Positions 1-64,000 of a stretch of 64,000 nucleotides of DNA are shown here, in pieces. Source of the DNA: Deltaproteobacteria bacterium (GTDB taxonomy: Bacteria; Desulfobacterota; Binatia; Binatales; Binataceae); the NCBI GenBank assembly GCA_027317185.1, contig DAHVFB010000002.1, forward strand, positions 10,360-74,359, read 5' to 3'. A model generated the notes under the pieces. The model saw only the letters and a program-made list of their open reading frames with translations, had not been told where the DNA came from and did no database searches. The number at the start of each line of letters is the position of its first letter. Within the stretch, counting starts at the first letter, position 1. A program made the position numbers and the translations under genes.

Positions 1-1
1 G

Positions 2-241
2 GTACCGCTGGAACCGCTCTCGGCTCGCGTCCGGCACGTGGTGCAGAGCGCGTTCGACGGCCGCCGGATCGTTATCTTCTCGGGCGGCGCACGCTCGGAC
101 GACAAATCGCTGCTCGAACAGGTGCGCGCGATTCACGACGGCGGCGGCTTCGGCTCGATCATCGGGCGCAACTCGTTCCAGCGTCCGCATGATGCCGCGG
201 TGGCATTGCTCGGCCAGATAATCGATATTTACTCGAAATAG
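2..241 (+). CDS. fbaB: Class I fructose-bisphosphate aldolase (DhnA/FbaB family), C-terminal fragment truncated by the window start
   Basis: Frame open from the window edge; VVQSAFDGRRIVIFSGG and GGFGSIIGRNSFQRP are typical C-terminal DhnA-type aldolase motifs. Confidence 0.85.
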   Translation, partial: VPLEPLSARVRHVVQSAFDGRRIVIFSGGARSDDKSLLEQVRAIHDGGGFGSIIGRNSFQRPHDAAVALLGQIIDIYSK

Positions 242-284
242 CTCGCGCGCCGCCCGGCGGCATCCTGACCGGCAGGAGTAAACG

Positions 285-1088
285 GTGAACTACAGCGACT
301 ATCAATTCCTAAAATTCGAGCGGCGCGATCCCGGGATCATGCTGATCACGATCAACCGTCCCGAAGCCTTCAACGCCACCAATACGCGGCTGCACTGGGA
401 ATTGAGCCAGGTCTGGAAAGATATCGGCGAGGACGATGAAACCAATCTGGCGCTGATTACCGGGGCCGGTAAGGCATTCTCGGCCGGCGGCGATTTCGAA
501 ATGATCGATTCGATGATGGGCAACCCGGCGAATATCGCGCGCGCATGGCGCGAGGCGGGCGATATCGTTTACAACATGATCAATCTCGACAAGCCGATAA
601 TTTCGGCGATCAATGGCGTCGCGGTGGGCGCGGGCCTCGCGGTCGCGCTGCTGGCCGACATCAGTATCGCGGCCGATACCATGCGCATCAGCGACGGCCA
701 TACTCGCATCGGCGTCGCCGCGGGCGACCATTCGGTGATCATCTGGCCGCTGTTGTGCGGCATGGCCAAGGCCAAATATTACCTGCTCACGGCGGATTTT
801 ATCGACGGTAAAGAGGCGGAACGGATTGGCCTGGTCTCGATGTGCGTGCCGGCCGCCGAATTGATGGACCGCGCCTTCGAGGTGGCGCGCAAGCTCGCGA
901 GCGGTCCGCAGCATGCGCTGCGATGGACCAAGCGCAGTCTGAACAACTGGCTGCGAACGGCGGGGCCGTCGTTCGACGCCTCGCTGGCGCTCGAAATGCT
1001 GGGATTTTTCAGTTCGGATGTAACCGAAGGAATCGAGGCGGTCAGGAACAAACGGCAGCCGTCGTTCCCAAGCGCGCGCAAAGCCTGA
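285..1088 (+). CDS. Enoyl-CoA hydratase/isomerase family protein
   Basis: [22 protein letters not shown] and AERIGLV crotonase motifs; RBS aggag before GTG. Confidence 0.92.
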
Positions 1089-1235
1089 GCCTTCACTAAT
1101 ACGTGCCTTAGCGGTTAACCGTCGACGATGTCTATGGCATTCGATTAGAATTTAAAATAATCGCTTTTCGCTGCGGGTATTTTTTGGCATACTCCCGCAA
1201 TCCAAGATTGCTGGAATTACGCGGAGCTTTCGAAA

Positions 1236-1532
1236 ATGAAAAAAACGATCACAACTATTGCATGCCTGGCGCTCGGTTCGGTGATGAGCTTAGGAATCGC
1301 GATTCCTAATGCCCATGCGGCGCGCGGGGTCAAGGTGGATTGCGCCCAGGTGATGCAGGATCTGAACGCCGGCAAAAAGCCACGCGCGATCGCGACGGAA
1401 ATGAAAATCTCGACCTCCAGCGTGTACAAATGCCGGCGCCGTGCGCGTGGGACGACGGTCGCCAGCGCCGCCCACGGCAAGACCGCCCATCCAAAGGCCA
1501 GCGCTTCTCCGGCAGCCACGATGAATCACTAA
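1236..1532 (+). CDS. Small secreted hypothetical protein
   Basis: MKK start, hydrophobic signal peptide ending AHA, ggag RBS; two Cys flank an HTH-like segment. Confidence 0.7.
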   Translation: MKKTITTIACLALGSVMSLGIAIPNAHAARGVKVDCAQVMQDLNAGKKPRAIATEMKISTSSVYKCRRRARGTTVASAAHGKTAHPKASASPAATMNH

Positions 1533-1570
1533 GCCGTCTGCATACCGCCGTCAGTTGCCAAAAGCACCCG

Positions 1571-1604
1571 AGCGCCCGCGGCCTTTTTTAGGCTCGCGGG
1601 CGCT
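1571..1604 (+). terminator. Hairpin, probable terminator
   Basis: agcgcccgcggcc ... ggctcgcgggcgct inverted repeat just after the 1532 stop. Confidence 0.45.
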
Positions 1605-1639
1605 TGCCATTTGTATCCGATCGCGGTCAGATCGGGGCC

Positions 1640-1933
1640 GTGAAACCGTGCGAACTTTGCGAACTTAGCGAATATACGCAGCATTACTGCCGCTATATCC
1701 ATCCGTTCAGATTTTCGATTTTGGATTGCGATTCGTGCGACACCCCGATGGCAGTGCTGGGCGAGCATCGCGCGGCCCCGACTGACTTCGAACGGCAGTT
1801 CATGGTCGAGGCCTTAAGCATGGTGGCGCGCTTTCGCTATGGCGAAGGCCGCTTCGTCATCGATGGCATCATGCGGCAGATTCCTGACCATTGTCATCTC
1901 CACGCCCGCCCCTTGGCGGACTGGGCGCGCTAG
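1640..1933 (+). CDS. HIT-like / zinc-binding hypothetical protein (start uncertain, 1604 or 1640)
   Basis: CELC, CDSC and a C-terminal HCHLH histidine-triad-like motif. Confidence 0.6.
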   Translation: MKPCELCELSEYTQHYCRYIHPFRFSILDCDSCDTPMAVLGEHRAAPTDFERQFMVEALSMVARFRYGEGRFVIDGIMRQIPDHCHLHARPLADWAR

Positions 1934-2203
1934 CTGTTTCAATCTCTTTTGGGCTTTCTTGCATTTTTTAGATTCGTCGTCACCCAGAGCACGAGTCTGA
2001 AGCCGCATCTTTGGTACAAAACCCGATATCTTGGGCGATCGATGATCGGTATCGTATAACCCGTTGCATCATGGCCTGAAATCATTCCTTCAATGTCTAC
2101 TTGGCACATGATCAGCCATATGGTATATGCGCGGCACTGTGTGTGCAGTTGGGCGGTGCCGCGAGGCGGCCCGCCTATTTAGTTTAGGAGGTTCGGGGGA
2201 GAC

Positions 2204-2410
2204 ATGGCTAACGGAACGGTTAAGTGGTTCAGTCCCAAAAAGGGGTACGGCTTCATCACCATGGAGGATGGACAAGAGGTATTCGTCCACTACTCCGCGA
2301 TCGGCGGCGACGGCTTCCGCTCGCTTGAGCAGGGTGACAGGGTCTCATTCGAAGTCGCTCAAGGCCCCAAGGGGCTGCAGGCCTCGAATGTGAGCCGCGC
2401 GGAGGCCTAG
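2204..2410 (+). CDS. cspA: Cold shock protein
   Basis: GTVKWF, KGYGFI (RNP1), VFVHYS (RNP2), GPKG; strong RBS. Confidence 0.97.
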   Translation: MANGTVKWFSPKKGYGFITMEDGQEVFVHYSAIGGDGFRSLEQGDRVSFEVAQGPKGLQASNVSRAEA

Positions 2411-2445
2411 GCCGCGCGTAGCAATTCCGAAAATCAATGGGTTCG

Positions 2446-2470
2446 GGCCGCGCCGCGAGTCGGCGCGGCC
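2446..2470. terminator. Hairpin between convergent cspA and ligD
   Basis: Perfect 10-bp stem ggccgcgccg/cggcgcggcc with a 5-nt loop. Confidence 0.55.
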
Positions 2471-2507
2471 GCTGGACCATCCGTCTCAAGCGCCAGGGCA
2501 ACAGCGG

Positions 2508-5138
2508 TCAGGGTTGCCGTTGCGCCAGCATCTGCTCCAGTTTCGGCAACGATAGTTCGATCGACTGAGGATCGTCTAGCGTGCCCAGGAATGGATCGTG
2601 GCCCAGCCGCTTCATCCGATCCGCAGCCGTTTTGAGATTGAACGCTGCCGGATTCAGCCTCGGCTTCAATTCATCCCATTGCAGCGGCATCGAGACCGGC
2701 GCGCCGGGCCATGGCCGGACCGCGAACGGCGCCGCGATCGTCTTGCCCTGCCCGAGTTGCAGGTAATCGATATAGGCTCGTCCTTTACGCGCGCCCGGCC
2801 GCGCCAGGGTCGCATCTTTGGGCGCGCGCCGCACCACCATGGTCGCCACCAGTTCTGAAAAGGCGCGTGCCTGCTCATAGGTGTACTTCGGCGGCAGCCC
2901 AACCATCACGTGAATTCCCATTTGGCCTGAGGTCTTGAGATAGGGCCGCATTCCGATCTCGCGCAACACCGCCGCGACCTCATGCGCCACGCGTATCGCT
3001 TTGGCGGTGGTCGCTTCCTTGCTGTCGATGTCGAACAGCAACCAGTTGGGATGTTCCAGCTGTGGCGCGCGCGAAGACCACACGTGAATCGGGATCACGC
3101 CCATGTTCGCCATGTAGGCGATCGCCTCCGCGCTTTCCAGAATGAAATATGAAATCCAGCGCTCGGCCTCACGCGCGTAGATTTTCTCGCGGCGAATCCA
3201 CGAGGGCGCAAATGCGGGCGCGTCTTTCTGATAAAAGCTTTTGCCCTCGATTCCATCAGGATAACGCGTGAGCATCACCGGGCGATCTTTCAAATACGGC
3301 AACATCCAGGGTGCGATCGAAAGGTAATATTCGACCAGATCGCCTTTGGTGTAGCCCTTGCCGGGCCAGTAGATCTTGCCGGCATTCGTGATTTGGAAAG
3401 CGCGCGGTTGCAACGTTGACGGCGAACCCGCGGCGATCGCAGCTTCGTTGGCGGGCGGCAACCTCTGGCCGGTTGTGGCGATCGTATCGGATTTGACCGT
3501 AGCGCGTTCGGGAAGGTCATGCTCGTCCTCAAAACGCACTTGCGCAGGATTGGCGTCCTCGACCAGGCGCAGAAAACTCGGATGGCGCAGTACGTGGTCA
3601 CCGGTCCAATCTGAAAAGCGTACCTCGCACACCAGCTCGGGGCGGCAAAAGTGCGCGCGGCGCGGCGGACGGGACTTACCAGCGCGCGGCGGGCGAAACG
3701 GCGACTCATCCGATGCGATCGATTTCAAGCGGCGGCTGATCTCGTCCATCAGCTTGCCGTCGAAGCCGGTGCCGGCCCGTCCCACAAAACGCAGATTTCC
3801 CTCATCTTCATATTGCCCGAGCAGCAGCGCGCCGAATCCTGTGCGGCTGCGCGCCTGATCGGTCCATCCGCCGATCACGAACCGGCCAGCCTTCGGGCAC
3901 TTGATCTTCAGCCATTCGCCATCGCGGCGTCCGGCATATTTCGATTCGCGCCGCTTGGCGACCACTCCTTCGATTCCAGCTTTGGCCACCGCGGCGTAAA
4001 ACTGACGTCCACGCTCCGTCACATGGTCGCAATAGCGCAGCACGCCCTGACCTTTGACGATCATCGCGAGTATCGATTTGCGTGCTTCAAGCGGACGCGA
4101 ACGCAGGTCGTAGCCGCCGAACGCGAGCAGATCGAACATGTAACAACTGGCCGGCATCGCGAACGAGAGCCGGTTGATTTCCGCCCGATCGGTCATGCCG
4201 ATGCGCCGTTGCAGCATCTGAAAGCTGGCTCGCCCATTTTCGTCGAGCGCCACAATTTCGCCGTCCATCACGAAGCGATCAAACGGTAGCCGATTCAGAG
4301 CCAGGGCCACTTCCGGATAGCGCATGGTAATCTCGGAACCGCTGCGCGCGAACAGGCGCGGCTCGCCGCCGTCGCGAATCGCCAACAGGCGCACGCCGTC
4401 GTGCTTGATCTCGAACAGCCAGGCGGGACTGTCGAATGGCTCCTCGTGAGGGCGGGCGAGGTTAAGCGGGAACGACTTGAACGTGGGCGGCACGGTCAAC
4501 TTCGGTGGATCGAGTTGCTCGACCTTGCGCATCACCATCGGTTCAAGCTCGGCGCTGGCCGCCATCTCCTCAACCGTGAGTCCCGACAGCACCGATCGCG
4601 GTTGCTCGGCCAGCAGATCCTTGCCGCTCGTCCATTGGTCGCGTTTCTTGATCAGCAGCCAGTTTTCCTTGGCGCTCGAACTTCCTCGCGCCATCCCGCG
4701 CGTACGAACCAGCGTATATGCGCCGTGCAGCTTGAATCCGTGCAGCTCGATATCCACTTTGCCGTCGCGAATGCTTTTCGCGACCTCGCCCGGCGGGCTG
4801 ATAGCGCGATAGACGCCGCGATCCCACACGATGACCGCACCCGCGCCATAGTTGCCGGCCGGAATATTTCCTTCGAACCCGCCGTAGTCGATCGGATGAT
4901 CCTCGACCATCACGGCCAGATGTTTCTGCGCCGGATCGAGCGCGGGTCCTTTCGGCACCGCCCAGGAACGCAGCACGCCTTCCATCGCGAGCCGGAAATC
5001 GTAATGCAGCCGCCGGGCCGCATGTTTCTGAATGATGAAATGACAGCCATCGGCGGAGGCAGGTTTTTTCTCAGTCGGCCCGAAAGGTTCGGGAGTGCGC
5101 GCCGGATTGCGTTTGCTGCGATAGGTGTCGAGAGGCAT
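2508..5138 (-). CDS. ligD: DNA ligase D (phosphoesterase, ligase and polymerase domains)
   Basis: N-terminal QKHAARRLHYDFRL...SWAVPKGP phosphoesterase; EIKHDG ligase lysine motif; C-terminal primase-polymerase RYPDG, FDID, KTSG. Confidence 0.97.
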   Translation of the reverse strand: MPLDTYRSKRNPARTPEPFGPTEKKPASADGCHFIIQKHAARRLHYDFRLAMEGVLRSWAVPKGPALDPAQKHLAVMVEDHPIDYGGFEGNIPAGNYGAGAVIVWDRGVYRAISPPGEVAKSIRDGKVDIELHGFKLHGAYTLVRTRGMARGSSSAKENWLLIKKRDQWTSGKDLLAEQPRSVLSGLTVEEMAASAELEPMVMRKVEQLDPPKLTVPPTFKSFPLNLARPHEEPFDSPAWLFEIKHDGVRLLAIRDGGEPRLFARSGSEITMRYPEVALALNRLPFDRFVMDGEIVALDENGRASFQMLQRRIGMTDRAEINRLSFAMPASCYMFDLLAFGGYDLRSRPLEARKSILAMIVKGQGVLRYCDHVTERGRQFYAAVAKAGIEGVVAKRRESKYAGRRDGEWLKIKCPKAGRFVIGGWTDQARSRTGFGALLLGQYEDEGNLRFVGRAGTGFDGKLMDEISRRLKSIASDESPFRPPRAGKSRPPRRAHFCRPELVCEVRFSDWTGDHVLRHPSFLRLVEDANPAQVRFEDEHDLPERATVKSDTIATTGQRLPPANEAAIAAGSPSTLQPRAFQITNAGKIYWPGKGYTKGDLVEYYLSIAPWMLPYLKDRPVMLTRYPDGIEGKSFYQKDAPAFAPSWIRREKIYAREAERWISYFILESAEAIAYMANMGVIPIHVWSSRAPQLEHPNWLLFDIDSKEATTAKAIRVAHEVAAVLREIGMRPYLKTSGQMGIHVMVGLPPKYTYEQARAFSELVATMVVRRAPKDATLARPGARKGRAYIDYLQLGQGKTIAAPFAVRPWPGAPVSMPLQWDELKPRLNPAAFNLKTAADRMKRLGHDPFLGTLDDPQSIELSLPKLEQMLAQRQP

Positions 5139-5251
5139 TTCGTCTTATGTTCGCCTCATGCTCATGCGAGGTTGGTTTGGATAACAACTGATTGGATGTG
5201 TGTTTCTCAGTATACTGTCTAACAAGCAACCAGTTTTCGGAGGCGCTTTCG

Positions 5252-6142
5252 ATGGCATCCCGCGCAATCGCCAACGGCAATATTTCATTCGGCCTGGTCT
5301 CGATTCCGGTTCATCTGTTCACCGCCACGGTGTCCAAATCGGTCGCGTTTCATCTGCTGCATGCGAAGGACAAAAGCAGAATCCAACAGCGGATCTACTG
5401 TCCTGTGGATGATGCAATTATCGAGCGCAGCGAACTCGAGCGCGGTTACGAGGTCGAAAAAGGACGCTACGTGGTCTTCACCGACGAGGAATTAAAAAAC
5501 CTTGAGGCGCGTAACGAGCATACGATCGAAATCACTGAGTTCGTCCCGCTGTCGGCGGTCGATCCGATCTATTTTGAGAACGGCTATTTCCTGGGATCCG
5601 ACACCGGCGCGGCCAAGGCCTACCGATTGCTCACCGAAGCGATGGTCGCCAGCAAGCGCGTCGCGCTCGGGCGCTTCACAATGCGGGGCAAAGAGCACCT
5701 GATCGTTATCCGGCCATATGAAAAAGGACTGATGCTGCACACGGTCTACTATGCCGACGAAGTCCGTTCGAGCGCTGAGATCGATCGCGGACAGCATGAG
5801 AGCGTCAAAGAGGCTGAGTTGACGCTGGCCAAACGGCTGATTGATGACCTTACCGTCAAAAAGTTCGAGCCGGAAAAGTATCACGATAGCTATCGCGAAC
5901 GCGTCCAGGAGGCCGCGCGGCAGAAACTGACCGGCCAGGAGGTGGCCGAAGCGCCCGCCGAACCGCGCCACGGCCAGGTGATCGATCTGATGGCGGCGCT
6001 GAAGGCCTCGCTCGAAAAGCGCGCCAAGGCCGAACCGGCAGCGAGCGAGGAGGCGGACGATCAGAAACCAGGCAAAGGCTCCCGCGGATCATCGCGAACC
6101 GCACGTGCCGCGGGCGAGCGCCGCAGCGGCAGCAAACGCTAA
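5252..6142 (+). CDS. ku: Ku protein (non-homologous end joining)
   Basis: ISFGLVSIPV, GYEVEKGRYV, VIDLMAALKASL and a basic tail; divergent from ligD; ggagg RBS before ATG 5252. Confidence 0.97.
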   Translation: MASRAIANGNISFGLVSIPVHLFTATVSKSVAFHLLHAKDKSRIQQRIYCPVDDAIIERSELERGYEVEKGRYVVFTDEELKNLEARNEHTIEITEFVPLSAVDPIYFENGYFLGSDTGAAKAYRLLTEAMVASKRVALGRFTMRGKEHLIVIRPYEKGLMLHTVYYADEVRSSAEIDRGQHESVKEAELTLAKRLIDDLTVKKFEPEKYHDSYRERVQEAARQKLTGQEVAEAPAEPRHGQVIDLMAALKASLEKRAKAEPAASEEADDQKPGKGSRGSSRTARAAGERRSGSKR

Positions 6143-6319
6143 CATCGGCCCGCCCGGCCGCCTTCGGAGCAATCGCGCATACACCCGTGGGGGCGATCGC
6201 CAATCGTGACCCCTTGCCAGTTTTGACTATCGGACGCCGCCTGTGCGATATAGGCGAAACAGGCGCGGATGGTTGCCACGCCGGGTACACAGCGCAGCTT
6301 TTCACTCGGTAGGTGGGGA

Positions 6320-7345
6320 ATGAGTAAAAACTTCAAGCGAGTGGTCATCACCCGCGAGCCGCCGGTTGGCCATCCGGATGAGACGCTCAGGAAGGTTGGC
6401 TACGACGTCAGGGTCGGTTCTTACAATTGGTACACCGGCACGGATCCCTCTACAGAAGAGTTAATCAACCTGATTGGCGATGCCGACGCAGCCCTGGTCG
6501 CTCCGTTCGACAAAATTGGATCGCGAGTGATGGAAAGCTGCGCCAACGTCCAGGTGATGGTGTGCGCGGTAATCGGGGTCGACAAAATGGATCTCGAAGC
6601 CGCCACCAGCCGCGGCATTCTGATCTGCAACAGTCCTGCGCCGGAAAACTTTGTCGGACTCGCCGAAGCCACCGTCGGCTTGGTTGTGATGCTGATGAAG
6701 GGCCTCAAACGCAACGAGGACGAACTGCGTTCCGGCGGATGGTATCGAGTGGCCAATCGCGGCCTGATGATGCAGGGCCGAACGGTTGGACTGATAGGAC
6801 TCGGGCGCGTCGCGCGGGAAACCGCCCGGCGGCTGGAAAGCTGGGGGATGCGGCTGATTGGCTACGATCCCTACGTCGAGGCGGATACGGCGCGCGGCTT
6901 CGGGGTCGAGAAGGTCAGCCTCGATGAACTGCTCGCTCAGTCCGACGCCGTCAGTCTCCACGTAGTACTGACCGAAGAAACCCGCAACCTGATTGGGATG
7001 CGGGAATTGAAGCTGATGAAACGAGAAGCCGTGCTGGTGAATACCGCCCGCGGCGGTGTGGTGAACGAGGCCGACCTCGCGCAGGCGCTCAACCAGGGCA
7101 TCATCGCCGGCGCCGCGCTCGACGTGTTTGCGAGCGAGCGCATCGAACGCGACAATCCGCTATTCGGAGTCGATCAGCGCAAGTTGATCATGACGCCGCA
7201 TATCATCGGGCATGGACAGGGGGTCGAAGGCTCGGGGCTCAGTCTCGCGGTCGAGACTATCCAATCGGTGCTCAATGGCGAAGTGCCGAAGACGGTAATC
7301 AATCACGCGGCGGTCGATCGTTGGCGCGCGCGATTTTGGAAATAA
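6320..7345 (+). CDS. D-isomer specific 2-hydroxyacid dehydrogenase (SerA-like)
   Basis: GLIGLGRV Rossmann motif, LVNTARGGVV, AALDVF, TPH. Confidence 0.9.
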   Translation: MSKNFKRVVITREPPVGHPDETLRKVGYDVRVGSYNWYTGTDPSTEELINLIGDADAALVAPFDKIGSRVMESCANVQVMVCAVIGVDKMDLEAATSRGILICNSPAPENFVGLAEATVGLVVMLMKGLKRNEDELRSGGWYRVANRGLMMQGRTVGLIGLGRVARETARRLESWGMRLIGYDPYVEADTARGFGVEKVSLDELLAQSDAVSLHVVLTEETRNLIGMRELKLMKREAVLVNTARGGVVNEADLAQALNQGIIAGAALDVFASERIERDNPLFGVDQRKLIMTPHIIGHGQGVEGSGLSLAVETIQSVLNGEVPKTVINHAAVDRWRARFWK

Positions 7346-7388
7346 CATTTGGGGTCATCCCCGATCGTTAGACAGGAGCATAGCGACT

Positions 7389-8867
7389 ATGGCAGCAGCA
7401 ATTTCTTCGCGGCAGCAGTCCAAATCGGCTCAGGTGAGAGCGCACCTTAAGCATCCAATCATCGACTCCGACGGCCATACATACGAGTTCCTGCCAGTCA
7501 TCCTCGACTATATCAAGGCGGTGGCCGGCGAATCGGTGGCCAAGCGGTTCATGACCGCTTCGCACGATACTTTTCAGGATCCGCGCTGGCGATTCTTTTC
7601 GATGGAGGAACGGCGCGAACGGCGCGCGATGCGTCCGACGTGGCGCGGGCTGCCGGCCCGCAACACCGTCGATCTGGCGACCGCGGTGATGCCCGGCCTG
7701 ATGTACGATCGGCTCGATGAGATGGGACTCGACTACTCAGTCGTCTATCCCACTTTGGCCTTTCTGGCGATTGAGGTCGCGGACGAGGAAGTCCGGCGGG
7801 CCGCCTGCCGCGCGATCAACAATATGCGCGCCGACATGTTCCGCGAATTCGGCGATCGTCTCACCACCCCGGCCACGATTCCGATGCATACGCCGGCTGA
7901 AGCGATCGCGGAGCTGGAACACTGCGTGAAGGAACTGGGCCTGAAGTCGGCCATGATGGCGAGTTATGTCCGCCGTCCGATTCCAGTCGCGGAGAAGCAA
8001 TTTCCCGGCGTCAGCCGTTGGGCGTACTGGCTGGACACCTTCGGACTCGATAGCGTGCATGACTACGATCCATTCTGGGCGAAGTGCGTGGAACTTGGGA
8101 TCTCGCCGACCTTCCACTCGGTTGGTTATGGCTGGGGATCGCGCCAATCGATTACCAACTACGTGCATAACCATCTGGGCAACTTCGCCGCCAGCGCCGA
8201 GGCGATCTGCCGGTCGCTATTACTGGGCGGGGTGCCTAAACGTTTTCCTAAGCTGACCTTCGCCTTCCTCGAAGGCGGCATCCCATGGGCCCGCAATCTG
8301 TTCTGCGACATGATCTCGCACTGGCACAAGCGCAATGGCGCGGCAGTCGAACACTATAATCCTGCGCTTATCGACAAGTCGAAATTCCTCGAGTTGGCGG
8401 CACGCTATGGCGGGCGCACCACCGAAGGCAGGGCCGACAGCCTGCTGGGCAGGCTGATCGAATCGTTGGAAATCGGCGAGGACCGGAGCCTGATCGACGA
8501 ATGGGCGCCCAGCGGAATCCACTCGGCCGAGGAAATTCGCGACATCTTCGTCAATCAGTTCTATTTCGGCTGCGAAGGCGACGATCCGCTGAATGCGATG
8601 GCTTTCAAGCCACAGGGCACACCTCTCAATATGCGCCTGAATGCGCTGTATGGATCGGACATCGGCCATTGGGACGTGCCGGATATGTCAGAGGTGGCCG
8701 AGGAAGTTTACGAACTGGTCGAGCACGAACTAATCAGCGAGGACGAGTTGCGCGAGTTCGTGTTCGTCAACGCGGTTAAATTCTGGACCTCGACCAATCC
8801 CGACTTCTTCAAGGGTACGGTGGTCGAGAGTGAGGTTAACAAGTTAGTAGCCAACGGACTTAAATAG
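7389..8867 (+). CDS. Amidohydrolase family 2 protein
   Basis: IIDSDGH metal motif, FLEGG, GSDIGHWD. Confidence 0.85.
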   Translation: MAAAISSRQQSKSAQVRAHLKHPIIDSDGHTYEFLPVILDYIKAVAGESVAKRFMTASHDTFQDPRWRFFSMEERRERRAMRPTWRGLPARNTVDLATAVMPGLMYDRLDEMGLDYSVVYPTLAFLAIEVADEEVRRAACRAINNMRADMFREFGDRLTTPATIPMHTPAEAIAELEHCVKELGLKSAMMASYVRRPIPVAEKQFPGVSRWAYWLDTFGLDSVHDYDPFWAKCVELGISPTFHSVGYGWGSRQSITNYVHNHLGNFAASAEAICRSLLLGGVPKRFPKLTFAFLEGGIPWARNLFCDMISHWHKRNGAAVEHYNPALIDKSKFLELAARYGGRTTEGRADSLLGRLIESLEIGEDRSLIDEWAPSGIHSAEEIRDIFVNQFYFGCEGDDPLNAMAFKPQGTPLNMRLNALYGSDIGHWDVPDMSEVAEEVYELVEHELISEDELREFVFVNAVKFWTSTNPDFFKGTVVESEVNKLVANGLK

Positions 8868-8944
8868 CGCACGGCCCGATTGGCTAATGGAATAGCCAGT
8901 AGGAACCCTGGTAGCTCAGTCGAACAACTTTGCCTGAAAAGATT

Positions 8945-9061
8945 GATTACCTCTCCTTGTCCAAGGAGAGGTAATCCACTGCGCCGTTAGGCAGTTACGC
9001 AAAGATCTCCTTCGGGAAGGGGCCGGGGGTCAGGTTCCATCGCAAGGGAACCTGACCCCCG
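8945..9061. repeat. Two perfect 15-bp inverted repeats (REP/BoxC-like palindromes or bidirectional terminators)
   Basis: gattacctctccttg-tc-caaggagaggtaatc (8945-8976) and cgggggtcaggttcc-N8-ggaacctgacccccg (9024-9061) between convergent genes. Confidence 0.7.
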
Positions 9062-9075
9062 CGCCGCACGGCGTC

Positions 9076-10230
9076 TCAGTATGGGCGCGAGGCCTTGCCC
9101 AGCAGTTCGCGCGCAACCACGATTTTCATCACCTGCGCTGTGCCGTCGCCAATTTCCAACCCGATTACGTCCCGCAGCCGCTGCTGATGCGGCAGGTCGA
9201 GGCTGTAGCCGAAATGACCATGCAGCAGCAGACATTTGTGAATGACGTCGGCGGCAAGTTCCGGCCCCCACCATTTGCATCCCGCCGCCAGCCATCCGTG
9301 CGGCTCGGAGCGATCGCGTAGCCATAAGGCCTCGTAGCAGAGCAGCCGGGCGGCGCGAAGCTGCACCGCGGCTTCGACCAGCGGAAACGAAACCCCCTCG
9401 AAACGGGCTAGACTCGCGCCGAAGGCCTGGCGCTCCTTAACGTAATTGCAGGTTTCATCGACGCTTTGCTGCGCCGCGCCGATACACATGAGGCCGATTA
9501 GCGCGCGGCTGAAATCGAACCCCTGCATCACCTGCGCAAAGCCCGCGCCTTCCGGGCCGATCCGCATCGCAGCCGGCACCCGCACCGAATCGAAAAAAAG
9601 CTGGCCGCGCCCGACCGATCGGGAGCCGAGGTCTCTGAAACGGTTACGGCTGACACCGGGCGAATGAAGATCGACATAGAAGGCGCTGACGCCGTGTGCA
9701 CCGTCATCCATTGCGCCCGTGCGCGCCATCACGAGTGCGCCGTCGGCCGACGAGGCGAACGAGATCGAGGTCTTCTCGCCGTTAAGAACATAGCAGTCGC
9801 CGTCGCGGCGGGCGGCGAGCCTAACGTGAGCCGCATCGGAACCCGCGCCGGGCTCGGTTACAGCCAGCGCCGCAATCGCCTCGCCACGGCAGATCGACGG
9901 CAGAATCGCCGCGCGTTGTTCGTCGCTGCCGCGCTGCGCGATGATCGCGGCGACCAGCGCCGACAGCAGCATCACATAGCCGGCGTTGAAATCGGCGCGC
10001 GCGATCTCTTCATGCGCGATGCCCAACCCCAAATAATCGAGGCCGTTTCCGCCGAAGCGCGAATCGACCATCGGCGCGAGCAAACCCATCGCGCCCAACT
10101 GCAGCACCAGCTCGCGCGGGAGATCCTGGTCGATATCACGCGACTGATATTTCGGGGCCAGCTCGCGGGTCGCGAAATCGCGCAGGGAGGCCTGGAGCAG
10201 CTTGTGATCCGGAGAAAATTCAAAATCCAT
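9076..10230 (-). CDS. Acyl-CoA dehydrogenase, cyclohexanecarboxyl-CoA dehydrogenase (AliB/BadJ)-like (alternative start 10263)
   Basis: TEPGAGSDA, LNGEKTSIS, HQQRLRDVIGLEIGDGTAQVMK. Confidence 0.9.
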   Translation of the reverse strand: MDFEFSPDHKLLQASLRDFATRELAPKYQSRDIDQDLPRELVLQLGAMGLLAPMVDSRFGGNGLDYLGLGIAHEEIARADFNAGYVMLLSALVAAIIAQRGSDEQRAAILPSICRGEAIAALAVTEPGAGSDAAHVRLAARRDGDCYVLNGEKTSISFASSADGALVMARTGAMDDGAHGVSAFYVDLHSPGVSRNRFRDLGSRSVGRGQLFFDSVRVPAAMRIGPEGAGFAQVMQGFDFSRALIGLMCIGAAQQSVDETCNYVKERQAFGASLARFEGVSFPLVEAAVQLRAARLLCYEALWLRDRSEPHGWLAAGCKWWGPELAADVIHKCLLLHGHFGYSLDLPHQQRLRDVIGLEIGDGTAQVMKIVVARELLGKASRPY

Positions 10231-10367
10231 CGCGATGAGATCCTCCTTGGGTGCCTGATTCACCTACGCGCCAACTTCCGCATAGTTTTTCGCAACTGTA
10301 CTCGATCAGGATCGGCTTGTGCTAAATTGAGCCTGCGGGAAATAACCATGATTGCAGGAGCGCGGTT

Positions 10368-11561
10368 ATGAAAACGGTGATGGCCGATAGGCGCTGGATT
10401 AAAGATCATGCCGACCTCGGCACCGGTCCGGTATCGACCGAAACCTGCACTTCAGCCGATTTTTTCGAGCGCGAGCGCGACGGTATCTTTCGCCAACTCT
10501 GGTTGAATATGGGCCGCGAGGAAGAGCTGGCGGAGCCGGGCGACTATATCGTCCGGGATTTGGCGGTAGCCAATACCTCGGTGCTGATCGTGCGCGGCAA
10601 AGATCGGAAGATCCGCGCGTTTCACAACGTCTGTATGCATCGTGGCAACCGGCTGGTCAATGGCGCCAGCGGCACCTGCAATAAACTCCTTGTCTGCCGG
10701 TTTCATAGTTGGGCCTACGATCTTCAGGGTCAATTGCAATGGGTTTCCGATGAGGCGAATTTTTACGATATCGACAAATCCAATCTGGGGCTGAGGAGCA
10801 TCGCGGTTGATACCTGGGAAGGTTTTATCTTTATCAACCTGAGTTCCTCGCCGGCGCAGAGCCTGCGCGAATATCTTGGTGGATTAGTGCAACAGATCGG
10901 TGGCTACCCTTTCCAGCAACACTCCCTGCTCTGCCGCTATCGGATCGAAGAGCAGGCCAACTGGAAGGTGATCCTCGATGCCCAAAACGAGGTTTACCAC
11001 CTGCCCTTCCTGCACATCGCGTATCCCGATTTTTGCCCCTTGAACGAGCAGAAATTCAGCCGCATCCAGAGTTTCAAGCGCTTCGATCGGCATACCGTAT
11101 ATTCGGTCGAGAACAACGCCGAGCATCAAATGACCGCGACCGAAGCGATCGCCGCACGCACCTTCCCGGGCGATGGAACCTTGAGCCCGTCGATGATCGG
11201 CTGGTTCGACTTTTACACAATATTTCCGAATTTCTGTCTGATTTTTCTGGGCGGGAATTATCTGACCTACAACATCTGGCCGGTATCGGTATCGTCATCG
11301 GTCTGGGAAGTGAGTGTTTATCAACCGGCTACCGATAAGCCGAGCGAGCGATTCGCCGAAGAGTATGCCCGCTGCCGCCTGCGCGATCTGCTGCAGGAGG
11401 ACGCGAGCAACCATGAGGCGATTCAAGCCAGCTTGAACTCCGGGGCGCTTGCGCATTTCCAGCTTCAGGACGAGGAAATACAGATCCGGCATTTCCACAA
11501 GATGGTTCGCGAGCATGCCGAGGCGCGCGGGCAATCGGTTTTGGCCGCAGCCGGTAAATGA
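10368..11561 (+). CDS. Rieske aromatic ring-hydroxylating oxygenase, alpha subunit
   Basis: CMH...CRFH Rieske motif; NWK..., EVYHLPFLH and QED mononuclear iron ligands. Confidence 0.93.
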   Translation: MKTVMADRRWIKDHADLGTGPVSTETCTSADFFERERDGIFRQLWLNMGREEELAEPGDYIVRDLAVANTSVLIVRGKDRKIRAFHNVCMHRGNRLVNGASGTCNKLLVCRFHSWAYDLQGQLQWVSDEANFYDIDKSNLGLRSIAVDTWEGFIFINLSSSPAQSLREYLGGLVQQIGGYPFQQHSLLCRYRIEEQANWKVILDAQNEVYHLPFLHIAYPDFCPLNEQKFSRIQSFKRFDRHTVYSVENNAEHQMTATEAIAARTFPGDGTLSPSMIGWFDFYTIFPNFCLIFLGGNYLTYNIWPVSVSSSVWEVSVYQPATDKPSERFAEEYARCRLRDLLQEDASNHEAIQASLNSGALAHFQLQDEEIQIRHFHKMVREHAEARGQSVLAAAGK

Positions 11562-11605
11562 ATGCATCCATCAATCGTGTAATTCAAAAGCAAGGGCACT
11601 GAAAA

Positions 11606-11938
11606 ATGACCCGGCAGTTACCGTCTGAGTTTGTCGACCTCGAAAGCTTTTTGCCATGGGCATTGCCGGCCAGCGTCGCGCGGAATAAGAAGCGCCTGGC
11701 GAGCTCGATGGAAGAGATTAAATCTTTTTACGATGCGATCCTGCCGCGCGCCGACCGGATACTCGCCTACCTGGACCAATACTCAGTAAAAGAGATGCCG
11801 CAGGATGCCGCCCAGCTCTTTCGCCTGATGCTCGCATTGGCCGAAGTGTCGAACGCGGTGGAACTGTTTCACGAGCCGGGCGTCACCGACGGCTGCGATC
11901 CCTCGCGATTTGTAGTGGTCAAAGAACGCAATCCCTGA
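11606..11938 (+). CDS. Hypothetical protein downstream of the Rieske oxygenase
   Basis: Clean ORF co-oriented with the Rieske gene; helical sequence (SSMEEIKSFYDA...LALAEVS..VE). Confidence 0.7.
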   Translation: MTRQLPSEFVDLESFLPWALPASVARNKKRLASSMEEIKSFYDAILPRADRILAYLDQYSVKEMPQDAAQLFRLMLALAEVSNAVELFHEPGVTDGCDPSRFVVVKERNP

Positions 11939-12107
11939 TTCATGTTCGCGCGCTACCCGGCGCACCCTTGGCTCATTTCGCTTCTAATGTCATAAAACGT
12001 CAAGATTTACGAAACAACGAGGGAAGGCGGCTCAATAACCGCTTTTCTCATGTTTGACTTGCCCGTGATCGCGATCAATGCTCATAGCGACCCGAGGGGA
12101 CTTGGCT

Positions 12108-13820
12108 ATGTTCAAATTGCGATCTTTGTTGGTATTGGCGCTTATCATTGTTTCGACTTACGCGTGGTGTCCCGCGCGATCCGCTGAATCCGCCACTATC
12201 GATATCGTGGTCCAACCGGTTCCGCGCACCGAACTTACCGCACCACCGTCGCACGGCCTCAACAGTCGATCGGTGATGCCGCGCCACTTTGCCAACCCGG
12301 CGCTGATCCGGCAACAGAAGGAGCTGTTGGCCTCCACGCGGACCAAGCCCTCTTCCGAGCATGGCGGTCACGGAAAACCTACGCCAAGCCCGACGCCGAC
12401 TCCCACGTCGACTCCCACGCCCGCACCGCCGGTGCCGATCAGTCAAACCGGGACCTCTCCGACCGCAGTTAATTTGACTGGCGCTTTCGTCGGAACTGGC
12501 GACACGCTTTATGAACCACCTGATACGCAGATAGCCGCCGGGTTGAACGGCTCGACAACTGAATTGCTTGAGGCGGTGAATTTGACCGGCCAGGTGTTCA
12601 GTACCAGCGGCACCCTACTCACGACGTTGAACCTGTCCCAACTCACGATCGATCCGTCCACCGATAGCGTGAGCGATCCGCGGGTGCTGTACGACGCCGT
12701 CTCGCAACGCTGGCTGATATTGTTGATCACCTTTTCGCCCACCACGGATTCGGGATGGGATCTCGCGGTCTCGCAGACCAGCGACCCGAGCGGGGGCTAC
12801 AACCTGTATACGATCTCCACCGCCAACGTCGTGAATCCCGACGGTACGAAAGGAAATTTCCCGGACTTTCCGAAAATTGGTTTCAACGGCAATAAGGTGG
12901 TAATCACCGGCGACGCATTCCACGCGATCCAAAAGCACTCCGGGACCTCCTACAAGTTCGAAGGCACTGAATTCGTCGTGCTTAACAAAAGCGAACTGGT
13001 GAGCGGCGATTCCTCCGCCAGCGCCGTGATGTTCCTGCCTGACCAGGGAGACCTTGCGATAGAACCGGCGCTGCATCTCAATCCCACGTCAACCCCTGGA
13101 GTTTCACCGGCGGACAATCTGTACATGGCGGCGGTTAACGGGACCCTGGCCTCCACCTCAACCATCGACGTGTGGACGGTAACGGGGGTGCCTGGCGTAA
13201 GCACCGTCGGGGCCGTTCGCACTTCGCTGCCGATTGGAACGCTTTCGATTCCACCCAACGCCCAGCAAGCCGGCAGCGGCGTGCTGATCGACACCAACGA
13301 TGACAGCCTGCTCGATGCCGTCTTCCGCGACGGCTCGATTGCGGGATCGTTGTGGGTTTCGGCCAATGACGGATGCGTCCCGCCCAGTGACAGCGCGGTG
13401 CGTTCGTGCCTGCGCTTTATCGAGGTGTCGGTCGGGAGCGGTGGAACCAGCGGGTTGAGCGTCAGCCAGGATTTCGACTATGCGGGCCAGCCGGGTCTCT
13501 ATTATTATTATCCGGCCCTCCGGACCGATTCATCCGGTGACCTTGCGACAGTGTTTTCCGGGTCTTCCACCAGTTCGTTCGCGTCGGTCTACTCGGCGTC
13601 GCGACTGGTTGGCGATACTGCGAATACCCTGACAAATTTTTCGACCATCGAATCCGGCGCGGCCGCCTACACCACGTCGCCGCCGCGATGGGGTGACTAC
13701 TCAGGCGCGGGAATCGATCCCGACGACAGCACTATCTGGATCGGCGGCGAGTACGCGGCGTCCGACAATCCAATCCTCGGTTCGCTTTGGGGCACCTGGA
13801 TCGCCAGCGTACAGCCATAG
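12108..13820 (+). CDS. Secreted S/T/G-rich beta-structured hypothetical protein with a Pro/Thr linker (alternative start 12078)
   Basis: Signal peptide, PTPSPTPTPTSTPTP linker, EPPD, SDPRVLYD, DFPKIG and RWGDYS motifs. Confidence 0.8.
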   Translation: MFKLRSLLVLALIIVSTYAWCPARSAESATIDIVVQPVPRTELTAPPSHGLNSRSVMPRHFANPALIRQQKELLASTRTKPSSEHGGHGKPTPSPTPTPTSTPTPAPPVPISQTGTSPTAVNLTGAFVGTGDTLYEPPDTQIAAGLNGSTTELLEAVNLTGQVFSTSGTLLTTLNLSQLTIDPSTDSVSDPRVLYDAVSQRWLILLITFSPTTDSGWDLAVSQTSDPSGGYNLYTISTANVVNPDGTKGNFPDFPKIGFNGNKVVITGDAFHAIQKHSGTSYKFEGTEFVVLNKSELVSGDSSASAVMFLPDQGDLAIEPALHLNPTSTPGVSPADNLYMAAVNGTLASTSTIDVWTVTGVPGVSTVGAVRTSLPIGTLSIPPNAQQAGSGVLIDTNDDSLLDAVFRDGSIAGSLWVSANDGCVPPSDSAVRSCLRFIEVSVGSGGTSGLSVSQDFDYAGQPGLYYYYPALRTDSSGDLATVFSGSSTSSFASVYSASRLVGDTANTLTNFSTIESGAAAYTTSPPRWGDYSGAGIDPDDSTIWIGGEYAASDNPILGSLWGTWIASVQP

Positions 13821-13912
13821 CGTAGCCGCGGCGCAGTGAACTTCAGTGCAGCCGCGTTTCGATCGCGCAATGCGCGTTACTTTCGCGAACCAGCTACCCT
13901 CCGGCAATAGGC

Positions 13913-14521
13913 TTACCTGTCAGTATCGCGAGCGGCGCGGGGGATCGGCTTGAGATTAAGGTAAAACTTTTTTATCGGAGTGTCCCATAAGAGTGGGATG
14001 CCGCATCGGGCAACTGCTTTTGCAGGATTACCCTGCACCATAGTCATCGCGGGGATTGATCGGGTCACGACGCTTCCGGCGGTAATCACCGCACCGCGGC
14101 CAATAGTAACGTTAGGCAATATTATCGATCCGGCGCCGAGGTAAACCTCGTCTTCTATCTTTACCGATACGTAGTTACTTAGATCTTCTTCATGGGGAAG
14201 CAGACTATGTATATGGGCGATTATCAAACACCTGATTCCGACCTGAACATCATTGCCGATCGAAATCCATTGCGGGTATGCAGTTTCCATCATCACGTCC
14301 GAAGCGATATGGACGCGCTCACCGATCTTCACTCCTCGCTGGCGATGGGCCCAAATTCGGAAGCCGGTAGCGCCCGGCATCGAACGGGCAAGACTCTGCA
14401 GGATGCGGTTTTTCAGGGCTCGCCCGATGGACTCCTTGAACGCCGGCTTGTTGTGCGATTCCAAGCCATAGGCGGCGTCGGGCGTGATCTGATTGACGTC
14501 AAGAGGAAAGTTCTTATCCAT
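13913..14521 (-). CDS. Hexapeptide-repeat (left-handed beta-helix) acyltransferase (alternative start 14554)
   Basis: VKIEDEVYLGAGSIILPNVTIGRGAVITAGSVVT...GNPA. Confidence 0.88.
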   Translation of the reverse strand: MDKNFPLDVNQITPDAAYGLESHNKPAFKESIGRALKNRILQSLARSMPGATGFRIWAHRQRGVKIGERVHIASDVMMETAYPQWISIGNDVQVGIRCLIIAHIHSLLPHEEDLSNYVSVKIEDEVYLGAGSIILPNVTIGRGAVITAGSVVTRSIPAMTMVQGNPAKAVARCGIPLLWDTPIKKFYLNLKPIPRAARDTDR

Positions 14522-14550
14522 GTTTCGTGACCGGGCAACTAAGCCGAACA

Positions 14551-14850
14551 TCAAGGCTGATCCGGGTGCTTATTATCGGTCGGGGTTTGACTTCTATCCG
14601 CGATATATCGGCAAAACGAGCCCAGGACGGTAAGTTGTTCCGGGTCAAGCTCAGAAAAGTCAATCACGATCCCAAAAGTCTGTTCGACAGTTGAGATAAG
14701 CTCGACGATATCGACCGAATCGATAATACCTTCGGTCAACAAGTCCAGGTCATCGGGCAGATCGTCAAGTTCGCGTCCTGCGGCAAGTATCGAGTTTTCC
14801 AGTCGAGAGACGACAAGCGCCCTGACCTGCTCAGCGGAAACCACAGTCAT
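14551..14850 (-). CDS. Acyl/aminoacyl carrier protein (DltC-like)
   Basis: Small acidic protein with a GIIDSV phosphopantetheine Ser motif; overlaps the A-domain stop. Confidence 0.85.
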   Translation of the reverse strand: MTVVSAEQVRALVVSRLENSILAAGRELDDLPDDLDLLTEGIIDSVDIVELISTVEQTFGIVIDFSELDPEQLTVLGSFCRYIADRSQTPTDNKHPDQP

Positions 14851-16451
14851 CCCAGTTCCTCCAGGTGCTTCTGCAATTGGCGACGATCGATTTTACCATT
14901 GGCGTTCAGCGGCCATTGTTCAATTTTGTGAATCCTGCGGGGTACCGCGTAACGGGGGAGCCGATGCTTAAGTTTATCGCGCAGCAGACCCATATCGGCT
15001 TTCGCGCCGGCTACAAAGACTTCGATCGCCGCGGCGCCCGTACTGGTTAGAGGCCATCCCAGTGCAATGGCCACCTCTACGCCGGCTTCCGCCCGCAGTA
15101 CGGCTTCGACCTCCTCCAACTCGACTCGATGTCCCTGAACCTTGATTTGATGATCGAGTCTGCCCAAATAAGTCATCGAACGATCGTCCTTGGACGACCG
15201 CACCCGGTCACCAGTGCGATAATAAAGCTCTTGTTTGGCCGCCGGCACCACAAAGCGCGCCGCGGTCTGTTCGGGATCCCGCCAATAGCCCAGCGATACC
15301 TGCGGGCCCGTCAACAGAAGTTCGCCCTCCTCACCCGGCGCAACCTCGACGCCGTTCGCATCGGCAACCATCGCCACCATACCCGGTATCGGATCACCGA
15401 TGGGAACTATTTCGCGCTCGCATTGCGCTGGTGAGCTGGCCGGATCCCAGCGATAGATAGTGCAGGCAATAGTCAATTCGGTGGGCCCGTATAGATTTTC
15501 GACAATGCTGTTCGGTGCGGCAGCAGCCCACGTCGAGGCGATCTCAGCCGGCAAGGGTTCGCCGCAGAACAAACTCAGCCGCAAGTTCGGATAGTGACCG
15601 GCCCCCAGCGACCCCAGTCTTTTCATCAGGACGCCTACCGATGGAACTGAAAACCACACGGTAATACGAGCTTCCTGTATAAAGGAGCCGGGATTCAACA
15701 TCGTCCGCTGCGACGGGCAGCACACGCACGCACCCGCCTCCCAGGCAACGAACATATCGAACACGGAGAGGTCGAAGGTCATATCGAAAGTCTGTGAAAA
15801 GCGATCGCCGCAGGTTACTCGATAACGATCCATTATCGCGTCGACAAAATGAGTGACGTTGCGCTGGGCAACCATCACCCCTTTTGGTATTCCCGTGCTG
15901 CCCGAGGTGAACAGAACGTAGGCCAATGCGTCTCGAGTTTTCGGACGCTCCCGCCACGCAGCCGCCGGGTCCAAATCCTTCCGCGCGATAAACCGATGGG
16001 CCGGCCAGCGTAACTTCAAATCGCCTGGTTCATCGCGATCGGCAAGTATAATGAGCAGTGGATAGTCAATCCCGTGAAGTAGTTCCGCAAGCTGCGGTTC
16101 GGACGCGCCATCAACGATGATCGAGCGGCACTCCGATCTGGCAAGCATCGTACGTGTTCGCTCCGGCGGGAATCCCCGATTCAGCGGCAAATAGCCATTG
16201 CCCGCCAGAAGGGATCCCAACACGCCAGCGAAGGCCGCGGGGGATCGGTATGCGAACACCCCGGTCATCGCGGGACCTCCCTCCGGAGTATGACTTTGGA
16301 TAGTCGCGGCGAGCCGCGTGGCCGCCTCGCGTAGCTCGCGATACGTTACACATACGCCAGCCACGTCCACCGCGGGACGATCCGGGTGAGTTTCAGCCGA
16401 ACGTAGAAACCCGTGGTAAAGCGGGCGATTCGGATCGTCTGCCGCAGTCAT
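14847..16451 (-). CDS. Stand-alone amino acid adenylation domain (DltA-like)
   Basis: YVLFTSGSTGIPKG, FDLSV, NLYGPTE, YRTGD, PLNANGKIDR core A motifs. Confidence 0.93.
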   Translation of the reverse strand: MTAADDPNRPLYHGFLRSAETHPDRPAVDVAGVCVTYRELREAATRLAATIQSHTPEGGPAMTGVFAYRSPAAFAGVLGSLLAGNGYLPLNRGFPPERTRTMLARSECRSIIVDGASEPQLAELLHGIDYPLLIILADRDEPGDLKLRWPAHRFIARKDLDPAAAWRERPKTRDALAYVLFTSGSTGIPKGVMVAQRNVTHFVDAIMDRYRVTCGDRFSQTFDMTFDLSVFDMFVAWEAGACVCCPSQRTMLNPGSFIQEARITVWFSVPSVGVLMKRLGSLGAGHYPNLRLSLFCGEPLPAEIASTWAAAAPNSIVENLYGPTELTIACTIYRWDPASSPAQCEREIVPIGDPIPGMVAMVADANGVEVAPGEEGELLLTGPQVSLGYWRDPEQTAARFVVPAAKQELYYRTGDRVRSSKDDRSMTYLGRLDHQIKVQGHRVELEEVEAVLRAEAGVEVAIALGWPLTSTGAAAIEVFVAGAKADMGLLRDKLKHRLPRYAVPRRIHKIEQWPLNANGKIDRRQLQKHLEELG

Positions 16452-17710
16452 TCGCGCCCTCTAGTCGTTGCGATCGCTTTAGCCGCGCCGGGCAATACTG
16501 GAGGATTCGCCGCCAGCGCGGTAAGCGGAATTGTCCTTGATAAGGTGTTGGCATCCGCCGACGCCAGGCTGGCTGCCGCCATGCGAAATGCCGTCTGGCA
16601 GGAATGTAGATCCCGTTCTGCGAGGGGGATATCGAGAATATACCGGGTGAACCCTGCTCGCATATATTTACTAATCTCATTTGATACCGTTTCGTAGCCG
16701 CCGACCAAATAGGGACAAAAAGTGTTGTAATTCTTGAATGGCCATAGCCAATAGACACTGCGTTGACCGCTGGTGTCCTGTTCCATCGCCGACAATTGTT
16801 TATGCCATTGAGAATCTGAGAGTTTCATCGCCAGTGCATGACGGATCTGACCTTTGCGATCGGCGGGAAATCTCTGCTGCGCCAGTTGCCATGCTTGTTC
16901 GTCAGTTTCAGCCGCGATGATTCCGATGCGGATCCCCATGTTGCAGCGCGGCTCAAGCGGCGGATATTCCTCGCCCGGCTTCGGGTACTCGACTGCAACC
17001 GCATTGAGGGCCGCGGCGGTTTTCATGCCTGCGGGTGAAGAACCCGAAACGAAAACTCCAGGCATCAGATCGGAGGGGAGCAGCGGTTGTAAGCTGAGGT
17101 TCTTCACCCGGTAAAAGTCGCCGGCGAAAGTGACTGGCGTTTTCCCAGTCAATAGTTGCTGAATGATGGAGGTATATTCGGAAATTCTGGCATAGCGCTG
17201 ATCGTGCGGAGTCTCGTCGCACAAGGCGGTTAGATCGTTGCGAAAGCCACCCGCTATCATATTCAGGTAGATTCGGCGGCCGTATAGATATGCCAATGAA
17301 GTCACCATCCTGGCGACCGAATAGGGATGCATATATGCAGGCTGCACTGCTACCAGTGGACATAGGCGCGCGGTGTTGGTGAGTACGATCTGGGTGGCTA
17401 TCCATGGATCGATCAGCCGGTTGTCGGAGTAAATTAGAATGCCGCTGCAGCCTGCCTCTTCGCTCCAGCGCGCCACTTCGGCGAGATGGGCCGCATAAAC
17501 CTTGCCCGCATAGGCGGCAGACTGAGGCGCGGTGGAAAATAATGAAAACCGAAATGGCTCAGCTTCAGTGGTGTTTCCAGGCTGCAACACGGTCAACCCT
17601 CTAGAGGCTCCCGCCTCGCTGCGGGCCGGCATCCGTGATTTGTTCTCGATGATTCCCAAGCGGTAGCCATCGATTGCGCATCCGGCAAATAAATTCTCCG
17701 ACCAGTTCAC
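16448..17710 (-). CDS. LLM-class flavin-dependent monooxygenase (SsuD-like); true start probably downstream of 17710
   Basis: DPW, PLVAVQP.YMHP, GRRIYLNMIAG, SGSSPAG; ATGA overlap with the A domain. Confidence 0.85.
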   Translation of the reverse strand: MNWSENLFAGCAIDGYRLGIIENKSRMPARSEAGASRGLTVLQPGNTTEAEPFRFSLFSTAPQSAAYAGKVYAAHLAEVARWSEEAGCSGILIYSDNRLIDPWIATQIVLTNTARLCPLVAVQPAYMHPYSVARMVTSLAYLYGRRIYLNMIAGGFRNDLTALCDETPHDQRYARISEYTSIIQQLLTGKTPVTFAGDFYRVKNLSLQPLLPSDLMPGVFVSGSSPAGMKTAAALNAVAVEYPKPGEEYPPLEPRCNMGIRIGIIAAETDEQAWQLAQQRFPADRKGQIRHALAMKLSDSQWHKQLSAMEQDTSGQRSVYWLWPFKNYNTFCPYLVGGYETVSNEISKYMRAGFTRYILDIPLAERDLHSCQTAFRMAAASLASADANTLSRTIPLTALAANPPVLPGAAKAIATTRGRE

Positions 17711-17924
17711 GACAAATTCACTCGCAGTACGTCACGTTTCCATAACTTAGACTAGAACTGCATACTCGTGACGGCGCTAAGAATAGAACGTTTCCGCCTC
17801 CGCTAACTGGCTGTTGGGCTGCGAATAATGCGAATTTTTGGGCATAATTCACGAAGGAAAAGGACGTTTTTGGAAGTTTTAACACCAGATCGTGCATCCC
17901 CTTGCGATGGGCGAGCTTACCCAT

Positions 17925-19148
17925 CTACCGAGCAGGGCGCTCAGGCGCGGTATGCGGTTGCGGAAGATCGCCGATCGGGGCGTCTTTAATCAGCGCGGCA
18001 ACTGCATCACAAAGGTTTTCCCGTTGAGCGTTCCATCCAAGGCCGGTCATTATCGAACCTGCTCGTTGGACGATCCGGGCACGATATTCCGGATGGTCGT
18101 GAAGTTCTGCGATCGCGGCCGCCAACGAGGCGACATTGCCGGGCTCGAAGTAACGCACCGCATCCTCGGGAAAAAAATGTTCTATCGTACGCAGGCGTGC
18201 CGTAATCACTGGAATTCCCAGCGCGGCATATTCCAGCAGCTTCACCGGCAGCATCAGGTGGGTCGCGCTGCTCGGAGGATTCGGCACCAGGCCGGCCGAG
18301 ACCGTGGAGAGCGCCGCGGGCAGTTGCTCGAGCGGAACCTGACGCTCGAACCGCACGCGATCATCGAGTTTGAGCCGCGCGCAAAGCGCTTGGGCTGCTT
18401 CCCAGAAATCACCGGTGCCCAGCAATCGCAGCCGCAATTGCGGAATGCGATCGCGCAGCTCATGGATGGCGTAGAGCGCGGTATCGATACCCAGCCGGCG
18501 GCTGACGGTGCCATGAAATACCAGGGTGAAATGATCGTCTTTGGGCGGCGAGCCGTACAGATCACCGATTGGCTTGAAAATTTCTGGGTTGGGAGAATTC
18601 AACACCACATCGATTTTCTCGCGCGGTATTCCGGACTGCACCAGACGCTGCGCGTGCGGCTCATGCACCGCGAGTATCCGATCGGCAAGCCACGCGCTGG
18701 CGCGCTCTTCGAGCATCAGCAAGCGTGCGCCAGCCGCTCCCAATCGTCCATCGAACTTGTCGCGGTAAAGCTCGGGCATGGTGTCGCGGATATCGAGCAG
18801 AATCTTACTGCCGAGTAGCTTCGGAATCAGGGCGCTTAGCACCGCGGCGTCCGGCATGGTGCACACGATCACGAGGTCATACTTCTGTCGCAGGGACAAT
18901 CTGGCGGCGGTCACCGAGGCTAAGGCAAAAAATCTCAGGTAGCTGAACAGGTAGCCGACTCGGCTGGCGCCATGGTATTTCGGCATCGGCAGCCAGATCA
19001 CATTGATGCCGTTACGCTGACCGCGGACCTTGGTGGCGACGCAGATTACGTCAACCGAGTGACCTTGTTGAGCGAGGGCCTCCGCATGACGCTTTGATCG
19101 CGCGTCGGAAACCCAGGTGTTGTAAGTGATCATTAAAATCCGCGCCAC
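17925..19148 (-). CDS. Glycosyltransferase family 4
   Basis: PVKLLEYAALGIPVI GT4 C-terminal motif; N-terminal DARSKR.AEAL...GHSVDV. Confidence 0.92.
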   Translation of the reverse strand: MARILMITYNTWVSDARSKRHAEALAQQGHSVDVICVATKVRGQRNGINVIWLPMPKYHGASRVGYLFSYLRFFALASVTAARLSLRQKYDLVIVCTMPDAAVLSALIPKLLGSKILLDIRDTMPELYRDKFDGRLGAAGARLLMLEERASAWLADRILAVHEPHAQRLVQSGIPREKIDVVLNSPNPEIFKPIGDLYGSPPKDDHFTLVFHGTVSRRLGIDTALYAIHELRDRIPQLRLRLLGTGDFWEAAQALCARLKLDDRVRFERQVPLEQLPAALSTVSAGLVPNPPSSATHLMLPVKLLEYAALGIPVITARLRTIEHFFPEDAVRYFEPGNVASLAAAIAELHDHPEYRARIVQRAGSIMTGLGWNAQRENLCDAVAALIKDAPIGDLPQPHTAPERPAR

Positions 19149-19234
19149 CGGAATATCTCCTCGCAGTTCTGCGCATCGCTCTCCGTCTTACCTGTCGCAC
19201 ATGTTGGTTCAGTGATCGGTAGCTATCGAAGCTC

Positions 19235-21004
19235 TCACACCGAGTTGCTCAGGCGGGTCACCAGCATGTTCTCAAGAAAAAGGCAGTCGATTCCCGTGTT
19301 CAGAAAGGTTTCCAGCGCTTCACGTGGAGTGTTAACGATCGGCTGTCCCTTGACGTTGAAGCTGGTATTGAGGACCATCTCGCGGCCGGTCGCCCAGCCC
19401 ACCGCGCGAAGCAGATTGTGAAAGTCGGGATTGTCGGTAGCTGAAACCGTCTGCATGCGTGCGGAGCCATCCACATGCGTGATAGCCGGCAGCGTCGCGC
19501 GATGTTCGGGCCGCACATCCACGGTCGCAATCATGTAGGGATAGAGCGCCCCCGGCGCCACTTCGAACCAGCGATCGGCCTCCTCGATCGTGACCGCCGG
19601 TGCGAACGGCCGGAACGCCTCACGCTTTTTGACCATTGCGTTGATCCGATCACGCATCTCGGGATGGGCCGGATCGGCGAGAATACTGCGATTGCCGAGT
19701 GCGCGTGGTCCGAACTCCATTCGTCCGCGGTACCACGCCAGCACCTTCCCTTGCTTGATGAAATTGGCGGCTTCGCTGCTGGTCTGATCGAGGTCGTTGA
19801 AGCGTCTCACTTTGATTCGATCCGCGAACTGTGCGACTGCGGTATCGATCGCCGGCTGGGAATATCGGGGGCCGAGAAACGGGACCGGCATGCGCTGATT
19901 CATCACCTCACCCTTAAGCGCAGCGCGATGAAGCGCCGCACCGAGCGAGGTGCCATCGTCGCCGGCCGCGGGCTGCACATAGATTTCGTCGAACAATCCG
20001 GACCGCATGAGTCTGCCATTGGCGGTACAGTTAAGCGCGACGCCACCCGCCATCGCGAGTCTGCGCAATCCGGTTTCGCGGGCGAAATGGCTGACGATGT
20101 GCATGATCACCCGATCGAGACAAGCCTGCAGCGCCGCCGCGACATCGCAGTGATCGCGGCTGATTTCGTCAGCCGGATCGCGCCGGGCAATTAGATTGTC
20201 GGCCAGCCATTGACGCGTTTGCAGATAATTTTCGCGTTCATCGCGAGTGCGATTCAGGCGCAGAATCGGGATGTGCACGGAGCCGTCAGGGCGGCACTCA
20301 ATGGCATTGCGGAAGACCGGTTCGTAGTGCGCCGGATCGCCGTAGGGCGCCAACCCCATGATTTTGTATTCATCGGAATTGAAATCGAAACCGAGATGAA
20401 GCGTAACCAGCGAATATAGGATCCCGATGGAATCGTTGGCCGATAGCTCACGCAGCTTCTGCAACCGTCCTTCGTGCGCTCGATAAATTGAGACACTCTG
20501 CGACTCCCCCATCCCATCGATCACGATTACCAGGCACTCGTTCCATCCGGAGGTGAAGTAGGCGCTCGCGGCGTGACATAAATGGTGATCGACCTGATGA
20601 ACCGATGCGGGTGGAAAGTCTGGACAATGACGGGCTATCTGTTCCAGCAGGGCGTGCTTCGAGTAAACCGTCTCATAGCGACGAGCGTAGAGCGGATCGA
20701 GCGAAAAAACGGCCTTGTGACGGGAATAATCGAAGGAATGGGCAACCTCGCTGACATCGCCAAGTGAAATGCCGGCTTCTCGCAGACAATAGTTGATCGC
20801 TTCGATGGGGAAATCGCCGCAATGCTTCTTGCCATTGAAGCGCTCTTCGGCTGCGGCCGCGACCACCGTGCCGTCGACGATCAACGCTGCGGCGGCATCA
20901 AACCCCTGCAAAATTCTGTACTCACGCTCATCCAATCCGGACCAATTCGCCTGCTTAAAACTGAGCGAATTGGCCAGTCCGCTGATTCCGAGGATTGCAC
21001 TCAT
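19235..21004 (-). CDS. Carbamoyltransferase (NodU/CmcH/TobZ family; alternative start 21061)
   Basis: AAEERF, HHLCHAASA, DG.GE, EYKIMGLAPYG, GGVALN, EFGPRALGNRS, KKREAFRPFAP, LNTSFN. Confidence 0.95.
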   Translation of the reverse strand: MSAILGISGLANSLSFKQANWSGLDEREYRILQGFDAAAALIVDGTVVAAAAEERFNGKKHCGDFPIEAINYCLREAGISLGDVSEVAHSFDYSRHKAVFSLDPLYARRYETVYSKHALLEQIARHCPDFPPASVHQVDHHLCHAASAYFTSGWNECLVIVIDGMGESQSVSIYRAHEGRLQKLRELSANDSIGILYSLVTLHLGFDFNSDEYKIMGLAPYGDPAHYEPVFRNAIECRPDGSVHIPILRLNRTRDERENYLQTRQWLADNLIARRDPADEISRDHCDVAAALQACLDRVIMHIVSHFARETGLRRLAMAGGVALNCTANGRLMRSGLFDEIYVQPAAGDDGTSLGAALHRAALKGEVMNQRMPVPFLGPRYSQPAIDTAVAQFADRIKVRRFNDLDQTSSEAANFIKQGKVLAWYRGRMEFGPRALGNRSILADPAHPEMRDRINAMVKKREAFRPFAPAVTIEEADRWFEVAPGALYPYMIATVDVRPEHRATLPAITHVDGSARMQTVSATDNPDFHNLLRAVGWATGREMVLNTSFNVKGQPIVNTPREALETFLNTGIDCLFLENMLVTRLSNSV

Positions 21005-21278
21005 TATTACACCTATTCGAGGCGATTGAGCCGCGCCATTGCCGACAGTCGCCTTTTCCAAACGGCGCTCGCTTGCCTTGGACCGATACTGCCATTTTCA
21101 GCAATTTTAAAATGGATAAAACCTACGTCTGGGAGTGCCGCTTTGGTTCACCGTTGCCATTCAAGGCGAAACGGTTTCGCTCTTTGGTACGAATCGGCAG
21201 GCGAGGCCGAAAATGCCCCGTAGCGGTTGGTTCTTTTCCCAAACAGGACCAGGCGGACGCGACTTGGGCCCGGCGCGG

Positions 21279-21491
21279 TCAAAGTGTCCAGCGCTCGAGG
21301 TCGGGCGGAGAATCGAGTTGCACGCGATCGCCGTTGCTCGGCGCATCACCCGGCGCTGCCGGTATCCATCCCGCGCCAACCTGCCGCAGCTTGACGACCT
21401 TCAGGGCCCCATCATCGGTCACGTGGAGCTTGTAGCGATGCCTCCCGTTGGGCGACTGCAAGGTGATTTCGGCGTAAGCGAATTCGTCCAC
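21279..21491 (-). CDS. Small hypothetical protein
   Basis: ATG-initiated 70-aa ORF with natural-looking composition in an otherwise empty gap. Confidence 0.45.
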   Translation of the reverse strand: MDEFAYAEITLQSPNGRHRYKLHVTDDGALKVVKLRQVGAGWIPAAPGDAPSNGDRVQLDSPPDLERWTL

Positions 21492-21649
21492 TTCGGTTCA
21501 CCATCCGATCAGATTCGCCAGGCTAAACGCATTGATGCCTGCTTTTTCGATTATTATTGCTTCCGCAGTGGGTGCATGCCCGAGTCAAACCGAAACGCTA
21601 TCGGGCATTGCTACGCTGAACATGCTGAACGCGAGAGGAAGATTGGAAC

Positions 21650-22840
21650 ATGAAGATATTTGCATTTTGCGCGGGGCTGGCACTGGCGATTTCGTTGGCA
21701 AGCCTGAGTCGCAACGCTCAGGCACAAACATCGCCTCTGCCACCGCTCAACGATCCGCTTTACATCCGGCTGATGGCCCAAACTTCTCCAACCCAAGCGG
21801 AAGTTGTGGAAGGAGCCAGCGTGAAGCATTCCGCCTATGAGCTTTACATCGCTAATTACGGTGGCACCCCGATGAAGATTGCCGAAGTGACAATCAGCGG
21901 CAAACATCGGGGCAAACTGACGCTGGAGGAACATCATGCCGGGGAGGACTTGAAAAATATGTTCAAGTTGGCTTCCGGCAAAACGGAGCAGGAATCTCAA
22001 GCAATATTGGAACCTGGTGCGAGTGCGGCGATTTTTTTATTTCCAGCGCTGACTTCGGATCGCCCAACGCCGGACCGGTTTGAAACCGCAATCAAAGTCG
22101 AGGGGCAGGGCGATCACGGCGGTTCGGGCACGATTCACGTTGCGCCCATAATGGTCGATCGCGCTCCTCCAGTCGTAATCACTTCGCCGGTAGATGGGCC
22201 CGATTGGCAGGCGGCGAATGGTCCGTCAAATACCTCCGCGCATCGCCGCGCTCTCCTGTTCGTCAACGGGCGCGGCCGAATTGGACAACGGTATGCAATC
22301 GACTGGGTTCAGTTGGGCAATAATGGCCTGACCTACCGGGGCGATGAACACCGCAACGCCAGCTATTTCGCGTACGACCACGAAATCCGCGCCGTCGCCG
22401 ACGGGACCATTGTCGATGTTAAAGATGGAATACCTGAAAATACGCCGAACTCAGACAAGACTGCAGTGCAAATTACCTATGACACGCTGGCAGGTAATCG
22501 CATTGTCGAGGACCTCGGAGGCGGCCGCTTCGCGGCGTATGCCCATCTTCGCCCCGGCACGATCACAGTCAAACGTGGCAGCCACGTTCATGCGGGCCAG
22601 ATAATCGGGCGCCTGGGCAACACCGGTAACTCCAGCGAGCCACATCTGCATTTCCAAATTTGCGATGCGCCGTCGTTCGTCGACTCGGAAGGTCTGCCGT
22701 TTGCGATAGACCGTTTTACCCGTCAGAGCTATCGGATCAGCACGGATACGGCGGGCAAGCAGCACCTGACGACCGGTTCCGGTGTCCAGATTTCCAACCA
22801 GGAACCGATGGAAAACGAGCTCGACAACTTCAGGCGCTAG
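21650..22840 (+). CDS. Secreted M23 family metallopeptidase
   Basis: Signal peptide; YAH, GNTGNSSEPHLH; H...YAID motif. Confidence 0.88.
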   Translation: MKIFAFCAGLALAISLASLSRNAQAQTSPLPPLNDPLYIRLMAQTSPTQAEVVEGASVKHSAYELYIANYGGTPMKIAEVTISGKHRGKLTLEEHHAGEDLKNMFKLASGKTEQESQAILEPGASAAIFLFPALTSDRPTPDRFETAIKVEGQGDHGGSGTIHVAPIMVDRAPPVVITSPVDGPDWQAANGPSNTSAHRRALLFVNGRGRIGQRYAIDWVQLGNNGLTYRGDEHRNASYFAYDHEIRAVADGTIVDVKDGIPENTPNSDKTAVQITYDTLAGNRIVEDLGGGRFAAYAHLRPGTITVKRGSHVHAGQIIGRLGNTGNSSEPHLHFQICDAPSFVDSEGLPFAIDRFTRQSYRISTDTAGKQHLTTGSGVQISNQEPMENELDNFRR

Positions 22841-23253
22841 TGACTATTCGACCACTCCAACGAAGTGAAATTCTGAATTTTCCAATTAACGAAATCGGGC
22901 TGAGTAGCGGGATTCATCACCTGCTCAGCCCGAGCAATCTGTTCCAGCGCCGTCCGCAACCTCGCCGGTTCAATTTCGAGGGCATCACAAATCGCTTCGT
23001 AACTGAACGGACCTACGCCGCCATCGCTTCTGATCCAATTTTCAGCCTCATGCGAAAGCATCAGGTCCCGGGTCTTGTTGGAGCCGCGCTTTTTCAGGTA
23101 ACAAACGATGGCGTCTTCGAGCACGGCGAACAGCAGCCGGCGCTCGCCTTCGAGCGCCCGGCGCCGTCTCGTCAGATCGTAAAACTGGCCCGGCAGCAGA
23201 CACATGTACTCGAGATCTTGGCCAAGGATGTCCGTGTCGCCATTGAATAGCAT
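22837..23253 (-). CDS. Conserved-looking hypothetical protein
   Basis: LPGQFYD, GERRLLFAVLEDAI, AENWI, FSYEAICDALEIEP motifs. Confidence 0.7.
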   Translation of the reverse strand: MLFNGDTDILGQDLEYMCLLPGQFYDLTRRRRALEGERRLLFAVLEDAIVCYLKKRGSNKTRDLMLSHEAENWIRSDGGVGPFSYEAICDALEIEPARLRTALEQIARAEQVMNPATQPDFVNWKIQNFTSLEWSNSH

Positions 23254-23563
23254 AGAACCCTCAGTACTTTTGACGCAGGCGCTGAATTCTGTATCGGCGT
23301 TTCCAGCGCGTGGGCTCAGATTGATACGTCTGCTGATCTTGCGTCATGGTCTGCTTCTTTCCAGTCACTTTCAGGATGATGGTGGGCAGGAGCGGGTTCA
23401 TGCAGGCACTGACGCGGATGGACGATTAGCGGGATATCCATAACCCCTAAAAAATGTTTGATTGCTCATTTGGGCAATCTTAGCGAAAGAAATCCCTTTT
23501 CATCAGAAGCATAAATTGCATTGGTCATCGTGAAGCCCTTCTGGTTGTTATGGGGAATCTATT

Positions 23564-24862
23564 TTGAGTAGCCGCCTTGCAGCTACTCAAGCTCGTTCGC
23601 CAAAGGCCGCGCCCGGTTCGGCGCAAAGCCGGCTGCTGGCTGCCGGCCTAATCGGAAACGTTCTGGAATGGTATGACTTTTCGCTGTACGGATATTTCGC
23701 CGCCTCGATTGGACAGCACTTTTTTCCCTCGCGCAGTCCCGCGGTATCATTGATGGTGGCGTTCGCCGTCTTCAGCGCGGGCTTCCTGACCCGTCCGCTG
23801 GGCGCGATCCTCTTCGGCTATATCGGCGATCACTATGGCCGCGAGCGCGCCTTGATGCTGTCCATACTCGCGATGGCGGTGCCGACCTTCGTCACCGGAT
23901 TGTTGCCCGGCTACGCCAAAATCGGCGCGGCGGCCTCGATCCTGATGGTTATTCTTCGGCTCACCCAGGGGCTTTCCGCCGGTGGCGAATACACCACGTC
24001 AATCGTGTTTTTGGCCGAACGTTCGACCCAGATGGGACGCGGCTTCATGGCCTCGTGCGGACTGTTTGGCAGTATCGCGGGTGGGATGCTCGGCTCGGCG
24101 GCCGGCGCGCTACTGAGTCATTTGATGACACCGGAAAATGTGGATGCCTGGGGATGGCGAATACCCTTCGTACTCGGCATTGTGCTCGCGTTCGTGGGCA
24201 TACTGATCCGGCGCGATTTACCGCATACCGCGCATCCTCGCAGCGAGCCGGCAGCCGCGATGGCGCGCGCGATCATTACGCAATGGCGGGCGTTGCTGCA
24301 TGTAACTGGGTTCGAGTTGCTCGAAGCGGTGGGGTTCTACACGACCTTCATATATCTGGCCACCTACATGACACAGGTGGTTCATCTTTCTCAGCCACAC
24401 GCCTTCGCGGTTAATACCTTGAGCATGGGTTTCGTACTGTTCATCATTCCGCTGGCTGGATGGATGTCGGACCGGATCGGACGCAAGCCGGTTTTGCTTA
24501 CCGCCGCCGTCTGCGCGCTCGCGTTCGCCTGGCCATTATTCCGCCTGTTCCAGCGCGGTTCGTTTGGCTCCGCGCTGTTCGCCGAGCTGGGCCTGGCGGC
24601 AATTATCGGATGTTACGAGGGTGCAACTCCCGCAGCCGCCGCGGAAGCTTTTCCGGCCGGTATTCGAGCCACCGGCGTTGCCGTGGCATTCAATCTCTGT
24701 ATGACGCTGTTTGGTGGAACCACTCCGATGGTGGCAACCTACCTGATTGAACGTACCCGCAGTCCCATGGCGCCGGCGGTATATCTAATGATTGCGGCTG
24801 CACTTTCAACAATCGCGATACTTACCTTATCGGAAACCGCACACGACCCCCTGAAAGATTGA
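23564..24862 (+). CDS. MFS transporter, MHS/ProP family
   Basis: GNVLEWYDF, GDHYGR, QGLSAGGEY, WGWRIPF, SDRIGRK. Confidence 0.93.
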   Translation: MSSRLAATQARSPKAAPGSAQSRLLAAGLIGNVLEWYDFSLYGYFAASIGQHFFPSRSPAVSLMVAFAVFSAGFLTRPLGAILFGYIGDHYGRERALMLSILAMAVPTFVTGLLPGYAKIGAAASILMVILRLTQGLSAGGEYTTSIVFLAERSTQMGRGFMASCGLFGSIAGGMLGSAAGALLSHLMTPENVDAWGWRIPFVLGIVLAFVGILIRRDLPHTAHPRSEPAAAMARAIITQWRALLHVTGFELLEAVGFYTTFIYLATYMTQVVHLSQPHAFAVNTLSMGFVLFIIPLAGWMSDRIGRKPVLLTAAVCALAFAWPLFRLFQRGSFGSALFAELGLAAIIGCYEGATPAAAAEAFPAGIRATGVAVAFNLCMTLFGGTTPMVATYLIERTRSPMAPAVYLMIAAALSTIAILTLSETAHDPLKD

Positions 24863-24871
24863 ACAAGCTAT

Positions 24872-24886
24872 TGGCTCGGCATTTGC
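24872..24886 (+). promoter_or_regulatory. Putative sigma54 (-24/-12) promoter of the AI-2E gene
   Basis: TGGCTCGGCATTTGC: GG-N10-GC with TGGC and TTGC. Confidence 0.55.
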
Positions 24887-24909
24887 TTCCTTCTCTGCCC
24901 GGTCATTGC

Positions 24910-26766
24910 TTGGAAACCACCAATCAGAACTCCAACCCTGAACTCGTCGAAGACGGACATGTCGGCGTCAGCCGCGCGGCGCGCCCAATTATCGGCGTGA
25001 TCATCGGAACCGCGGTCCTTTATTTCGGGCGTGAGGTTCTTCTTCCACTCGCGGTCGCCACCATTTTGGCGGTGATCTTCAGCCCTATCGCAGATCGACT
25101 AGAGCCGTGGCTGGGCCGTCTGATCAGCACTGCGCTGGTGGTTTTGACCGCAATCGTGGTGGCCGCCGGCATCGGTTATTTCCTGACCGTCGAGCTGGCT
25201 TCGGTCGCCCTGCAGATGACCGACTATACCGATAACATCGCGCGCAAAGTATCGGCGGTCGAGAGAAGCCAGCCGGCATGGCTGCAACGGGTCGAAAACG
25301 CCATCAAGGAAGTCGAAAACCAGGTGCAACGTTCGCAGCCCCGCGTACGGCAGCGAAAACCGACGATGGTACAGACGGTGCCTGCTTCACCCCAGGTTCA
25401 GGAGGTGGTGAAGAGCGTCCTCCCGGTGTTGTCCGGCGTGATCGAAACCCTGCTGATCATCGTGCTGTTGTTTTTTATGCTGCACGAACGCCGAAACCTG
25501 CGTGATCGATTTGTCAGATTGTGCGCACGGGGGCGGATCACAGTAGCGGCGGAGGCGATCGATACCGCCGGACATGCGGTCAGCCATTATCTATTTTTAA
25601 TTTCAGTAATCAATTTTGCTTTCGGCGTTTCGATTGGAATTGTCCTCGCGATCCTCGGCCTGCCGAACCCGTGGCTATGGGGCGTCATCGCTTTTTTGCT
25701 GCGGTACGTGCCCTATGTCGGGGCGTTCATGGCGGGATTATTGCCGACTTTGGTGGCTTTTGCGGTATTTCCCGGATGGGGTAAGTCGCTCGAGGTGTTG
25801 GGCGCGTTCATTGTGTTGGATCAAGTGTCGGCACAGTTCCTGGAGCCAGTTCTGGTCGGGCGCGGAATCGGCGTTTCGCCGGTAGCGCTACTGGTCTCGG
25901 CCATGTATTGGGCGTGGCTGTGGGGGCCGGCAGGCTTGCTCCTGGCGACGCCACTGACGACTTGTTTCAAGGTCGCGGGAGACTACCTTCCAGCCCTCGG
26001 GTTCTTTTCGATCCTGCTAGGGGCAGATGGCAAACTTGAAGATTACAACGATTACTACCGAATGTTGCTTGAACTCGATGAATCAGGCGCACGCGCACTC
26101 GCAATCCGCTACTGCAACGAGCACGGCCTGGAAGCGACTTTCAACGATTTGCTGATTCCCGCCGTGATGCTGGCCGGCGACGAGCGCGCACAGAACCATA
26201 TTCCCGAGGAGAACGAGCGCTTCGTGATGGACGTCACGCGCCAGTTAATTGCTGATCTTGGAAGTCGTTTCAGCAAGGCCCGGATCATCCCTAATCTGCG
26301 CATCTTCGGCATCTGTGCGCCCGGCGAGGTACACAATATCGGCCTTCTTATCCTGCTCGAGCTGCTGCGGCTCGATGGCGCCGCTGCCCGTTACTCAGGC
26401 GATAATCAATCGCGCGACGAGATTCGCGAATACACCAGACGCTATTCACCCGATGTGCTGTGCATTTCATGTGTCAGCGATCAGAGCCTGCCGGTAACGA
26501 TCGAGCTTACCCGGGAGCTCAAGCTGGATCTGCCCAATCTGGCAATCTTCGCCGGCGGAACCGCCGCGATGGCCGGATCGAATGAACTCCTGAAGGCTGG
26601 ATGCATGCAAGTATGCGCGACCAAGGAGAAAGCCAGACGCGATATTCTGCGCTTCGCCCAACGCCGCTTTCGCCTGCGCGCGGTCCCCCCACCATCGCCT
26701 GCGACGGAGCGTCAACCGGCTGCCGCCGGGGCGGAAGCCGCGCCTCGTCAAAATCGCAACATCTGA
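24910..26766 (+). CDS. AI-2E family transporter with a C-terminal cobalamin-binding-like domain (start uncertain)
   Basis: LRYVPYVG, EP.LVGRGIGVSP, WLWGPAGLLLATPLT; C-terminal GEVHNIG...ISC...GG Rossmann motif. Confidence 0.88.
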   Translation: METTNQNSNPELVEDGHVGVSRAARPIIGVIIGTAVLYFGREVLLPLAVATILAVIFSPIADRLEPWLGRLISTALVVLTAIVVAAGIGYFLTVELASVALQMTDYTDNIARKVSAVERSQPAWLQRVENAIKEVENQVQRSQPRVRQRKPTMVQTVPASPQVQEVVKSVLPVLSGVIETLLIIVLLFFMLHERRNLRDRFVRLCARGRITVAAEAIDTAGHAVSHYLFLISVINFAFGVSIGIVLAILGLPNPWLWGVIAFLLRYVPYVGAFMAGLLPTLVAFAVFPGWGKSLEVLGAFIVLDQVSAQFLEPVLVGRGIGVSPVALLVSAMYWAWLWGPAGLLLATPLTTCFKVAGDYLPALGFFSILLGADGKLEDYNDYYRMLLELDESGARALAIRYCNEHGLEATFNDLLIPAVMLAGDERAQNHIPEENERFVMDVTRQLIADLGSRFSKARIIPNLRIFGICAPGEVHNIGLLILLELLRLDGAAARYSGDNQSRDEIREYTRRYSPDVLCISCVSDQSLPVTIELTRELKLDLPNLAIFAGGTAAMAGSNELLKAGCMQVCATKEKARRDILRFAQRRFRLRAVPPPSPATERQPAAAGAEAAPRQNRNI

Positions 26767-26959
26767 TTCATTGGGCCTTTTTACAAAGAAGCGGACACAA
26801 CTTAGCCGTCGTGCCTGCCCGCGAGCGAATCGCCAATCTTTAATAGTTAACGGCGGACTTTGTAGGGTGAAACTTCACTGCTACAAAGAGCCGTACCTAT
26901 TGAAGCGGGGTTAAGCCGATCGAACAAGCAAAAGCTCACGATGCCATCATCGTAGCCCG

Positions 26960-26974
26960 TGGCATATATCGTGC
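26960..26974 (+). promoter_or_regulatory. Putative sigma54 (-24/-12) promoter
   Basis: TGGCATATATCGTGC: GG-N10-GC in an intergenic region. Confidence 0.45.
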
Positions 26975-27159
26975 GTCCGCGATCATCATCTATAAGCGTA
27001 TAGTCGTTGGCGTATCGCAGATCAGTGGAACATTAAGCGGTTCGCAACCATTTTCTTCGCGCGAGCATACTTAATCGTTCACTTCCGCTGCGAAACGCTC
27101 AAGCTGACGCTTTGGTCCCGCCGACCCGCGTAGGACCGTAAACAAACAACACACTTAGC

Positions 27160-27186
27160 GCTCCGGCCTGGAGTCGGAGCCTTTTT
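27160..27186 (+). terminator. Intrinsic terminator upstream of the sigma54 activator
   Basis: gctccggc-ctgga-gtcggagc stem followed by cttttt. Confidence 0.55.
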
Positions 27187-27255
27187 CCCGGTACGTCCTT
27201 GGCCGCGCTACCGCGATGGTACTGCGCCGTTTTTCGTTGAAGGAATTTAGTTAAG

Positions 27256-28278
27256 ATGATTTCCGCAGCTCACCACAATGAAGTTGCTTGCGGCGACCAG
27301 AGCGCCATGATCGGACGTTCGCCGGCCATGCGCGCGGTGATGGCGACGATTGAAAGGATCGCACAATCTCCGGCTTCGGCCGTGATCACCGGCGAGAGCG
27401 GGACTGGAAAGGAACTGGTAGCCCGTACCATTCATCAACTCTCAGCGCGCCGGGATGCCCCCTACGTAGCCGTTAACTGCGCGGCGATCCCTGAAAGCCT
27501 GATGGAAAGCGAGCTTTTCGGACATGAGCGTGGTGCTTTCACCGGGGCGGATCGCAGGCAGGAAGGCTGCTTCGAGATGGCCAACGGCGGCACTCTGTTG
27601 CTCGACGAAATTACCGAGATGAAGGCTGGTCTGCAGGCGAAGCTTCTGCGAGTACTGGAAGAGCATCGTCTGCGCAGGGTCGGCGGTTCGGTCGAGCTCT
27701 CGCTGGACGTGCGGGTGCTGGCGACCACCAATCGCAATGTCGAGCAGACCGTCCGTGAGGGCCGCCTGCGTCCCGACCTGTACTATCGGCTCAATATCTT
27801 CACCGTTCATCTGCCCCCGCTTCGCGAGCGAGTCGAAGACCTGCCGATGCTGATCGAGGCGTTTCTGCGGCAGTTCTCGCGCACGGGAGCAAAGGAAATA
27901 ACTGGCATCGACGAAGCCTGCCTCGATTTACTACGCGCGCATCCATGGCCCGGGAATGTCCGCCAGTTGCGCAACGTGATCGAACGGGCCTGTATCGTGT
28001 GTCAGGGCGGACTGATCCGCAAACAAGATTTGCCCGAGGAGTTTCGCAACTGCGGACCGCAGGGCAATGGCTACTTCATGGTGCGGCTGGGAACCTCGCT
28101 GACCGAGGTTGAACGGGAGCTGATTTCGCGAACAATCGACTACGCCGGCGGAAACAAAACCAGGGCAGCACAGATTCTGGGCGTGAGCACACGCACGATC
28201 TACAATAAACTCGACCAATACGCGCAGCCCGATAGCCAGGATGGAACCCACGCCCACTCGCGTGAAACTTTGAACTGA
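27256..28278 (+). CDS. Sigma54-dependent transcriptional activator (AAA+ and Fis-HTH, no N-terminal sensor)
   Basis: GESGTGKE, GAFTGA, LLLDEI, WPGNVRQL, GNKTRAAQILG. Confidence 0.93.
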   Translation: MISAAHHNEVACGDQSAMIGRSPAMRAVMATIERIAQSPASAVITGESGTGKELVARTIHQLSARRDAPYVAVNCAAIPESLMESELFGHERGAFTGADRRQEGCFEMANGGTLLLDEITEMKAGLQAKLLRVLEEHRLRRVGGSVELSLDVRVLATTNRNVEQTVREGRLRPDLYYRLNIFTVHLPPLRERVEDLPMLIEAFLRQFSRTGAKEITGIDEACLDLLRAHPWPGNVRQLRNVIERACIVCQGGLIRKQDLPEEFRNCGPQGNGYFMVRLGTSLTEVERELISRTIDYAGGNKTRAAQILGVSTRTIYNKLDQYAQPDSQDGTHAHSRETLN

Positions 28279-28544
28279 TCCCATTGAACCAATCCGCGGT
28301 GGAGCTTCGGCGTGCTCTGCACGCTGCCGGCGCCTTCCGCGCTTCCACGCCAATTGCAATTCCCTCTTCTCTGGGCTATGGGGAAACGAACGCTTGCAAG
28401 GATAATAGGTATCCAGGGCCGTTGCCTGTGCGATCGGGGCATGTAGCTCATCCCTAAGCCATACCCAACACCTGATCCTCACGACTACAGCTCTGTAACG
28501 CTCTCTTACGCGGAGACGCCATAGAGAGAATGAGGGAAAGTGCC

Positions 28545-30029
28545 ATGGCGGTAAAGAAAACCGAACTAGGAACGGGTTTTGGATGTCCAGCCGACCTGCG
28601 GGAATACCTCGAAGTTCTCGAGCGCGCAGGTGAACTTCGGCGGGTAAAAGCCGAGGTCGATTGGCAATATGAGGCTGGCGCAATCAGCCGGCTGGTCAAC
28701 GAGCGCCGAGGTCCTGCCCCTCTTTTCGAAAATGTCAAGGACTATCCTGGCCAGCAGATAGCGGCGGTGTTGATGGGGCCCAGCAAGCCGGCGCTCCATG
28801 CCCGCATCGCTTTGGCGCTGGGTTTGGATAAGAACACTCCCACCCTCGACCTGATCGAAATCGTGCGGGCGCGGCTGAAAACTCCGTGTGATCCGGTGGT
28901 GGTCAGAAAGGAGCAGGCGGCATGTAAGGAAGTGGTGCTGACCGGCAAGGACATCGACCTTAACAAGTTCGCCTTCCCCTGGATTAAAGAGACGCTCGAT
29001 GGCGGACGCTACCTCGGGACCTGGGATATCGTTGCGCTCAGAGATCCCGATACCGGATGGCTCAACTGGGCCACTTATCGCTGCATGGTCAAGGACGGGA
29101 ATCATTTCGCCATACTGTTGATGCCGGCGGCCCAGCATGGCGGCGCGATTTTGCGCAAGTACGAAGCGATGGGCAAGCCGATGCCGATCGCGATTATGAT
29201 CGGCGCCAACCCGGCTTGTCATCTTGCCGCCGTCACCGCGATGGATCATGGCGTAGCCGAAGTCAGCGCAGCCGGCGGACTGATGGGTTCGCCCATTCCG
29301 ATAGTGCGATGCGAAACCAGTGACCTCGAGGTCGCGGCCAGCGCCGAAATGGTGATCGAAGCGGAGATCCTGCCAGGCGATCGCGTTGATGAGGGCCCCT
29401 TCGGCGAGTACACCGGGCATTCCGCCCATCGCGAAAAGTGTCCGCAGGCGCGCGTGACCTGCATCACACATCGCAAGAACCCGATTCATACGATGGCTAA
29501 CATGGGTAAGCCGTGGGATGACGCCGCCGCCAATATGTCGGTGATGACTCCCGCGCAAGCCAAAAATCGCCTCGAAGCGCATGGATTGGCGGTCAAAGCG
29601 GTTTACACGCTGCCCCCGGATGTCATGGTGGTCTCGTTGAAATCAGGGCCCGGATTGCAACAGCGGGTGGTTTCGACGCTAACTTCGGTACCGCGCCTCG
29701 CAATGAGAGGGATTGTGTTTGTCGACGAGGACGTTGACGTTACTGACGTCGAAGATGTCTGGTGGGCGATTGCGAGCCGTATGAACCCGGAGAATTTCGA
29801 TACGATTAAGGGAATCGGGGCCAATACTTTATACCCGTGGCTGACCCCCGAGATGCGTGAGCGAAAACAGCTTCCCTTCTTCATCATCGATGCCACATTT
29901 CCCTATCATTGGCCGCAAGAGTATCGCGACGCGCACACCAAGGTCTCGGATTTCAAACACGGATGGACAGAAGAGACCAAGCGAAAGGTTTTGGCCCGGT
30001 GGAAGGAATACGGCTACGGTGACCTTTAA
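28545..30029 (+). CDS. UbiD family (prFMN-dependent) decarboxylase (alternative start 28530)
   Basis: DLREYLE.LE..GEL, APLFENVK, DGGRY, EGPFGEYTG, VDEDVDV. Confidence 0.92.
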   Translation: MAVKKTELGTGFGCPADLREYLEVLERAGELRRVKAEVDWQYEAGAISRLVNERRGPAPLFENVKDYPGQQIAAVLMGPSKPALHARIALALGLDKNTPTLDLIEIVRARLKTPCDPVVVRKEQAACKEVVLTGKDIDLNKFAFPWIKETLDGGRYLGTWDIVALRDPDTGWLNWATYRCMVKDGNHFAILLMPAAQHGGAILRKYEAMGKPMPIAIMIGANPACHLAAVTAMDHGVAEVSAAGGLMGSPIPIVRCETSDLEVAASAEMVIEAEILPGDRVDEGPFGEYTGHSAHREKCPQARVTCITHRKNPIHTMANMGKPWDDAAANMSVMTPAQAKNRLEAHGLAVKAVYTLPPDVMVVSLKSGPGLQQRVVSTLTSVPRLAMRGIVFVDEDVDVTDVEDVWWAIASRMNPENFDTIKGIGANTLYPWLTPEMRERKQLPFFIIDATFPYHWPQEYRDAHTKVSDFKHGWTEETKRKVLARWKEYGYGDL

Positions 30030-30368
30030 CCGGATTTGGACAAGGATCGAATAACCGGCGCAGGTGAGCGGCGCGCAACCGCTCACCTGCGGCAGATTGA
30101 TGGAACCGTCGCGGCCTGGACGAGCGTTGCTGCAGATTCGCGTGGTGACCATCCAACGCCGACGCCTGAACTAGAAGTCCGCCCGCTCAACGAGGCTGAT
30201 ATAGGCCAGGATGCTTCCAGCAAGCTCGCCTTTCTCGACGGCCAGACGGAGCGCTTTAACCAAATTGCGAGTGAGTTCTTTTTCGGCAAGAGCAGTTGAT
30301 GGGGACTGCGGCAGTCATGCTATGTTTTGGCAGCCTTCAAGGGTAAATTCGGCCCGGCGGTGAGGACC

Positions 30369-31415
30369 ATGGAGCAGATCAGTTTCGGAGTTTTCGACCA
30401 TATCGAGCGGACCAGCGGCAGCGCCAATTTGCATACGCTTTATCATGAGCGGCTGCGGATGATGGAAGAGTACGACAAGGCGGGCATGTTCGCGGTTCAT
30501 ATCGCGCAGCATCATGCCACGCCGCTGGGGATGGCGCCGTCGCCCAACGTATTTTTGGCCGCAGCCGCGGAGCACACCAAGAAGCTGCATTTTGGACCGC
30601 TGGTTTATCTGCTGCCGTTTTATCAGCCGTTACGCCTGATCGAGGAAATCTGTATGCTCGATCATCTTAGCGGTGGCCGTTTGGAAGTCGGCGTCGGGCG
30701 CGGGGTTTCGCCCTTTGAGCTGGGACTGCATCGGATTCCTTTCTACGATTCGCGCAATATTTATAATGAGGGGCTCGAAGTGCTCCGGCGCGGCCTCAGC
30801 AATGACCACCTCACCTTCAATGGCAAGTACTATCAGTTCGAGAACGTGCCGATGGAACTGCGGCCGCTACAGCAGCCGCATCCGGATTTCTGGTACGGCA
30901 CGATTAACGTCGAGAGCACGATATACGCGGCGAAGCATGGAATGCATGTGGTGACGCTGGGACCGGCCAGCGATGCCGCGAAAGTCGTGGCCGCATATCG
31001 CGAGGCCTGGGATCCGAAGGGTCCGGATAATCTGAATCCGCACGTGAAGTCGCCGAAAATCGGAGTGCAGCGCCATATCTTCGTGGCCGAAAGCGACGCG
31101 GAAGCCTATCGCATCGGGAAAGAGGCGTTCAAAGTTTTCTTTCATAATATTCAGAAGATCTGGGCTGACTTTCACACTTCGACCAGCGTGTTCCCGAATG
31201 ACTTCGACCTCATGCTGAAGGCGGGCGCGTTCATTGTCGGATCGCCTTCGAAGGTGCGCGATGAACTGGCGCGCGTCGCCGAGGTAACCCGGACCAATTA
31301 CCTGGTGCAGGTGTTTTCGTGGGGCAACCTGACGCTCGATCAGTCGCTCGGTTCGCTGAATTTGTTCGCAAGCAAGGTGATGCCCGATCTGCAGAAGATT
31401 GCGCTCGCGGCCTGA
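30369..31415 (+). CDS. LLM-class (luciferase-like) flavin-dependent oxidoreductase
   Basis: AQHH, PSP.VFLAA, EEICMLDHLSGGRLEVGVGRG. Confidence 0.92.
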   Translation: MEQISFGVFDHIERTSGSANLHTLYHERLRMMEEYDKAGMFAVHIAQHHATPLGMAPSPNVFLAAAAEHTKKLHFGPLVYLLPFYQPLRLIEEICMLDHLSGGRLEVGVGRGVSPFELGLHRIPFYDSRNIYNEGLEVLRRGLSNDHLTFNGKYYQFENVPMELRPLQQPHPDFWYGTINVESTIYAAKHGMHVVTLGPASDAAKVVAAYREAWDPKGPDNLNPHVKSPKIGVQRHIFVAESDAEAYRIGKEAFKVFFHNIQKIWADFHTSTSVFPNDFDLMLKAGAFIVGSPSKVRDELARVAEVTRTNYLVQVFSWGNLTLDQSLGSLNLFASKVMPDLQKIALAA

Positions 31416-31416
31416 G

Positions 31417-32115
31417 TTAAGCGGGGGCGCGATACCGTATGGGATCGCGCCTCCCTGCTTCCGCGAAACCCTTCAAACGCAGAATGCAGGAATCGCAGTG
31501 TCCGCAGGCCTCGCCGGCCGGCGATGGATCGTAGCAGCTGATAGTGAGTGCGTAGTCAACCCCGAGCGCTAAACCGAGTTGTATGGTTTCGGCCTTGGTC
31601 AGATCGATCAGCGGCGTATGTATCGTCAGCCGATGGCCTTCCACGCCGGCCTTGGTGGCGAGATTCGCCATCCGCTGGTAGGCCTCGATATAATCCGGGC
31701 GGCAATCCGGATAGCCGCTGTAGTCGAGCGCGTTAACGCCGATAAAGATGTCGTTTGACCCTGATACTTCGGCCTGCGCGAGGGCGAACGAAAGAAAGAT
31801 TGTATTGCGCGCGGGCACGTAGGTAATCGGAATGTCCTGCGCCAACCCTTGAGCGGGACGGTCCTTTGGCACCGCGATAGCGCTGGTCAGCGCCGATCCG
31901 CCGAACACGCGCAAATCTATCTCGGCGATAACATGGTGGGTCACGCCCATCCGCTGGGCGATCTGCCGCGCCGCATTAACCTCGATTTCATGGCGCTGGC
32001 CATAACGGAACGTGATCGCCGAGACTTCATAGCCATCGCGGAAGGCGATCGCGAGCGTGGTGGTCGAATCGAGCCCGCCACTTAGAAGCACTACCGCTTT
32101 TCGCGCAGCCGACAT
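31417..32115 (-). CDS. queC: 7-cyano-7-deazaguanine synthase
   Basis: SGGLDS, YGQRH, TYVPARN, YPDCR, SCY...CGHCDSC. Confidence 0.97.
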
Positions 32116-32179
32116 CTATCTACCGAACAATCGAGTCCATCCTGCGAACCCATACCGCCGAATCCATCCCGGCTGAGCT

Positions 32180-32974
32180 TCAGCTTTGCCGGTCCACCTC
32201 ATCGATGAAGCCGAGTACGGTGTCGTTGAACTCGTGCGGCTGTTCCAGATAGCTGATATGCCCAACGCCGGCAATCTCGACCAGCCGGGCGCCGGGAATG
32301 AGCGCGGCGGTTTCGCGGCCGCCCTCAGGCGGTATTACCCGGTCAAGCTCGCCGGTCAGTACCAGGGTTGGAATACGGATCGAGCGAACCTGCTGGCGAA
32401 CGTCGAATCCCTGCAATCCTTCCGTGAATGCCTGCGCGTAAACCTCGCGATCGTTGCCGGCGATTATGTCGCATAGCCATTCGTGCACCGCCGGACGGAC
32501 GTGAACCGCCAAGGCCTGATCGCACACCAGATGCGCATACTGGGTCATCGACTTTTTGCGCAGAGTTTTAAGCCGCACCTCACGCACCTTGGCCGGAATA
32601 TCGGTAACGCTTGCCGTATGACATAGCGACAGGCTGCGGCACAGATCGGGCCTGCGAAGCGCAACCGCCTGGCCGATAAAACCGCCAAGCGAGGTTCCGA
32701 CATAGTGCATCGGCGCGATTCCGAGTTTCTCGACCAGTGCGATTATGTCGTTTGCGAAATTATCGATCGCGTAAGAACCGGGTGCGGTGGGCTTCGATGA
32801 CTTTCCGAAACCGCGCAGATCAACCGCGACCACACGATGCTTTTCGGCGAACAGCGGAACCTGGTTGATCCATCCATCGCCATTCAGCCCGATGCCATGC
32901 ACCAGCACAATCGAGGTGCCAGTGCCCGTATCCTGAATGTTGATCGAGATCTCACCGAGATCCACCAAAGACAT
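32180..32974 (-). CDS. Alpha/beta hydrolase (enol-lactonase/deformylase-like; alternative start 32986)
   Basis: HG, DLRGFG, GTSLGG nucleophile, GH; directly downstream of nicX. Confidence 0.88.
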   Translation of the reverse strand: MSLVDLGEISINIQDTGTGTSIVLVHGIGLNGDGWINQVPLFAEKHRVVAVDLRGFGKSSKPTAPGSYAIDNFANDIIALVEKLGIAPMHYVGTSLGGFIGQAVALRRPDLCRSLSLCHTASVTDIPAKVREVRLKTLRKKSMTQYAHLVCDQALAVHVRPAVHEWLCDIIAGNDREVYAQAFTEGLQGFDVRQQVRSIRIPTLVLTGELDRVIPPEGGRETAALIPGARLVEIAGVGHISYLEQPHEFNDTVLGFIDEVDRQS

Positions 32975-32998
32975 AACCGTTTCCACTTTCGGTTCCGT

Positions 32999-34033
32999 TT
33001 AGCGTCCCGCGGCGCGCATGTCTTCCGGCATAACTTCACCGTCGCGCAGGATCAGATCATCATCGAGATACAACGTGCAGTTGCGCATCGGCAAATCCAG
33101 ATGGCAGGCGGTATCGTTGTCGCCGCCCAGTTCAGTGTTGGGACCGGTCGAAAACAGCACGTTGCCATAAAACGCGCGCCCCTCGATCCCGATTCCGGGC
33201 ACGCCCTGGGCATGGCAGGTCCAGTTCGCCCGCTCGTTGAGGCCCCATCCGATATGAGAAATCCCGTAAGCTTTCGGATCGCGATAGCTCGCCATGTAGT
33301 CGCGCAGCATCTCCGCGTCGAGTCCGCCTTTGGTTTCGACGATCCGACCTTCGCGTATCGTGAACTCGATCGGATCGCGCAGGTAGCTCGCGAACGGATA
33401 AATAATGTCGCCGCGGTCCATCACCACCTTGCCATTCACCTCGGTCTCGCCCGCGCCGGTAAAAGCAAATCCGCTGGGCCAGTGATCCCATCGTCCGGGG
33501 GTGTCGGTGTATCCGTACTCGGACATCGCGGGAAACTTGCCGAGTTTGTAGGTGACGTCGGTGCCCGCCCGATTGGTGAATCGCAACTGATGACCGTTGG
33601 CGAGCCGCCGCTCGGCCGCCTCAACCCGTTCCCGCAAGTCTGTGGTGGGGAACAATCGTTGCAGAATTTCAGGAGGTTCCACGCACAACAGAATCCGCGC
33701 CCCAGCCTTCTGCATCTCGAGCTGCTCCTTGGAGAACAGCAAAAACATCAGATCGACCACCAGGTCGGCGCTCTTGAGCGCTTCGATCGCCGGCCGATTG
33801 CCCGCCAGCGCCGCCGCGCCACCGAAACCAAGCAGGCCTGCGCCCCGGCCCGGCAGCAGATTGACATTGAACACGTGGGCTCCGAGATCGCGCGCCGCAA
33901 CCATGAAGGCGCTGGCGTACTCGACGTTCTTTTCGGCCTCCGAAAGGACCGCGACCGTTTCGTCTTCCTTCACCCGGCATAGTTCCAGTTCTCGGCGAAA
34001 TAGCAATACGAGTTCGGTCGATTTCAAGGACAT
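32999..34033 (-). CDS. nicX: 2,5-dihydroxypyridine 5,6-dioxygenase-like
   Basis: ADLVVDLM, VEPPE.L, EYGY.D.PGRWDHWPSGF, YGISHIGWGL, RAFYGN.LFSTGPNTE.GG, CHLD.P match NicX as recalled. Confidence 0.88.
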   Translation of the reverse strand: MSLKSTELVLLFRRELELCRVKEDETVAVLSEAEKNVEYASAFMVAARDLGAHVFNVNLLPGRGAGLLGFGGAAALAGNRPAIEALKSADLVVDLMFLLFSKEQLEMQKAGARILLCVEPPEILQRLFPTTDLRERVEAAERRLANGHQLRFTNRAGTDVTYKLGKFPAMSEYGYTDTPGRWDHWPSGFAFTGAGETEVNGKVVMDRGDIIYPFASYLRDPIEFTIREGRIVETKGGLDAEMLRDYMASYRDPKAYGISHIGWGLNERANWTCHAQGVPGIGIEGRAFYGNVLFSTGPNTELGGDNDTACHLDLPMRNCTLYLDDDLILRDGEVMPEDMRAAGR

Positions 34034-34240
34034 CGCAATTGCCTCCATGGCCAATCCGGGTTCGTGAACTCCGACTGCCTTTCGTTCGAATATAGTTCCG
34101 TTTTCCGGTGGATTGAAACCTCGTGCATCCACTATAAAGAAGGCCTGACGCAGATTTTTAACCGAGGCTATGCGATAACCGAACTCGCCAATGCCCTCGA
34201 AATCGCAATGGTGGATCGATCGACATAAGGAGGTCTGACA

Positions 34241-35089
34241 ATGGCTACTGGTTTTATCGAAAAGCGTATTCCTTCAGGCAAGCTAACGAGCAATGCCCTG
34301 ATCGCGGGCGATCCCAAGTCACCCGCGTTGATCCTGCTTCACGGCGCCGGACCGGGAGCGAGCGCCGCTTCGAATTGGCAGAACTGCATCCCCGATCTAA
34401 GCAGTAAGTTCTACGTGGTTGCGCCGGACATGGTGGGCTTTGGCCAGTCTGACTATCCCAACCCGCTACCAACCCACGCGATGACCTGGATGGGTTTACG
34501 GGTCGAACAGATATTGGGCATGATGGACCATCTGGAGATCAAAACCGCCCATATCGTGGGAAATTCGATGGGCGGAGCGCTGACGTTGCATCTGCTGCTG
34601 GAAGCGCCGCAACGCTTCAAACGGGCGATGCTGATGGGTGCGGTAGGCGCGCCGATGTCGCGCACGCCGGAACTGGTTCGTCTGCTGTCATTTTATCACG
34701 ACCCGCGATTGGGCCGTTATCGCGAACTGATCCACAGCTTCGTCTGCGATCCCGCCCAGTTTCCTGGGCTGGAGGATATCGTGCAGGCCCGTTTCAAGAC
34801 TGCGACCGATCCCAAGGTGCGCGCGATTCAGGAGAATGCTTTCGAGTCGATGCGAAACGGCATGGACTCGCTGATTGTCCCGCCCTCGTTTTTGGCCCGT
34901 ATGCCACACAGGGTGTCGCTGATTCACGGCCGTCAGGACCGCGTGGTGCCGCTGGAGACCAGTTTGTATTTCCTGCAGCATCTGAAAAACGCTGAGTTAC
35001 ACGTGCTCGACCGCTGTGGCCATTGGGCCCAGCTACAGCGTTGGGATGCGATGCTCCCGATAATCATGGATCACTTCGTAGAGGAATGA
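34241..35089 (+). CDS. Meta-cleavage product hydrolase (2-hydroxymuconic semialdehyde hydrolase-like)
   Basis: LLHGAGPG, GNSMGG, HGRQD.VVP, CGHWAQ. Confidence 0.88.
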   Translation: MATGFIEKRIPSGKLTSNALIAGDPKSPALILLHGAGPGASAASNWQNCIPDLSSKFYVVAPDMVGFGQSDYPNPLPTHAMTWMGLRVEQILGMMDHLEIKTAHIVGNSMGGALTLHLLLEAPQRFKRAMLMGAVGAPMSRTPELVRLLSFYHDPRLGRYRELIHSFVCDPAQFPGLEDIVQARFKTATDPKVRAIQENAFESMRNGMDSLIVPPSFLARMPHRVSLIHGRQDRVVPLETSLYFLQHLKNAELHVLDRCGHWAQLQRWDAMLPIIMDHFVEE

Positions 35090-35168
35090 GAGGTCTGGCC
35101 GGAAAGCCGGCAGCGCGCCCTAACCTTCGGTGACGCTGCCCTTTCCGGCCTGAACGATGGTGCCAGAC

Positions 35169-35972
35169 ATGCTCGATAATGATGCGGTAAAGCGACTGGC
35201 GGCGGAGTTGAACTCCGCTCAGAAGCAGCGCAAACAAATCAGCCAGCTTTCAAAACGTTTTCCGGAAATGACGGTTGCCGACGGCTATCGAATCAACCGC
35301 GCCTGGGTCGCAATAAAGCATCAGGAAAGCCGTGTCACGCAGGGACATAAGATCGGTTTAACCTCGCGCGCGATGCAGCAGATGGCGCAGCTTACGGAAC
35401 CTGATTATGGAACTCTTTTTGACGATATGTTTTTCAGGGAAGGCGGTGAGGTGCCGTTCGACCGGTTCATCGCGCCGATGGTCGAAGTTGAACTTGCATT
35501 TGTCCTGGGCAAACCGCTGAGAGGACCGCAGGTCACCATCTTCGACGTACTCGCAGCCACCGATTTCGTCGTGCCGGCGGTGGAGATCATCGATACCCGG
35601 ATCGAACGCTTCGACCCGGAAACGAAAACGATGCGCAAGGTGCAGGACACTATCGCGGACAATGCCGCCAGCGCGGGCGTCGTGCTCGGATCGAGCCCGA
35701 TCCGGCCCGAAAAGGTGGATCTGCGATGGGCGTGCGCGCTGCTTTCCAAAAATAGCGTAATCGAGGAGACCGGCGTCGCGGCAGGGGTGCTTAATCATCC
35801 CGCGAACGGCGTGGTCTGGCTGACGCATAAACTCAGCCAGTGGGACGAATATCTGGCGGCGGGTGAAATCGTGCTCGGTGGTTCTTTCACGCGCCCGGTC
35901 AGTGCCGCGCCGGGCGATACTTTTCATGCCGACTATGGAACCCTGGGTTCGATCAGCTTCAGATTCGTCTGA
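35169..35972 (+). CDS. hpaH: 2-oxo-hept-3-ene-1,7-dioate hydratase (alternative start 35157)
   Basis: GHKIGLTSRAMQ, EPDYG, VEVELAF, DTIADNA, EETGVAAGVLNHPANG, GSFTRPV. Confidence 0.92.
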   Translation: MLDNDAVKRLAAELNSAQKQRKQISQLSKRFPEMTVADGYRINRAWVAIKHQESRVTQGHKIGLTSRAMQQMAQLTEPDYGTLFDDMFFREGGEVPFDRFIAPMVEVELAFVLGKPLRGPQVTIFDVLAATDFVVPAVEIIDTRIERFDPETKTMRKVQDTIADNAASAGVVLGSSPIRPEKVDLRWACALLSKNSVIEETGVAAGVLNHPANGVVWLTHKLSQWDEYLAAGEIVLGGSFTRPVSAAPGDTFHADYGTLGSISFRFV

Positions 35973-36053
35973 TCTCGCCCGGCGCGATCAGCATACGCAA
36001 AATGTGCTTAAGTGGGGATCCGGATGATCCAGCTTGCGTATCCATGAGGATTT

Positions 36054-36824
36054 GTGAAAACACCCGTGAATCGTTTCAAGTTGGCGCTCAAGGCAGGGCA
36101 GGTTCGGATCGGCTTCTGGCTGGCGCTGACTGATTCCTACACCGCCGAGATTTGTGCGGGCGCCGGCTTCGATTGGCTGCTGATCGATGGCGAGCACTCG
36201 CCCCATACCCTGGTCACGATCGCCGGGCAGTTGCAGGCGATCGCCGGTTACTCCGAATGCGATGCAATTGTGCGGGTGCCGTGGGCGGATCAGGTCACGA
36301 TCAAACAATATCTCGATCTGGGAGTGCAGACGGTGCTGGTTCCGATGGTGGAGACCGCCGAACAGGCGGCTGAAGTGGTGCGGGCATGCTATTACCCGCC
36401 CGCCGGTATCCGCGGCGTGGGGGGTGCGCGGGCGGCGCGCTGGGGGCGCTATCGGAATTATGTGACCGAGAGCAACGAACAGATGTGCGTACTGGTGCAG
36501 GTCGAGAGTAAGCGAGGACTGGACAATCTCGAACAAATTGCGGCGGTTGCGGGGGTCGATGGAGTTTTTATCGGCACCGCCGATCTCGCCGCCTCGCTCG
36601 GATATCCCGGCGATGCCGCGAACCCCGTGGTGCAGGATGCGACCCTCGATGCCTTCCGGAAAATCCTGAGCATCGGAAAGGCCCCGGGCGCCCTGGCTCG
36701 CGATGAAGCCCTGATCTGGCGATACCGGGATAACGGAGCGCTGTTCGTGGCCGTGGGATTGGATGCTCATCTGCTGGCCGCACAAACCAGCGCCCTGGCT
36801 GCCCGCTTCCGCGCAGCTCGTTAA
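36054..36824 (+). CDS. hpaI: 4-hydroxy-2-oxoheptanedioate aldolase (HpcH/HpaI family)
   Basis: AGFDWLLIDGEH, IKQ.LD.G, YPP.GIRGVG, VDGVFIG.ADL. Confidence 0.92.
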   Translation: MKTPVNRFKLALKAGQVRIGFWLALTDSYTAEICAGAGFDWLLIDGEHSPHTLVTIAGQLQAIAGYSECDAIVRVPWADQVTIKQYLDLGVQTVLVPMVETAEQAAEVVRACYYPPAGIRGVGGARAARWGRYRNYVTESNEQMCVLVQVESKRGLDNLEQIAAVAGVDGVFIGTADLAASLGYPGDAANPVVQDATLDAFRKILSIGKAPGALARDEALIWRYRDNGALFVAVGLDAHLLAAQTSALAARFRAAR

Positions 36825-36939
36825 TAGGGTCGTGAGAAGCATGCCGTTGGCCTGAAATCGCAATAAGCCTGCGGCTTAACTGGCAGTCGCGGCGCCAACG
36901 ATGGTAACTTTGCAGTTGATCGACGGAGGCCGCTGTCCG

Positions 36940-37788
36940 ATGGCTGACCACGCCCCGCGCCTGCGCGCACGCCTGGATCATATCGCGATCAATTCGCCGG
37001 AGCCTGAGCGGATGGCCGAGTTCTACCGGCTCGCGATGGACCTGCGGCTCGAGCGGTTGAGCAACAATCTATGGTTGTGCGAAGCCCCGCGCCGCCGGCT
37101 TTTGATCGTTAAGGGCGAGGCCAAAACCCTCGCGTTCGGAGCCTATGCGGTCGATGAGCCGGACTTACTGGCAGCGGTTCGTAAACGCGTGGTTGACAGT
37201 GGTGCGAAGCTTGAGCGATCGGAAAGTTCGCTGCTGACCGGCGATAGCTTGATGGTGAAAGATCCGGATGGCAATCGGATAGCATTCGGGATGCCGGTCC
37301 CGGAAAAATCTTCCGATACTCCCGCGCTGCCGGCCCGGCTTCAGCATCTGGTATTTGGCAGCGACGAAGTAAGCCGCATCGCCGACTTTTATGAACGGGT
37401 TCTGGGCTTCACGGTCAGTGACCGCGTGTTCGACAAAACCGGCAAGCTGACCAATTGCTTCTTCCGCGCCGATCGCGGCGACCATCATATACTGGCGATT
37501 TTTCCGTCCGATCAAAAAAAGCTTGACCATCATTGTTATGAGTCGATCGATTGGGGTTCGATTCGCGACTGGGCCGATCAATTATCCAGCCGTGGGGTTT
37601 CCATCGCCTGGGGACCGGGCCGCCATGGTCCAGGGGCCAACCTGTTTATCATGGTCCGCGATCCGGACGGCAACTGGGTCGAGATTTCCGCCGAGCTGGA
37701 ACAGGTCGAGGCCGAGCATCCGGCCGGCGTATGGGAACATGGTCCGCTGGTGGCTAATCGATGGGGCCAGCCGCGCCTGACTGTGTGA
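36940..37788 (+). CDS. VOC family protein, extradiol dioxygenase-like
   Basis: Two VOC modules; LQH, DHH, GPGRHGPG...RDPDGNWVE. Confidence 0.85.
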   Translation: MADHAPRLRARLDHIAINSPEPERMAEFYRLAMDLRLERLSNNLWLCEAPRRRLLIVKGEAKTLAFGAYAVDEPDLLAAVRKRVVDSGAKLERSESSLLTGDSLMVKDPDGNRIAFGMPVPEKSSDTPALPARLQHLVFGSDEVSRIADFYERVLGFTVSDRVFDKTGKLTNCFFRADRGDHHILAIFPSDQKKLDHHCYESIDWGSIRDWADQLSSRGVSIAWGPGRHGPGANLFIMVRDPDGNWVEISAELEQVEAEHPAGVWEHGPLVANRWGQPRLTV

Positions 37789-37864
37789 GCGGCAAAGAAC
37801 TGCTGGCTCGGTGAGTCAACCTGTTCTTAGCTGGTTTTCTGGATCGAATCAGGGAGTAACGATT

Positions 37865-38068
37865 ATGAAGATCAGAGTCGTGGTTCATGAAGCAGAAGAG
37901 GGAGGTTACTGGGCCGAGGTTCCGTCAATAATTGGCTGCGCGACCGAGGGAGCAACCTTCGAGGAGCTGCTCAAGAATCTCTACGAAGCTATCGAGGGCT
38001 GCTTGTCAGTCGATATCAGCGTGCCAAAGGCCACCGGGAAGGATCGAGTCGTCGAGATCATCGTGTGA
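37865..38068 (+). CDS. hicB: HicB family antitoxin (short form)
   Basis: EEGGYWAEVP...GCAT.G.T.EE...NL.EAI. Confidence 0.92.
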   Translation: MKIRVVVHEAEEGGYWAEVPSIIGCATEGATFEELLKNLYEAIEGCLSVDISVPKATGKDRVVEIIV

Positions 38069-38274
38069 AGCAGCTTTCCGGCAAGGCATTCATCAGCATC
38101 GTGGAACGCCGGGGATGGATGCTGCTGCGTGTACATGGTAGCCATCACATCTATGGTAAGCCTGGCAGCATAGTGCGGCTTTCGATCCCGATACATGGAA
38201 ATCAACCGCTGAAGCGGGGACTGCTCGCATATTTGATGAAGGCCGCGGATCTCAAGGAGGGTGATTTGGAATAG
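38065..38274 (+). CDS. hicA: HicA family toxin
   Basis: GW...R..GSHHIY, IPIHGN..LK.G; GTGA overlap with hicB. Confidence 0.92.
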   Translation: MKQLSGKAFISIVERRGWMLLRVHGSHHIYGKPGSIVRLSIPIHGNQPLKRGLLAYLMKAADLKEGDLE

Positions 38275-38361
38275 AGGCCAGCCGCGCCTGACCTTCTGAG
38301 TTGCCAGCTCGAGATTCTGAGAAAATCCGATCCAGGGTTGAGTAGCCTTTAGGAGCTAACC

Positions 38362-39465
38362 ATGAACGATGAATTAAAAGCCGGATTCGAGGATCGCACC
38401 GGGCAGGCGACGCCAGGTGTGAACCTGTGGCCGTCGATCGTAATCCCGAAAGAGGACATCGATGCGCAAATTGAGCGCCTCGCCAGTCTGCCGCCGCCGA
38501 TCAATGGACGGCGTCGCGCGCTCGTGGTCCATCCGATGGCCGACAGCGGGCGCGGACTGGCCCCCGGAATCCAGGTTTCGATCGACGTTCTAAAACCGGG
38601 CGAGCGCACCCGTCCGATTCGCCACAACTCATCGCAGGTGAACTTCTGCATCGGCGGCGCCGGACGGTCGCTAATCGGTGGCAAGCAGATCGTATTTTCG
38701 CAGTACGATGTATGGAATACGCCGTCGATGGCGATCTATCAGCATTTCAACGACACCAACGGTCTCCAGGTGCGGCTCACCTACAGCAACGCGGCGCTGC
38801 TCGAGAAAATGAACGTCCACTATATCGAAGATGATCCGCCATCCGGGCCGGCCGCGCATTCCGAAGCTGCCGAAGTCGCGGACCCCAACGATCCTTCGCG
38901 CGTGAATCCATTTGGGACCTTCCGAATCTCGGATGATGGCGCATACCTGATGCCATACGAGAAGCTGATTAACCCCGACGTGATCGAATCGAAAGCGCTG
39001 CACTGGCCATGGAAAATCGTCAAGGAGCATCTCGATAAACTTACGGCTCTGGGTTCCTCATACGTGGGACGGCGTTTGTATCTGCTTTATAATCCGGTTT
39101 CGGGCCGCACCAACGGCACCACGCACAATTTTTTCGCGACCATGACGGTGCGTCCGCCGAACATCGTGGACCGGCCGCATCGGCACGCCGCCGCCGCGAT
39201 CAACTACTACTTCTCCGGCAGCGGACGGAGCACGGTCGAGGGCAAAATTTACCGATGGAAGGCGGGCGACCTGATGCTATCGGCGCCGGGACTGGCGGTG
39301 CATAACCATGCTTCTAACGATGAGCCGGTTTACGAGCTGACCATCCAGGACAGCCCGTTGAATATCGCGATGGACTCCTTGCTCTGGCAGGAGAGCCTGA
39401 AGGGTCCGATAACGCTGCTGGGATCGCATACCGGATTCCAGACCAATCGCGCCAAGGCAGCATGA
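38362..39465 (+). CDS. Bicupin protein, gentisate 1,2-dioxygenase-like
   Basis: Two cupin modules (L.PGE...IRH...YQH; PHRH...HNH). Confidence 0.8.
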   Translation: MNDELKAGFEDRTGQATPGVNLWPSIVIPKEDIDAQIERLASLPPPINGRRRALVVHPMADSGRGLAPGIQVSIDVLKPGERTRPIRHNSSQVNFCIGGAGRSLIGGKQIVFSQYDVWNTPSMAIYQHFNDTNGLQVRLTYSNAALLEKMNVHYIEDDPPSGPAAHSEAAEVADPNDPSRVNPFGTFRISDDGAYLMPYEKLINPDVIESKALHWPWKIVKEHLDKLTALGSSYVGRRLYLLYNPVSGRTNGTTHNFFATMTVRPPNIVDRPHRHAAAAINYYFSGSGRSTVEGKIYRWKAGDLMLSAPGLAVHNHASNDEPVYELTIQDSPLNIAMDSLLWQESLKGPITLLGSHTGFQTNRAKAA

Positions 39466-39507
39466 ATGCCTAAACCCGCGATATCTACATGATGAGAGAG
39501 TAAGAAA

Positions 39508-40500
39508 ATGGGCAATATCCAGCTAAGCGTGGGCATTGGCGATTACTACCATGTCCGTCCGCTGTTCGATGGCTCGGTGCAGGTCGAGGGCGTGGATCTG
39601 ATTCACGTCGCCACCGGAACCGAGGAAATTTTCTGGCGGTTCGGTAAATATCGCGAATGGGATGTTTCCGAAATGTCGTTCGCAAACTACAGCGCGCAAC
39701 GCTCGCGCGACGACAGCGTGATGGTCGCGATACCGGTGTTTCCGTCGCGGGTGTTCCGCCATTCCTCGATCTACGTGCGCAAGTCGAGCGGCATTTCCAA
39801 GCCGAAGGATCTCGCCGGTAAAAAGGTCGGGGTGCCCGAATGGGCGCAGACCGCCGGTGTGTATGCGCGCGGCGAACTGGTGCATCAGGAAGGCCTGCGC
39901 CTGCAGGATATCGAATGGATTCAGTCGGGCGTCAACGAGCCTGCCCGTCAGGAGAAATTCACCTACCAGCTTCCCCCGGGATTACACGTCACGCCGCGGC
40001 ATGAACGATCGCTCAACGATCTGCTGGTCGAGGGACAGATCGACGCGATCATCACGGCGCGGACGCCGCTCTGCTTCGATCAGGGCAATCCCGAGGTGGT
40101 TCGGCTGTGGCCCGATTATGATCAGACCGAGGAAGAATACGGGCTGAAGACGGGAATCTTTCCGATCATGCATCTGATCGCGATCCGCGGCGAAGTTTAT
40201 CGCCAGTATCCATGGGTCGCGATGAACCTGTTCAAAGCCTTCGACGCCGCCAAAAAACTTGCGGTCGAGCGGCTGTTTCAGTTCACCATTTCGTGGCTGC
40301 CGATGGCGTGGCTGCCGCGCGCCGCGGAACGCACGCAACGGCTGTTCCAGGGCCATGAGTATTGGCCCTATGGAATCGAGCCGAACCGCATCACGATCGA
40401 AGCTTTTCAGCAATATCTCCATGAACAGGCGATCACCACCCGGCGATTGACGCCCGAGGAACTGTTCGCCAAAGAAACTCAAACGTTCGCGCGCATCTGA
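39508..40500 (+). CDS. 4,5-dihydroxyphthalate decarboxylase-like (periplasmic-binding fold)
   Basis: DVSEMS, IPVFPSR.FRHS, DLAGKKVGVPE..QTA, IFPIMH, WPYG...NR. Confidence 0.85.
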   Translation: MGNIQLSVGIGDYYHVRPLFDGSVQVEGVDLIHVATGTEEIFWRFGKYREWDVSEMSFANYSAQRSRDDSVMVAIPVFPSRVFRHSSIYVRKSSGISKPKDLAGKKVGVPEWAQTAGVYARGELVHQEGLRLQDIEWIQSGVNEPARQEKFTYQLPPGLHVTPRHERSLNDLLVEGQIDAIITARTPLCFDQGNPEVVRLWPDYDQTEEEYGLKTGIFPIMHLIAIRGEVYRQYPWVAMNLFKAFDAAKKLAVERLFQFTISWLPMAWLPRAAERTQRLFQGHEYWPYGIEPNRITIEAFQQYLHEQAITTRRLTPEELFAKETQTFARI

Positions 40501-40530
40501 CCGTCGGTCCAGTCAGGAGGAGGTTCAGGA

Positions 40531-41292
40531 ATGAGAATCGATAAAAAAGTGGCGTTAATCACCGGTGCGGGATCGGGAATCGGACGGGCAACCGCGAAAT
40601 TGTTTGCCGAAAATGGCGCGACGGTCGCGCTTGCCGATCTCAATGCTGAGGGCGGACGCGAAACCGAGCGGATGGTAACCGCGGCCGGCGGCAAGGCGCT
40701 TTTCGTTCAGACCGACGTAACCAAAGTGTCGGAAGCGAAACGGCTGGTGGACGCCGCCGTAGAGAAATTCGGACGCCTCGACATTCTGGTGAATGCGGCC
40801 GGCGTGTTTCTGTTCAAAGCGATCGCCGAGTGTACCGAGCAGGATTGGGACCACGTACTTGGCGTCGATCTCAAGGCGGTGTTCTTCGCTTCCAAATTCG
40901 CGGTCGCCGCGATGGAACAATCCGGCGGTGGTACGATCGTGAATATCTCGTCCGGATGCGGTCTGATTGGGATTCCGGAAAACACCATCTATACGGCGGC
41001 CAAAGGCGGCGTGATTGCGATGACGCGCGCCTTCGCGGTGGACTGCGCGCCGAAGAAAATTCGCGTCAATTGCATCTGCCCCGGCGTGATCGATACTCCG
41101 ATGAGCCGCGGCGCCTTCAAATCGCTACCGGATCCCGAGATGGCGGCCAAGGCCAACATGGCGCACACGCCGATGGGCCGTTTCGGCGAGCCGGAGGAGA
41201 TGGCCAACACGATCCTGTTCCTCGCCAGCGAGCAGTCGTCGTACTTCACCGGCGGAATTCTCGCCCCCGACGGCGGCTTCAGCGCCTGCTGA
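40531..41292 (+). CDS. SDR family oxidoreductase
   Basis: TGAGSGIG, NAAG, YTAAK, PG.IDT, DGG. Confidence 0.95.
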   Translation: MRIDKKVALITGAGSGIGRATAKLFAENGATVALADLNAEGGRETERMVTAAGGKALFVQTDVTKVSEAKRLVDAAVEKFGRLDILVNAAGVFLFKAIAECTEQDWDHVLGVDLKAVFFASKFAVAAMEQSGGGTIVNISSGCGLIGIPENTIYTAAKGGVIAMTRAFAVDCAPKKIRVNCICPGVIDTPMSRGAFKSLPDPEMAAKANMAHTPMGRFGEPEEMANTILFLASEQSSYFTGGILAPDGGFSAC

Positions 41293-41331
41293 CGCGATAA
41301 CGATACCGGTCTGGTGAAATGGATATGAGAA

Positions 41332-41361
41332 GGGCCCCGGAACGGTCGAGTTCCGGGGCCC
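41332..41361. terminator. Hairpin between convergent genes
   Basis: gggccccggaac-N6-gttccggggccc perfect 12-bp stem. Confidence 0.7.
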
Positions 41362-41390
41362 CATAGTTTAACGATCAGGGATTGTGCGAA

Positions 41391-42479
41391 TCAGTTCAGA
41401 CCGTAGAAGCGGCGCGAATTATCGTACAAAATCCCGCGCTTGTCGCTCTCCGTGAGCTCCGACGATTCCAGCACCTCGTCGATCTCATGCTTGCACAATT
41501 TGGCATCGACCTCATGCGGGAAATCCGATGAGAACAGGAAAGGCTCGCTGCCGAGCGTCTTGACCGCATGCGCCAGGTCGGGCTCGTCGCCTTCCACCCC
41601 GACGTAGATCCTGCCGTCGTGAATCAGCTTGCGCACATAAGCGCGAAAGTCGCCGTCTTTGGAAACCTTAACCAGCCGATGATCGGGATCGAATGGCGTA
41701 TGGATCTTGAACGATCCTTCGGCGCGCTCGATCGCGGTCAGAAACCAGCCGACTCCCGCTTCGAGGTAGGCAACCTTGAGACCCCCAAAGCGATCGAAAA
41801 TCCCGTTGTAAACCATGCTCACCAGCGCCCGCATCATGCCCATCGGATGGCCCAGCGCGTGATAGGCGGCGAACACATTAAGGTCGTCGAGGCCCATCTG
41901 ATCGTGACATCCGCCGTGAAATGCGACACAGGCGCCGAGCTTGTCGGCCTCGGCATACAGCGGCCAGTAATCCTGCGAACCCGGATGGGCCTTGATGCCG
42001 TTGCTCGGCAGCATCACGCCGCACATCCCGAGGTCTTTCACCGCGCGCCGCAGCTCCTTCACCGCGCCGTCCATGTCGCGCATCGGAACCAGGCCCATTC
42101 CCTTCAAACGGGAACTCTTGCGCAAATAGGCGTCCTGGAGCCAATCGTTATAGCCGCGCACGGCGGCGTTGGCGAAATAAGCGTCGGTGATCTTGCCGCA
42201 GGCGAGCCCGGCCGTAGGGTACAGGACCGAGTACTCGATCCCGGTATCCTCAAGGAACTGCACCCACTCCTCGGGCCCGACCCGTTTCACGCTCGCCCGC
42301 GTCATCATCTCTTCGATAAAGCCATTATCGATAAAAGCGGTATGGAAGTGATCAAGCGGCGGAAAAGTTCCAGTCAGCCGCGCATAGCGTTTGTACGGCT
42401 CGGGAATATAGTCGGCGATCGCCGCATTGTCCTCGAATACGTGTCCGTCCCCATCAATAACTTTCATGTTTGCGGTCAT
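41391..42479 (-). CDS. Amidohydrolase family 2 protein
   Basis: IDGDGH, YLEAG..W, FSSDFPH. Confidence 0.88.
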   Translation of the reverse strand: MTANMKVIDGDGHVFEDNAAIADYIPEPYKRYARLTGTFPPLDHFHTAFIDNGFIEEMMTRASVKRVGPEEWVQFLEDTGIEYSVLYPTAGLACGKITDAYFANAAVRGYNDWLQDAYLRKSSRLKGMGLVPMRDMDGAVKELRRAVKDLGMCGVMLPSNGIKAHPGSQDYWPLYAEADKLGACVAFHGGCHDQMGLDDLNVFAAYHALGHPMGMMRALVSMVYNGIFDRFGGLKVAYLEAGVGWFLTAIERAEGSFKIHTPFDPDHRLVKVSKDGDFRAYVRKLIHDGRIYVGVEGDEPDLAHAVKTLGSEPFLFSSDFPHEVDAKLCKHEIDEVLESSELTESDKRGILYDNSRRFYGLN

Positions 42480-42558
42480 GAGACGCTCCCATTCCTTGAT
42501 GCCCCATCAACTAGCACATTCGAGTTTGCGCCGTACAGCCGCCGATACGGAATCCGGC

Positions 42559-43941
42559 TTAACTGTTCGGCGGCACCGGCACAGCCGGTTGTAGCCATTT
42601 GGACAGGAAATACCAGGGCAGGCCAAAGGCGACCACCGCCAGACTGGTAAGGGCTTCCTCGGGACGGGTAAAAAGTACATACAGTACGATCCACGACAGG
42701 ACCGCGACGTATGCCGCCGGCAACCAGGGATGGCCGGGAATGCGAAATGGCCGCGTCATCCCGGGCCGGCGCACCCGCATCACGATCAATGAGGTAACGC
42801 TTAACCCCGAAAAGATGATAACTGCGAACCCGGTATACAGCACCACTTTTTCGAACGCACCAAAGAACAGAATGAGAACGCTCGACCAGATGGCCTGTAA
42901 CACCATCGCACGTGCGGGCGTGCCGAAAAACGGATTGATGGAAGCAATTCCTGACGGAAATACCCGATCGCGCGCCATCGCGAAGTACACCCGCGGCCCC
43001 GCGACCACCATCGCACTGGCCGAGTTCAGTATCGCCAGCGCCAGCACCGCCGTGATTCCTACCGCGGCGGCCGGCCCAAACAATTTTACCGAGGCTTTTT
43101 CCGCGACGGCCAGCACCCCGCTCATGGCGGGAATCGGCAACGCGTAAAGGTACAGCAGGTTCATGCCGGCATATAGAAAGATCACGACTGCGATGCCGAT
43201 CAGCAGGGCGCGCGGAAGGTTTCGCTGCGGATCGCGAATCTCCTCGGCGACGTATGCGGCGGAGTTCCATCCGCTGTAGGCATAAAGCACGAAAATCAGG
43301 GAGACGGCGGCGTTGCCGTGCGCCCGGCCATGCGAACCGAAGTTGGCGAAATTGCCATGCCCCGAAAGGAACCCACCTACGATTAGCGCGACGATCGCAG
43401 CGATGGTGCCGACAGTCAGTATCCGTTGCAGCACACCACCCGCGCGCAGGCCAGAGATATGCACCGCGGTGAGCACAGCGAGCACCGCGATCGCGATGAG
43501 CTTGCCGCCGATTCCACTGGCATCGGGGATCGCGGTCAAATGATGCATATAGCCGATCAGGGCGAGCGCAGCGGCGGCAATCGCACCGCTAAAGCCGACG
43601 AAAAACGAGGTCCACCCGCTCAGGTAGGACACCAGCGGACCGAAGGCCTCGCGCAGATAAACATATTCACCGCCGGCCTCGGGCATCGCGGCGCTGAGCT
43701 CGCTGTAGGACAGCGCGCCAATTGATTCGATCAGGCCGCCGGCGATCCACAGGCCGATCAGCCACCACGGCGATCCGATATCGCGCGCGATAAACCCGGA
43801 GGTGGTGAAGATGCCGCTGCCGATCGTGTTCGCGACCACCAGCGCCACTGCGACGTCGAGACCGATTGTACGGCGCAGTGGCGCGCGGCCGGGCCGCGCG
43901 CCACCTGCTCCTGCTTCCGAAGCGGCAGCCGGTATCGCCAC
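42559..43941 (-). CDS. APC family amino acid permease
   Basis: IGSGIF, ALSYSEL..AMP.AGG.YVYL, YAYSGW, R.YFAMARD. Confidence 0.92.
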   Translation of the reverse strand: MAIPAAASEAGAGGARPGRAPLRRTIGLDVAVALVVANTIGSGIFTTSGFIARDIGSPWWLIGLWIAGGLIESIGALSYSELSAAMPEAGGEYVYLREAFGPLVSYLSGWTSFFVGFSGAIAAAALALIGYMHHLTAIPDASGIGGKLIAIAVLAVLTAVHISGLRAGGVLQRILTVGTIAAIVALIVGGFLSGHGNFANFGSHGRAHGNAAVSLIFVLYAYSGWNSAAYVAEEIRDPQRNLPRALLIGIAVVIFLYAGMNLLYLYALPIPAMSGVLAVAEKASVKLFGPAAAVGITAVLALAILNSASAMVVAGPRVYFAMARDRVFPSGIASINPFFGTPARAMVLQAIWSSVLILFFGAFEKVVLYTGFAVIIFSGLSVTSLIVMRVRRPGMTRPFRIPGHPWLPAAYVAVLSWIVLYVLFTRPEEALTSLAVVAFGLPWYFLSKWLQPAVPVPPNS

Positions 43942-43950
43942 GATTTTACG

Positions 43951-46125
43951 CTAGAAAAATCGTGGCACCAGGAAGGAATAAATGCCGTTGCGCACGCTGT
44001 CCGTAGTGAAAATTTCTCCATGCGCCGGATCGATCGCGATACCACTGGGATGGATCAGATCGGTACCCGCGCCTCGAATGATCGCACGCGGCGCGATGTC
44101 GCCATTGTCACCGATGTTCCAGACGCCCACGAAGCCGAGCGGTCCGATCCATGGCAGTGGCGGCCCCTTGCAATCCTTCGCCGGTGCGAACCCACCGGGA
44201 TCGTAGGGCGGAAGATATTTGATGTTGGTGGCAATCGCGTAAATTTTGCCATCGTAGACCTGGACGTGCCACACCCCCACGATTCCGGTGGTCGGACCCG
44301 CGATCACGTCGCGCGGCGCAACGTTTCCGTTGTCCGTACGGTTGAACACGAACAGTCCGCCGTTATGATGCCAGGTGTTTCGGCCGAGCAGGCTGCCGAC
44401 CACGGCCAGATTGCGATCCGTGTCGATCGCAACTCCCGCCGTATACCACAGTCCTGTCTTCGACCCCATGATGATGCGTTTGGGCGCAATGTTGCCGTTG
44501 CCGTCGAGCGGAAACACCAGTAGGGCATCGGTCCGCGAGTCGGCGACCCACAGTTCATTATTCTTAAGGTCCACCGCAGGCTGATATGGCCCGTGAAGCT
44601 GGGTCTTGGGTCCCTGGATCACCCGAATCGGCGCAGCTTCGCCGGACGCATCGCCCCGGAAAAAGGTGATCGAACTGGCCAGCGGTTCGGTGGAGATGAT
44701 TACATCGTGCGCCGGATCGTAGACGATTCCATGCGCGACGCGTGTAAGCTTGGTCTTCTGTCCTTCGATTATCCGTTCCGGCTCGCTATTTCCACTTGCC
44801 ATCCTGGCAAATGCCGCAATACGCGGATCGCTTACTCAGTTCGGGACTAGCAATACGTCCCGCTTGGTGTCGTACGCTATCGCCATCGGATTGCCGAAGC
44901 CGGCGGCGGGAGTGCCGGCGGGCGCGTTGCGCAAGATCCGTTTTGGAGCCACGTTGCCAGAGGCGTCAAGGTCAAACACCTCGGCCTCATGGCCGAAGTT
45001 TGCCACCCATAGCTCCTTGCGAATCGGATCGAACGCCACGCCCATCGGATGGATGATGTGGGTCAGTGGCCCGCTGAGCGTGCGTACCGGCGCCACATCG
45101 CCGTTATCTCCGCGATGAAAAATCAGAACCTCGTTCGACGGCTCCTGGGCCACGGCGATTAAATTGTTCAGATTGTCGACCGCGATTCCGGTCGGCCAGT
45201 CGAGCTGGGTTTTCGGCCCTTGAATTACCTGCAGCGGGGCCGCATCCCCCTTCGCATCGCCACTGAACACTTCGACCGACGGGGGATAGTAATGTCCGCC
45301 GCCGTTGTAGTCCGCGTCCCAGTAGCCGCGCGACCAATTGCCATAATTGGTCACGAAAATCTTATCGCTCTTTTCGTCCCAGGCCACCCCATGCGGGTCG
45401 GCGAGTTTAGTCTTTAGTCCGCGGATCGACCGCAACGGTAACGCAGCGCCCTGCGCACCGAGGCGATAGAAGATAATCTGGGCGTTATGCTGGATTGCAA
45501 CCGCCATCTGATGGTGCTTCTGGCTGAGTGCAATTCCATACGCGCCATGCGGTACGGCCAAAGCGCGCGATTTGAAGTCGCCGTTCGCGGTATAGGGAAA
45601 CGCGGCGACATCATCGCCAATATCGTTTTCGGTGGTATACAGTTCATGCCGAACCGGGTCGAGCGCCACTCCGGCCGCGAAGGACAGATAGGTGGCGGGC
45701 CCCTTAATCCAGCCCTTGTATGGGGTTATGTCTTTCGCTGATGGCGGTCCGCCGGCGTCGATCGAGTAGACCAGCGCGCTTTTCAGATTGGTATCGCTTA
45801 GAACCGCCACCCCGTTGCGCGGATCGAGCGCGATGCCATTGAACTCGGGATATGGATCTTCGAGCGCACGGCATGGAGCTACTTCACCGCCCGGAATCTT
45901 CGACAAGACGGCTTCGAACTTCTCCGACACGCCTAAATTGTTAACCGAGGCATTCACCGGCGATCGCGAAGGTTGATTCATGCCGGATGGCGCAGCGCTG
46001 CCGTCCGGGGAGGACGCCGCGATTGCTTGATTCGATGAAAACCGGTTGCTGCCGTTGGTAGGTAAGAGCGCGAAGGCCGTGATGACGGCCGCGCCAATAG
46101 CTATCCTGAACCTTATCGATCTCAT
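43951..46125 (-). CDS. Secreted NHL/beta-propeller repeat protein, predicted selenoprotein (724 aa, Sec at in-frame UGA 44836-44838, residue 430)
   Basis: Two track ORFs joined in frame by one UGA plus 11 sense codons; the G(N/D)xAP.R.I.G..T.L..P.G.A.D repeat continues across the stop; N-terminal signal peptide; SECIS-like hairpin. Confidence 0.75.
44793..44835 (-). promoter_or_regulatory. Bacterial SECIS-like element
   Basis: mRNA after the UGA: GUAAGCGAU-CCGC-GUAUU-GCGG-CAUUUGCCA-GGA-UGGCAAGUG; 9-bp stem with a G-containing apical loop starting about 31 nt after the UGA. Confidence 0.65.
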
Positions 46126-46317
46126 GCTTTGCGAATAGTGAATGCCTACTCAGGTGTCAACCTTTATCGCGTAAAAACGCACGGATCGGGTAAATTCGCC
46201 GCTCCTTGACTTGAAAGCGATCACCATGTTACGCCGCTCGCAGTAGCCCAGCGACTCCTTTATAACTCTGTTAATAAGAAGCTTCTCAGGTGCACTCACG
46301 GTCGAGGAAGACAGGTT

Positions 46318-47181
46318 ATGCATCATAATCGATTTGACTATACGCCGGTTTCGAAACGGCCAATCATTAAATGGCCGAACGGCGCCCGGCTGGCGGTGTG
46401 GGTCATTCCTAATATCGAATGGCACGAGTTCGATGGTCCCGGGGTCGGAACCAATCCACCACCCGGGTATTTGCCGGACATCCTGAATTTCGGTTGGCGC
46501 GATTACGGACTGCGTGCGGGTATCTGGCGCATGATGGACACCCTCGACCGTTTCGGCATGCGCGCCACGGTGGCCCTCAACGCGCTGGTCTGCGAGCACG
46601 TTCCGGAGATCATCGCGGAGGGCAAAAAACGCAATTGGGAGTTCATGGGCCACGGCATGACGAACTCCCAACTGCTGGCCGGTCTCAGCCTCGACGACGA
46701 GCGCCGCGTAATCAATCAGGTTTGCGATACGATCAAAAAACATGTCGGCACGGCTCCCAAAGGATGGCTCGGGCCGGCGCTGGCCGAGACCGTCAACACG
46801 CCCGACCTGCTGGCTGAGGCCGGCGTCAAATATGTCTGCGACTGGTGTAACGACGATCAGCCATACCCATTCAAAGTGAAGCAGGGCAGCCTGATTTCGG
46901 TGCCTTATTCGATCGAGATCAACGACATACCGTTCTTTGTCGGCAAAGGCGCTACGGGCAAGGACTTTGGCGATGCCATCCAGGATCAGTTCGACGTGCT
47001 GTATGAAGAGGGCGCGAAGACCGGCAAGGTGATGGCGCTCGCGCTGCATCCGTTCCTCGTCAGCGTGCCTCATCGCCACAAGCACTTCGTGCGCGCGCTG
47101 GAGTACATCACGCGCCATCGCGATGTCTGGTTGACCACCGGCGGCGAAATCGCGGATTGGTATTACAAGCATTGTATGTAA
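46318..47181 (+). CDS. Polysaccharide deacetylase family protein (PuuE/allantoinase-like)
   Basis: WPNGARLAVW...N.E, W.DYG.RAG.WR, EFMGHG, PKGWLGP, DDQPY, LHP. Confidence 0.88.
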   Translation: MHHNRFDYTPVSKRPIIKWPNGARLAVWVIPNIEWHEFDGPGVGTNPPPGYLPDILNFGWRDYGLRAGIWRMMDTLDRFGMRATVALNALVCEHVPEIIAEGKKRNWEFMGHGMTNSQLLAGLSLDDERRVINQVCDTIKKHVGTAPKGWLGPALAETVNTPDLLAEAGVKYVCDWCNDDQPYPFKVKQGSLISVPYSIEINDIPFFVGKGATGKDFGDAIQDQFDVLYEEGAKTGKVMALALHPFLVSVPHRHKHFVRALEYITRHRDVWLTTGGEIADWYYKHCM

Positions 47182-47215
47182 CCGGAGCCATCCGATGGCC
47201 CCCAAGGAGAACGTC

Positions 47216-47926
47216 ATGAGGATTTGGGATTCATTCATCACCGATCGTGACAGGAAGATTTTCTCGGCGGCTGGGATGGGTCAGAAGGCGGGCTTTGGCA
47301 GCAATCTGGCTCTGATTATTATCGATGTTACCTACGCATTCACCGGCGAAGGCGATCCGATCGAGGAATCGGTCAAGCGCTATCCCATGAGTTGCGGCAC
47401 GGAAGCCTGGGTTGGCGTCAAGCACAACCAGCAGCTTCTGGAAGCTGCGCGCCGCACTGGCATTCCGGTTTTCTACACCTTGACCGAATATCGCACCGAC
47501 AAAGCCGATGTCGGTGGATGGGCCGGCAAGCAGGCGCAGGCCGCGCATCCTTCAATGATCGAAGGTTCCAAGGGCGCGCTAATCGTCGAAGATCTGACCC
47601 CCGCCGCGGGCGAACTCGTGATCTCGAAGAAAAAGCCCAGCGCGTTCTTCGGCACCCCAATCGTCTCGTATCTGGTTGAGCGGAAGATCGATACGGTGAT
47701 CATCACCGGATGCACCACCAGCGGATGCGTGCGCAGCTCGGTGGTCGACGCTTTCTCGCTTAACTACAAAGTCATCGTGCCCGAGGAATGCTGTTTCGAT
47801 CGCGGACAGGCTTCGCATGCGCTCAACCTGTTCGACATGCATCAGAAGTATGCTGATGTGATCCCGACTGCGGAAGTTATCGCGCAATTGGGTAAGCGGC
47901 CCTCGGCGCGGCAGGCGGCAGCTTAA
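47216..47926 (+). CDS. Isochorismatase/cysteine hydrolase (maleamate or N-carbamoyl amidohydrolase-like; alternative start 47195)
   Basis: IID, K.KPSAFFGT, GCTTSGCVR (D-K-C triad), H..NLFD...KY. Confidence 0.9.
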   Translation: MRIWDSFITDRDRKIFSAAGMGQKAGFGSNLALIIIDVTYAFTGEGDPIEESVKRYPMSCGTEAWVGVKHNQQLLEAARRTGIPVFYTLTEYRTDKADVGGWAGKQAQAAHPSMIEGSKGALIVEDLTPAAGELVISKKKPSAFFGTPIVSYLVERKIDTVIITGCTTSGCVRSSVVDAFSLNYKVIVPEECCFDRGQASHALNLFDMHQKYADVIPTAEVIAQLGKRPSARQAAA

Positions 47927-47970
47927 CTTTGCCAACGCACTGAGCTGAGTCCGACTTGGATTGTTTCCCG

Positions 47971-48011
47971 AAGCTGGCGTCCGGCGGTTGCCGGGCGCCA
48001 GTTTAGTTTTT
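47971..48011 (+). terminator. Intrinsic terminator
   Basis: aagctggcgtccggc-ggtt-gccgggcgccagttt stem followed by a T-rich run. Confidence 0.7.
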
Positions 48012-48034
48012 CACTGATCACCTATCGGCCGCCG

Positions 48035-49843
48035 CTACCACGGCCGGACCGTGCGCACGTCGATCACCGCGACGCCGCCTTGTTCGACGATCGCAACCGC
48101 TTCGCTCAGCGCCGTTTCCAGATCCTTCGCCGTGTCGATCGGACCTTTCGCCCACGCGCCGAAGCCTCGGCTCACGGTGGCGAAATCGATCTCGGGATTA
48201 AACATCGCGGTGCCAATCCAGGCGTTTTCCAGCGGTCGTTCCCGATGGCGCGCCATTTTCCGCTGATGCTCCTCATCGTTCATAAAGGAAAGATTGTTAT
48301 CGATAATCGCCAGCAACGGAATGCTATAATGCACCGCGGTCCATAGCGCCGCCGCGGACATCACCATGTCGCCGTCGCCCAGAATCGCAACCGGAAGCTT
48401 GCCCTGCCGATGGGTCGCTAGCGCAGCGCCAACCGACGCGCCCGGCCCGTAGCCGATTCCGCCGCCGACGTTCGCGCCGAGGTAGTCGCCTACGCCCTGA
48501 AACTCCCACACGCCCTCGGGCCATCCTTTGATGGATCTTCCCGAAAGCACGTATTCCCGCCCCTTTAGCGCGTGCCACAACATATCGACCAGCCGCGCCC
48601 TTGAGACCCCCGATTCGTTTGCGCGAGTAATTGCAGATTCGGCTTGATGGGCGCGAAGCGCGCGATGACGGTCGGTTAGCTTTGCGATTCGCGCCTGAAT
48701 CCTGGCAGCGATTTCCCGGTCAGCAGTGCGGGACTTAACCGCTTCGATCAACTGGCGCAGGCCGGCGATCGGATCGGCCAGCAGACGGATATCGGCGGGC
48801 GAGATATCACCGCCAACTCGCGACCATGAACGAAACGCGAAGTCATTCAATGACAGATCGATTACAGTCAGATTGGGCAGCGTAGCCGGGCGTCGTCCCT
48901 CCTCGTCGCCATAGAGTCCCACCAGGTCGGGCACGTCGAGTACGTCGACCGCCAGCACCACATCTGCTTCCTTAAGAATCTGCGAATCGCCATTGAGGTT
49001 TTGTGGATGGCGGCTCGGAAACGATACGTGATTCATTTGATCGATGTAGGCCGCGCCGGTGGCCTCGACCAACTCGATCAGCGGAGCGGTTGCGCGCGGA
49101 TCGTAGGCCAGGCTGCCGGCCGCGATCAGCGGCAGTTTCGCCGACAGCAAGGCCTCCGCCGCGCGCGCAATGGAAGCGGTATCGGCGCAGATCGACGCAG
49201 GCGCTTGGTAGCGCGGCAGCTTCACGTCGGGAAGCGGTAGCGGTCCCGCTAATGCGGTCTCCTGCAAAATCTTGTCGAGCGCGATATAGACCGGCCCATA
49301 GGGCGGCGTGGTGGCGATCTTATGTCCGCGCAGAATCGAACTGATCGCCGCCGCCGGGGTAGTCGGTTCATCCTCCCATTTGACAAATGGCCGGACCAGT
49401 TCACCCTGAGTGCTGGCCGAATGCGTGAAATCGATCCATCGCCGCCAGTTGGGATCGGACGGGCCTGCGCCGCCAAGGATCAGGAGCGGAGTGCGATCGC
49501 ACCACGCGTCGTAGACCGCCATCGAGGCGTGCATCAATCCGACCAGGTTGTGACAGATCGCCAGGCCCGGCTTTTGCGCCACTTTCGCATAGCCATGCGC
49601 GAACGCCACCGCAATTTCCTCATGCGTGCACAGCAACACCTTGGGCGTTTGATTGCGATGGTGGTTGATTAATGAATCGTGCAGCCCGCGAAAGCTCGAT
49701 CCGGGGTTCAGGGTGACGTATTCGTAGCCCAGCGCACCCAGCAGATCGACGATCACGTCCGATACATACTGCGGCTCTGGCCGTGGTCCCGCGAGCCCGA
49801 CCGGGGTCTCGATCTCACTGGTTTTGATGGTTCTGTTGTTCAT
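48035..49843 (-). CDS. Thiamine pyrophosphate-binding enzyme (acetolactate synthase/decarboxylase superfamily)
   Basis: NPGSSFRGLHDS, HEE.AV..AHGYAK, GDGD...DNN ThDP motif. Confidence 0.9.
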   Translation of the reverse strand: MNNRTIKTSEIETPVGLAGPRPEPQYVSDVIVDLLGALGYEYVTLNPGSSFRGLHDSLINHHRNQTPKVLLCTHEEIAVAFAHGYAKVAQKPGLAICHNLVGLMHASMAVYDAWCDRTPLLILGGAGPSDPNWRRWIDFTHSASTQGELVRPFVKWEDEPTTPAAAISSILRGHKIATTPPYGPVYIALDKILQETALAGPLPLPDVKLPRYQAPASICADTASIARAAEALLSAKLPLIAAGSLAYDPRATAPLIELVEATGAAYIDQMNHVSFPSRHPQNLNGDSQILKEADVVLAVDVLDVPDLVGLYGDEEGRRPATLPNLTVIDLSLNDFAFRSWSRVGGDISPADIRLLADPIAGLRQLIEAVKSRTADREIAARIQARIAKLTDRHRALRAHQAESAITRANESGVSRARLVDMLWHALKGREYVLSGRSIKGWPEGVWEFQGVGDYLGANVGGGIGYGPGASVGAALATHRQGKLPVAILGDGDMVMSAAALWTAVHYSIPLLAIIDNNLSFMNDEEHQRKMARHRERPLENAWIGTAMFNPEIDFATVSRGFGAWAKGPIDTAKDLETALSEAVAIVEQGGVAVIDVRTVRPW

Positions 49844-50051
49844 CAGTCACCTGCACTTCTGCCCGGTTTAACGAAGAAATCGATCATGGGTTATGTTCAA
49901 ACGGGGCTACTATACAACAGCCATCGGCCGGCGCGAGCGCCGTGTCAGATGACGGCCCAGCGGCGGTCGTGATAGCGCGTCGGCGCCAAATCACCGATCG
50001 GGACTGGTACTGGCCCGCGAGACTCACTGAATCCAACCTTTTCAGCTCTCC

Positions 50052-50732
50052 TCACGCCGAGAGCATTGAATCGAAGCCTTTCCAGAAGCCATGACACAGT
50101 GTGCGCGCCTCGACCAGGAACTCCTCCTCGTGGCCGGTGCCGGTCACCAGCCGATCGATCAGCCAATGTCCGGTCTCGCTGTGATCCTTGTCGGCTTCGT
50201 AATGGACGTCGAGAAACCGCAGATCGGATGGCTTCATGCCGTAATGCTCCTGCAGTCCGATTTGGAGCTTTTTGTAGGCGTGCACCTCCATCTCTTCGGA
50301 CAGCCCAAAGCCGCCCAGGTAGCGCGGCTTCAAATAAGCAATCCGATAGAACAGGGCGTTGGAGGCGAGCGATTCTTCCGAACCGATCGAGTCGAGAAGC
50401 TGCGGGCGGGGCATCCCCAGCGCCTGTTCCCACATCTCGCACAGCAATTCAGTATGGCCGGCGCTGTGGCTTAGCAATCCCAGCGCTTCTTCGGCAAAGT
50501 TTTGCGCGATATGTTGTGCGGCATCCAGATCGAGTTCACGCAGCCGCAGGTAGGCCAGCGCCGCGAGCGGTCCCGAGTCCTTCACCGTCATCGCATAATG
50601 TTCGATCGGATAACGCTTGAGTTGCTCCCTGGTCGCTTCGCCCCGGCTGACGAGCTCCACGTAAGGGTGCTTGGTCAGGTCGTACTCCCTGACGATCTTT
50701 TCGATTTCAGCATAAAATTGTTTCTTATCCAT
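50052..50732 (-). CDS. Heme-oxygenase-like diiron enzyme (CADD/PqqC/TenA superfamily)
   Basis: NFAEE.LG....GH.EL and VH.EAD.DH metal motifs; ggagg RBS before ATG 50732. Confidence 0.8.
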   Translation of the reverse strand: MDKKQFYAEIEKIVREYDLTKHPYVELVSRGEATREQLKRYPIEHYAMTVKDSGPLAALAYLRLRELDLDAAQHIAQNFAEEALGLLSHSAGHTELLCEMWEQALGMPRPQLLDSIGSEESLASNALFYRIAYLKPRYLGGFGLSEEMEVHAYKKLQIGLQEHYGMKPSDLRFLDVHYEADKDHSETGHWLIDRLVTGTGHEEEFLVEARTLCHGFWKGFDSMLSA

Positions 50733-51019
50733 GGGCTCACCTCCCGCTGAACACACTGTTTGTCCAAGAGGATCCGGCGACGTACGACTCCGGCGCCGAC
50801 TCCATCGGGGATAGATAATCAAACCGGCATTGTGCGTCTGTCAAACAAAAAGCTCTACGCCGCAATCGCGCCCCAGCCCAATAAGCGCCCCGAGTCTTGT
50901 CGATCGGTGAACGGAGACTACAATCAAAGCCCCTGATAACCGCAAAAAACCTCGAACGGATTTCGCGCGGACGGCCGCTGTATACCGATGCAGGGAGCAT
51001 ACTGCCGGAAGGATTTTGA

Positions 51020-53158
51020 ATGATGGATTATCTGGTCGGAATCGATATCGGTGGCACCTGCACCGATTGCGTCGTGATTGCAGGCGATGGGCGGGTGACG
51101 GTCGGCAAAGCCTTTTCCAGCCCACCGGATTTCTCGAGGGGCATTCTCGATGCGCTTTCGGTTGCCGCGCAATCGATCGGAATTACCTCGCGCGACATTC
51201 TCGCCAATACTCGCCTGTTCCTGCATGGCACCACGGTTGCCGAGAATGCGATGGTCGATGGCAACCTGGCGCGCGCCGCTCTGATCACCACCCGCGGCTT
51301 TGAGCATACGCTCTTCACTACGCGGGGCGGCTACGGCCGCTGGTCAGGACTGACGGAAGACGAAAAGCGCGATCCGGTCAACACCGACAAGCCTCCGCCA
51401 ATTATTCCAATTGCGAATATCCGTGCGGTGCGCGAGCGCACCGACCATAACGGCCGCCTGCTGGCAAAGGTCGGCGAAGAAAACATTCGCGCGGCGGTTC
51501 GCAGTCTGGCGGGCGAGCAAATTGAGGCTTTGGGAATCAGTCTGCTGTGGTCATTCGTCAATCCGACCAACGAGCAGATCGTCGCCAGTATCGTGCGCGA
51601 AATGCGTCCCGATTTGTTCGTTACGCTTTCCTCGGACATCGCGCCGATTCTGGGCGAATACGAACGCACGTCAACCGTCGCTTTGAATGTTTCGCTGGGC
51701 CCGGTGATCGCACGCTATTTGAGCAATTTACTCGATGGACTCCGCCAGCTTGGTTTTGGAGGTAATCTGCTGGTGATGCAGGCGCACGGCGGATTGCTGC
51801 CGTTGGAGCAGGCGGCCGCACGACCAATTGGGATGGTGGAATCGGGGCCGGTAGGGGGACTGGTCGGATGCAAGCGGCTGGGCGACTTGATCGGCATCCG
51901 CAACGTGATTTCCGCCGACATGGGCGGCACCACGTTCAAAGTCGGCACCGTGCGCGACGGACTGATCGAGTATCAGCGTGAGTCGATGGTCCTGCGGTAT
52001 CATTATTCGCTGCCTAAAATGGACGTGGTCAGCCTCGGCCTGGCTGGTGGCAGTGTGATTTCGATCGAACCGCGCACCCGTTCGCCGCGGGTCGGGCCGC
52101 GCAGCGCGGGTTCGTATCCGGGCCCGATCTGTTACGATCATGGCGGTACCGAGCCCACCCTGACCGATGTCGATGCGATCCTCGGCTATCTGAACCCAAG
52201 CTATTTTCTTGGCGGGCGCGCCCGGCTGAATATCGAAAATGCCCGGCATGAATTCGAGGCCCAAATCGCGAAACCATTGGGTATGCCGTTGATCGAGGCG
52301 GCCGCCGCGATGCACAAACTCGCCAATTCGATGATTTACGACCTGCTGCATAAAACCACCGTGCAGCGCGGCCTGGATCCCCGTGAATTCGCTCTGTTCT
52401 CGACCGGCGGCACAGCCGGGATGCATCTGCCGGCGGTAGGTCAGGAATTGGGCGTCAAGAGTATCGTGGTGCCGCACTCGGCCTCGGTTCACGGAGCCTT
52501 TGGGCTGGCTACCTCGGACATCGTCCATGAGGAACTGATCACCCGTCCGCAACGCCATCCGGCTGACTATCGAATGGTCGATGGAATTTTTAACGAAATG
52601 CTGGAGCGAATACGCATCCAGCTCGAAGCCGAAGACTTCTCCAACGAGCGCGTCGAGTTCCATCGATCGATCGACGTGCGCTATCGCCGTCAGGTCCACA
52701 TCCTGACCGTCCCGCTGGATGAAGGTTCACCTGCCATGCGGCGCAACCATCCCGCGTCAGTCACGGGCGAGATGCTTGACGCCACCGTTGCGCGGTTCGA
52801 GGCGCTCTACAAACAGAAATATGGCGCCGACTCGACTTTTCGAGAGGCTGGGGTCGAGTTGGTTACCTTCCGGGTGCGCGGCGTCGGCCTGGTGCACAAG
52901 CCCGAGCTGCAAATGGCGCCGCTTGGCGACCGTGACGCAAGCCCTGCTATTGTCGAGCGGCGCCCGGCCTACGTTCCCGATCTGGGACGGGTGGTCGAAA
53001 CCACCGGTTACGATTTCGAACATTTGCGCCCCGGCAACGTGATTCCGGGACCCTCGATTATTTGGACCCCGATTACGACCGTAGTGGTTGGCAGCCGTCA
53101 GACCACTGTCTGCGACGGCCTCAGGAATCTTATCATCACGGCTGCCGCCGCCGCGTGA
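51020..53158 (+). CDS. Hydantoinase A / oxoprolinase family protein
   Basis: GIDIGGT.TD, HGTT, EYER.ST, ESGP.GG, DMGGTT, GP.SAG..PGP.CY. Confidence 0.94.
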   Translation: MMDYLVGIDIGGTCTDCVVIAGDGRVTVGKAFSSPPDFSRGILDALSVAAQSIGITSRDILANTRLFLHGTTVAENAMVDGNLARAALITTRGFEHTLFTTRGGYGRWSGLTEDEKRDPVNTDKPPPIIPIANIRAVRERTDHNGRLLAKVGEENIRAAVRSLAGEQIEALGISLLWSFVNPTNEQIVASIVREMRPDLFVTLSSDIAPILGEYERTSTVALNVSLGPVIARYLSNLLDGLRQLGFGGNLLVMQAHGGLLPLEQAAARPIGMVESGPVGGLVGCKRLGDLIGIRNVISADMGGTTFKVGTVRDGLIEYQRESMVLRYHYSLPKMDVVSLGLAGGSVISIEPRTRSPRVGPRSAGSYPGPICYDHGGTEPTLTDVDAILGYLNPSYFLGGRARLNIENARHEFEAQIAKPLGMPLIEAAAAMHKLANSMIYDLLHKTTVQRGLDPREFALFSTGGTAGMHLPAVGQELGVKSIVVPHSASVHGAFGLATSDIVHEELITRPQRHPADYRMVDGIFNEMLERIRIQLEAEDFSNERVEFHRSIDVRYRRQVHILTVPLDEGSPAMRRNHPASVTGEMLDATVARFEALYKQKYGADSTFREAGVELVTFRVRGVGLVHKPELQMAPLGDRDASPAIVERRPAYVPDLGRVVETTGYDFEHLRPGNVIPGPSIIWTPITTVVVGSRQTTVCDGLRNLIITAAAAA

Positions 53159-53178
53159 ACCGTCGCAGGAGATAGGAA

Positions 53179-55344
53179 ATGAACAATGCAGTGGACGCGG
53201 TCACTTTCGAGATCATTCGTCACCGCCTGAACCAGGTGATCGAGGAAGCGATCGTCGCGTTGGAAAATGTATCAGGCTCGCCGATCACCAACGAAGGCCA
53301 CGACATGATGGTTTCGCTGTATCGGGCGGACGGCGGCCTGATGGTTGGCGGAATGGGTTTTCTGCATCATCTGACCAGCGCGGCGCAGGCGGTCAAGCAT
53401 ATTCTCGCCACTTATTCGGAAGATCCCGGAATCGATCAAGACGATGTCTTCATGCTCAACGATTCCTATACCGCCGCCCTTCATCCGCCCGATGTGTACC
53501 TTATCTCGCCGGTGCATTATCAGGGGAGGCTAACCGGATTCGTCGGCAACTTCGTGCATATGACGGACATCGGAGCGATCGATCCGGGTGGCTTTTCACC
53601 CAACGCCCGCGAAGCTTTTCAAGAAGGCTTCGTCACGCAGGGCTTGAAGATCGTCGAACGTGGCCGGCGGCGGCGCGACGTCATCGAAACGTTTTTGCGC
53701 AACGTGCGCGATCCGGGGATGACGGGTCTCGATTTAAAATCGCAACTGGCGGCGAATCACGTCGCCAAGGAGCGTCTGCGCAAGTTGTACGATGATTATG
53801 GCGTGCAGGCAGTCGATCAAGTTTCGGAAGAGTTGATCCGGCAGTCGGAACGGCTGATGCGCGAGCGGCTGCGCGAATTGCCTGATGGCGTATGGCGCGC
53901 CCGCCAATATGTCGATATGCCCGAGGGGCTTTACCGGGTCGAGCTGGCGGCGATCAAGGAAGGCGACACTCTCACCTACGACTTCACCGGGACCGATCCG
54001 CAAGTCGACAAAGGTATCAACTCTTGTTACTGGGGCAGTTGGGGCGGAATTTTCGCGCCGATCTTCCCATTGTTGGCATGGGATGTGGGCTGGAACGAAG
54101 GCGTCACCAAACCGATCAGGATCATCGCGCCCGAAGGCACCTTGGTGAACTGTATCCGTCCGGCGCCGGTTTCAGTCGCGACCACCGGCGTGATTCAGAT
54201 CGTCAATAACCTGTCGGTCAACGTATTGTCGCGCATCCTCGGCGCGAGCGAGCGTTATCGCGATCGCGCCACCGGCGTATGGCACGGCAGCCATCTGCCA
54301 CTGATGATTAGCGGTCTCGACGAGCACAAAGACTACTTCGTAACCTTGCTCACCGACACCTTCGCGGGCGCCGGGGGTGCGCGTGCTTTCGCCGATGGGG
54401 TCGATAACGGCGGCGAAATTCCGAATGTGGTTTCACGCTGGGCGAACGTCGAAACCGAAGAACTGCATCGGTCGATAGCCTATCTTTATCGTAGCCCGGT
54501 GCCGGACTCGGGCGGACCGGGTAAGTATCGCGGCGGGGTTAACCACGAATTCGCTTTCACGCCTCACGATACTGGCACCGGCGCAATCCATCTTGGGCTT
54601 ACCTCAAAGGGACTCAAAGTTCCGCTGAGCCTGGGAATTTTCGGTGGCTTACCGGGTAGCACTATCGCGCAACTGATCTTTCGCAAGGCCAATCTGGAAG
54701 ATATGCCCACAAGTTTTACCGAAACGCGTGGCGAGAAAGTTGAGGCGGTTCATTGGGGCGATTATTCGGTCAGCGAAGGCGACATCGTTTATATCCGTTT
54801 TCAGGGCGGCGGCGGATATGGCGATCCGATCGATCGTGACCCCGAGCGCACGCTGCGTGATGTGCAGATCGGGATGGTATCGCCAGCCGCGGCGCATGCG
54901 ATCTACGGCGTGGTGTTGGATCCGGCCAATGCGCGGGTTGACCATAGCGAGACGCGGGCGAGACGCGCGAAGATCCGCCACGAGCGAATCGGCCACCCGG
55001 TCGCTGCCGAGCTATACGATCGCGGCAACATCCCGCCCAGCCATCAGCCGCTCGGCGAATATCTGCAGCAGGTCGGCGACGCAAAAAGCGTATTTGTCCA
55101 GTGTACGTGGTGCGGTCACGAGCTCTCACGCGCGGGCGAGCAATGGAAGGACAAGGCCATCGCGCGGGCGCTTCCAATCTCGGCGGCGGGCGATTTCCGC
55201 GATGCTGCGCCGGGCTTGATCATGCGGCAGTTCTATTGTCCGCGATGCGCCACGCTGCTCGATACCGAGGTGGTGCTGGAGTCCGATCCGCCACTCTATG
55301 ACGATGTGCGCCGCTGGCCGCGCCCGGAAAACGGGAACGTCTGA
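53179..55344 (+). CDS. Hydantoinase B / oxoprolinase family protein with a C-terminal acetone carboxylase gamma-like Zn domain
   Basis: ND.Y...H.PD, H..DIG...PG, DSGGPG.YRGG, GGGGYGDP..R; C-terminal CTWC...CPRC. Confidence 0.93.
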   Translation: MNNAVDAVTFEIIRHRLNQVIEEAIVALENVSGSPITNEGHDMMVSLYRADGGLMVGGMGFLHHLTSAAQAVKHILATYSEDPGIDQDDVFMLNDSYTAALHPPDVYLISPVHYQGRLTGFVGNFVHMTDIGAIDPGGFSPNAREAFQEGFVTQGLKIVERGRRRRDVIETFLRNVRDPGMTGLDLKSQLAANHVAKERLRKLYDDYGVQAVDQVSEELIRQSERLMRERLRELPDGVWRARQYVDMPEGLYRVELAAIKEGDTLTYDFTGTDPQVDKGINSCYWGSWGGIFAPIFPLLAWDVGWNEGVTKPIRIIAPEGTLVNCIRPAPVSVATTGVIQIVNNLSVNVLSRILGASERYRDRATGVWHGSHLPLMISGLDEHKDYFVTLLTDTFAGAGGARAFADGVDNGGEIPNVVSRWANVETEELHRSIAYLYRSPVPDSGGPGKYRGGVNHEFAFTPHDTGTGAIHLGLTSKGLKVPLSLGIFGGLPGSTIAQLIFRKANLEDMPTSFTETRGEKVEAVHWGDYSVSEGDIVYIRFQGGGGYGDPIDRDPERTLRDVQIGMVSPAAAHAIYGVVLDPANARVDHSETRARRAKIRHERIGHPVAAELYDRGNIPPSHQPLGEYLQQVGDAKSVFVQCTWCGHELSRAGEQWKDKAIARALPISAAGDFRDAAPGLIMRQFYCPRCATLLDTEVVLESDPPLYDDVRRWPRPENGNV

Positions 55345-55347
55345 TTA

Positions 55348-57561
55348 TCAATGGGCTGGCGAAGCGGAAGCCTCTGCTTTTGCGAAATGAGCCAGCGACT
55401 CTCCCATGAAGTTGGTTGTCAGTTCTGGCGGTGGCGATGACTTAAGCTGATGGGCAATCGCTGTGATTTGAGAAGGTTGAAAAATCAGCACCATCGGTTT
55501 GACCACATTGGCGGGCGGCTTCGACCCGGATTGCCATCGAACTGCCCCCGGATAGGTGATCTCGTAAGCCGCCCGGTTATAGCGATCTATCAGCACTTTC
55601 GCCGCTCCAAATGAGCCACGCAGCACAATCGCGATCTGCCCACGGTATGGTTTCACGTCCCAGTCCGTGGTCGCGTTCGGCGCTTGATAGATAGTCCAGC
55701 CGGCTGGCAGCAGGTTAAGACGCTTCAGCTCGAGCGGGGAAAGTTTACGGATATCCCGCCCCTCGGCGAGATAATTTTCTATCGCTGTCACGATCGCGTC
55801 AAAGCGCAGCGTTAAGGCGCGGGATTCAAGGTATACAGGGCTGATTTTTCCATACTCCGCGAAAGCTCCTGCTGGGATGTTATAAATCCCAACCCCGCCT
55901 TGCTGGATAGGTGGGATACCAAGGGAATCGAGTACCGGGCGCCATTGGAAGGCTTGAATATCGCGCTCATCGAGGAGGACCGCCTGGACTCCAAAACGGG
56001 CAATGTAAGCTTTGAGCTGATCGCCAGCTTCAGGCAGATCGATTTGGCGGGATAGGAAACCCACTGCGGGCATCCGGTCGAACTCAAAAGGCGTCAGGCC
56101 CGTATAGCCACCCGCCATCCTGAAGTACATGTTGGTGGCCGCCTGCCAATACATCGAGATGCCCCGTTCGCCAAAAGGTACCGGCAGAATAACTTCGCCG
56201 GGCGCGATCTGCTGACGATATTGGCCGCTGCTGAAAAACGGCGGCAGATTGATCGGCGAAACCCAGAAGGACGCGCTGGGATTGGGCAGAATCGAGAGGA
56301 TAATCGCCGCGGCCGCCAGGCATTTGACCCATGCGCGGGCGGCCCAACTCGCGAACACGATCGCGGTGATCACCCCGATTATCAGGAACGCATACAGCAT
56401 CAGCCGGATCGGCAATGCTTCCGAAAGAATTGGCAGCTTCGAAACGATAGCCCATGGCATCGCGAAGCCCGCGCGACCGCCGATATGGAACAATGGCCCC
56501 ATCGCTGCAATCACAATCAGCAGTAGCAGCAGCAGCATAAACTTACCCGCTGACGAGGCCCAATTACGCCGGCGATAAGCCTCCACCGTCGCGAGCAGCG
56601 CGATTCCGAGGTATTCTCCTTTTTCCTCGACGATGCCGCGGTAGTCCCTGGCCAAGGCCATGAAAGGGCGTGCTGTTCCAATCCAGTTGATTTCGGTTGG
56701 CGCCACGAAGCTCAACAGGTCGGCCGAAAAACGCTCGGGACTCCAAATCGGCTCGTGTGGGAAACTGTGCGCCAGCATCGCATAAAGATATGGCGAAACC
56801 GCCACGGCCATGATCGCATACGCAAGCGCGCTTGGGATGACGATCGAAACGATTCTGCGGCGGGTGTCGCCGCTGAACAAAAATAAACCGAGCACGAAGG
56901 CCGCGCCCGCCACCGCCGTCATCAGCGCCGCGACCTCGACCGAGCACAGAAACTCGGCGGTCAGCAGCAATGCCAGCCAGCCGGTATAACCGCGCGCCGA
57001 AATCGATCCGTCAATCCGCCTCACTACCACTAACGCAATCAACGGCACCGGAAAGATCGCGACCAGCACCAGGTGGCCCAGCGACTCCGCCAACATGTAG
57101 GGCGAGAACCCGAAGACATAGCCGCCCAGCACGGACGGCCAGAACGAGTTCGTAACCCGCCGGCACAGCGCGAAAGCCGACACCCCCGCCAAAGGCATCG
57201 CGAGAGTGCACAGCAGGTTGTAAGCGGTGCGCACGCCGAACATGCGTTGCAGAGGAATCGAAACCACCCCCGGCAATGGCACAAAGGTGGTCCACGCCAG
57301 ATTGGTGCCGAGCGGCGTCCAGACCAGATTTGTCCAGAATGGGTTGAGCCGGTGAGCGATCGCATAACGCCACCAATTGAGGAACCAAACGAATAGTGCC
57401 GGATCCGTATCCTGCCCGACATGACAATTGACGCAATGCCCGAACAGGAGGCCGCGATCAAGAATAATTATCGAAAACAGCAGATATAATACGAATACCG
57501 CTATACCTTCGTGCCATCGGTTGAAGAAAATATCAGGATGCGAATGGCTATCATTTTCCAT
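55348..57561 (-). CDS. Polytopic membrane protein, putative GT-C glycosyltransferase (copy B)
   Basis: Many hydrophobic helices; D.D...F.WFL.WW, P.G.NL.W, FGFSPY, SADL; 737 aa. Confidence 0.75.
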   Translation of the reverse strand: MENDSHSHPDIFFNRWHEGIAVFVLYLLFSIIILDRGLLFGHCVNCHVGQDTDPALFVWFLNWWRYAIAHRLNPFWTNLVWTPLGTNLAWTTFVPLPGVVSIPLQRMFGVRTAYNLLCTLAMPLAGVSAFALCRRVTNSFWPSVLGGYVFGFSPYMLAESLGHLVLVAIFPVPLIALVVVRRIDGSISARGYTGWLALLLTAEFLCSVEVAALMTAVAGAAFVLGLFLFSGDTRRRIVSIVIPSALAYAIMAVAVSPYLYAMLAHSFPHEPIWSPERFSADLLSFVAPTEINWIGTARPFMALARDYRGIVEEKGEYLGIALLATVEAYRRRNWASSAGKFMLLLLLLIVIAAMGPLFHIGGRAGFAMPWAIVSKLPILSEALPIRLMLYAFLIIGVITAIVFASWAARAWVKCLAAAAIILSILPNPSASFWVSPINLPPFFSSGQYRQQIAPGEVILPVPFGERGISMYWQAATNMYFRMAGGYTGLTPFEFDRMPAVGFLSRQIDLPEAGDQLKAYIARFGVQAVLLDERDIQAFQWRPVLDSLGIPPIQQGGVGIYNIPAGAFAEYGKISPVYLESRALTLRFDAIVTAIENYLAEGRDIRKLSPLELKRLNLLPAGWTIYQAPNATTDWDVKPYRGQIAIVLRGSFGAAKVLIDRYNRAAYEITYPGAVRWQSGSKPPANVVKPMVLIFQPSQITAIAHQLKSSPPPELTTNFMGESLAHFAKAEASASPAH

Positions 57562-57710
57562 GAGATTGCATAGGTGTGGGTCTGCTGTCTGTCAGGTCTG
57601 TTATTTTAACTGCGGATACTTTAAGGAAGCTAAGAACATCCGACTGAATCGCGGTACTGCAAAGTTTTTCACCTTCGGGTGGCGTATGAACCCGATCTCC
57701 CGCGCGTCCG

Positions 57711-59924
57711 TTAGCGGTCAGACGAAACTGTAGCGCCTGCGTTGGCGAAGTGAGCTAGCGACTCCCCCATGAAGTTGGTTGTCAGCTCCGGCGGCGGCGA
57801 CGACTTAAGCTGGCGGGCGATTGCTGCAAGCTTGGAAGGTTGAAAGATCAGCAACATCGGTTTGACCACATTGGCGGGCGGCTTCGACCCGGATTGCCAT
57901 CGGACCGCCCCCGGATAGGTGATTTCGGAAGCTGTCGGACCATAGCGATCAATCAGCACCTTGACGGCTCCCAACGAACCGAGCAACGCAATAACGATTT
58001 GCCCATGGAAGGTTTTCACCGTCCAATCCGCAGCCGCATTCGGAGCCTGGTAGATGCTCCACCCGGCTGGTAGCAGGTTGAGACGCTCGAGCTCCCGCGG
58101 CGAAAGCTTTTGGAGTTCCCGCCCTTCGGCCAGATAATTTCCTGTCGCTGCCGCGATCGCGTCAAACCGCAGCGTTAAGGCGCGGGATTCGAGGTACATG
58201 GGACTGAGTTTCCCATACTCCGCAAAAGCTCTCGGCGGAATGTTATAAATGCCTACCCCGCTTTGCAGGATCGGTAGAAAACCCAATGCGCCGAGAGCGG
58301 GGCGCCATTGGGCAGCTTGGGGGTCCTTTTCATCGAGGAAAACCGCCTGGACTCCAAAGCGGGCGATGTAGGCTTTGAGCTGATCTCCAGCTTCCGGCAG
58401 ATCGATTTGGCGGGACAGGAAACCCACCGCGGGCATCTGTTCGAACTCGAAGGGCGTGAGGCCCGTATAGCCACCCGCCATCCTGAAGTACATGTTGGTG
58501 GCTGCCTGCCAATACATTGAGATGCCTCGCGCACCAAAGGGTATCGGCAGGATGACTTCGCCGGGCAAGATCTGCTGCCGATATTGGTTGCTGCGGAAGA
58601 ACGGCGGTAGATTGATCGGCGAGACCCAGAAGGATGCGCGGGGATTGGGCAGGATCGAAACAATGATCGCCGCCGCCGCCAGCCACTTGACCCCTGCACC
58701 GGCGGACCAACTCGCGAATACGACTGCGGTAATCACCGCAATTAACAGGAACGCATACAGCATCAGCCGGATTGGCAATGCTTGCGAAAGAATCGGCAGC
58801 TTCGAAACGATCGCCCATGGCATCGCGACGCCCACGCGACCGCCGACATGAACCAGCGGACCCATCGCCGCAATCACAATCAGCAGTAGCAGCAGAAGCA
58901 TGAACTTACCCGTTGACGACGCCCAGTTACGCCGGCGATAAGCCTCCACCGTCGCCAGCAGCGCGATTCCGAGGTATTCTCCTTTTTCCTGGAGGATTTC
59001 GTGATAGTCCCTGGTTAAGGCGATGAAAGGGCGTGCGGTTCCGATCCAGTTGGTTTCGGTCGGCAGTAAGAATCCCAGCAGATCGGCCGAAAAGAGTTCG
59101 GGACTCCAAATCGGCTCGTGTGGGAAACTGTGCGCCAGCATCGCATAAAGATACGGCGAGACCGCCACGGCCATAATCACGTAGGCGAGCGCACTTGGGA
59201 TGACCATCGAAACGATTCTGCGGCGGAGATCGCCGCAGAACAAAAATAATCCGAGCACGAAGGCCGCGCCCGCCACCACCGTCAGCAGCGCCGCCACCTC
59301 AGCCGAGCACAGAAACTCGGCGGTCAGCAGCAATGCCAGCCAGCCGGTGTAACCGCGCGCCGAAATCGATCCGTCAATCCATTTCAGGATCATCAGCGCA
59401 ATCAATGGCACTGGAAAGATCGCAACCAGATGCAGGTGGCTTAACGACTCCGCCAACATGTAGGGCGAGAACCCGAAGACATAGCCGCCCAGCACGGACG
59501 GCCAGAACGAGTTCGTAACCCGCCGGCACAGCGCGAAAGCCGATACCCCCGCCAGCGGCATCGCGAGGGTGCACAGGATATTGTAAGCGGTACGCGCACC
59601 GAACATGCGCTGCAGCGGAATCGAAACTACGCCCGGCAATGGCACGAAAGTGGTCCACGACAGATTGGTGCCGAGGGGCGTCCAGACCAGATCGGTCCAG
59701 AATGGGTTGAGCCGGTGAGCGATCGCATATCGCCACCAATTGAGGAACCACATGAATTGGGGCGGATCGGTATCCTGCCCGACATAGCATTTGACGCAGT
59801 GCCCAAGCAGGATCGCGCGGTCGAGAATGATTACGGAACAAAATAGAAAAAGCGCGAATACCGCCAAATCTTCCCACCACCAGTTAAGAAAACCCGTGGC
59901 GCGCGAGTCATCATCATTCTCCAT
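57711..59924 (-). CDS. Polytopic membrane protein, putative GT-C glycosyltransferase (copy A)
   Basis: Collinear paralog of 55348..57561, also 737 aa. Confidence 0.75.
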   Translation of the reverse strand: MENDDDSRATGFLNWWWEDLAVFALFLFCSVIILDRAILLGHCVKCYVGQDTDPPQFMWFLNWWRYAIAHRLNPFWTDLVWTPLGTNLSWTTFVPLPGVVSIPLQRMFGARTAYNILCTLAMPLAGVSAFALCRRVTNSFWPSVLGGYVFGFSPYMLAESLSHLHLVAIFPVPLIALMILKWIDGSISARGYTGWLALLLTAEFLCSAEVAALLTVVAGAAFVLGLFLFCGDLRRRIVSMVIPSALAYVIMAVAVSPYLYAMLAHSFPHEPIWSPELFSADLLGFLLPTETNWIGTARPFIALTRDYHEILQEKGEYLGIALLATVEAYRRRNWASSTGKFMLLLLLLIVIAAMGPLVHVGGRVGVAMPWAIVSKLPILSQALPIRLMLYAFLLIAVITAVVFASWSAGAGVKWLAAAAIIVSILPNPRASFWVSPINLPPFFRSNQYRQQILPGEVILPIPFGARGISMYWQAATNMYFRMAGGYTGLTPFEFEQMPAVGFLSRQIDLPEAGDQLKAYIARFGVQAVFLDEKDPQAAQWRPALGALGFLPILQSGVGIYNIPPRAFAEYGKLSPMYLESRALTLRFDAIAAATGNYLAEGRELQKLSPRELERLNLLPAGWSIYQAPNAAADWTVKTFHGQIVIALLGSLGAVKVLIDRYGPTASEITYPGAVRWQSGSKPPANVVKPMLLIFQPSKLAAIARQLKSSPPPELTTNFMGESLAHFANAGATVSSDR

Positions 59925-60016
59925 GGAATCGCATAGCTAGCGGGGGGTTCCTTGTCTGTCAACTACCTATGTGAAACGTTGTGGCTCTCGAAGATTTCGG
60001 GCCGGAGCTATAAAGG

Positions 60017-60898
60017 ATGCCTAAGATCGCAGTCGCGCAGTTCAGCGGCAGTATCAATTGGGAAGATAACATCGCGGCGGTCAGCCGGCTCGCGGCGGCA
60101 GCGGCCGAAGCGGGCGTGAACATCCTCGGCTTTCACGAGCTGGCCAGCACCGTTTATATGCCGTACGTCGAGAACCCCGAGCTGTTCAAGCTGGCCGAGC
60201 CCGACAACGGTCCCTCGGTCGATGCCGCCTCGAATATCGCGCGGCAAAACGAATTAGTGATGGTTTATCCGTTTTACGAACGCGACGGCGATCGGCTTTA
60301 CAACAGCGCGATGGTGTTCGGACCGCGCGGCGAGCGGCTGATGAAATACCGCAAGACCAGCGTGCCGGCCTCGCGCCTGCTGCCCGATGCCAGCGAGCGC
60401 TATTTTTTCAGCCCCGGCGATCTTGGCTTTCCAGTGGTCGAAACTCCGTTCGGGGTGCGCGTCGGCATGATCATCTGTTATGACCGCAACCTGCCGGAGC
60501 CGGCGCGATGCGTCGCCATGAATGGCGCGGATGTCATGTTCGTCCCGGTGGCGACGGTCAAACTGGTGCGGCCATGGTGGGAATTGCTGCTGCGGGCGCG
60601 GGCGGTCGAGAATGTGATGTACGTGGCGGCGCCGAGCCGGATCGGCGAGGATCGCGGCGGCGCCCCCGGCGTGCATTACTTCGGCGAGAGCCTGATAGTC
60701 GCTCCGACCGGCGAGGTGATAGCCCATGCCAGCGATCAGCGCGAGGATCTGGTCGCGGCCGAGCTCGACCTGGATTTGCTGCGCCGCCAGCGCAAGACGT
60801 GGCTGTTTTTCGAGGACCGTCGGCCCGAGCTGTATGGATCGTTGGAAGATCCCGACAAGCTGCCGCGCTTTGGACGCGGCCCGGCGCAAAGAGGTTGA
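60017..60898 (+). CDS. Carbon-nitrogen hydrolase (nitrilase family, N-carbamoylamidase-like)
   Basis: FHEL, YRK, ICYD (E-K-C triad), RRPELY. Confidence 0.92.
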   Translation: MPKIAVAQFSGSINWEDNIAAVSRLAAAAAEAGVNILGFHELASTVYMPYVENPELFKLAEPDNGPSVDAASNIARQNELVMVYPFYERDGDRLYNSAMVFGPRGERLMKYRKTSVPASRLLPDASERYFFSPGDLGFPVVETPFGVRVGMIICYDRNLPEPARCVAMNGADVMFVPVATVKLVRPWWELLLRARAVENVMYVAAPSRIGEDRGGAPGVHYFGESLIVAPTGEVIAHASDQREDLVAAELDLDLLRRQRKTWLFFEDRRPELYGSLEDPDKLPRFGRGPAQRG

Positions 60899-60954
60899 CT
60901 CCACGGGCTTGCTTGCGCGATAGGAAGGACTGAGGCCGTCGCTCGGAGGAACCA

Positions 60955-61407
60955 ATGGAAAAAAGTCTTGAAGAAAAAGTTCAGGAATTATGGGATCGCG
61001 AACAGATCCGATCGCTGACCTATGCATACGGACAGTGCCTGGAACAAATGGACGCGGAGGCGCTGTCGCAGCTCTTCACCGAAGATGGAGCGGTCGATTT
61101 CAGCTCCCGCGGATGGGGCCTCAAGCAGGGACGCGAGGCAATCAAGGAATTCTACCCGACCACCTGGCAGCAGCGGGTGAAGCCGTTCTTCACCAATCAT
61201 TACATCGAATTCGACGACGCCAATCACGCCCACGGCTGGTGTTGGCTGGATAACCGCGCCAAGCAGGGCGATAAGAGCCTGATGGGCTGCGGCCGGATCA
61301 ACGACCAATACGAGAAGGTCAACGGTAAGTGGCTCTTCAAGCGCCGTGGAATCGAAATCTTCTTCATGGTTCCGATTAACGAGGGCTGGGCAAAAGAGAT
61401 GAAATAA
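60955..61407 (+). CDS. NTF2/SnoaL-like protein
   Basis: DRE.IR.L...Y, LFTEDG, GREAI, TNH.I, D.Y....G.W.F..R. Confidence 0.85.
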   Translation: MEKSLEEKVQELWDREQIRSLTYAYGQCLEQMDAEALSQLFTEDGAVDFSSRGWGLKQGREAIKEFYPTTWQQRVKPFFTNHYIEFDDANHAHGWCWLDNRAKQGDKSLMGCGRINDQYEKVNGKWLFKRRGIEIFFMVPINEGWAKEMK

Positions 61408-61426
61408 TTGCGGCGAAGCGGCGGCT

Positions 61427-62203
61427 TCAATGCAATCGCAAAAAACTGAAGACGATCTCGGCAAAGATCAATACCACCACCGCGACTTCGAGTAATAGCA
61501 GGCGTCGATCGCGGCCAACCTCGAGCAGAAGCTGTAGTGCCTCCTGGATGCTGCGCAGCTTCAGCTCGAGCGCGGAGTAACGATCAACCAAATCGAACTC
61601 GGCTCGCAGATCATCATAGATACGGTCCATGGCGGAGTCTTCCCAGGCCGCATCGGGCTTATCCAGCAGATGCAGAACCGAGAGCACCTCGCTGCGCGTG
61701 GCGATCGCCTCACCGATAAAACGGTTGAGCGGCCGGATCATGAAAGGCACACTGCCGCGGCGCTCCAATCTTTCGACCAGCGTGTTGGTACGGGCGAAAA
61801 GCTGATCCACCAGCCGCTCGTAGTATTCCATCGCGGCGCTCTGAGCGACGGTCAGGGCGACGATTCCCGCGCGCGCCGGTGTGAATCGATCCACCCGCAG
61901 GGCTCCATCGAAGATTCCGATGGGCTGATCGGGCGCTTCGACCACCGCGTAATCCTCCCGAATCACCTGCGTAGTCAGGCGCGGACGAAAGCGGCGCAGG
62001 CGCAATAATTCCGCTTCGCGCTTCTCGGGCGGCAGGTCGTAAGTAACTACCGCTCCGAAAGGAAAAATATAGATGGCGCCGGAATCGACCGGCAGATAAA
62101 GCTCGTGCGGCGTGATACGGGCCTGCGGGAAGGCCGGCGCCAGTTGCCTCAAGGCGAGATTCTCCTCGAACGCGACCGCATAAAACTGATGGACTATCGG
62201 CAT
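61427..62203 (-). CDS. RMD1 family protein (DUF155)
   Basis: FPFGAVV, AQS.A.EYYE, PD..W, L..EFDL..R, C-terminal LE..VV.LI..EI transmembrane segment. Confidence 0.85.
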   Translation of the reverse strand: MPIVHQFYAVAFEENLALRQLAPAFPQARITPHELYLPVDSGAIYIFPFGAVVTYDLPPEKREAELLRLRRFRPRLTTQVIREDYAVVEAPDQPIGIFDGALRVDRFTPARAGIVALTVAQSAAMEYYERLVDQLFARTNTLVERLERRGSVPFMIRPLNRFIGEAIATRSEVLSVLHLLDKPDAAWEDSAMDRIYDDLRAEFDLVDRYSALELKLRSIQEALQLLLEVGRDRRLLLLEVAVVVLIFAEIVFSFLRLH

Positions 62204-62243
62204 CGCACCGCCGCTTGCTTCAGGTCGCGCCACCGCCATCGCA

Positions 62244-62735
62244 TCAGAGATGGCGCAAAATCTTAGGCGTGGCAAACCATTGCAACACGCTGCGCGTGGG
62301 ATTGGGTGATAAATCAATCTTCAGGCAGGCGACGGCGCCCTTTTTGAAATCGAATTCGCAATGGCGTTCCGATCCGGTCAACAGCAGCGACAACATGTAA
62401 CCAAGGCTCGGCTGATGTCCCACCAGAGCCACACTTTTGTGCTTGGCATAGGCCCGCAAAGCGTCGATTGCTTTTGAGGGCGCCGCCCCCGGCGCCAACT
62501 CCGGCATCAATTCGATTTTCACGCCGGCCAAGCCGCCGGACACAATTTCGGCAGTCTGGTGAGCGCGCTTGAGGGGACTCGTAAGGATTAGCGCCGGGCG
62601 AATCTTCAGCTTACGAAGACCCTCGGTAGTCCGCATCATCCTCGATTTTCCGGTATCGGTCAGAGCACGATCATGGTCGTTAATTCCCGGAGCGGGGTCT
62701 TCGGCGATTGCGTGACGTACGAGGTAAAGCTTCAT
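62244..62735 (-). CDS. sixA: Phosphohistidine phosphatase SixA
   Basis: LYLVRHA.A, R.LT..G, TSPL.RA.QTA, VGHQP, FKKG. Confidence 0.9.
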   Translation of the reverse strand: MKLYLVRHAIAEDPAPGINDHDRALTDTGKSRMMRTTEGLRKLKIRPALILTSPLKRAHQTAEIVSGGLAGVKIELMPELAPGAAPSKAIDALRAYAKHKSVALVGHQPSLGYMLSLLLTGSERHCEFDFKKGAVACLKIDLSPNPTRSVLQWFATPKILRHL

Positions 62736-62874
62736 CGATGAACAATCTCCGCAACTTAGACTATGACTTGCACAATCAGGAGGCACGGTCTTAATGAGAC
62801 AGGTGCGGCCGCTGCTAAATCATATGTGCCGGTCTCATCCGTGGCAAAAGAACATACTTGAAATTGATTGCCGG

Positions 62875-63999
62875 TTATTTGTGCCGTCCCCGCGCTTGGT
62901 TGACCGGATTAAGGCCCGATGGGAGTGGGAAAGGCGTGCTCTCACCCGCGGGACGGCGGCGCGGACCCGAGTTCATGATCCGGAACTGGATGTTGCCGAA
63001 CAGCTTTTCCCATAGATCGCTCTTACGCTCGGCCGCCCACAGTTCAAGTTCAGCATCGCGTTGCTGGGTGTCGAGCGCGACCACAATCCCGGCGCCGCCG
63101 CGCGTCACCCGAATCGCACGCACGACGCTGTGATGGCTGCGATCGAGCGCATCCGCAATCCGCAAAATGGCCGCCAGACCGATTAGCCTTTGGCGCAATC
63201 CGGCGGACATTTCACTCAATTCGGGGCTCGACAGCTTGGGCAGCGCGCCCTTATGAAAGCGCGCCAGCACTGCGATTGCCTGGGTCTCTTCCGGAGTGAA
63301 GCCGCGCAGAATCTCGCTGTAACTGATGAGGTACTGTGAGTGATGGTGATGGCGGCGATGGCTCACCTGCAAGCCCACATCGTGCAACAAGGCCGCGAAT
63401 TCAAGCAACTCGCGCTCGGGGCTTCCGTATCGATGGATAGTGGAGGTGGCGTCGAACAGCCTCACGGCGAGTTTCGCCACTTGCGCGGCATGGTCACCGG
63501 ATTCGAATCGGCGCGTCATCTCGATCACGCTGCGTCGCCGGATATCCGGCAGCCGCTCGACAGTTTCGGCGTAATCGGGAAACCGCGCCAGAAAGTCCAG
63601 GATGACGCCCTCGCGCAGGCCCCATTCACAGGCCCGCATCTGCTCCATCTCCAAGCCTTCGAACATCACCTGGGTCAGGACCGCGCCGGCCGGTATCAGA
63701 TCGACGCGCCGGCGATCGAGTCCCACGAGATCCGCCCGTTCTTCGGCGGTTCGCCCGAGAATTTGCGCCGTCAGTTCCCGCAGGTCTTCGAGCCTCAGCA
63801 CCAGGTTGTTGAGCGTCTCGGGCTGTTTGCCACCGCGCAACGCCGCCGCCATCGCGGTCAGATTCAGCAGCGTGCCCGACGTCCCGACCATCATGGTTGG
63901 TTTTATCCGCCGCGCCTTCTTGAAGGCTGACGCGAGCTTGCGCCGCGCATGCGATCTGAGCGCGGCAATCTCGCTCTTTTTTGGCGGATCCGATGAGAT
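62875..63999 (-). CDS. ppx: Ppx/GppA exopolyphosphatase with HD domain, N-terminally truncated by the window end
   Basis: GTSGT, R.DLI.AG, GLREG, LLHDVG, HH.HS.YLI, LRIADALD; frame open to the window edge. Confidence 0.93.
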   Translation of the reverse strand: MSSDPPKKSEIAALRSHARRKLASAFKKARRIKPTMMVGTSGTLLNLTAMAAALRGGKQPETLNNLVLRLEDLRELTAQILGRTAEERADLVGLDRRRVDLIPAGAVLTQVMFEGLEMEQMRACEWGLREGVILDFLARFPDYAETVERLPDIRRRSVIEMTRRFESGDHAAQVAKLAVRLFDATSTIHRYGSPERELLEFAALLHDVGLQVSHRRHHHHSQYLISYSEILRGFTPEETQAIAVLARFHKGALPKLSSPELSEMSAGLRQRLIGLAAILRIADALDRSHHSVVRAIRVTRGGAGIVVALDTQQRDAELELWAAERKSDLWEKLFGNIQFRIMNSGPRRRPAGESTPFPLPSGLNPVNQARGRHK

Positions 64000-64000
64000 G

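What the first reader, a model, noticed from the sequence alone, without database searches (positions are those of the whole stretch)
43951..46125. Hidden secreted beta-propeller selenoprotein: in-frame UGA joins two ORFs
Seen: on the minus strand the 429-aa ORF ends ...AIAYDTKRDVLLVPN-TGA and continues in the same frame as VSDPRIAAFAR-MASGNSEPERII into the 283-aa ORF (exactly 33 nt between the stop and the next ATG). The junction aligns with the preceding repeat GVAFDPIRKELWVANFGHEAEVFDLDASGNVAPKRIL, so the stop falls mid-blade and the 11 'intergenic' codons supply the expected strand. The second ORF has no signal peptide or evident RBS. Known: bacterial Sec is encoded by UGA with a downstream SECIS. 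Inference: a single 724-aa exported protein with about 12 NHL-like blades and Sec430 in a loop between two propellers. It has no CxxU redox motif, so the chemistry is unknown. Standard annotation would split this gene.
Basis: partly seen in the sequence, partly recalled or inferred. Interest (0 to 1): 0.92.

Follow-up and report, generated by a model that had tools for sequence, protein, structure and literature searches.

The report
Exported beta-propeller selenoprotein, wrongly split
Two neighbouring reading frames are really one gene for a 724-residue exported double beta-propeller protein with one selenocysteine, and it belongs to a large family in soil bacteria that is absent from the selenoprotein catalogue checked here.

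Summary

- **One frame.** On the minus strand, 43951-46125 reads as a single frame with one TGA at codon 430 (44836-44838).
- **TGA is conserved.** It sits at the same column in 27 of 27 relatives from the window's class. It also appears at 77 of 86 family sites in 80 loci, mostly Acidobacteriota.
- **Cys replaces it elsewhere.** Cys is there in 31 of 31 full-length database homologues, 2 paralogues and 9 of the 86 sites.
- **SECIS.** Two hairpins directly follow the TGA. In 101 TGA forms 96.3% of cells pair and 7 of 13 pairs show double changes; 10 Cys forms pair at 68.5%. Hairpin 2 meets all four published bacterial SECIS criteria.
- **Machinery.** The genome has selA, selB, selD and tRNA-Sec, and TGA is an ordinary stop elsewhere in the window.
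- **Structure.** The model (pLDDT 84.9) has 12 blades. Sec430 lies in a turn inside blade 7, not in an inter-propeller linker.
- **Novelty.** No NHL, propeller or lactonase entry appears among the 119 families of a 2026 review, and NCBIfam has no model. One relative carries 18 TGA copies.

Function is unknown. I favour an extracytoplasmic redox site paired with a conserved N-terminal Cys, linked to nutrient uptake.

The parts
43951..46125 (-). Whole selenoprotein gene: 724 codons plus a TAG stop, with one in-frame TGA at codon 430.
   Evidence: Homologues align over residues 1-724 with exactly one TGA.
46060..46125 (-). Residues 1-22: signal-peptide-like N-terminus, with basic MRSIRFR followed by a hydrophobic stretch.
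   Evidence: Read from the sequence. Inference only, because no predictor was run. Residues 1-65 have pLDDT below 50.
45871..45873 (-). Codon of Cys85, in the APCR motif just before DPYP. It is a candidate partner (resolving) cysteine for Sec430.
   Evidence: Cys occupies this column in 23 of 29 class relatives. Both Cys-form paralogues have Val there.
44950..45879 (-). Residues 83-392: blades 1-6 (first propeller half).
   Evidence: DSSP strands of the AlphaFold2 model and the blade-wise cut. The best NHL Pfam stretch is at residues 241-263.
44836..44838 (-). UGA codon 430, read as selenocysteine.
   Evidence: TGA at this column in 27 of 27 class relatives and at 77 of 86 sites in genome-contig loci. 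Cys is found there in 31 of 31 full-length homologues.
44803..44835 (-). The 11 'intergenic' codons VSDPRIAAFAR. They are coding sequence and supply strand 435-440 of blade 7.
   Evidence: The peptide is conserved with synonymous changes.
44814..44826 (-). Hairpin 1, 9 nt after the UGA: a 5-bp helix at alignment columns 13-17/21-25.
   Evidence: 95.4% of cells pair in 101 TGA forms, and 3 of 5 pairs show changes on both sides. Only 56% pair in 10 Cys forms. MFE -4.9 kcal/mol.
44793..44813 (-). Hairpin 2, the likely SelB-binding SECIS core: an 8-bp stem with apical loop AGGAU, 30 nt after the UGA.
   Evidence: 96.8% of cells pair, 4 of 8 pairs show changes on both sides, and the loop G (column 35) is invariant in 101 of 101 sequences. 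MFE -10 kcal/mol, z -4.0. It meets the four bSECIS criteria quoted.
43954..44949 (-). Residues 393-724: blades 7-12 (second propeller half). It includes the family-signature segment 396-475 with N429-U430-V431 and H465.
42559..43941 (-). Context only: an APC-family amino-acid permease starting 9 nt after the gene's stop. It is probably co-transcribed.
   Evidence: Pfam AA_permease_2, E 2.3e-54. Co-transcription is an inference.

Best explanation
Window 43951-46125 (minus strand) is one gene for a 724-residue exported protein built of 12 NHL/YWTD-like blades, most simply two six-bladed beta-propellers. Codon 430 (UGA) is decoded as selenocysteine by the organism's SelA/SelB/SelD/tRNA-Sec system. 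Decoding is directed by a bacterial SECIS made of two hairpins inside the coding sequence directly after the UGA. Ordinary gene callers stop at the UGA, so they report a 429-aa protein and a spurious 283-aa protein.

What is shown:
- the single reading frame;
- conservation of the UGA;
- Sec/Cys exchange among homologues;
- covarying hairpins that decay in the Cys forms;
- presence of the Sec machinery.

What is inferred (about 0.4 for this part):
- Sec430 sits in a turn on the loop face of blade 7, next to family-invariant residues N429, H465 and H379.
- It is the reactive centre of an extracytoplasmic enzyme or binding site.
- It most likely cycles through a selenenylsulfide with the conserved N-terminal cysteine (Cys85 here).
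- It acts on small molecules that are then taken up. The gene sits beside inner-membrane permeases and catabolic genes in this class, and beside TonB-dependent receptors in Acidobacteriota.
For: - **One frame, one TGA**.
- **Conserved TGA.** The genome search found 28 homologues of 44-84% identity, each with exactly one TGA inside. In the 27 I extracted, the TGA is always at LVPN-U-V.
- **Wider family.** In 80 loci from species-representative genomes, mostly Acidobacteriota MAGs plus Binatia, 77 family sites are TGA and 9 are Cys. One further locus is cut off at the site.
- **Cys at the same column.** Cys430 is invariant in 31 of 31 full-length database homologues of 34-46% identity. Two paralogues in G008 also have Cys.
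- **Tree.** With 100 U and 10 C leaves, at least 4 Sec-to-Cys changes are needed, and the midpoint root is U.
- **SECIS covariation.** In 101 distinct TGA forms 96.3% of cells pair, against 36.5-51% with slid partners. Seven of 13 pairs and 94 cells changed on both sides, and 0 of 500 shuffles reached this. Ten Cys forms pair at only 68.5%.
- **bSECIS criteria.** Hairpin 2 has an 8-bp stem, loop AGGAU with invariant G, a 30-nt spacing and -10 kcal/mol. This satisfies the criteria read in PMC13188914 section 5.
- **Machinery in G000.** SelA, SelB, SelD with its own in-frame TGA and tRNA-Sec with anticodon TCA.
- **SelA elsewhere.** SelA was found in 10 of 10 other genomes tested that carry TGA forms.
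- **TGA is a normal stop.** It ends 6 of 11 Pfam-supported genes in the window.
- **Structure.** pLDDT 84.9, pTM 0.84, with blocks 421-440 at 91-95. Blade 7 spans both 'ORFs'.
- **No conserved second start.** The residue at the second ORF's ATG varies among homologues (M, L, V, S, E).
- **Second Cys.** C85 is present in 23 of 29 class relatives, and an N-terminal Cys in 70 of 81 genome contigs sequences.
- **Neighbours.** 20 of 61 immediate neighbours in acidobacterial-type loci are TonB-dependent-receptor-like. Here the neighbour is an APC permease 9 nt downstream.
Against: - There is no direct evidence that selenium is inserted. No RNA or proteome data exist, and no RNA run was listed.
- Only contigs of the probable source run could be laid, which is not independent support.
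- Rfam gave no SECIS match.
- The U:C ratio of 77:9 comes from a scan seeded with family motifs and capped at 80 of 155 loci, so it is not an unbiased frequency.
- The structure and all protein searches used Cys in place of Sec.
- I could not read model coordinates. The spatial neighbours of Sec430 and its distance to Cys85 are therefore unknown. By the blade register, Cys85 lies at the start of a strand on the opposite loop face from Sec430.
- The two Cys-form paralogues lack Cys85.
- Neighbouring genes are heterogeneous. In the window's own class, 0 of 30 neighbours are TonB-dependent receptors.
- Foldseek and the PDB profile search gave only generic propellers (LRP6, Utp proteins, TRIM2/3, Brat) and no enzyme.
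Confidence: 0.92

Rival explanations
1. Two real, separate genes. The TGA terminates a 429-aa secreted propeller, and a 283-aa protein starts at the ATG 33 nt downstream.
For: Standard ORF calling gives exactly this. Public databases hold many 400-454-aa N-terminal products of the family. The Atlas holds look-alike clusters of 282-303 aa and 395-504 aa. Some termination at UGA probably competes with Sec insertion, so a 429-aa product may exist; that last point is recalled general knowledge.
Against: The stop falls inside blade 7, and the 11 spacer codons are conserved as protein. The second ORF's start codon is not conserved. Cys replaces the stop in 31 + 2 + 9 homologues. The frame and position of the TGA are fixed in 27 + 77 sequences. 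The second product would lack a signal peptide.
Confidence: 0.02
2. The UGA is read through, but not as selenocysteine. It might be read as Trp, Cys, Gly or Arg by a near-cognate or suppressor tRNA, or by a changed genetic code.
For: No experiment shows which residue is inserted. Rfam found no known SECIS family.
Against: TGA ends 6 of 11 Pfam-supported genes in the window and ends homologues of this very gene. Homologues have Cys at the column, never Trp or Gly. The covarying hairpins fit the bSECIS model and decay in Cys forms. The full Sec machinery is present here and SelA is present in 10 of 10 other carriers.
Confidence: 0.03
3. A broken gene: either a pseudogene with a nonsense mutation or an assembly or sequencing error.
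For: A single in-frame stop in one metagenome-derived genome, taken alone, would look like this.
Against: The same codon appears in 27 of 27 class relatives and at 77 further sites in independently assembled genomes. Protein-level conservation continues downstream. A second assembly (Logan contigs of X1, depth 13.8) is identical over 44600-45050, although it may come from the same reads.
Confidence: 0.01
4. This rival concerns function only. Sec430 is a metal ligand, together with conserved His residues such as H465, H379 and H245. The site would be structural, catalytic or for metal capture, rather than one half of a Sec-Cys redox couple.
For: Invariant His residues lie in loops on the same face by the blade register. 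Sec ligands to Ni, Mo and W are known in hydrogenases and formate dehydrogenases (PMC13188914 section 7). TonB-dependent receptors, the commonest neighbours (20 of 61), often import metal chelates; that last point is recalled.
Against: No metal-site motif or Pfam metal domain was found. A second conserved Cys fits a redox pair. The proximity of the His residues to Sec430 is not shown.
Confidence: 0.25
5. This rival concerns function only. The protein is a lactonase- or lyase-like hydrolytic propeller in which Sec/Cys430 is a nucleophile, or plays no catalytic role.
For: There are weak Pfam hits to Arylesterase (29.1 bits), SGL (27.1) and Lactonase (25.1), each over one short stretch. Sources name homologues as lactonase-family proteins. 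Catabolic neighbours include amidohydrolase and hydantoinase.
Against: The hits cover only 30-57 residues, which is blade-level likeness. Profile search of the PDB finds no lactonase. Sec is costly and is known mainly at redox or metal sites. Invariance of this one residue argues against a passive role.
Confidence: 0.1

Closest known systems
Bacterial selenoprotein genes with an intragenic SECIS (model case: E. coli formate dehydrogenase fdhF; consensus bSECIS model as described in PMC13188914)
   Same: There is an in-frame UGA with a stem-loop directly downstream inside the coding sequence. The apical loop has a G at position 2 followed by G or U, and lies 30 nt from the UGA with MFE -10 kcal/mol. 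Cys homologues exist, and selA, selB, selC and selD are in the genome.
   Different: A second, covarying hairpin sits between the UGA and the SECIS core. The protein is a beta-propeller and not a molybdopterin or thioredoxin-fold enzyme. Rfam models gave no hit.
The 119 catalogued prokaryotic selenoprotein families or subfamilies (Table 1 of PMC13188914, 2026) and NCBIfam selenoprotein models
   Same: There is a single Sec per protein and Sec/Cys pairs occur across homologues. Some catalogued families are also envelope or exported proteins, for example the FCYXU-type TonB-dependent receptor and thiol:disulfide interchange proteins.
   Different: No entry has an NHL, propeller or lactonase domain, and the words propeller, NHL, lactonase, YncE and Binat occur 0 times in the text. 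NCBIfam release 20 gives only a 20.5-bit hit against a cut-off of 370. There is no UxxC or CxxU motif.
NHL-repeat and YWTD-type six-bladed beta-propellers (Pfam PF01436; TRIM2/TRIM3/Brat NHL domains; LRP6 E3E4 tandem propellers)
   Same: The NHL Pfam hit is 44.5 bits against a cut-off of 20. The PDB profile search hits TRIM3, TRIM2, Brat and NHLRC2 NHL domains. The Foldseek top hit is LRP6 E3E4, a tandem propeller. There are 12 four-stranded blades.
   Different: Those proteins are eukaryotic RNA-, protein- or ligand-binding modules without Sec or an invariant Cys. TM-scores are only 0.26-0.35 for the whole model, and sequence similarity is limited to about 80-residue stretches.
YncE/COG3391 periplasmic beta-propellers and 'beta-propeller fold lactonase family' proteins (names given by sources to homologues)
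   Same: These are exported bacterial propellers. JGI labels many homologues 'DNA-binding beta-propeller fold protein YncE'. E. coli yncE lies beside the TonB-dependent receptor gene yncD (recalled, not tested), which resembles the receptor neighbours found here.
   Different: No YncE chain was found by profile search of the PDB at E <= 0.001. This protein has two propellers rather than one, and YncE is not a selenoprotein (recalled).

Membership tests
Bacterial selenoprotein gene (UGA = Sec) | The in-frame UGA is conserved at the same column among homologues. | tested here: met
   27 of 27 class relatives and 77 of 86 sites in 80 genome-contig loci.
Bacterial selenoprotein gene (UGA = Sec) | Homologues carry Cys aligned with the UGA. 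| tested here: met
   Cys is invariant in 31 of 31 full-length homologues. It is also found in 2 G008 paralogues and at 9 sites in genome-contig loci.
Bacterial selenoprotein gene (UGA = Sec) | A bSECIS follows the UGA: 3-9 nt apical loop, 4-16 bp stem, G in the first two loop positions, 16-37 nt from the UGA, MFE <= -7.5 kcal/mol (criteria from PMC13188914). | tested here: met
   The loop is AGGAU (5 nt) on an 8-bp stem, 30 nt after the UGA, at -10 kcal/mol. G35 is invariant in 101 of 101 sequences and the pairs covary. The structure decays in Cys forms.
Bacterial selenoprotein gene (UGA = Sec) | The genome encodes SelA, SelB, SelD and tRNA-Sec. | tested here: met
Bacterial selenoprotein gene (UGA = Sec) | Selenium is physically present at the residue (75Se labelling or mass spectrometry). 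| not testable with these tools
NHL-repeat beta-propeller (PF01436) | The Pfam NHL model scores above its gathering score, and the fold has repeated four-stranded blades. | tested here: met
   44.5 bits against a cut-off of 20. The AlphaFold2 model has 12 blades.
SGL / arylesterase / 7-bladed lactonase enzymes (PF08450, PF01731, PF10282) | The match covers the family profile, and the catalytic metal-binding residues are present. | tested here: inconclusive
   Scores are just above the cut-offs (27.1 vs 26.3, 29.1 vs 21.3, 25.1 vs 21.7), but each covers only 30-57 residues of the profile. Catalytic residues were not examined. No lactonase appeared in the PDB profile search.
YncE (COG3391) as named by JGI for homologues | Detectable sequence relationship to the solved E. 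coli YncE, and a single 7-bladed propeller. | tested here: not met
   No YncE chain was among the 13 PDB sequences at E <= 0.001. The model has 12 blades.
Any catalogued prokaryotic selenoprotein family (PMC13188914 Table 1; NCBIfam) | The domain or model of a listed family matches the protein. | tested here: not met
   I read Table 1 and found no NHL, propeller or lactonase entry. NCBIfam gave only NF008258 at 20.5 bits against a cut-off of 370. Supplementary tables of the cited papers could not be seen.

The most novel reading that the evidence does not exclude
This is the founding example of a new class of extracytoplasmic selenoenzymes. In it, a tandem beta-propeller carries a Sec on its loop face that forms a selenenylsulfide with a tethered N-terminal cysteine. 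The enzyme processes substrates by redox chemistry at uptake loci: TonB-dependent receptors in Acidobacteriota, and permeases with catabolic genes in Binatia. With 2-5 copies per acidobacterial genome and 18 in one Binataceae genome, it would be one of the most abundant selenoprotein families in soil. It would also tie nutrient acquisition by dominant soil bacteria to selenium supply.
Probability: 0.3. Interest if true: 0.85.

Novelty: new member of a known kind. Interest (0 to 1): 0.72.

Why it matters
**Annotation.** Public annotation splits this gene family into a roughly 430-aa piece and a roughly 285-aa piece. Hundreds of database entries are therefore probably truncated.

**New fold for a selenoprotein.** The family would add a beta-propeller fold to a set of selenoproteins dominated by thioredoxin-like folds.

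**New hosts.** It would also add a selenoprotein to Acidobacteriota and Binatia. These lineages are common in soil and hardly figure in the selenoproteome literature I could search.

**Selenoproteome size.** One Binataceae genome carries 18 TGA copies of this single family. The largest bacterial selenoprotein gene set reported in the deep-Sep paper is at least 46 genes in total (passages seen). Selenoproteome sizes in these lineages are therefore probably underestimated.

**Testable target.** The invariant Sec/Cys in an exported propeller of unknown function gives a concrete residue to mutate and assay.

Tried and rejected
**Searches that gave nothing useful**
- Rfam (evalue mode, 43800-46300) gave only two chance snoRNA-like hits and no SECIS family.
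- Foldseek against the PDB gave only generic tandem propellers with TMq <= 0.35.
- Profile search of PDB sequences gave only NHL repeats. Neither search indicates a function.
- NCBIfam has no model for the family.
- Seven literature searches found no paper describing a propeller, NHL or YncE selenoprotein, or selenoproteins of Binatia. Supplementary tables were closed, so a listing there cannot be excluded.

**Expression and reads**
- The look-up of sequencing runs listed no RNA holder. It listed only the probable source run X1 and two runs holding next to none of the words.
- Read laying on X1 contigs showed identical sequence, which is not independent support.

**Neighbour analysis**
- A first ORF clustering was confounded by antisense shadow ORFs of GC-rich DNA. 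Apparent 'second copies' downstream of L077, L072, L092 and L103 were not confirmed by tblastn.
- I replaced it with a composition-scored gene choice. That is a heuristic: only 52 upstream and 51 downstream neighbours were called for 77 loci.
- Downstream genes scanned on their own were uninformative.

**Limits and rejected readings**
- I could not obtain model coordinates, so no distances around Sec430 were measured.
- I considered and rejected genome-wide TGA reassignment, a lipoprotein reading of the N-terminal Cys (no lipobox found), and membership of SBP56/SELENBP1 (no Pfam hit).
- G020, flagged as unpublished, appears only in the tallies.
Full report
**1. Observation**

On the minus strand, a 429-aa ORF (44836-46125) ends ...AIAYDTKRDVLLVPN-TGA. 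A 283-aa ORF (43951-44802) follows in the same frame after 33 nt. Translating 43951-46125 with TGA=U gives 724 residues with a single U at position 430 and a TAG stop. The description and coordinates are correct.

**2. The UGA is conserved, and Cys replaces it in other homologues**

- Searching 61 genomes (G000 plus 60 relatives), I found 28 full-length homologues of 44-84% identity that each contain exactly one TGA. Two G008 paralogues contain none.
- I fetched 27 of the TGA forms. In all 27 the TGA is at the same column, LVPN-U-V[ST]xPRI.
- The two stop-free paralogues have Cys there.
- In an alignment with 31 full-length database homologues (34-46% identity), Cys430 is invariant. It lies in the most conserved segment of the protein.
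- A scan of species-representative genomes with an alignment of natural Cys homologues returned 80 loci, the best of 155 confirmed. Most are Acidobacteriota MAGs (Vicinamibacterales, Terriglobia, Blastocatellia, Bryobacteraceae), plus Binatia.
- In those loci I found 77 TGA and 9 Cys sites, and one locus is cut off at the site. The scan was seeded with family motifs, so this ratio is not an unbiased frequency.
- A FastTree tree of 110 sequences (100 U, 10 C), each at least 600 residues long, taken from the 113 extracted, needs at least 4 U-to-C changes. The midpoint root is U.

**3. SECIS**

- Two adjacent hairpins follow the UGA: window 44814-44826 and 44793-44813, both on the minus strand.
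- In 101 distinct TGA forms, 96.3% of cells pair. With the partners slid by 1-3 columns the figure is 36.5-51%.
- Seven of 13 pairs and 94 cells show changes on both sides. Examples are C-G to A-U at columns 16/22 in 27 sequences and U-A to C-G at 30/42 in 24 sequences. None of 500 shuffles reached the observed values.
- Several of these changes fall at synonymous third positions.
- In 10 Cys forms only 68.5% of cells pair (56% in helix 1), so the constraint is specific to TGA forms.
- The bSECIS model quoted in PMC13188914 (section 5 read) asks for a 3-9 nt loop, a 4-16 bp stem, a G in the first two loop positions, a 16-37 nt spacing and MFE <= -7.5 kcal/mol.
- Hairpin 2 has loop AGGAU, 8 bp, 30 nt spacing and -10 kcal/mol (z -4.0). 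The loop G is invariant in 101 of 101 sequences.
- Rfam found nothing.

**4. Machinery and genetic code**

- The window's genome (93% complete) encodes SelA, SelB, SelD that is itself interrupted by one TGA, and a tRNA-Sec with anticodon TCA.
- SelA is present in 10 of 10 other genomes tested that carry TGA forms.
- TGA ends 6 of 11 Pfam-supported genes in the window, so TGA is not reassigned genome-wide.
- Contigs assembled independently from run X1, possibly the source of this DNA, are identical over 44600-45050.

**5. The protein**

- Pfam sees NHL repeats (44.5 bits). It also gives short, weak matches to arylesterase, SGL and lactonase propellers.
- The AlphaFold2 model was built on the 32-sequence alignment and has pLDDT 84.9 and pTM 0.84.
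- Residues 1-65 are disordered. They are followed by 12 four-stranded blades spanning residues 86-719.
- Blade 7 is built from the end of ORF1, the 11 spacer codons and the start of ORF2. Sec430 lies in the turn between strands 424-428 and 435-440.
- The Foldseek top hits are tandem propellers such as LRP6 E3E4, but with TMq of only about 0.3.
- By the repeat register, Sec430 occupies the loop after the 'ELWVAN'-type strand. That is the same face as the loops carrying the invariant H245 and H465 and the nearly invariant H379.
- The analogy with YWTD blades is recalled and not tested. It would place this loop on the usual ligand-binding face.
- I could not read coordinates, so spatial neighbours are not established.

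**6. A second conserved cysteine**

- There is no CxxU motif.
- A Cys in the N-terminal extension is present in 70 of 81 genome contigs sequences. It is nearly invariant in the 31 Cys homologues.
- It is not in a lipobox.
- In the window's class this Cys is instead found at Cys85 (APCR, just before DPYP) in 23 of 29 sequences. Other Sec forms have a Cys a few residues away or further upstream.
- The two Cys-form paralogues have Val at that column.
- This fits a Sec-Cys redox pair but does not prove one.

**7. Genomic context**

- Here the gene is followed after 9 nt by an APC amino-acid permease. It lies among amidohydrolase, hydantoinase A/B, isochorismatase-like and TPP-enzyme genes.
- Among 30 immediate neighbours of 22 copies in class relatives, I found Rieske/LigXa oxygenases (3), amino-acid permeases (2), MFS transporters (2) and no TonB-dependent receptor.
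- Among 61 immediate neighbours in the acidobacterial-type loci, 20 are TonB-dependent-receptor-like outer-membrane barrels.
- The common theme is transport and catabolism of small molecules. The inference that the propeller works outside the cytoplasm on such substrates is mine.

**8. Copy number**

A pattern for Asn-UGA plus the hairpin invariants found the following, with 0 hits for the reversed control:
- 2 sites in the window's genome;
- 2 in G001;
- 3 in G003;
- 1 in G054;
- 18 in G008;
- 2-5 TGA sites in each of five acidobacterial-type genomes.

**9. Comparison with what is known**

- I read Table 1 of the May 2026 review PMC13188914, which lists 119 prokaryotic selenoprotein families or subfamilies. 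It has no NHL, propeller or lactonase entry.
- The words propeller, NHL, YncE, lactonase and Binat do not occur in its text. They do not occur in the deep-Sep paper either (passages searched).
- NCBIfam release 20 has no model.
- Seven full-text searches found no description of such a family.
- Databases hold the family as split products. These are 400-454-aa N-terminal pieces named 'hypothetical protein' or 'YncE', and Atlas look-alike clusters of 282-303 aa and 395-504 aa.

**10. Verdict**

- The gene is a genuine selenoprotein gene with about 0.92 confidence.
- The recoding mechanism is standard. The protein family appears to be an uncatalogued selenoprotein family with a fold new for selenoproteins.
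- Its chemistry is unknown. I rank the readings as a Sec-Cys redox site (about 0.4), a metal ligand (about 0.25) and a hydrolytic propeller (about 0.1).

Noticed in passing
G000:C248:10535-12550 (locus L038/L150), outside the window: The same genome has a second paralogue of the propeller (60% identity). It carries the same in-frame TGA and the same hairpins.
   Followed up: partly
G000:C111:49955-51131 (loci L002/L003), outside the window: selD has one in-frame TGA, so SelD is itself a selenoprotein. It lies directly beside selB on the same contig and strand.
   Followed up: no
G064:C2:961871-967371 (genome of locus L099): Two oppositely oriented TGA copies of the propeller lie about 3 kb from selA. 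This may be a selenoprotein-machinery gene cluster.
   Followed up: no
Loci L107, L112, L113, L119, L121 (genome contigs): Two subfamilies sit side by side in several acidobacterial genomes, with motifs VS[VE]PRIS and VAHPQIA after the Sec/Cys. They may act as a pair. In L121 both members are Cys forms.
   Followed up: no
Loci L057, L064, L067, L116 (genome contigs): Copies most similar to the acidobacterial set sit in MAGs labelled Rugosimonospora, Verrucomicrobiia, Methylomirabilota and Calditenuaceae archaeon (the last is a Cys form). This points to mis-binning or gene transfer.
   Followed up: no
window 46150-47241 (-) against 46318-47181 (+): A 363-aa minus-strand ORF overlaps a plus-strand polysaccharide-deacetylase-family gene almost completely. 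It looks like a shadow ORF of GC-rich DNA.
   Followed up: no
window 38362-55344: The surrounding genes form a catabolic neighbourhood: cupin/AraC-like, NMT1-like binding protein, SDR, amidohydrolase_2, deacetylase-family, isochorismatase-like, TPP enzyme and hydantoinase A/B. This suggests breakdown of an N-heterocycle or an amide.
   Followed up: partly
window codon 652 (about 44170-44172, minus strand): Cys652 lies in a low-confidence loop (residues 636-660) and is conserved in 27 of 29 class relatives. It is conserved in under 25% of the whole 110-sequence alignment, which is mostly the acidobacterial-type set.
   Followed up: no

Follow-up and report, generated by a model that had tools for sequence, protein, structure and literature searches.

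We found that the in-frame UGA of a gene for an NHL-repeat beta-propeller protein is followed directly by two hairpins that very probably make up a genuine bacterial SECIS element inside a single selenoprotein gene. The gene is a single coding sequence of 724 codons on the minus strand (43951-46125, stop codon 43948-43950) of the window, the whole 64,000-nucleotide stretch of DNA that was analysed. Its UGA (44836-44838, minus strand) is predicted to be read as Sec at residue 430 in the motif LLVPN-U-VSDPRIAAFAR, on the basis of the conservation of TGA or Cys at this codon. An earlier note on this DNA had proposed that the hairpins are a SECIS that recodes the UGA. That proposal is now strongly supported by 92 TGA-form homologues and by Cys homologues, by the Sec machinery of the genome, by covariation in the stems, by the suppression of synonymous change, and by the fit to the published bSECIS model; from these we infer SelB binding, the actual insertion of Sec and the role of the first hairpin.

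The element has a simple linear layout in the mRNA. The UGA is followed by a 9-nt single-stranded spacer, GUAAGCGAU (44827-44835, minus strand, as are all the parts of the element), which encodes Val-Ser-Asp and has the same length in 92 of 92 homologue rows. Hairpin 1, CCGC-GUAUU-GCGG (44814-44826), has a 4-bp stem and is a conserved auxiliary hairpin within the longer spacer that leads to the core. Hairpin 2, CAUUUGCCA-GGA-UGGCAAGUG (44793-44813), has a 9-bp stem and is the SECIS core and presumed SelB-binding stem-loop; it abuts hairpin 1 without an intervening base, and both hairpins are contained within 43 nt after the UGA. The minus strand at 44793-44838 and the RNAfold centroid, which contains both hairpins, agree with the sequence and the two-hairpin layout given in the earlier note. 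Its description of a 9-bp stem with one G-U pair and a G-rich loop about 31 nt from the UGA is likewise borne out, as one of the nine pairs is U-G and the GGA apical loop (44802-44804; AGGAU if the closing A-U pair opens) begins 31 nt past the UGA. The calculated minimum free energy (MFE) is -10.0 kcal/mol for hairpin 2 alone and -15.5 kcal/mol for the two hairpins together. Folded alone, the sequence has an MFE of -17.8 kcal/mol (z = -0.71), a stability that 45 of 200 dinucleotide shuffles equal or surpass; the stability of the lone sequence is not beyond chance, and the support for the element is comparative. An Rfam cmscan of positions 43500-46500 at E <= 10 found no relevant family, and the only match was a chance snoRNA hit elsewhere in the stretch.

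In the bSECIS model, an upper stem of 4-16 bp carries an apical loop of 3-9 nt that lies 16-37 nt past the UGA, the MFE does not exceed -7.5 kcal/mol, and a G within the first two loop positions is usually followed by G or U, in the pattern N1-G-[G/U]-N-N2 (PMC13188914). Hairpin 2 conforms to this model in every respect. The hairpins lie in the coding region right after the in-frame UGA; the loop is 3 nt on a 9-bp stem (or 5 nt on an 8-bp stem), and it starts 31 nt from the UGA (30 nt with the 5-nt loop), a spacing that is invariant because there are no indels in the 92 rows. The loop is flanked by a pairing A-U (A-GGA-U) and fits the pattern, and G[G/U] occurs within the first two positions of the loop in 92 of 92 homologues (GGC in 41, GGU in 16, AGGUC in 15, GGA in 12, CGUGC in 4, and CGGGU, CGUGU, GUU and CGUGA in one each). 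The MFE of hairpin 2 is below the limit here and is at or below -7.5 kcal/mol in 86 of the 92 rows. The element differs from the model in that its spacing is near the upper limit and in that the model has no counterpart of the covarying 4-bp hairpin in the spacer.

The homologues behind this comparison come from several sources. A paralogue in the same genome (contig C248), 60% identical, carries TGA at the same codon; its hairpin 1 has CCCC/GGGG in place of CCGC/GCGG, a compensatory change, and the stem of its hairpin 2 is the same. A search of 164 genomes of the order gave 23 matches, 17 of them full-length (57-100% identity) and found in seven genomes, with six in one genome, and each of the 17 has exactly one TGA, at the codon of UGA-430. 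The other six matches (L039-L044; 33-36% identity) are NHL repeats of a generic kind that lack an equivalent site, and they were excluded from all counts. This genome set, used both for the homologue search and for the selB tally given below, includes the unpublished genomes G017, G101, G156, G161, G162 and G163, in which there was no propeller match. An Acidobacteriota metagenome-assembled genome (MAG) carries TGA-form copies at the same codon, and a scan of soil metagenome contigs yielded 80 loci. Altogether, 105 loci provided 97 unique 120-nt fragments, of which 92 have TGA, three TGC and two TGT, and TGA is also present in three further loci that the search pattern overlooked. Carriers of the TGA form are thus Binataceae, Acidobacteriota and soil metagenomes, representing at least two phyla, with up to six paralogues per genome.

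Cysteine takes the place of Sec in other members of the family. Among the 120 best database proteins listed, 25 span the site (601-938 aa) and all 25 have Cys there. Cys homologues aligned to the UGA, together with TGA homologues in other Sec-using organisms, are the pattern by which a selenoprotein is recognised. A tree of 16 Sec and 28 Cys forms shows at least five to six Sec/Cys switches; it is a quick tree with a midpoint root, and its 16 Sec forms were hand-picked for diversity. A search for Cys-form DNA with the Cys form P0013 as the query covered two sets of 401 genomes, one from the own phylum and one from that of the Acidobacteriota MAG, and recovered only TGA forms.

We examined selection on the RNA structure in an alignment (A2) of the 92 unique TGA rows, which has 75 columns and no indels. 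Across the two hairpins, 96.2% of cells are paired; sliding the 3' partners by 1-3 columns lowers this to 31-49%. Two-sided changes are found in 6 of the 13 pairs (57 cells), and none of 500 shuffles reaches the observed values, although the homologue rows are interrelated and the shuffle statistics therefore overstate independence. The check for covariation among TGA homologues that the earlier note had called for thus came out in favor of the hairpins. RNAalifold, unaided, recovers hairpin 2 with 8 bp, a 5-nt loop and compensatory changes in four of the eight pairs, and its consensus omits hairpin 1. A longer fold in which hairpin 1 pairs with downstream sequence was dropped, as RNAalifold found it not to be conserved. 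Hairpin 2 itself has 96.2% of its cells paired, with a stem of 8-9 bp in 83 of the 92 rows and of 5-9 bp in all 92. One row, L123, preserves hairpin 2 by an Ala to Pro together with an Ala to Gly replacement, and some compensations therefore cost amino-acid changes.

Hairpin 1 is as consistently paired as hairpin 2, with 96.1% of its cells paired. Two-sided changes occur in two of its four pairs (C-G to A-U in nine rows, G-C to C-G in one), and its variants include CCGC/GCGG, CCGA/UCGG, CCCC/GGGG and the shifted CCAG/CUGG. All four pairs are present in 88 of the 92 rows, four of which are register-shifted by one base, and pairing is incomplete in the remaining four, for example in L037. With these swaps the Arg codon alternates between CGN and AGR, in step with a change among Ala, Ser, Gly and Leu three codons later. 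These patterns indicate that hairpin 1 is under selection for pairing and is a conserved extra in the spacer.

The codons tell a similar story. Over the first 14 codons after the UGA (+1 to +14), synonymous diversity falls to 0.31, from 0.53 in the upstream flank and 0.54 in the downstream one. Ala+7 is always encoded by GCG (77 of 77 rows) and Ala+10 always by GCC (91 of 91), and 84 of 91 rows use AGG, an otherwise unusual codon, for Arg+11, while synonymous sites at loop positions remain free. Part of the nucleotide conservation is protein-level, since PRIAAFAR is conserved in the Cys forms too. The real sequences fold at -19.2 kcal/mol as compared to -14.4 kcal/mol for synonymous recodings of the same peptides, and 90 of the 92 lie below the mean of their own controls (mean z = -1.46); the -14.4 kcal/mol of the recoded controls means that the peptide alone already yields much structure.

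The earlier note had also suggested comparing the hairpins of TGA and Cys homologues, and here the outcome is divided. Five Cys DNAs were available: two with TGC have lost the pairing (z = +1.18), one with TGC has a different 6-bp hairpin, and two with TGT keep the hairpins. This mixed pattern among five DNAs fits recent Sec-to-Cys changes.

To place the tandem among other SECIS elements, we compared it with candidates from the same genome. The selD gene (contig C111) has a single hairpin with the loop GGC 17 nt after the UGA. Single hairpins are also found in a Prx-like gene with the motif WUPYC (C205; loop GUC at 21 nt), an AhpD-like gene with the motif ECQYU (C184; loop GUU at 17 nt) and a rhodanese-like gene (C201; loop GGC at 22 nt); these last three candidate Sec genes were recognised by motif and hairpin only, in a crude genome-wide Sec scan that missed the propeller genes and selD and is no selenoproteome census. 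Like hairpin 2, the hairpins of these other Sec genes have small loops with G first and stems of 6-8 bp; unlike the propeller gene, they have loops at 17-22 nt and no spacer hairpin. A Sec-type FdhA was sought in the genome and none was found, as all FdhA-like frames are free of internal stops. A covariance model built from the 92 rows (R1) picks out only the two propeller paralogues in the own genome, and because it includes coding flanks it is uninformative on other SECIS elements. The idea that the two-hairpin architecture is specific to a lineage is not supported, since the same tandem is found in Binataceae, in the Acidobacteriota MAG and in soil contigs. The comparison with selD that had been proposed alongside it turned up no second tandem. 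With the tandem present in this gene family across phyla and single hairpins in the four other Sec genes examined in the genome, the architecture is a property of the gene family.

In the E. coli fdhF SECIS, a stem-loop after the UGA shows a G and a U/G in its apical loop to the C-terminal domain of SelB, and hairpin 2 would present its loop likewise. Compared with that element, neither sequence similarity nor a bulged U was identified here, the distance from the UGA to the loop is greater by about 10 nt, and an extra hairpin lies between.

We propose the following mechanism. SelB-GTP-Sec-tRNA(Sec) would bind the G-G/U loop of hairpin 2 as the ribosome nears UGA-430. With the loop held 30-31 nt past the UGA, SelB would bring the Sec-tRNA into the A site, competing there with release factor 2. 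Both hairpins would then be melted by the ribosome and translated as VSDPRIAAFARMASG, and the propeller blade would continue. Hairpin 1 would be a selected, gene-family-specific extra that fills the long spacer, and its most likely role is to hold hairpin 2 at a fixed place with respect to the ribosome.

A stronger role for hairpin 1 may be considered, in which the tandem is a composite SECIS of a new class, with hairpin 1 stacked on hairpin 2 and needed for contact with SelB or the ribosome or for an effective spacing of about 9-11 nt. The selection of hairpin 1 for pairing, seen in its two-sided changes, its four register-shifted rows and the invariant GCG of Ala+7, is in line with this, as is the direct abutment of the two hairpins. 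Furthermore, the hairpins of the four other Sec genes examined sit at 17-22 nt without a first hairpin, which sets apart the way in which the long spacer is filled here. However, hairpin 2 meets the published model by itself, the RNAalifold consensus is formed without hairpin 1, and hairpin 1 is incomplete in 4 of the 92 rows. We therefore regard an indispensable hairpin 1 as a tentative and rather doubtful extension of the preferred reading, a SECIS whose core is hairpin 2.

The genome (4.1 Mb in 249 contigs, 59.6% G+C) has what a genuine selenoprotein gene calls for, with selA (570 bits), selB (364 bits), selD and a tRNA-Sec all present. The selD gene adjoins selB and itself has one in-frame TGA. 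One tRNA with a UCA anticodon was found, which ARAGORN calls tRNA-SeC and which scores 71 bits on the Rfam tRNA-Sec model. The frames of selA, selB and the FdhA-like genes have zero internal TGA, and TGA is therefore not reassigned genome-wide. The species table of BSepDB lists Binatia among Sec users. We found selB in all seven carrier genomes, but it is also present in 137 of the 164 genomes of the order, and its co-occurrence with the propeller gene does not discriminate.

These findings bear on whether the UGA could be recoded in some other way, either as Cys by a tRNA(Sec)-like tRNA(Cys) or by plain read-through, with the hairpins doing no more than slowing the ribosome. Such tRNA(Sec)-like Cys tRNAs are known in deltaproteobacteria, where they may be opal suppressors, and odd suppressor-like tRNAs are described in Acidobacteria (PMC5389517); the homologues with Cys at residue 430 would also suit this reading. 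However, the sole UCA tRNA found is the tRNA-SeC, the genome has selA, selB and a Sec-containing selD, and the SelB-type G[G/U] motif is present in the loop of every one of the 92 rows. We consider non-Sec recoding very improbable, and insertion of Sec at UGA-430 the far better account.

Public annotation treats the gene as two. Gene callers split the coding sequence into an ORF at 46125-44839 (429 codons), which ends at the TGA (44838-44836, minus strand), and an ORF at 44802-43951 (283 codons), which is in the same frame and starts 11 codons on. The ESM Atlas mirrors this split, with clusters near 768 aa, at roughly 431-446 aa and at roughly 282-303 aa, in which Acidobacteriota are commonest. 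The UGA does not interrupt the propeller repeat unit, which runs on as ...AYDTKRDVLLVPN-U-VSDPRIAAFARMASGNSEPERIIEGQKTKL..., and the downstream half has no conserved start: a start-type codon (ATG, GTG or TTG) is present in 31 of the 92 rows, codon +12 is ATG in just 12 of the 92 TGA-form homologues, and it is CTG, TCG, GCG or GAG in 61. The two apparent ORFs are one gene, and there is no separate second gene. The earlier note had supposed that hairpin 2 sequesters the start codon of a second ORF. The AUG of ORF 43951-44802 does consist of the A of the loop plus the two bases after it, but that ORF is in frame and its AUG is not conserved, so the sequestering of a start codon is beside the point. 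The least probable reading of all is that the UGA is a true stop between two genes or in a pseudogene and the hairpins are by-products of a GC-rich, palindrome-prone peptide sequence: hundreds of database entries of 398-454 aa do end at the UGA with the halves recorded separately, the Atlas has clusters for each half and the single-sequence fold is unremarkable, but the stop would have to be one in-frame codon inside a repeat blade that recurs in over 90 unique fragments and in two or more phyla, the downstream half lacks a conserved start codon, undivided homologues have Cys at the position, and the covariation includes non-synonymous compensations such as those of L123.

The read-through product matches the Pfam family NHL (1.2e-11) and also the SGL and Lactonase propeller families. 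Its N-terminus resembles a signal peptide, as judged by eye, and the 724 residues would hold about 13 repeats, as estimated from the repeat length. The product is thus predicted to be an NHL protein of double-propeller size that is putatively exported. The NHL six-bladed propellers of solved structure (TRIM2/3/71, Brat and NHLRC2) are alike at the repeat level (best E = 9e-16, over about 70-80 residues), but none of them covers the whole 724-aa protein, the matches being confined to profile positions 239-395.

Residue 430 is the sole invariant Cys/Sec position, with no other Cys conserved across the family, and for this reason Sec430 is probably a catalytic or ligand residue. From an alignment to the NHL motif, we take U430 to lie in the loop that follows its blade's second strand. 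His465 and Arg462 are invariant in a 44-row alignment, and their positions in the next blade differ from those of the other blades; we infer that the three residues may form a Sec-His-Arg site in the propeller.

For the gene neighbourhood, selected flanking ORFs from the window and from 27 loci were surveyed. In six loci, the gene immediately upstream on the same strand encodes a TonB-dependent-receptor-like barrel, and cupin and DHDPS-family genes are upstream in five. Of the 12 small ORFs that were checked, four are a small cytochrome c with two CxxCH motifs directly downstream. Amidohydrolase_2, UbiD, LigXa-type Rieske and anion-symporter genes are nearby in other loci. In the window, genes for an amino-acid permease (42559-43941, minus strand), a polysaccharide deacetylase and an isochorismatase neighbour the propeller gene.

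A wider picture can be sketched, which we offer as a speculation with the odds against it. The tandem may represent a two-part SECIS class, in which the stacked spacer hairpin sets the effective distance from the UGA, and it may serve a widespread and uncatalogued family of exported NHL-propeller selenoenzymes of soil Acidobacteriota and Binatia. The lone Sec, which has no partner Cys, might then be the active residue of a periplasmic oxidoreductase that at some loci would pass electrons to the downstream diheme cytochrome c and obtain its substrates via the TonB-dependent receptor.

The 2026 table of 119 prokaryotic selenoprotein families contains no NHL or propeller family, and the words NHL, propeller, YncE and lactonase have zero occurrences in the article text (PMC13188914). 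By term search, neither the deep-Sep paper nor the main text of BSepDB mentions such a family. No NCBIfam model of release 20 scores above its cut-off, the best reaching 20.5 bits against a cut-off of 370, and a full-text literature search returned no description of an NHL-propeller selenoprotein family. Within the 119-family table, NCBIfam and the texts searched, the gene family appears to be uncatalogued.

Public gene calls halve the propeller gene almost everywhere. Of the 120 best database proteins in the list, the 95 that do not span the site terminate at the UGA, and a common soil-bacterial protein is therefore systematically misread. The SECIS architecture tracks the gene and not the organism, and the 92-row alignment offers a clean natural test of the effect of a spacer hairpin in SelB-dependent decoding. 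Thioredoxin-fold or similar redox proteins make up most of the known bacterial selenoproteins (PMC13188914). A large, putatively exported NHL propeller with a single invariant Sec/Cys site would suggest that soil and mine-drainage bacteria use selenium in a way not yet recognised.

In the window, the putative propeller selenoprotein gene is followed on the minus strand by a gene for an APC-type amino-acid permease (42559–43941), which starts 7 nt past the propeller stop codon. The propeller gene's other neighbours, encoding a polysaccharide deacetylase (46318–47181) and an isochorismatase-family hydrolase (47195–47926), lie on the plus strand. The orthologue in homologue locus L028 is likewise flanked by a permease and a deacetylase. 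In loci L064, L082, L090, L108, L110 and L121, a TonB-dependent-receptor-like outer-membrane barrel (PF25183, E values 1e-120 to 1e-158) is encoded directly upstream on the same strand, with a gap of 0–370 nt between the end of the barrel ORF and the propeller gene. In metagenome loci L090 (4527–4976), L080 (4645–5169), L104 (4913–5488) and L127 (4627–5214), the gene directly downstream on the propeller's strand codes for a small exported protein that contains two CxxCH motifs for haem binding. The small protein has no Pfam match at 1e-5, and its gene is absent from the position directly downstream of the propeller gene in the window.

Two of the Cys forms carry TGT, one base from TGA, at the codon corresponding to the Sec codon (L080, 1213–1287; L074, 3836–3910). 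Both hairpins are still present in these copies, and the stems of the L080 copy are identical to those of the Sec forms. These two genes look like recent Sec-to-Cys conversions. Of the 92 TGA-bearing homologues, 74 have AAT as the Asn codon immediately preceding the UGA, while other nearby Asn columns mostly favour AAC (e.g., 54:11 and 56:13), and hence a U preceding the UGA may be favoured. The window's own codon at this position (44839–44841) is AAC.

The window's own genome, G000, contains further candidate selenoprotein genes, identified by motif only: a Prx-like WUPYC candidate (C205, 67516–68634), an AhpD-like ECQYUTQSH candidate (C184, 16535–17272), and two rhodanese-like frames (C201, 6365–6871; C206, 8370–9281). 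All four contain a TGA in frame, with a hairpin loop that begins with G lying 17–22 nt downstream; RNAfold did not recover the hairpin of the C206 candidate. The selD gene (C111, 49955–52880), which directly adjoins selB on the same strand, also has a TGA in frame (motif ...KAAG-U-AGKLG).

G000 also encodes a second propeller copy, on contig C248 (10535–12550; locus L021, 1342–3531, plus strand), with 60% identity and a TGA at the same codon. This copy is flanked upstream by an ORF without a Pfam match and downstream by a 281-aa ORF on the opposite strand with a signal-like N-terminus. Genome G071, from the same family, has six propeller paralogues (loci L037 and L048–L053), each with a single TGA: two are back to back on contig C35 (106265–110569), a pair on C103 (89915–97579) is separated by about 4 kb, and the others are on C10 and C95. 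The six copies in G071 are a marked expansion of the selenoprotein family.
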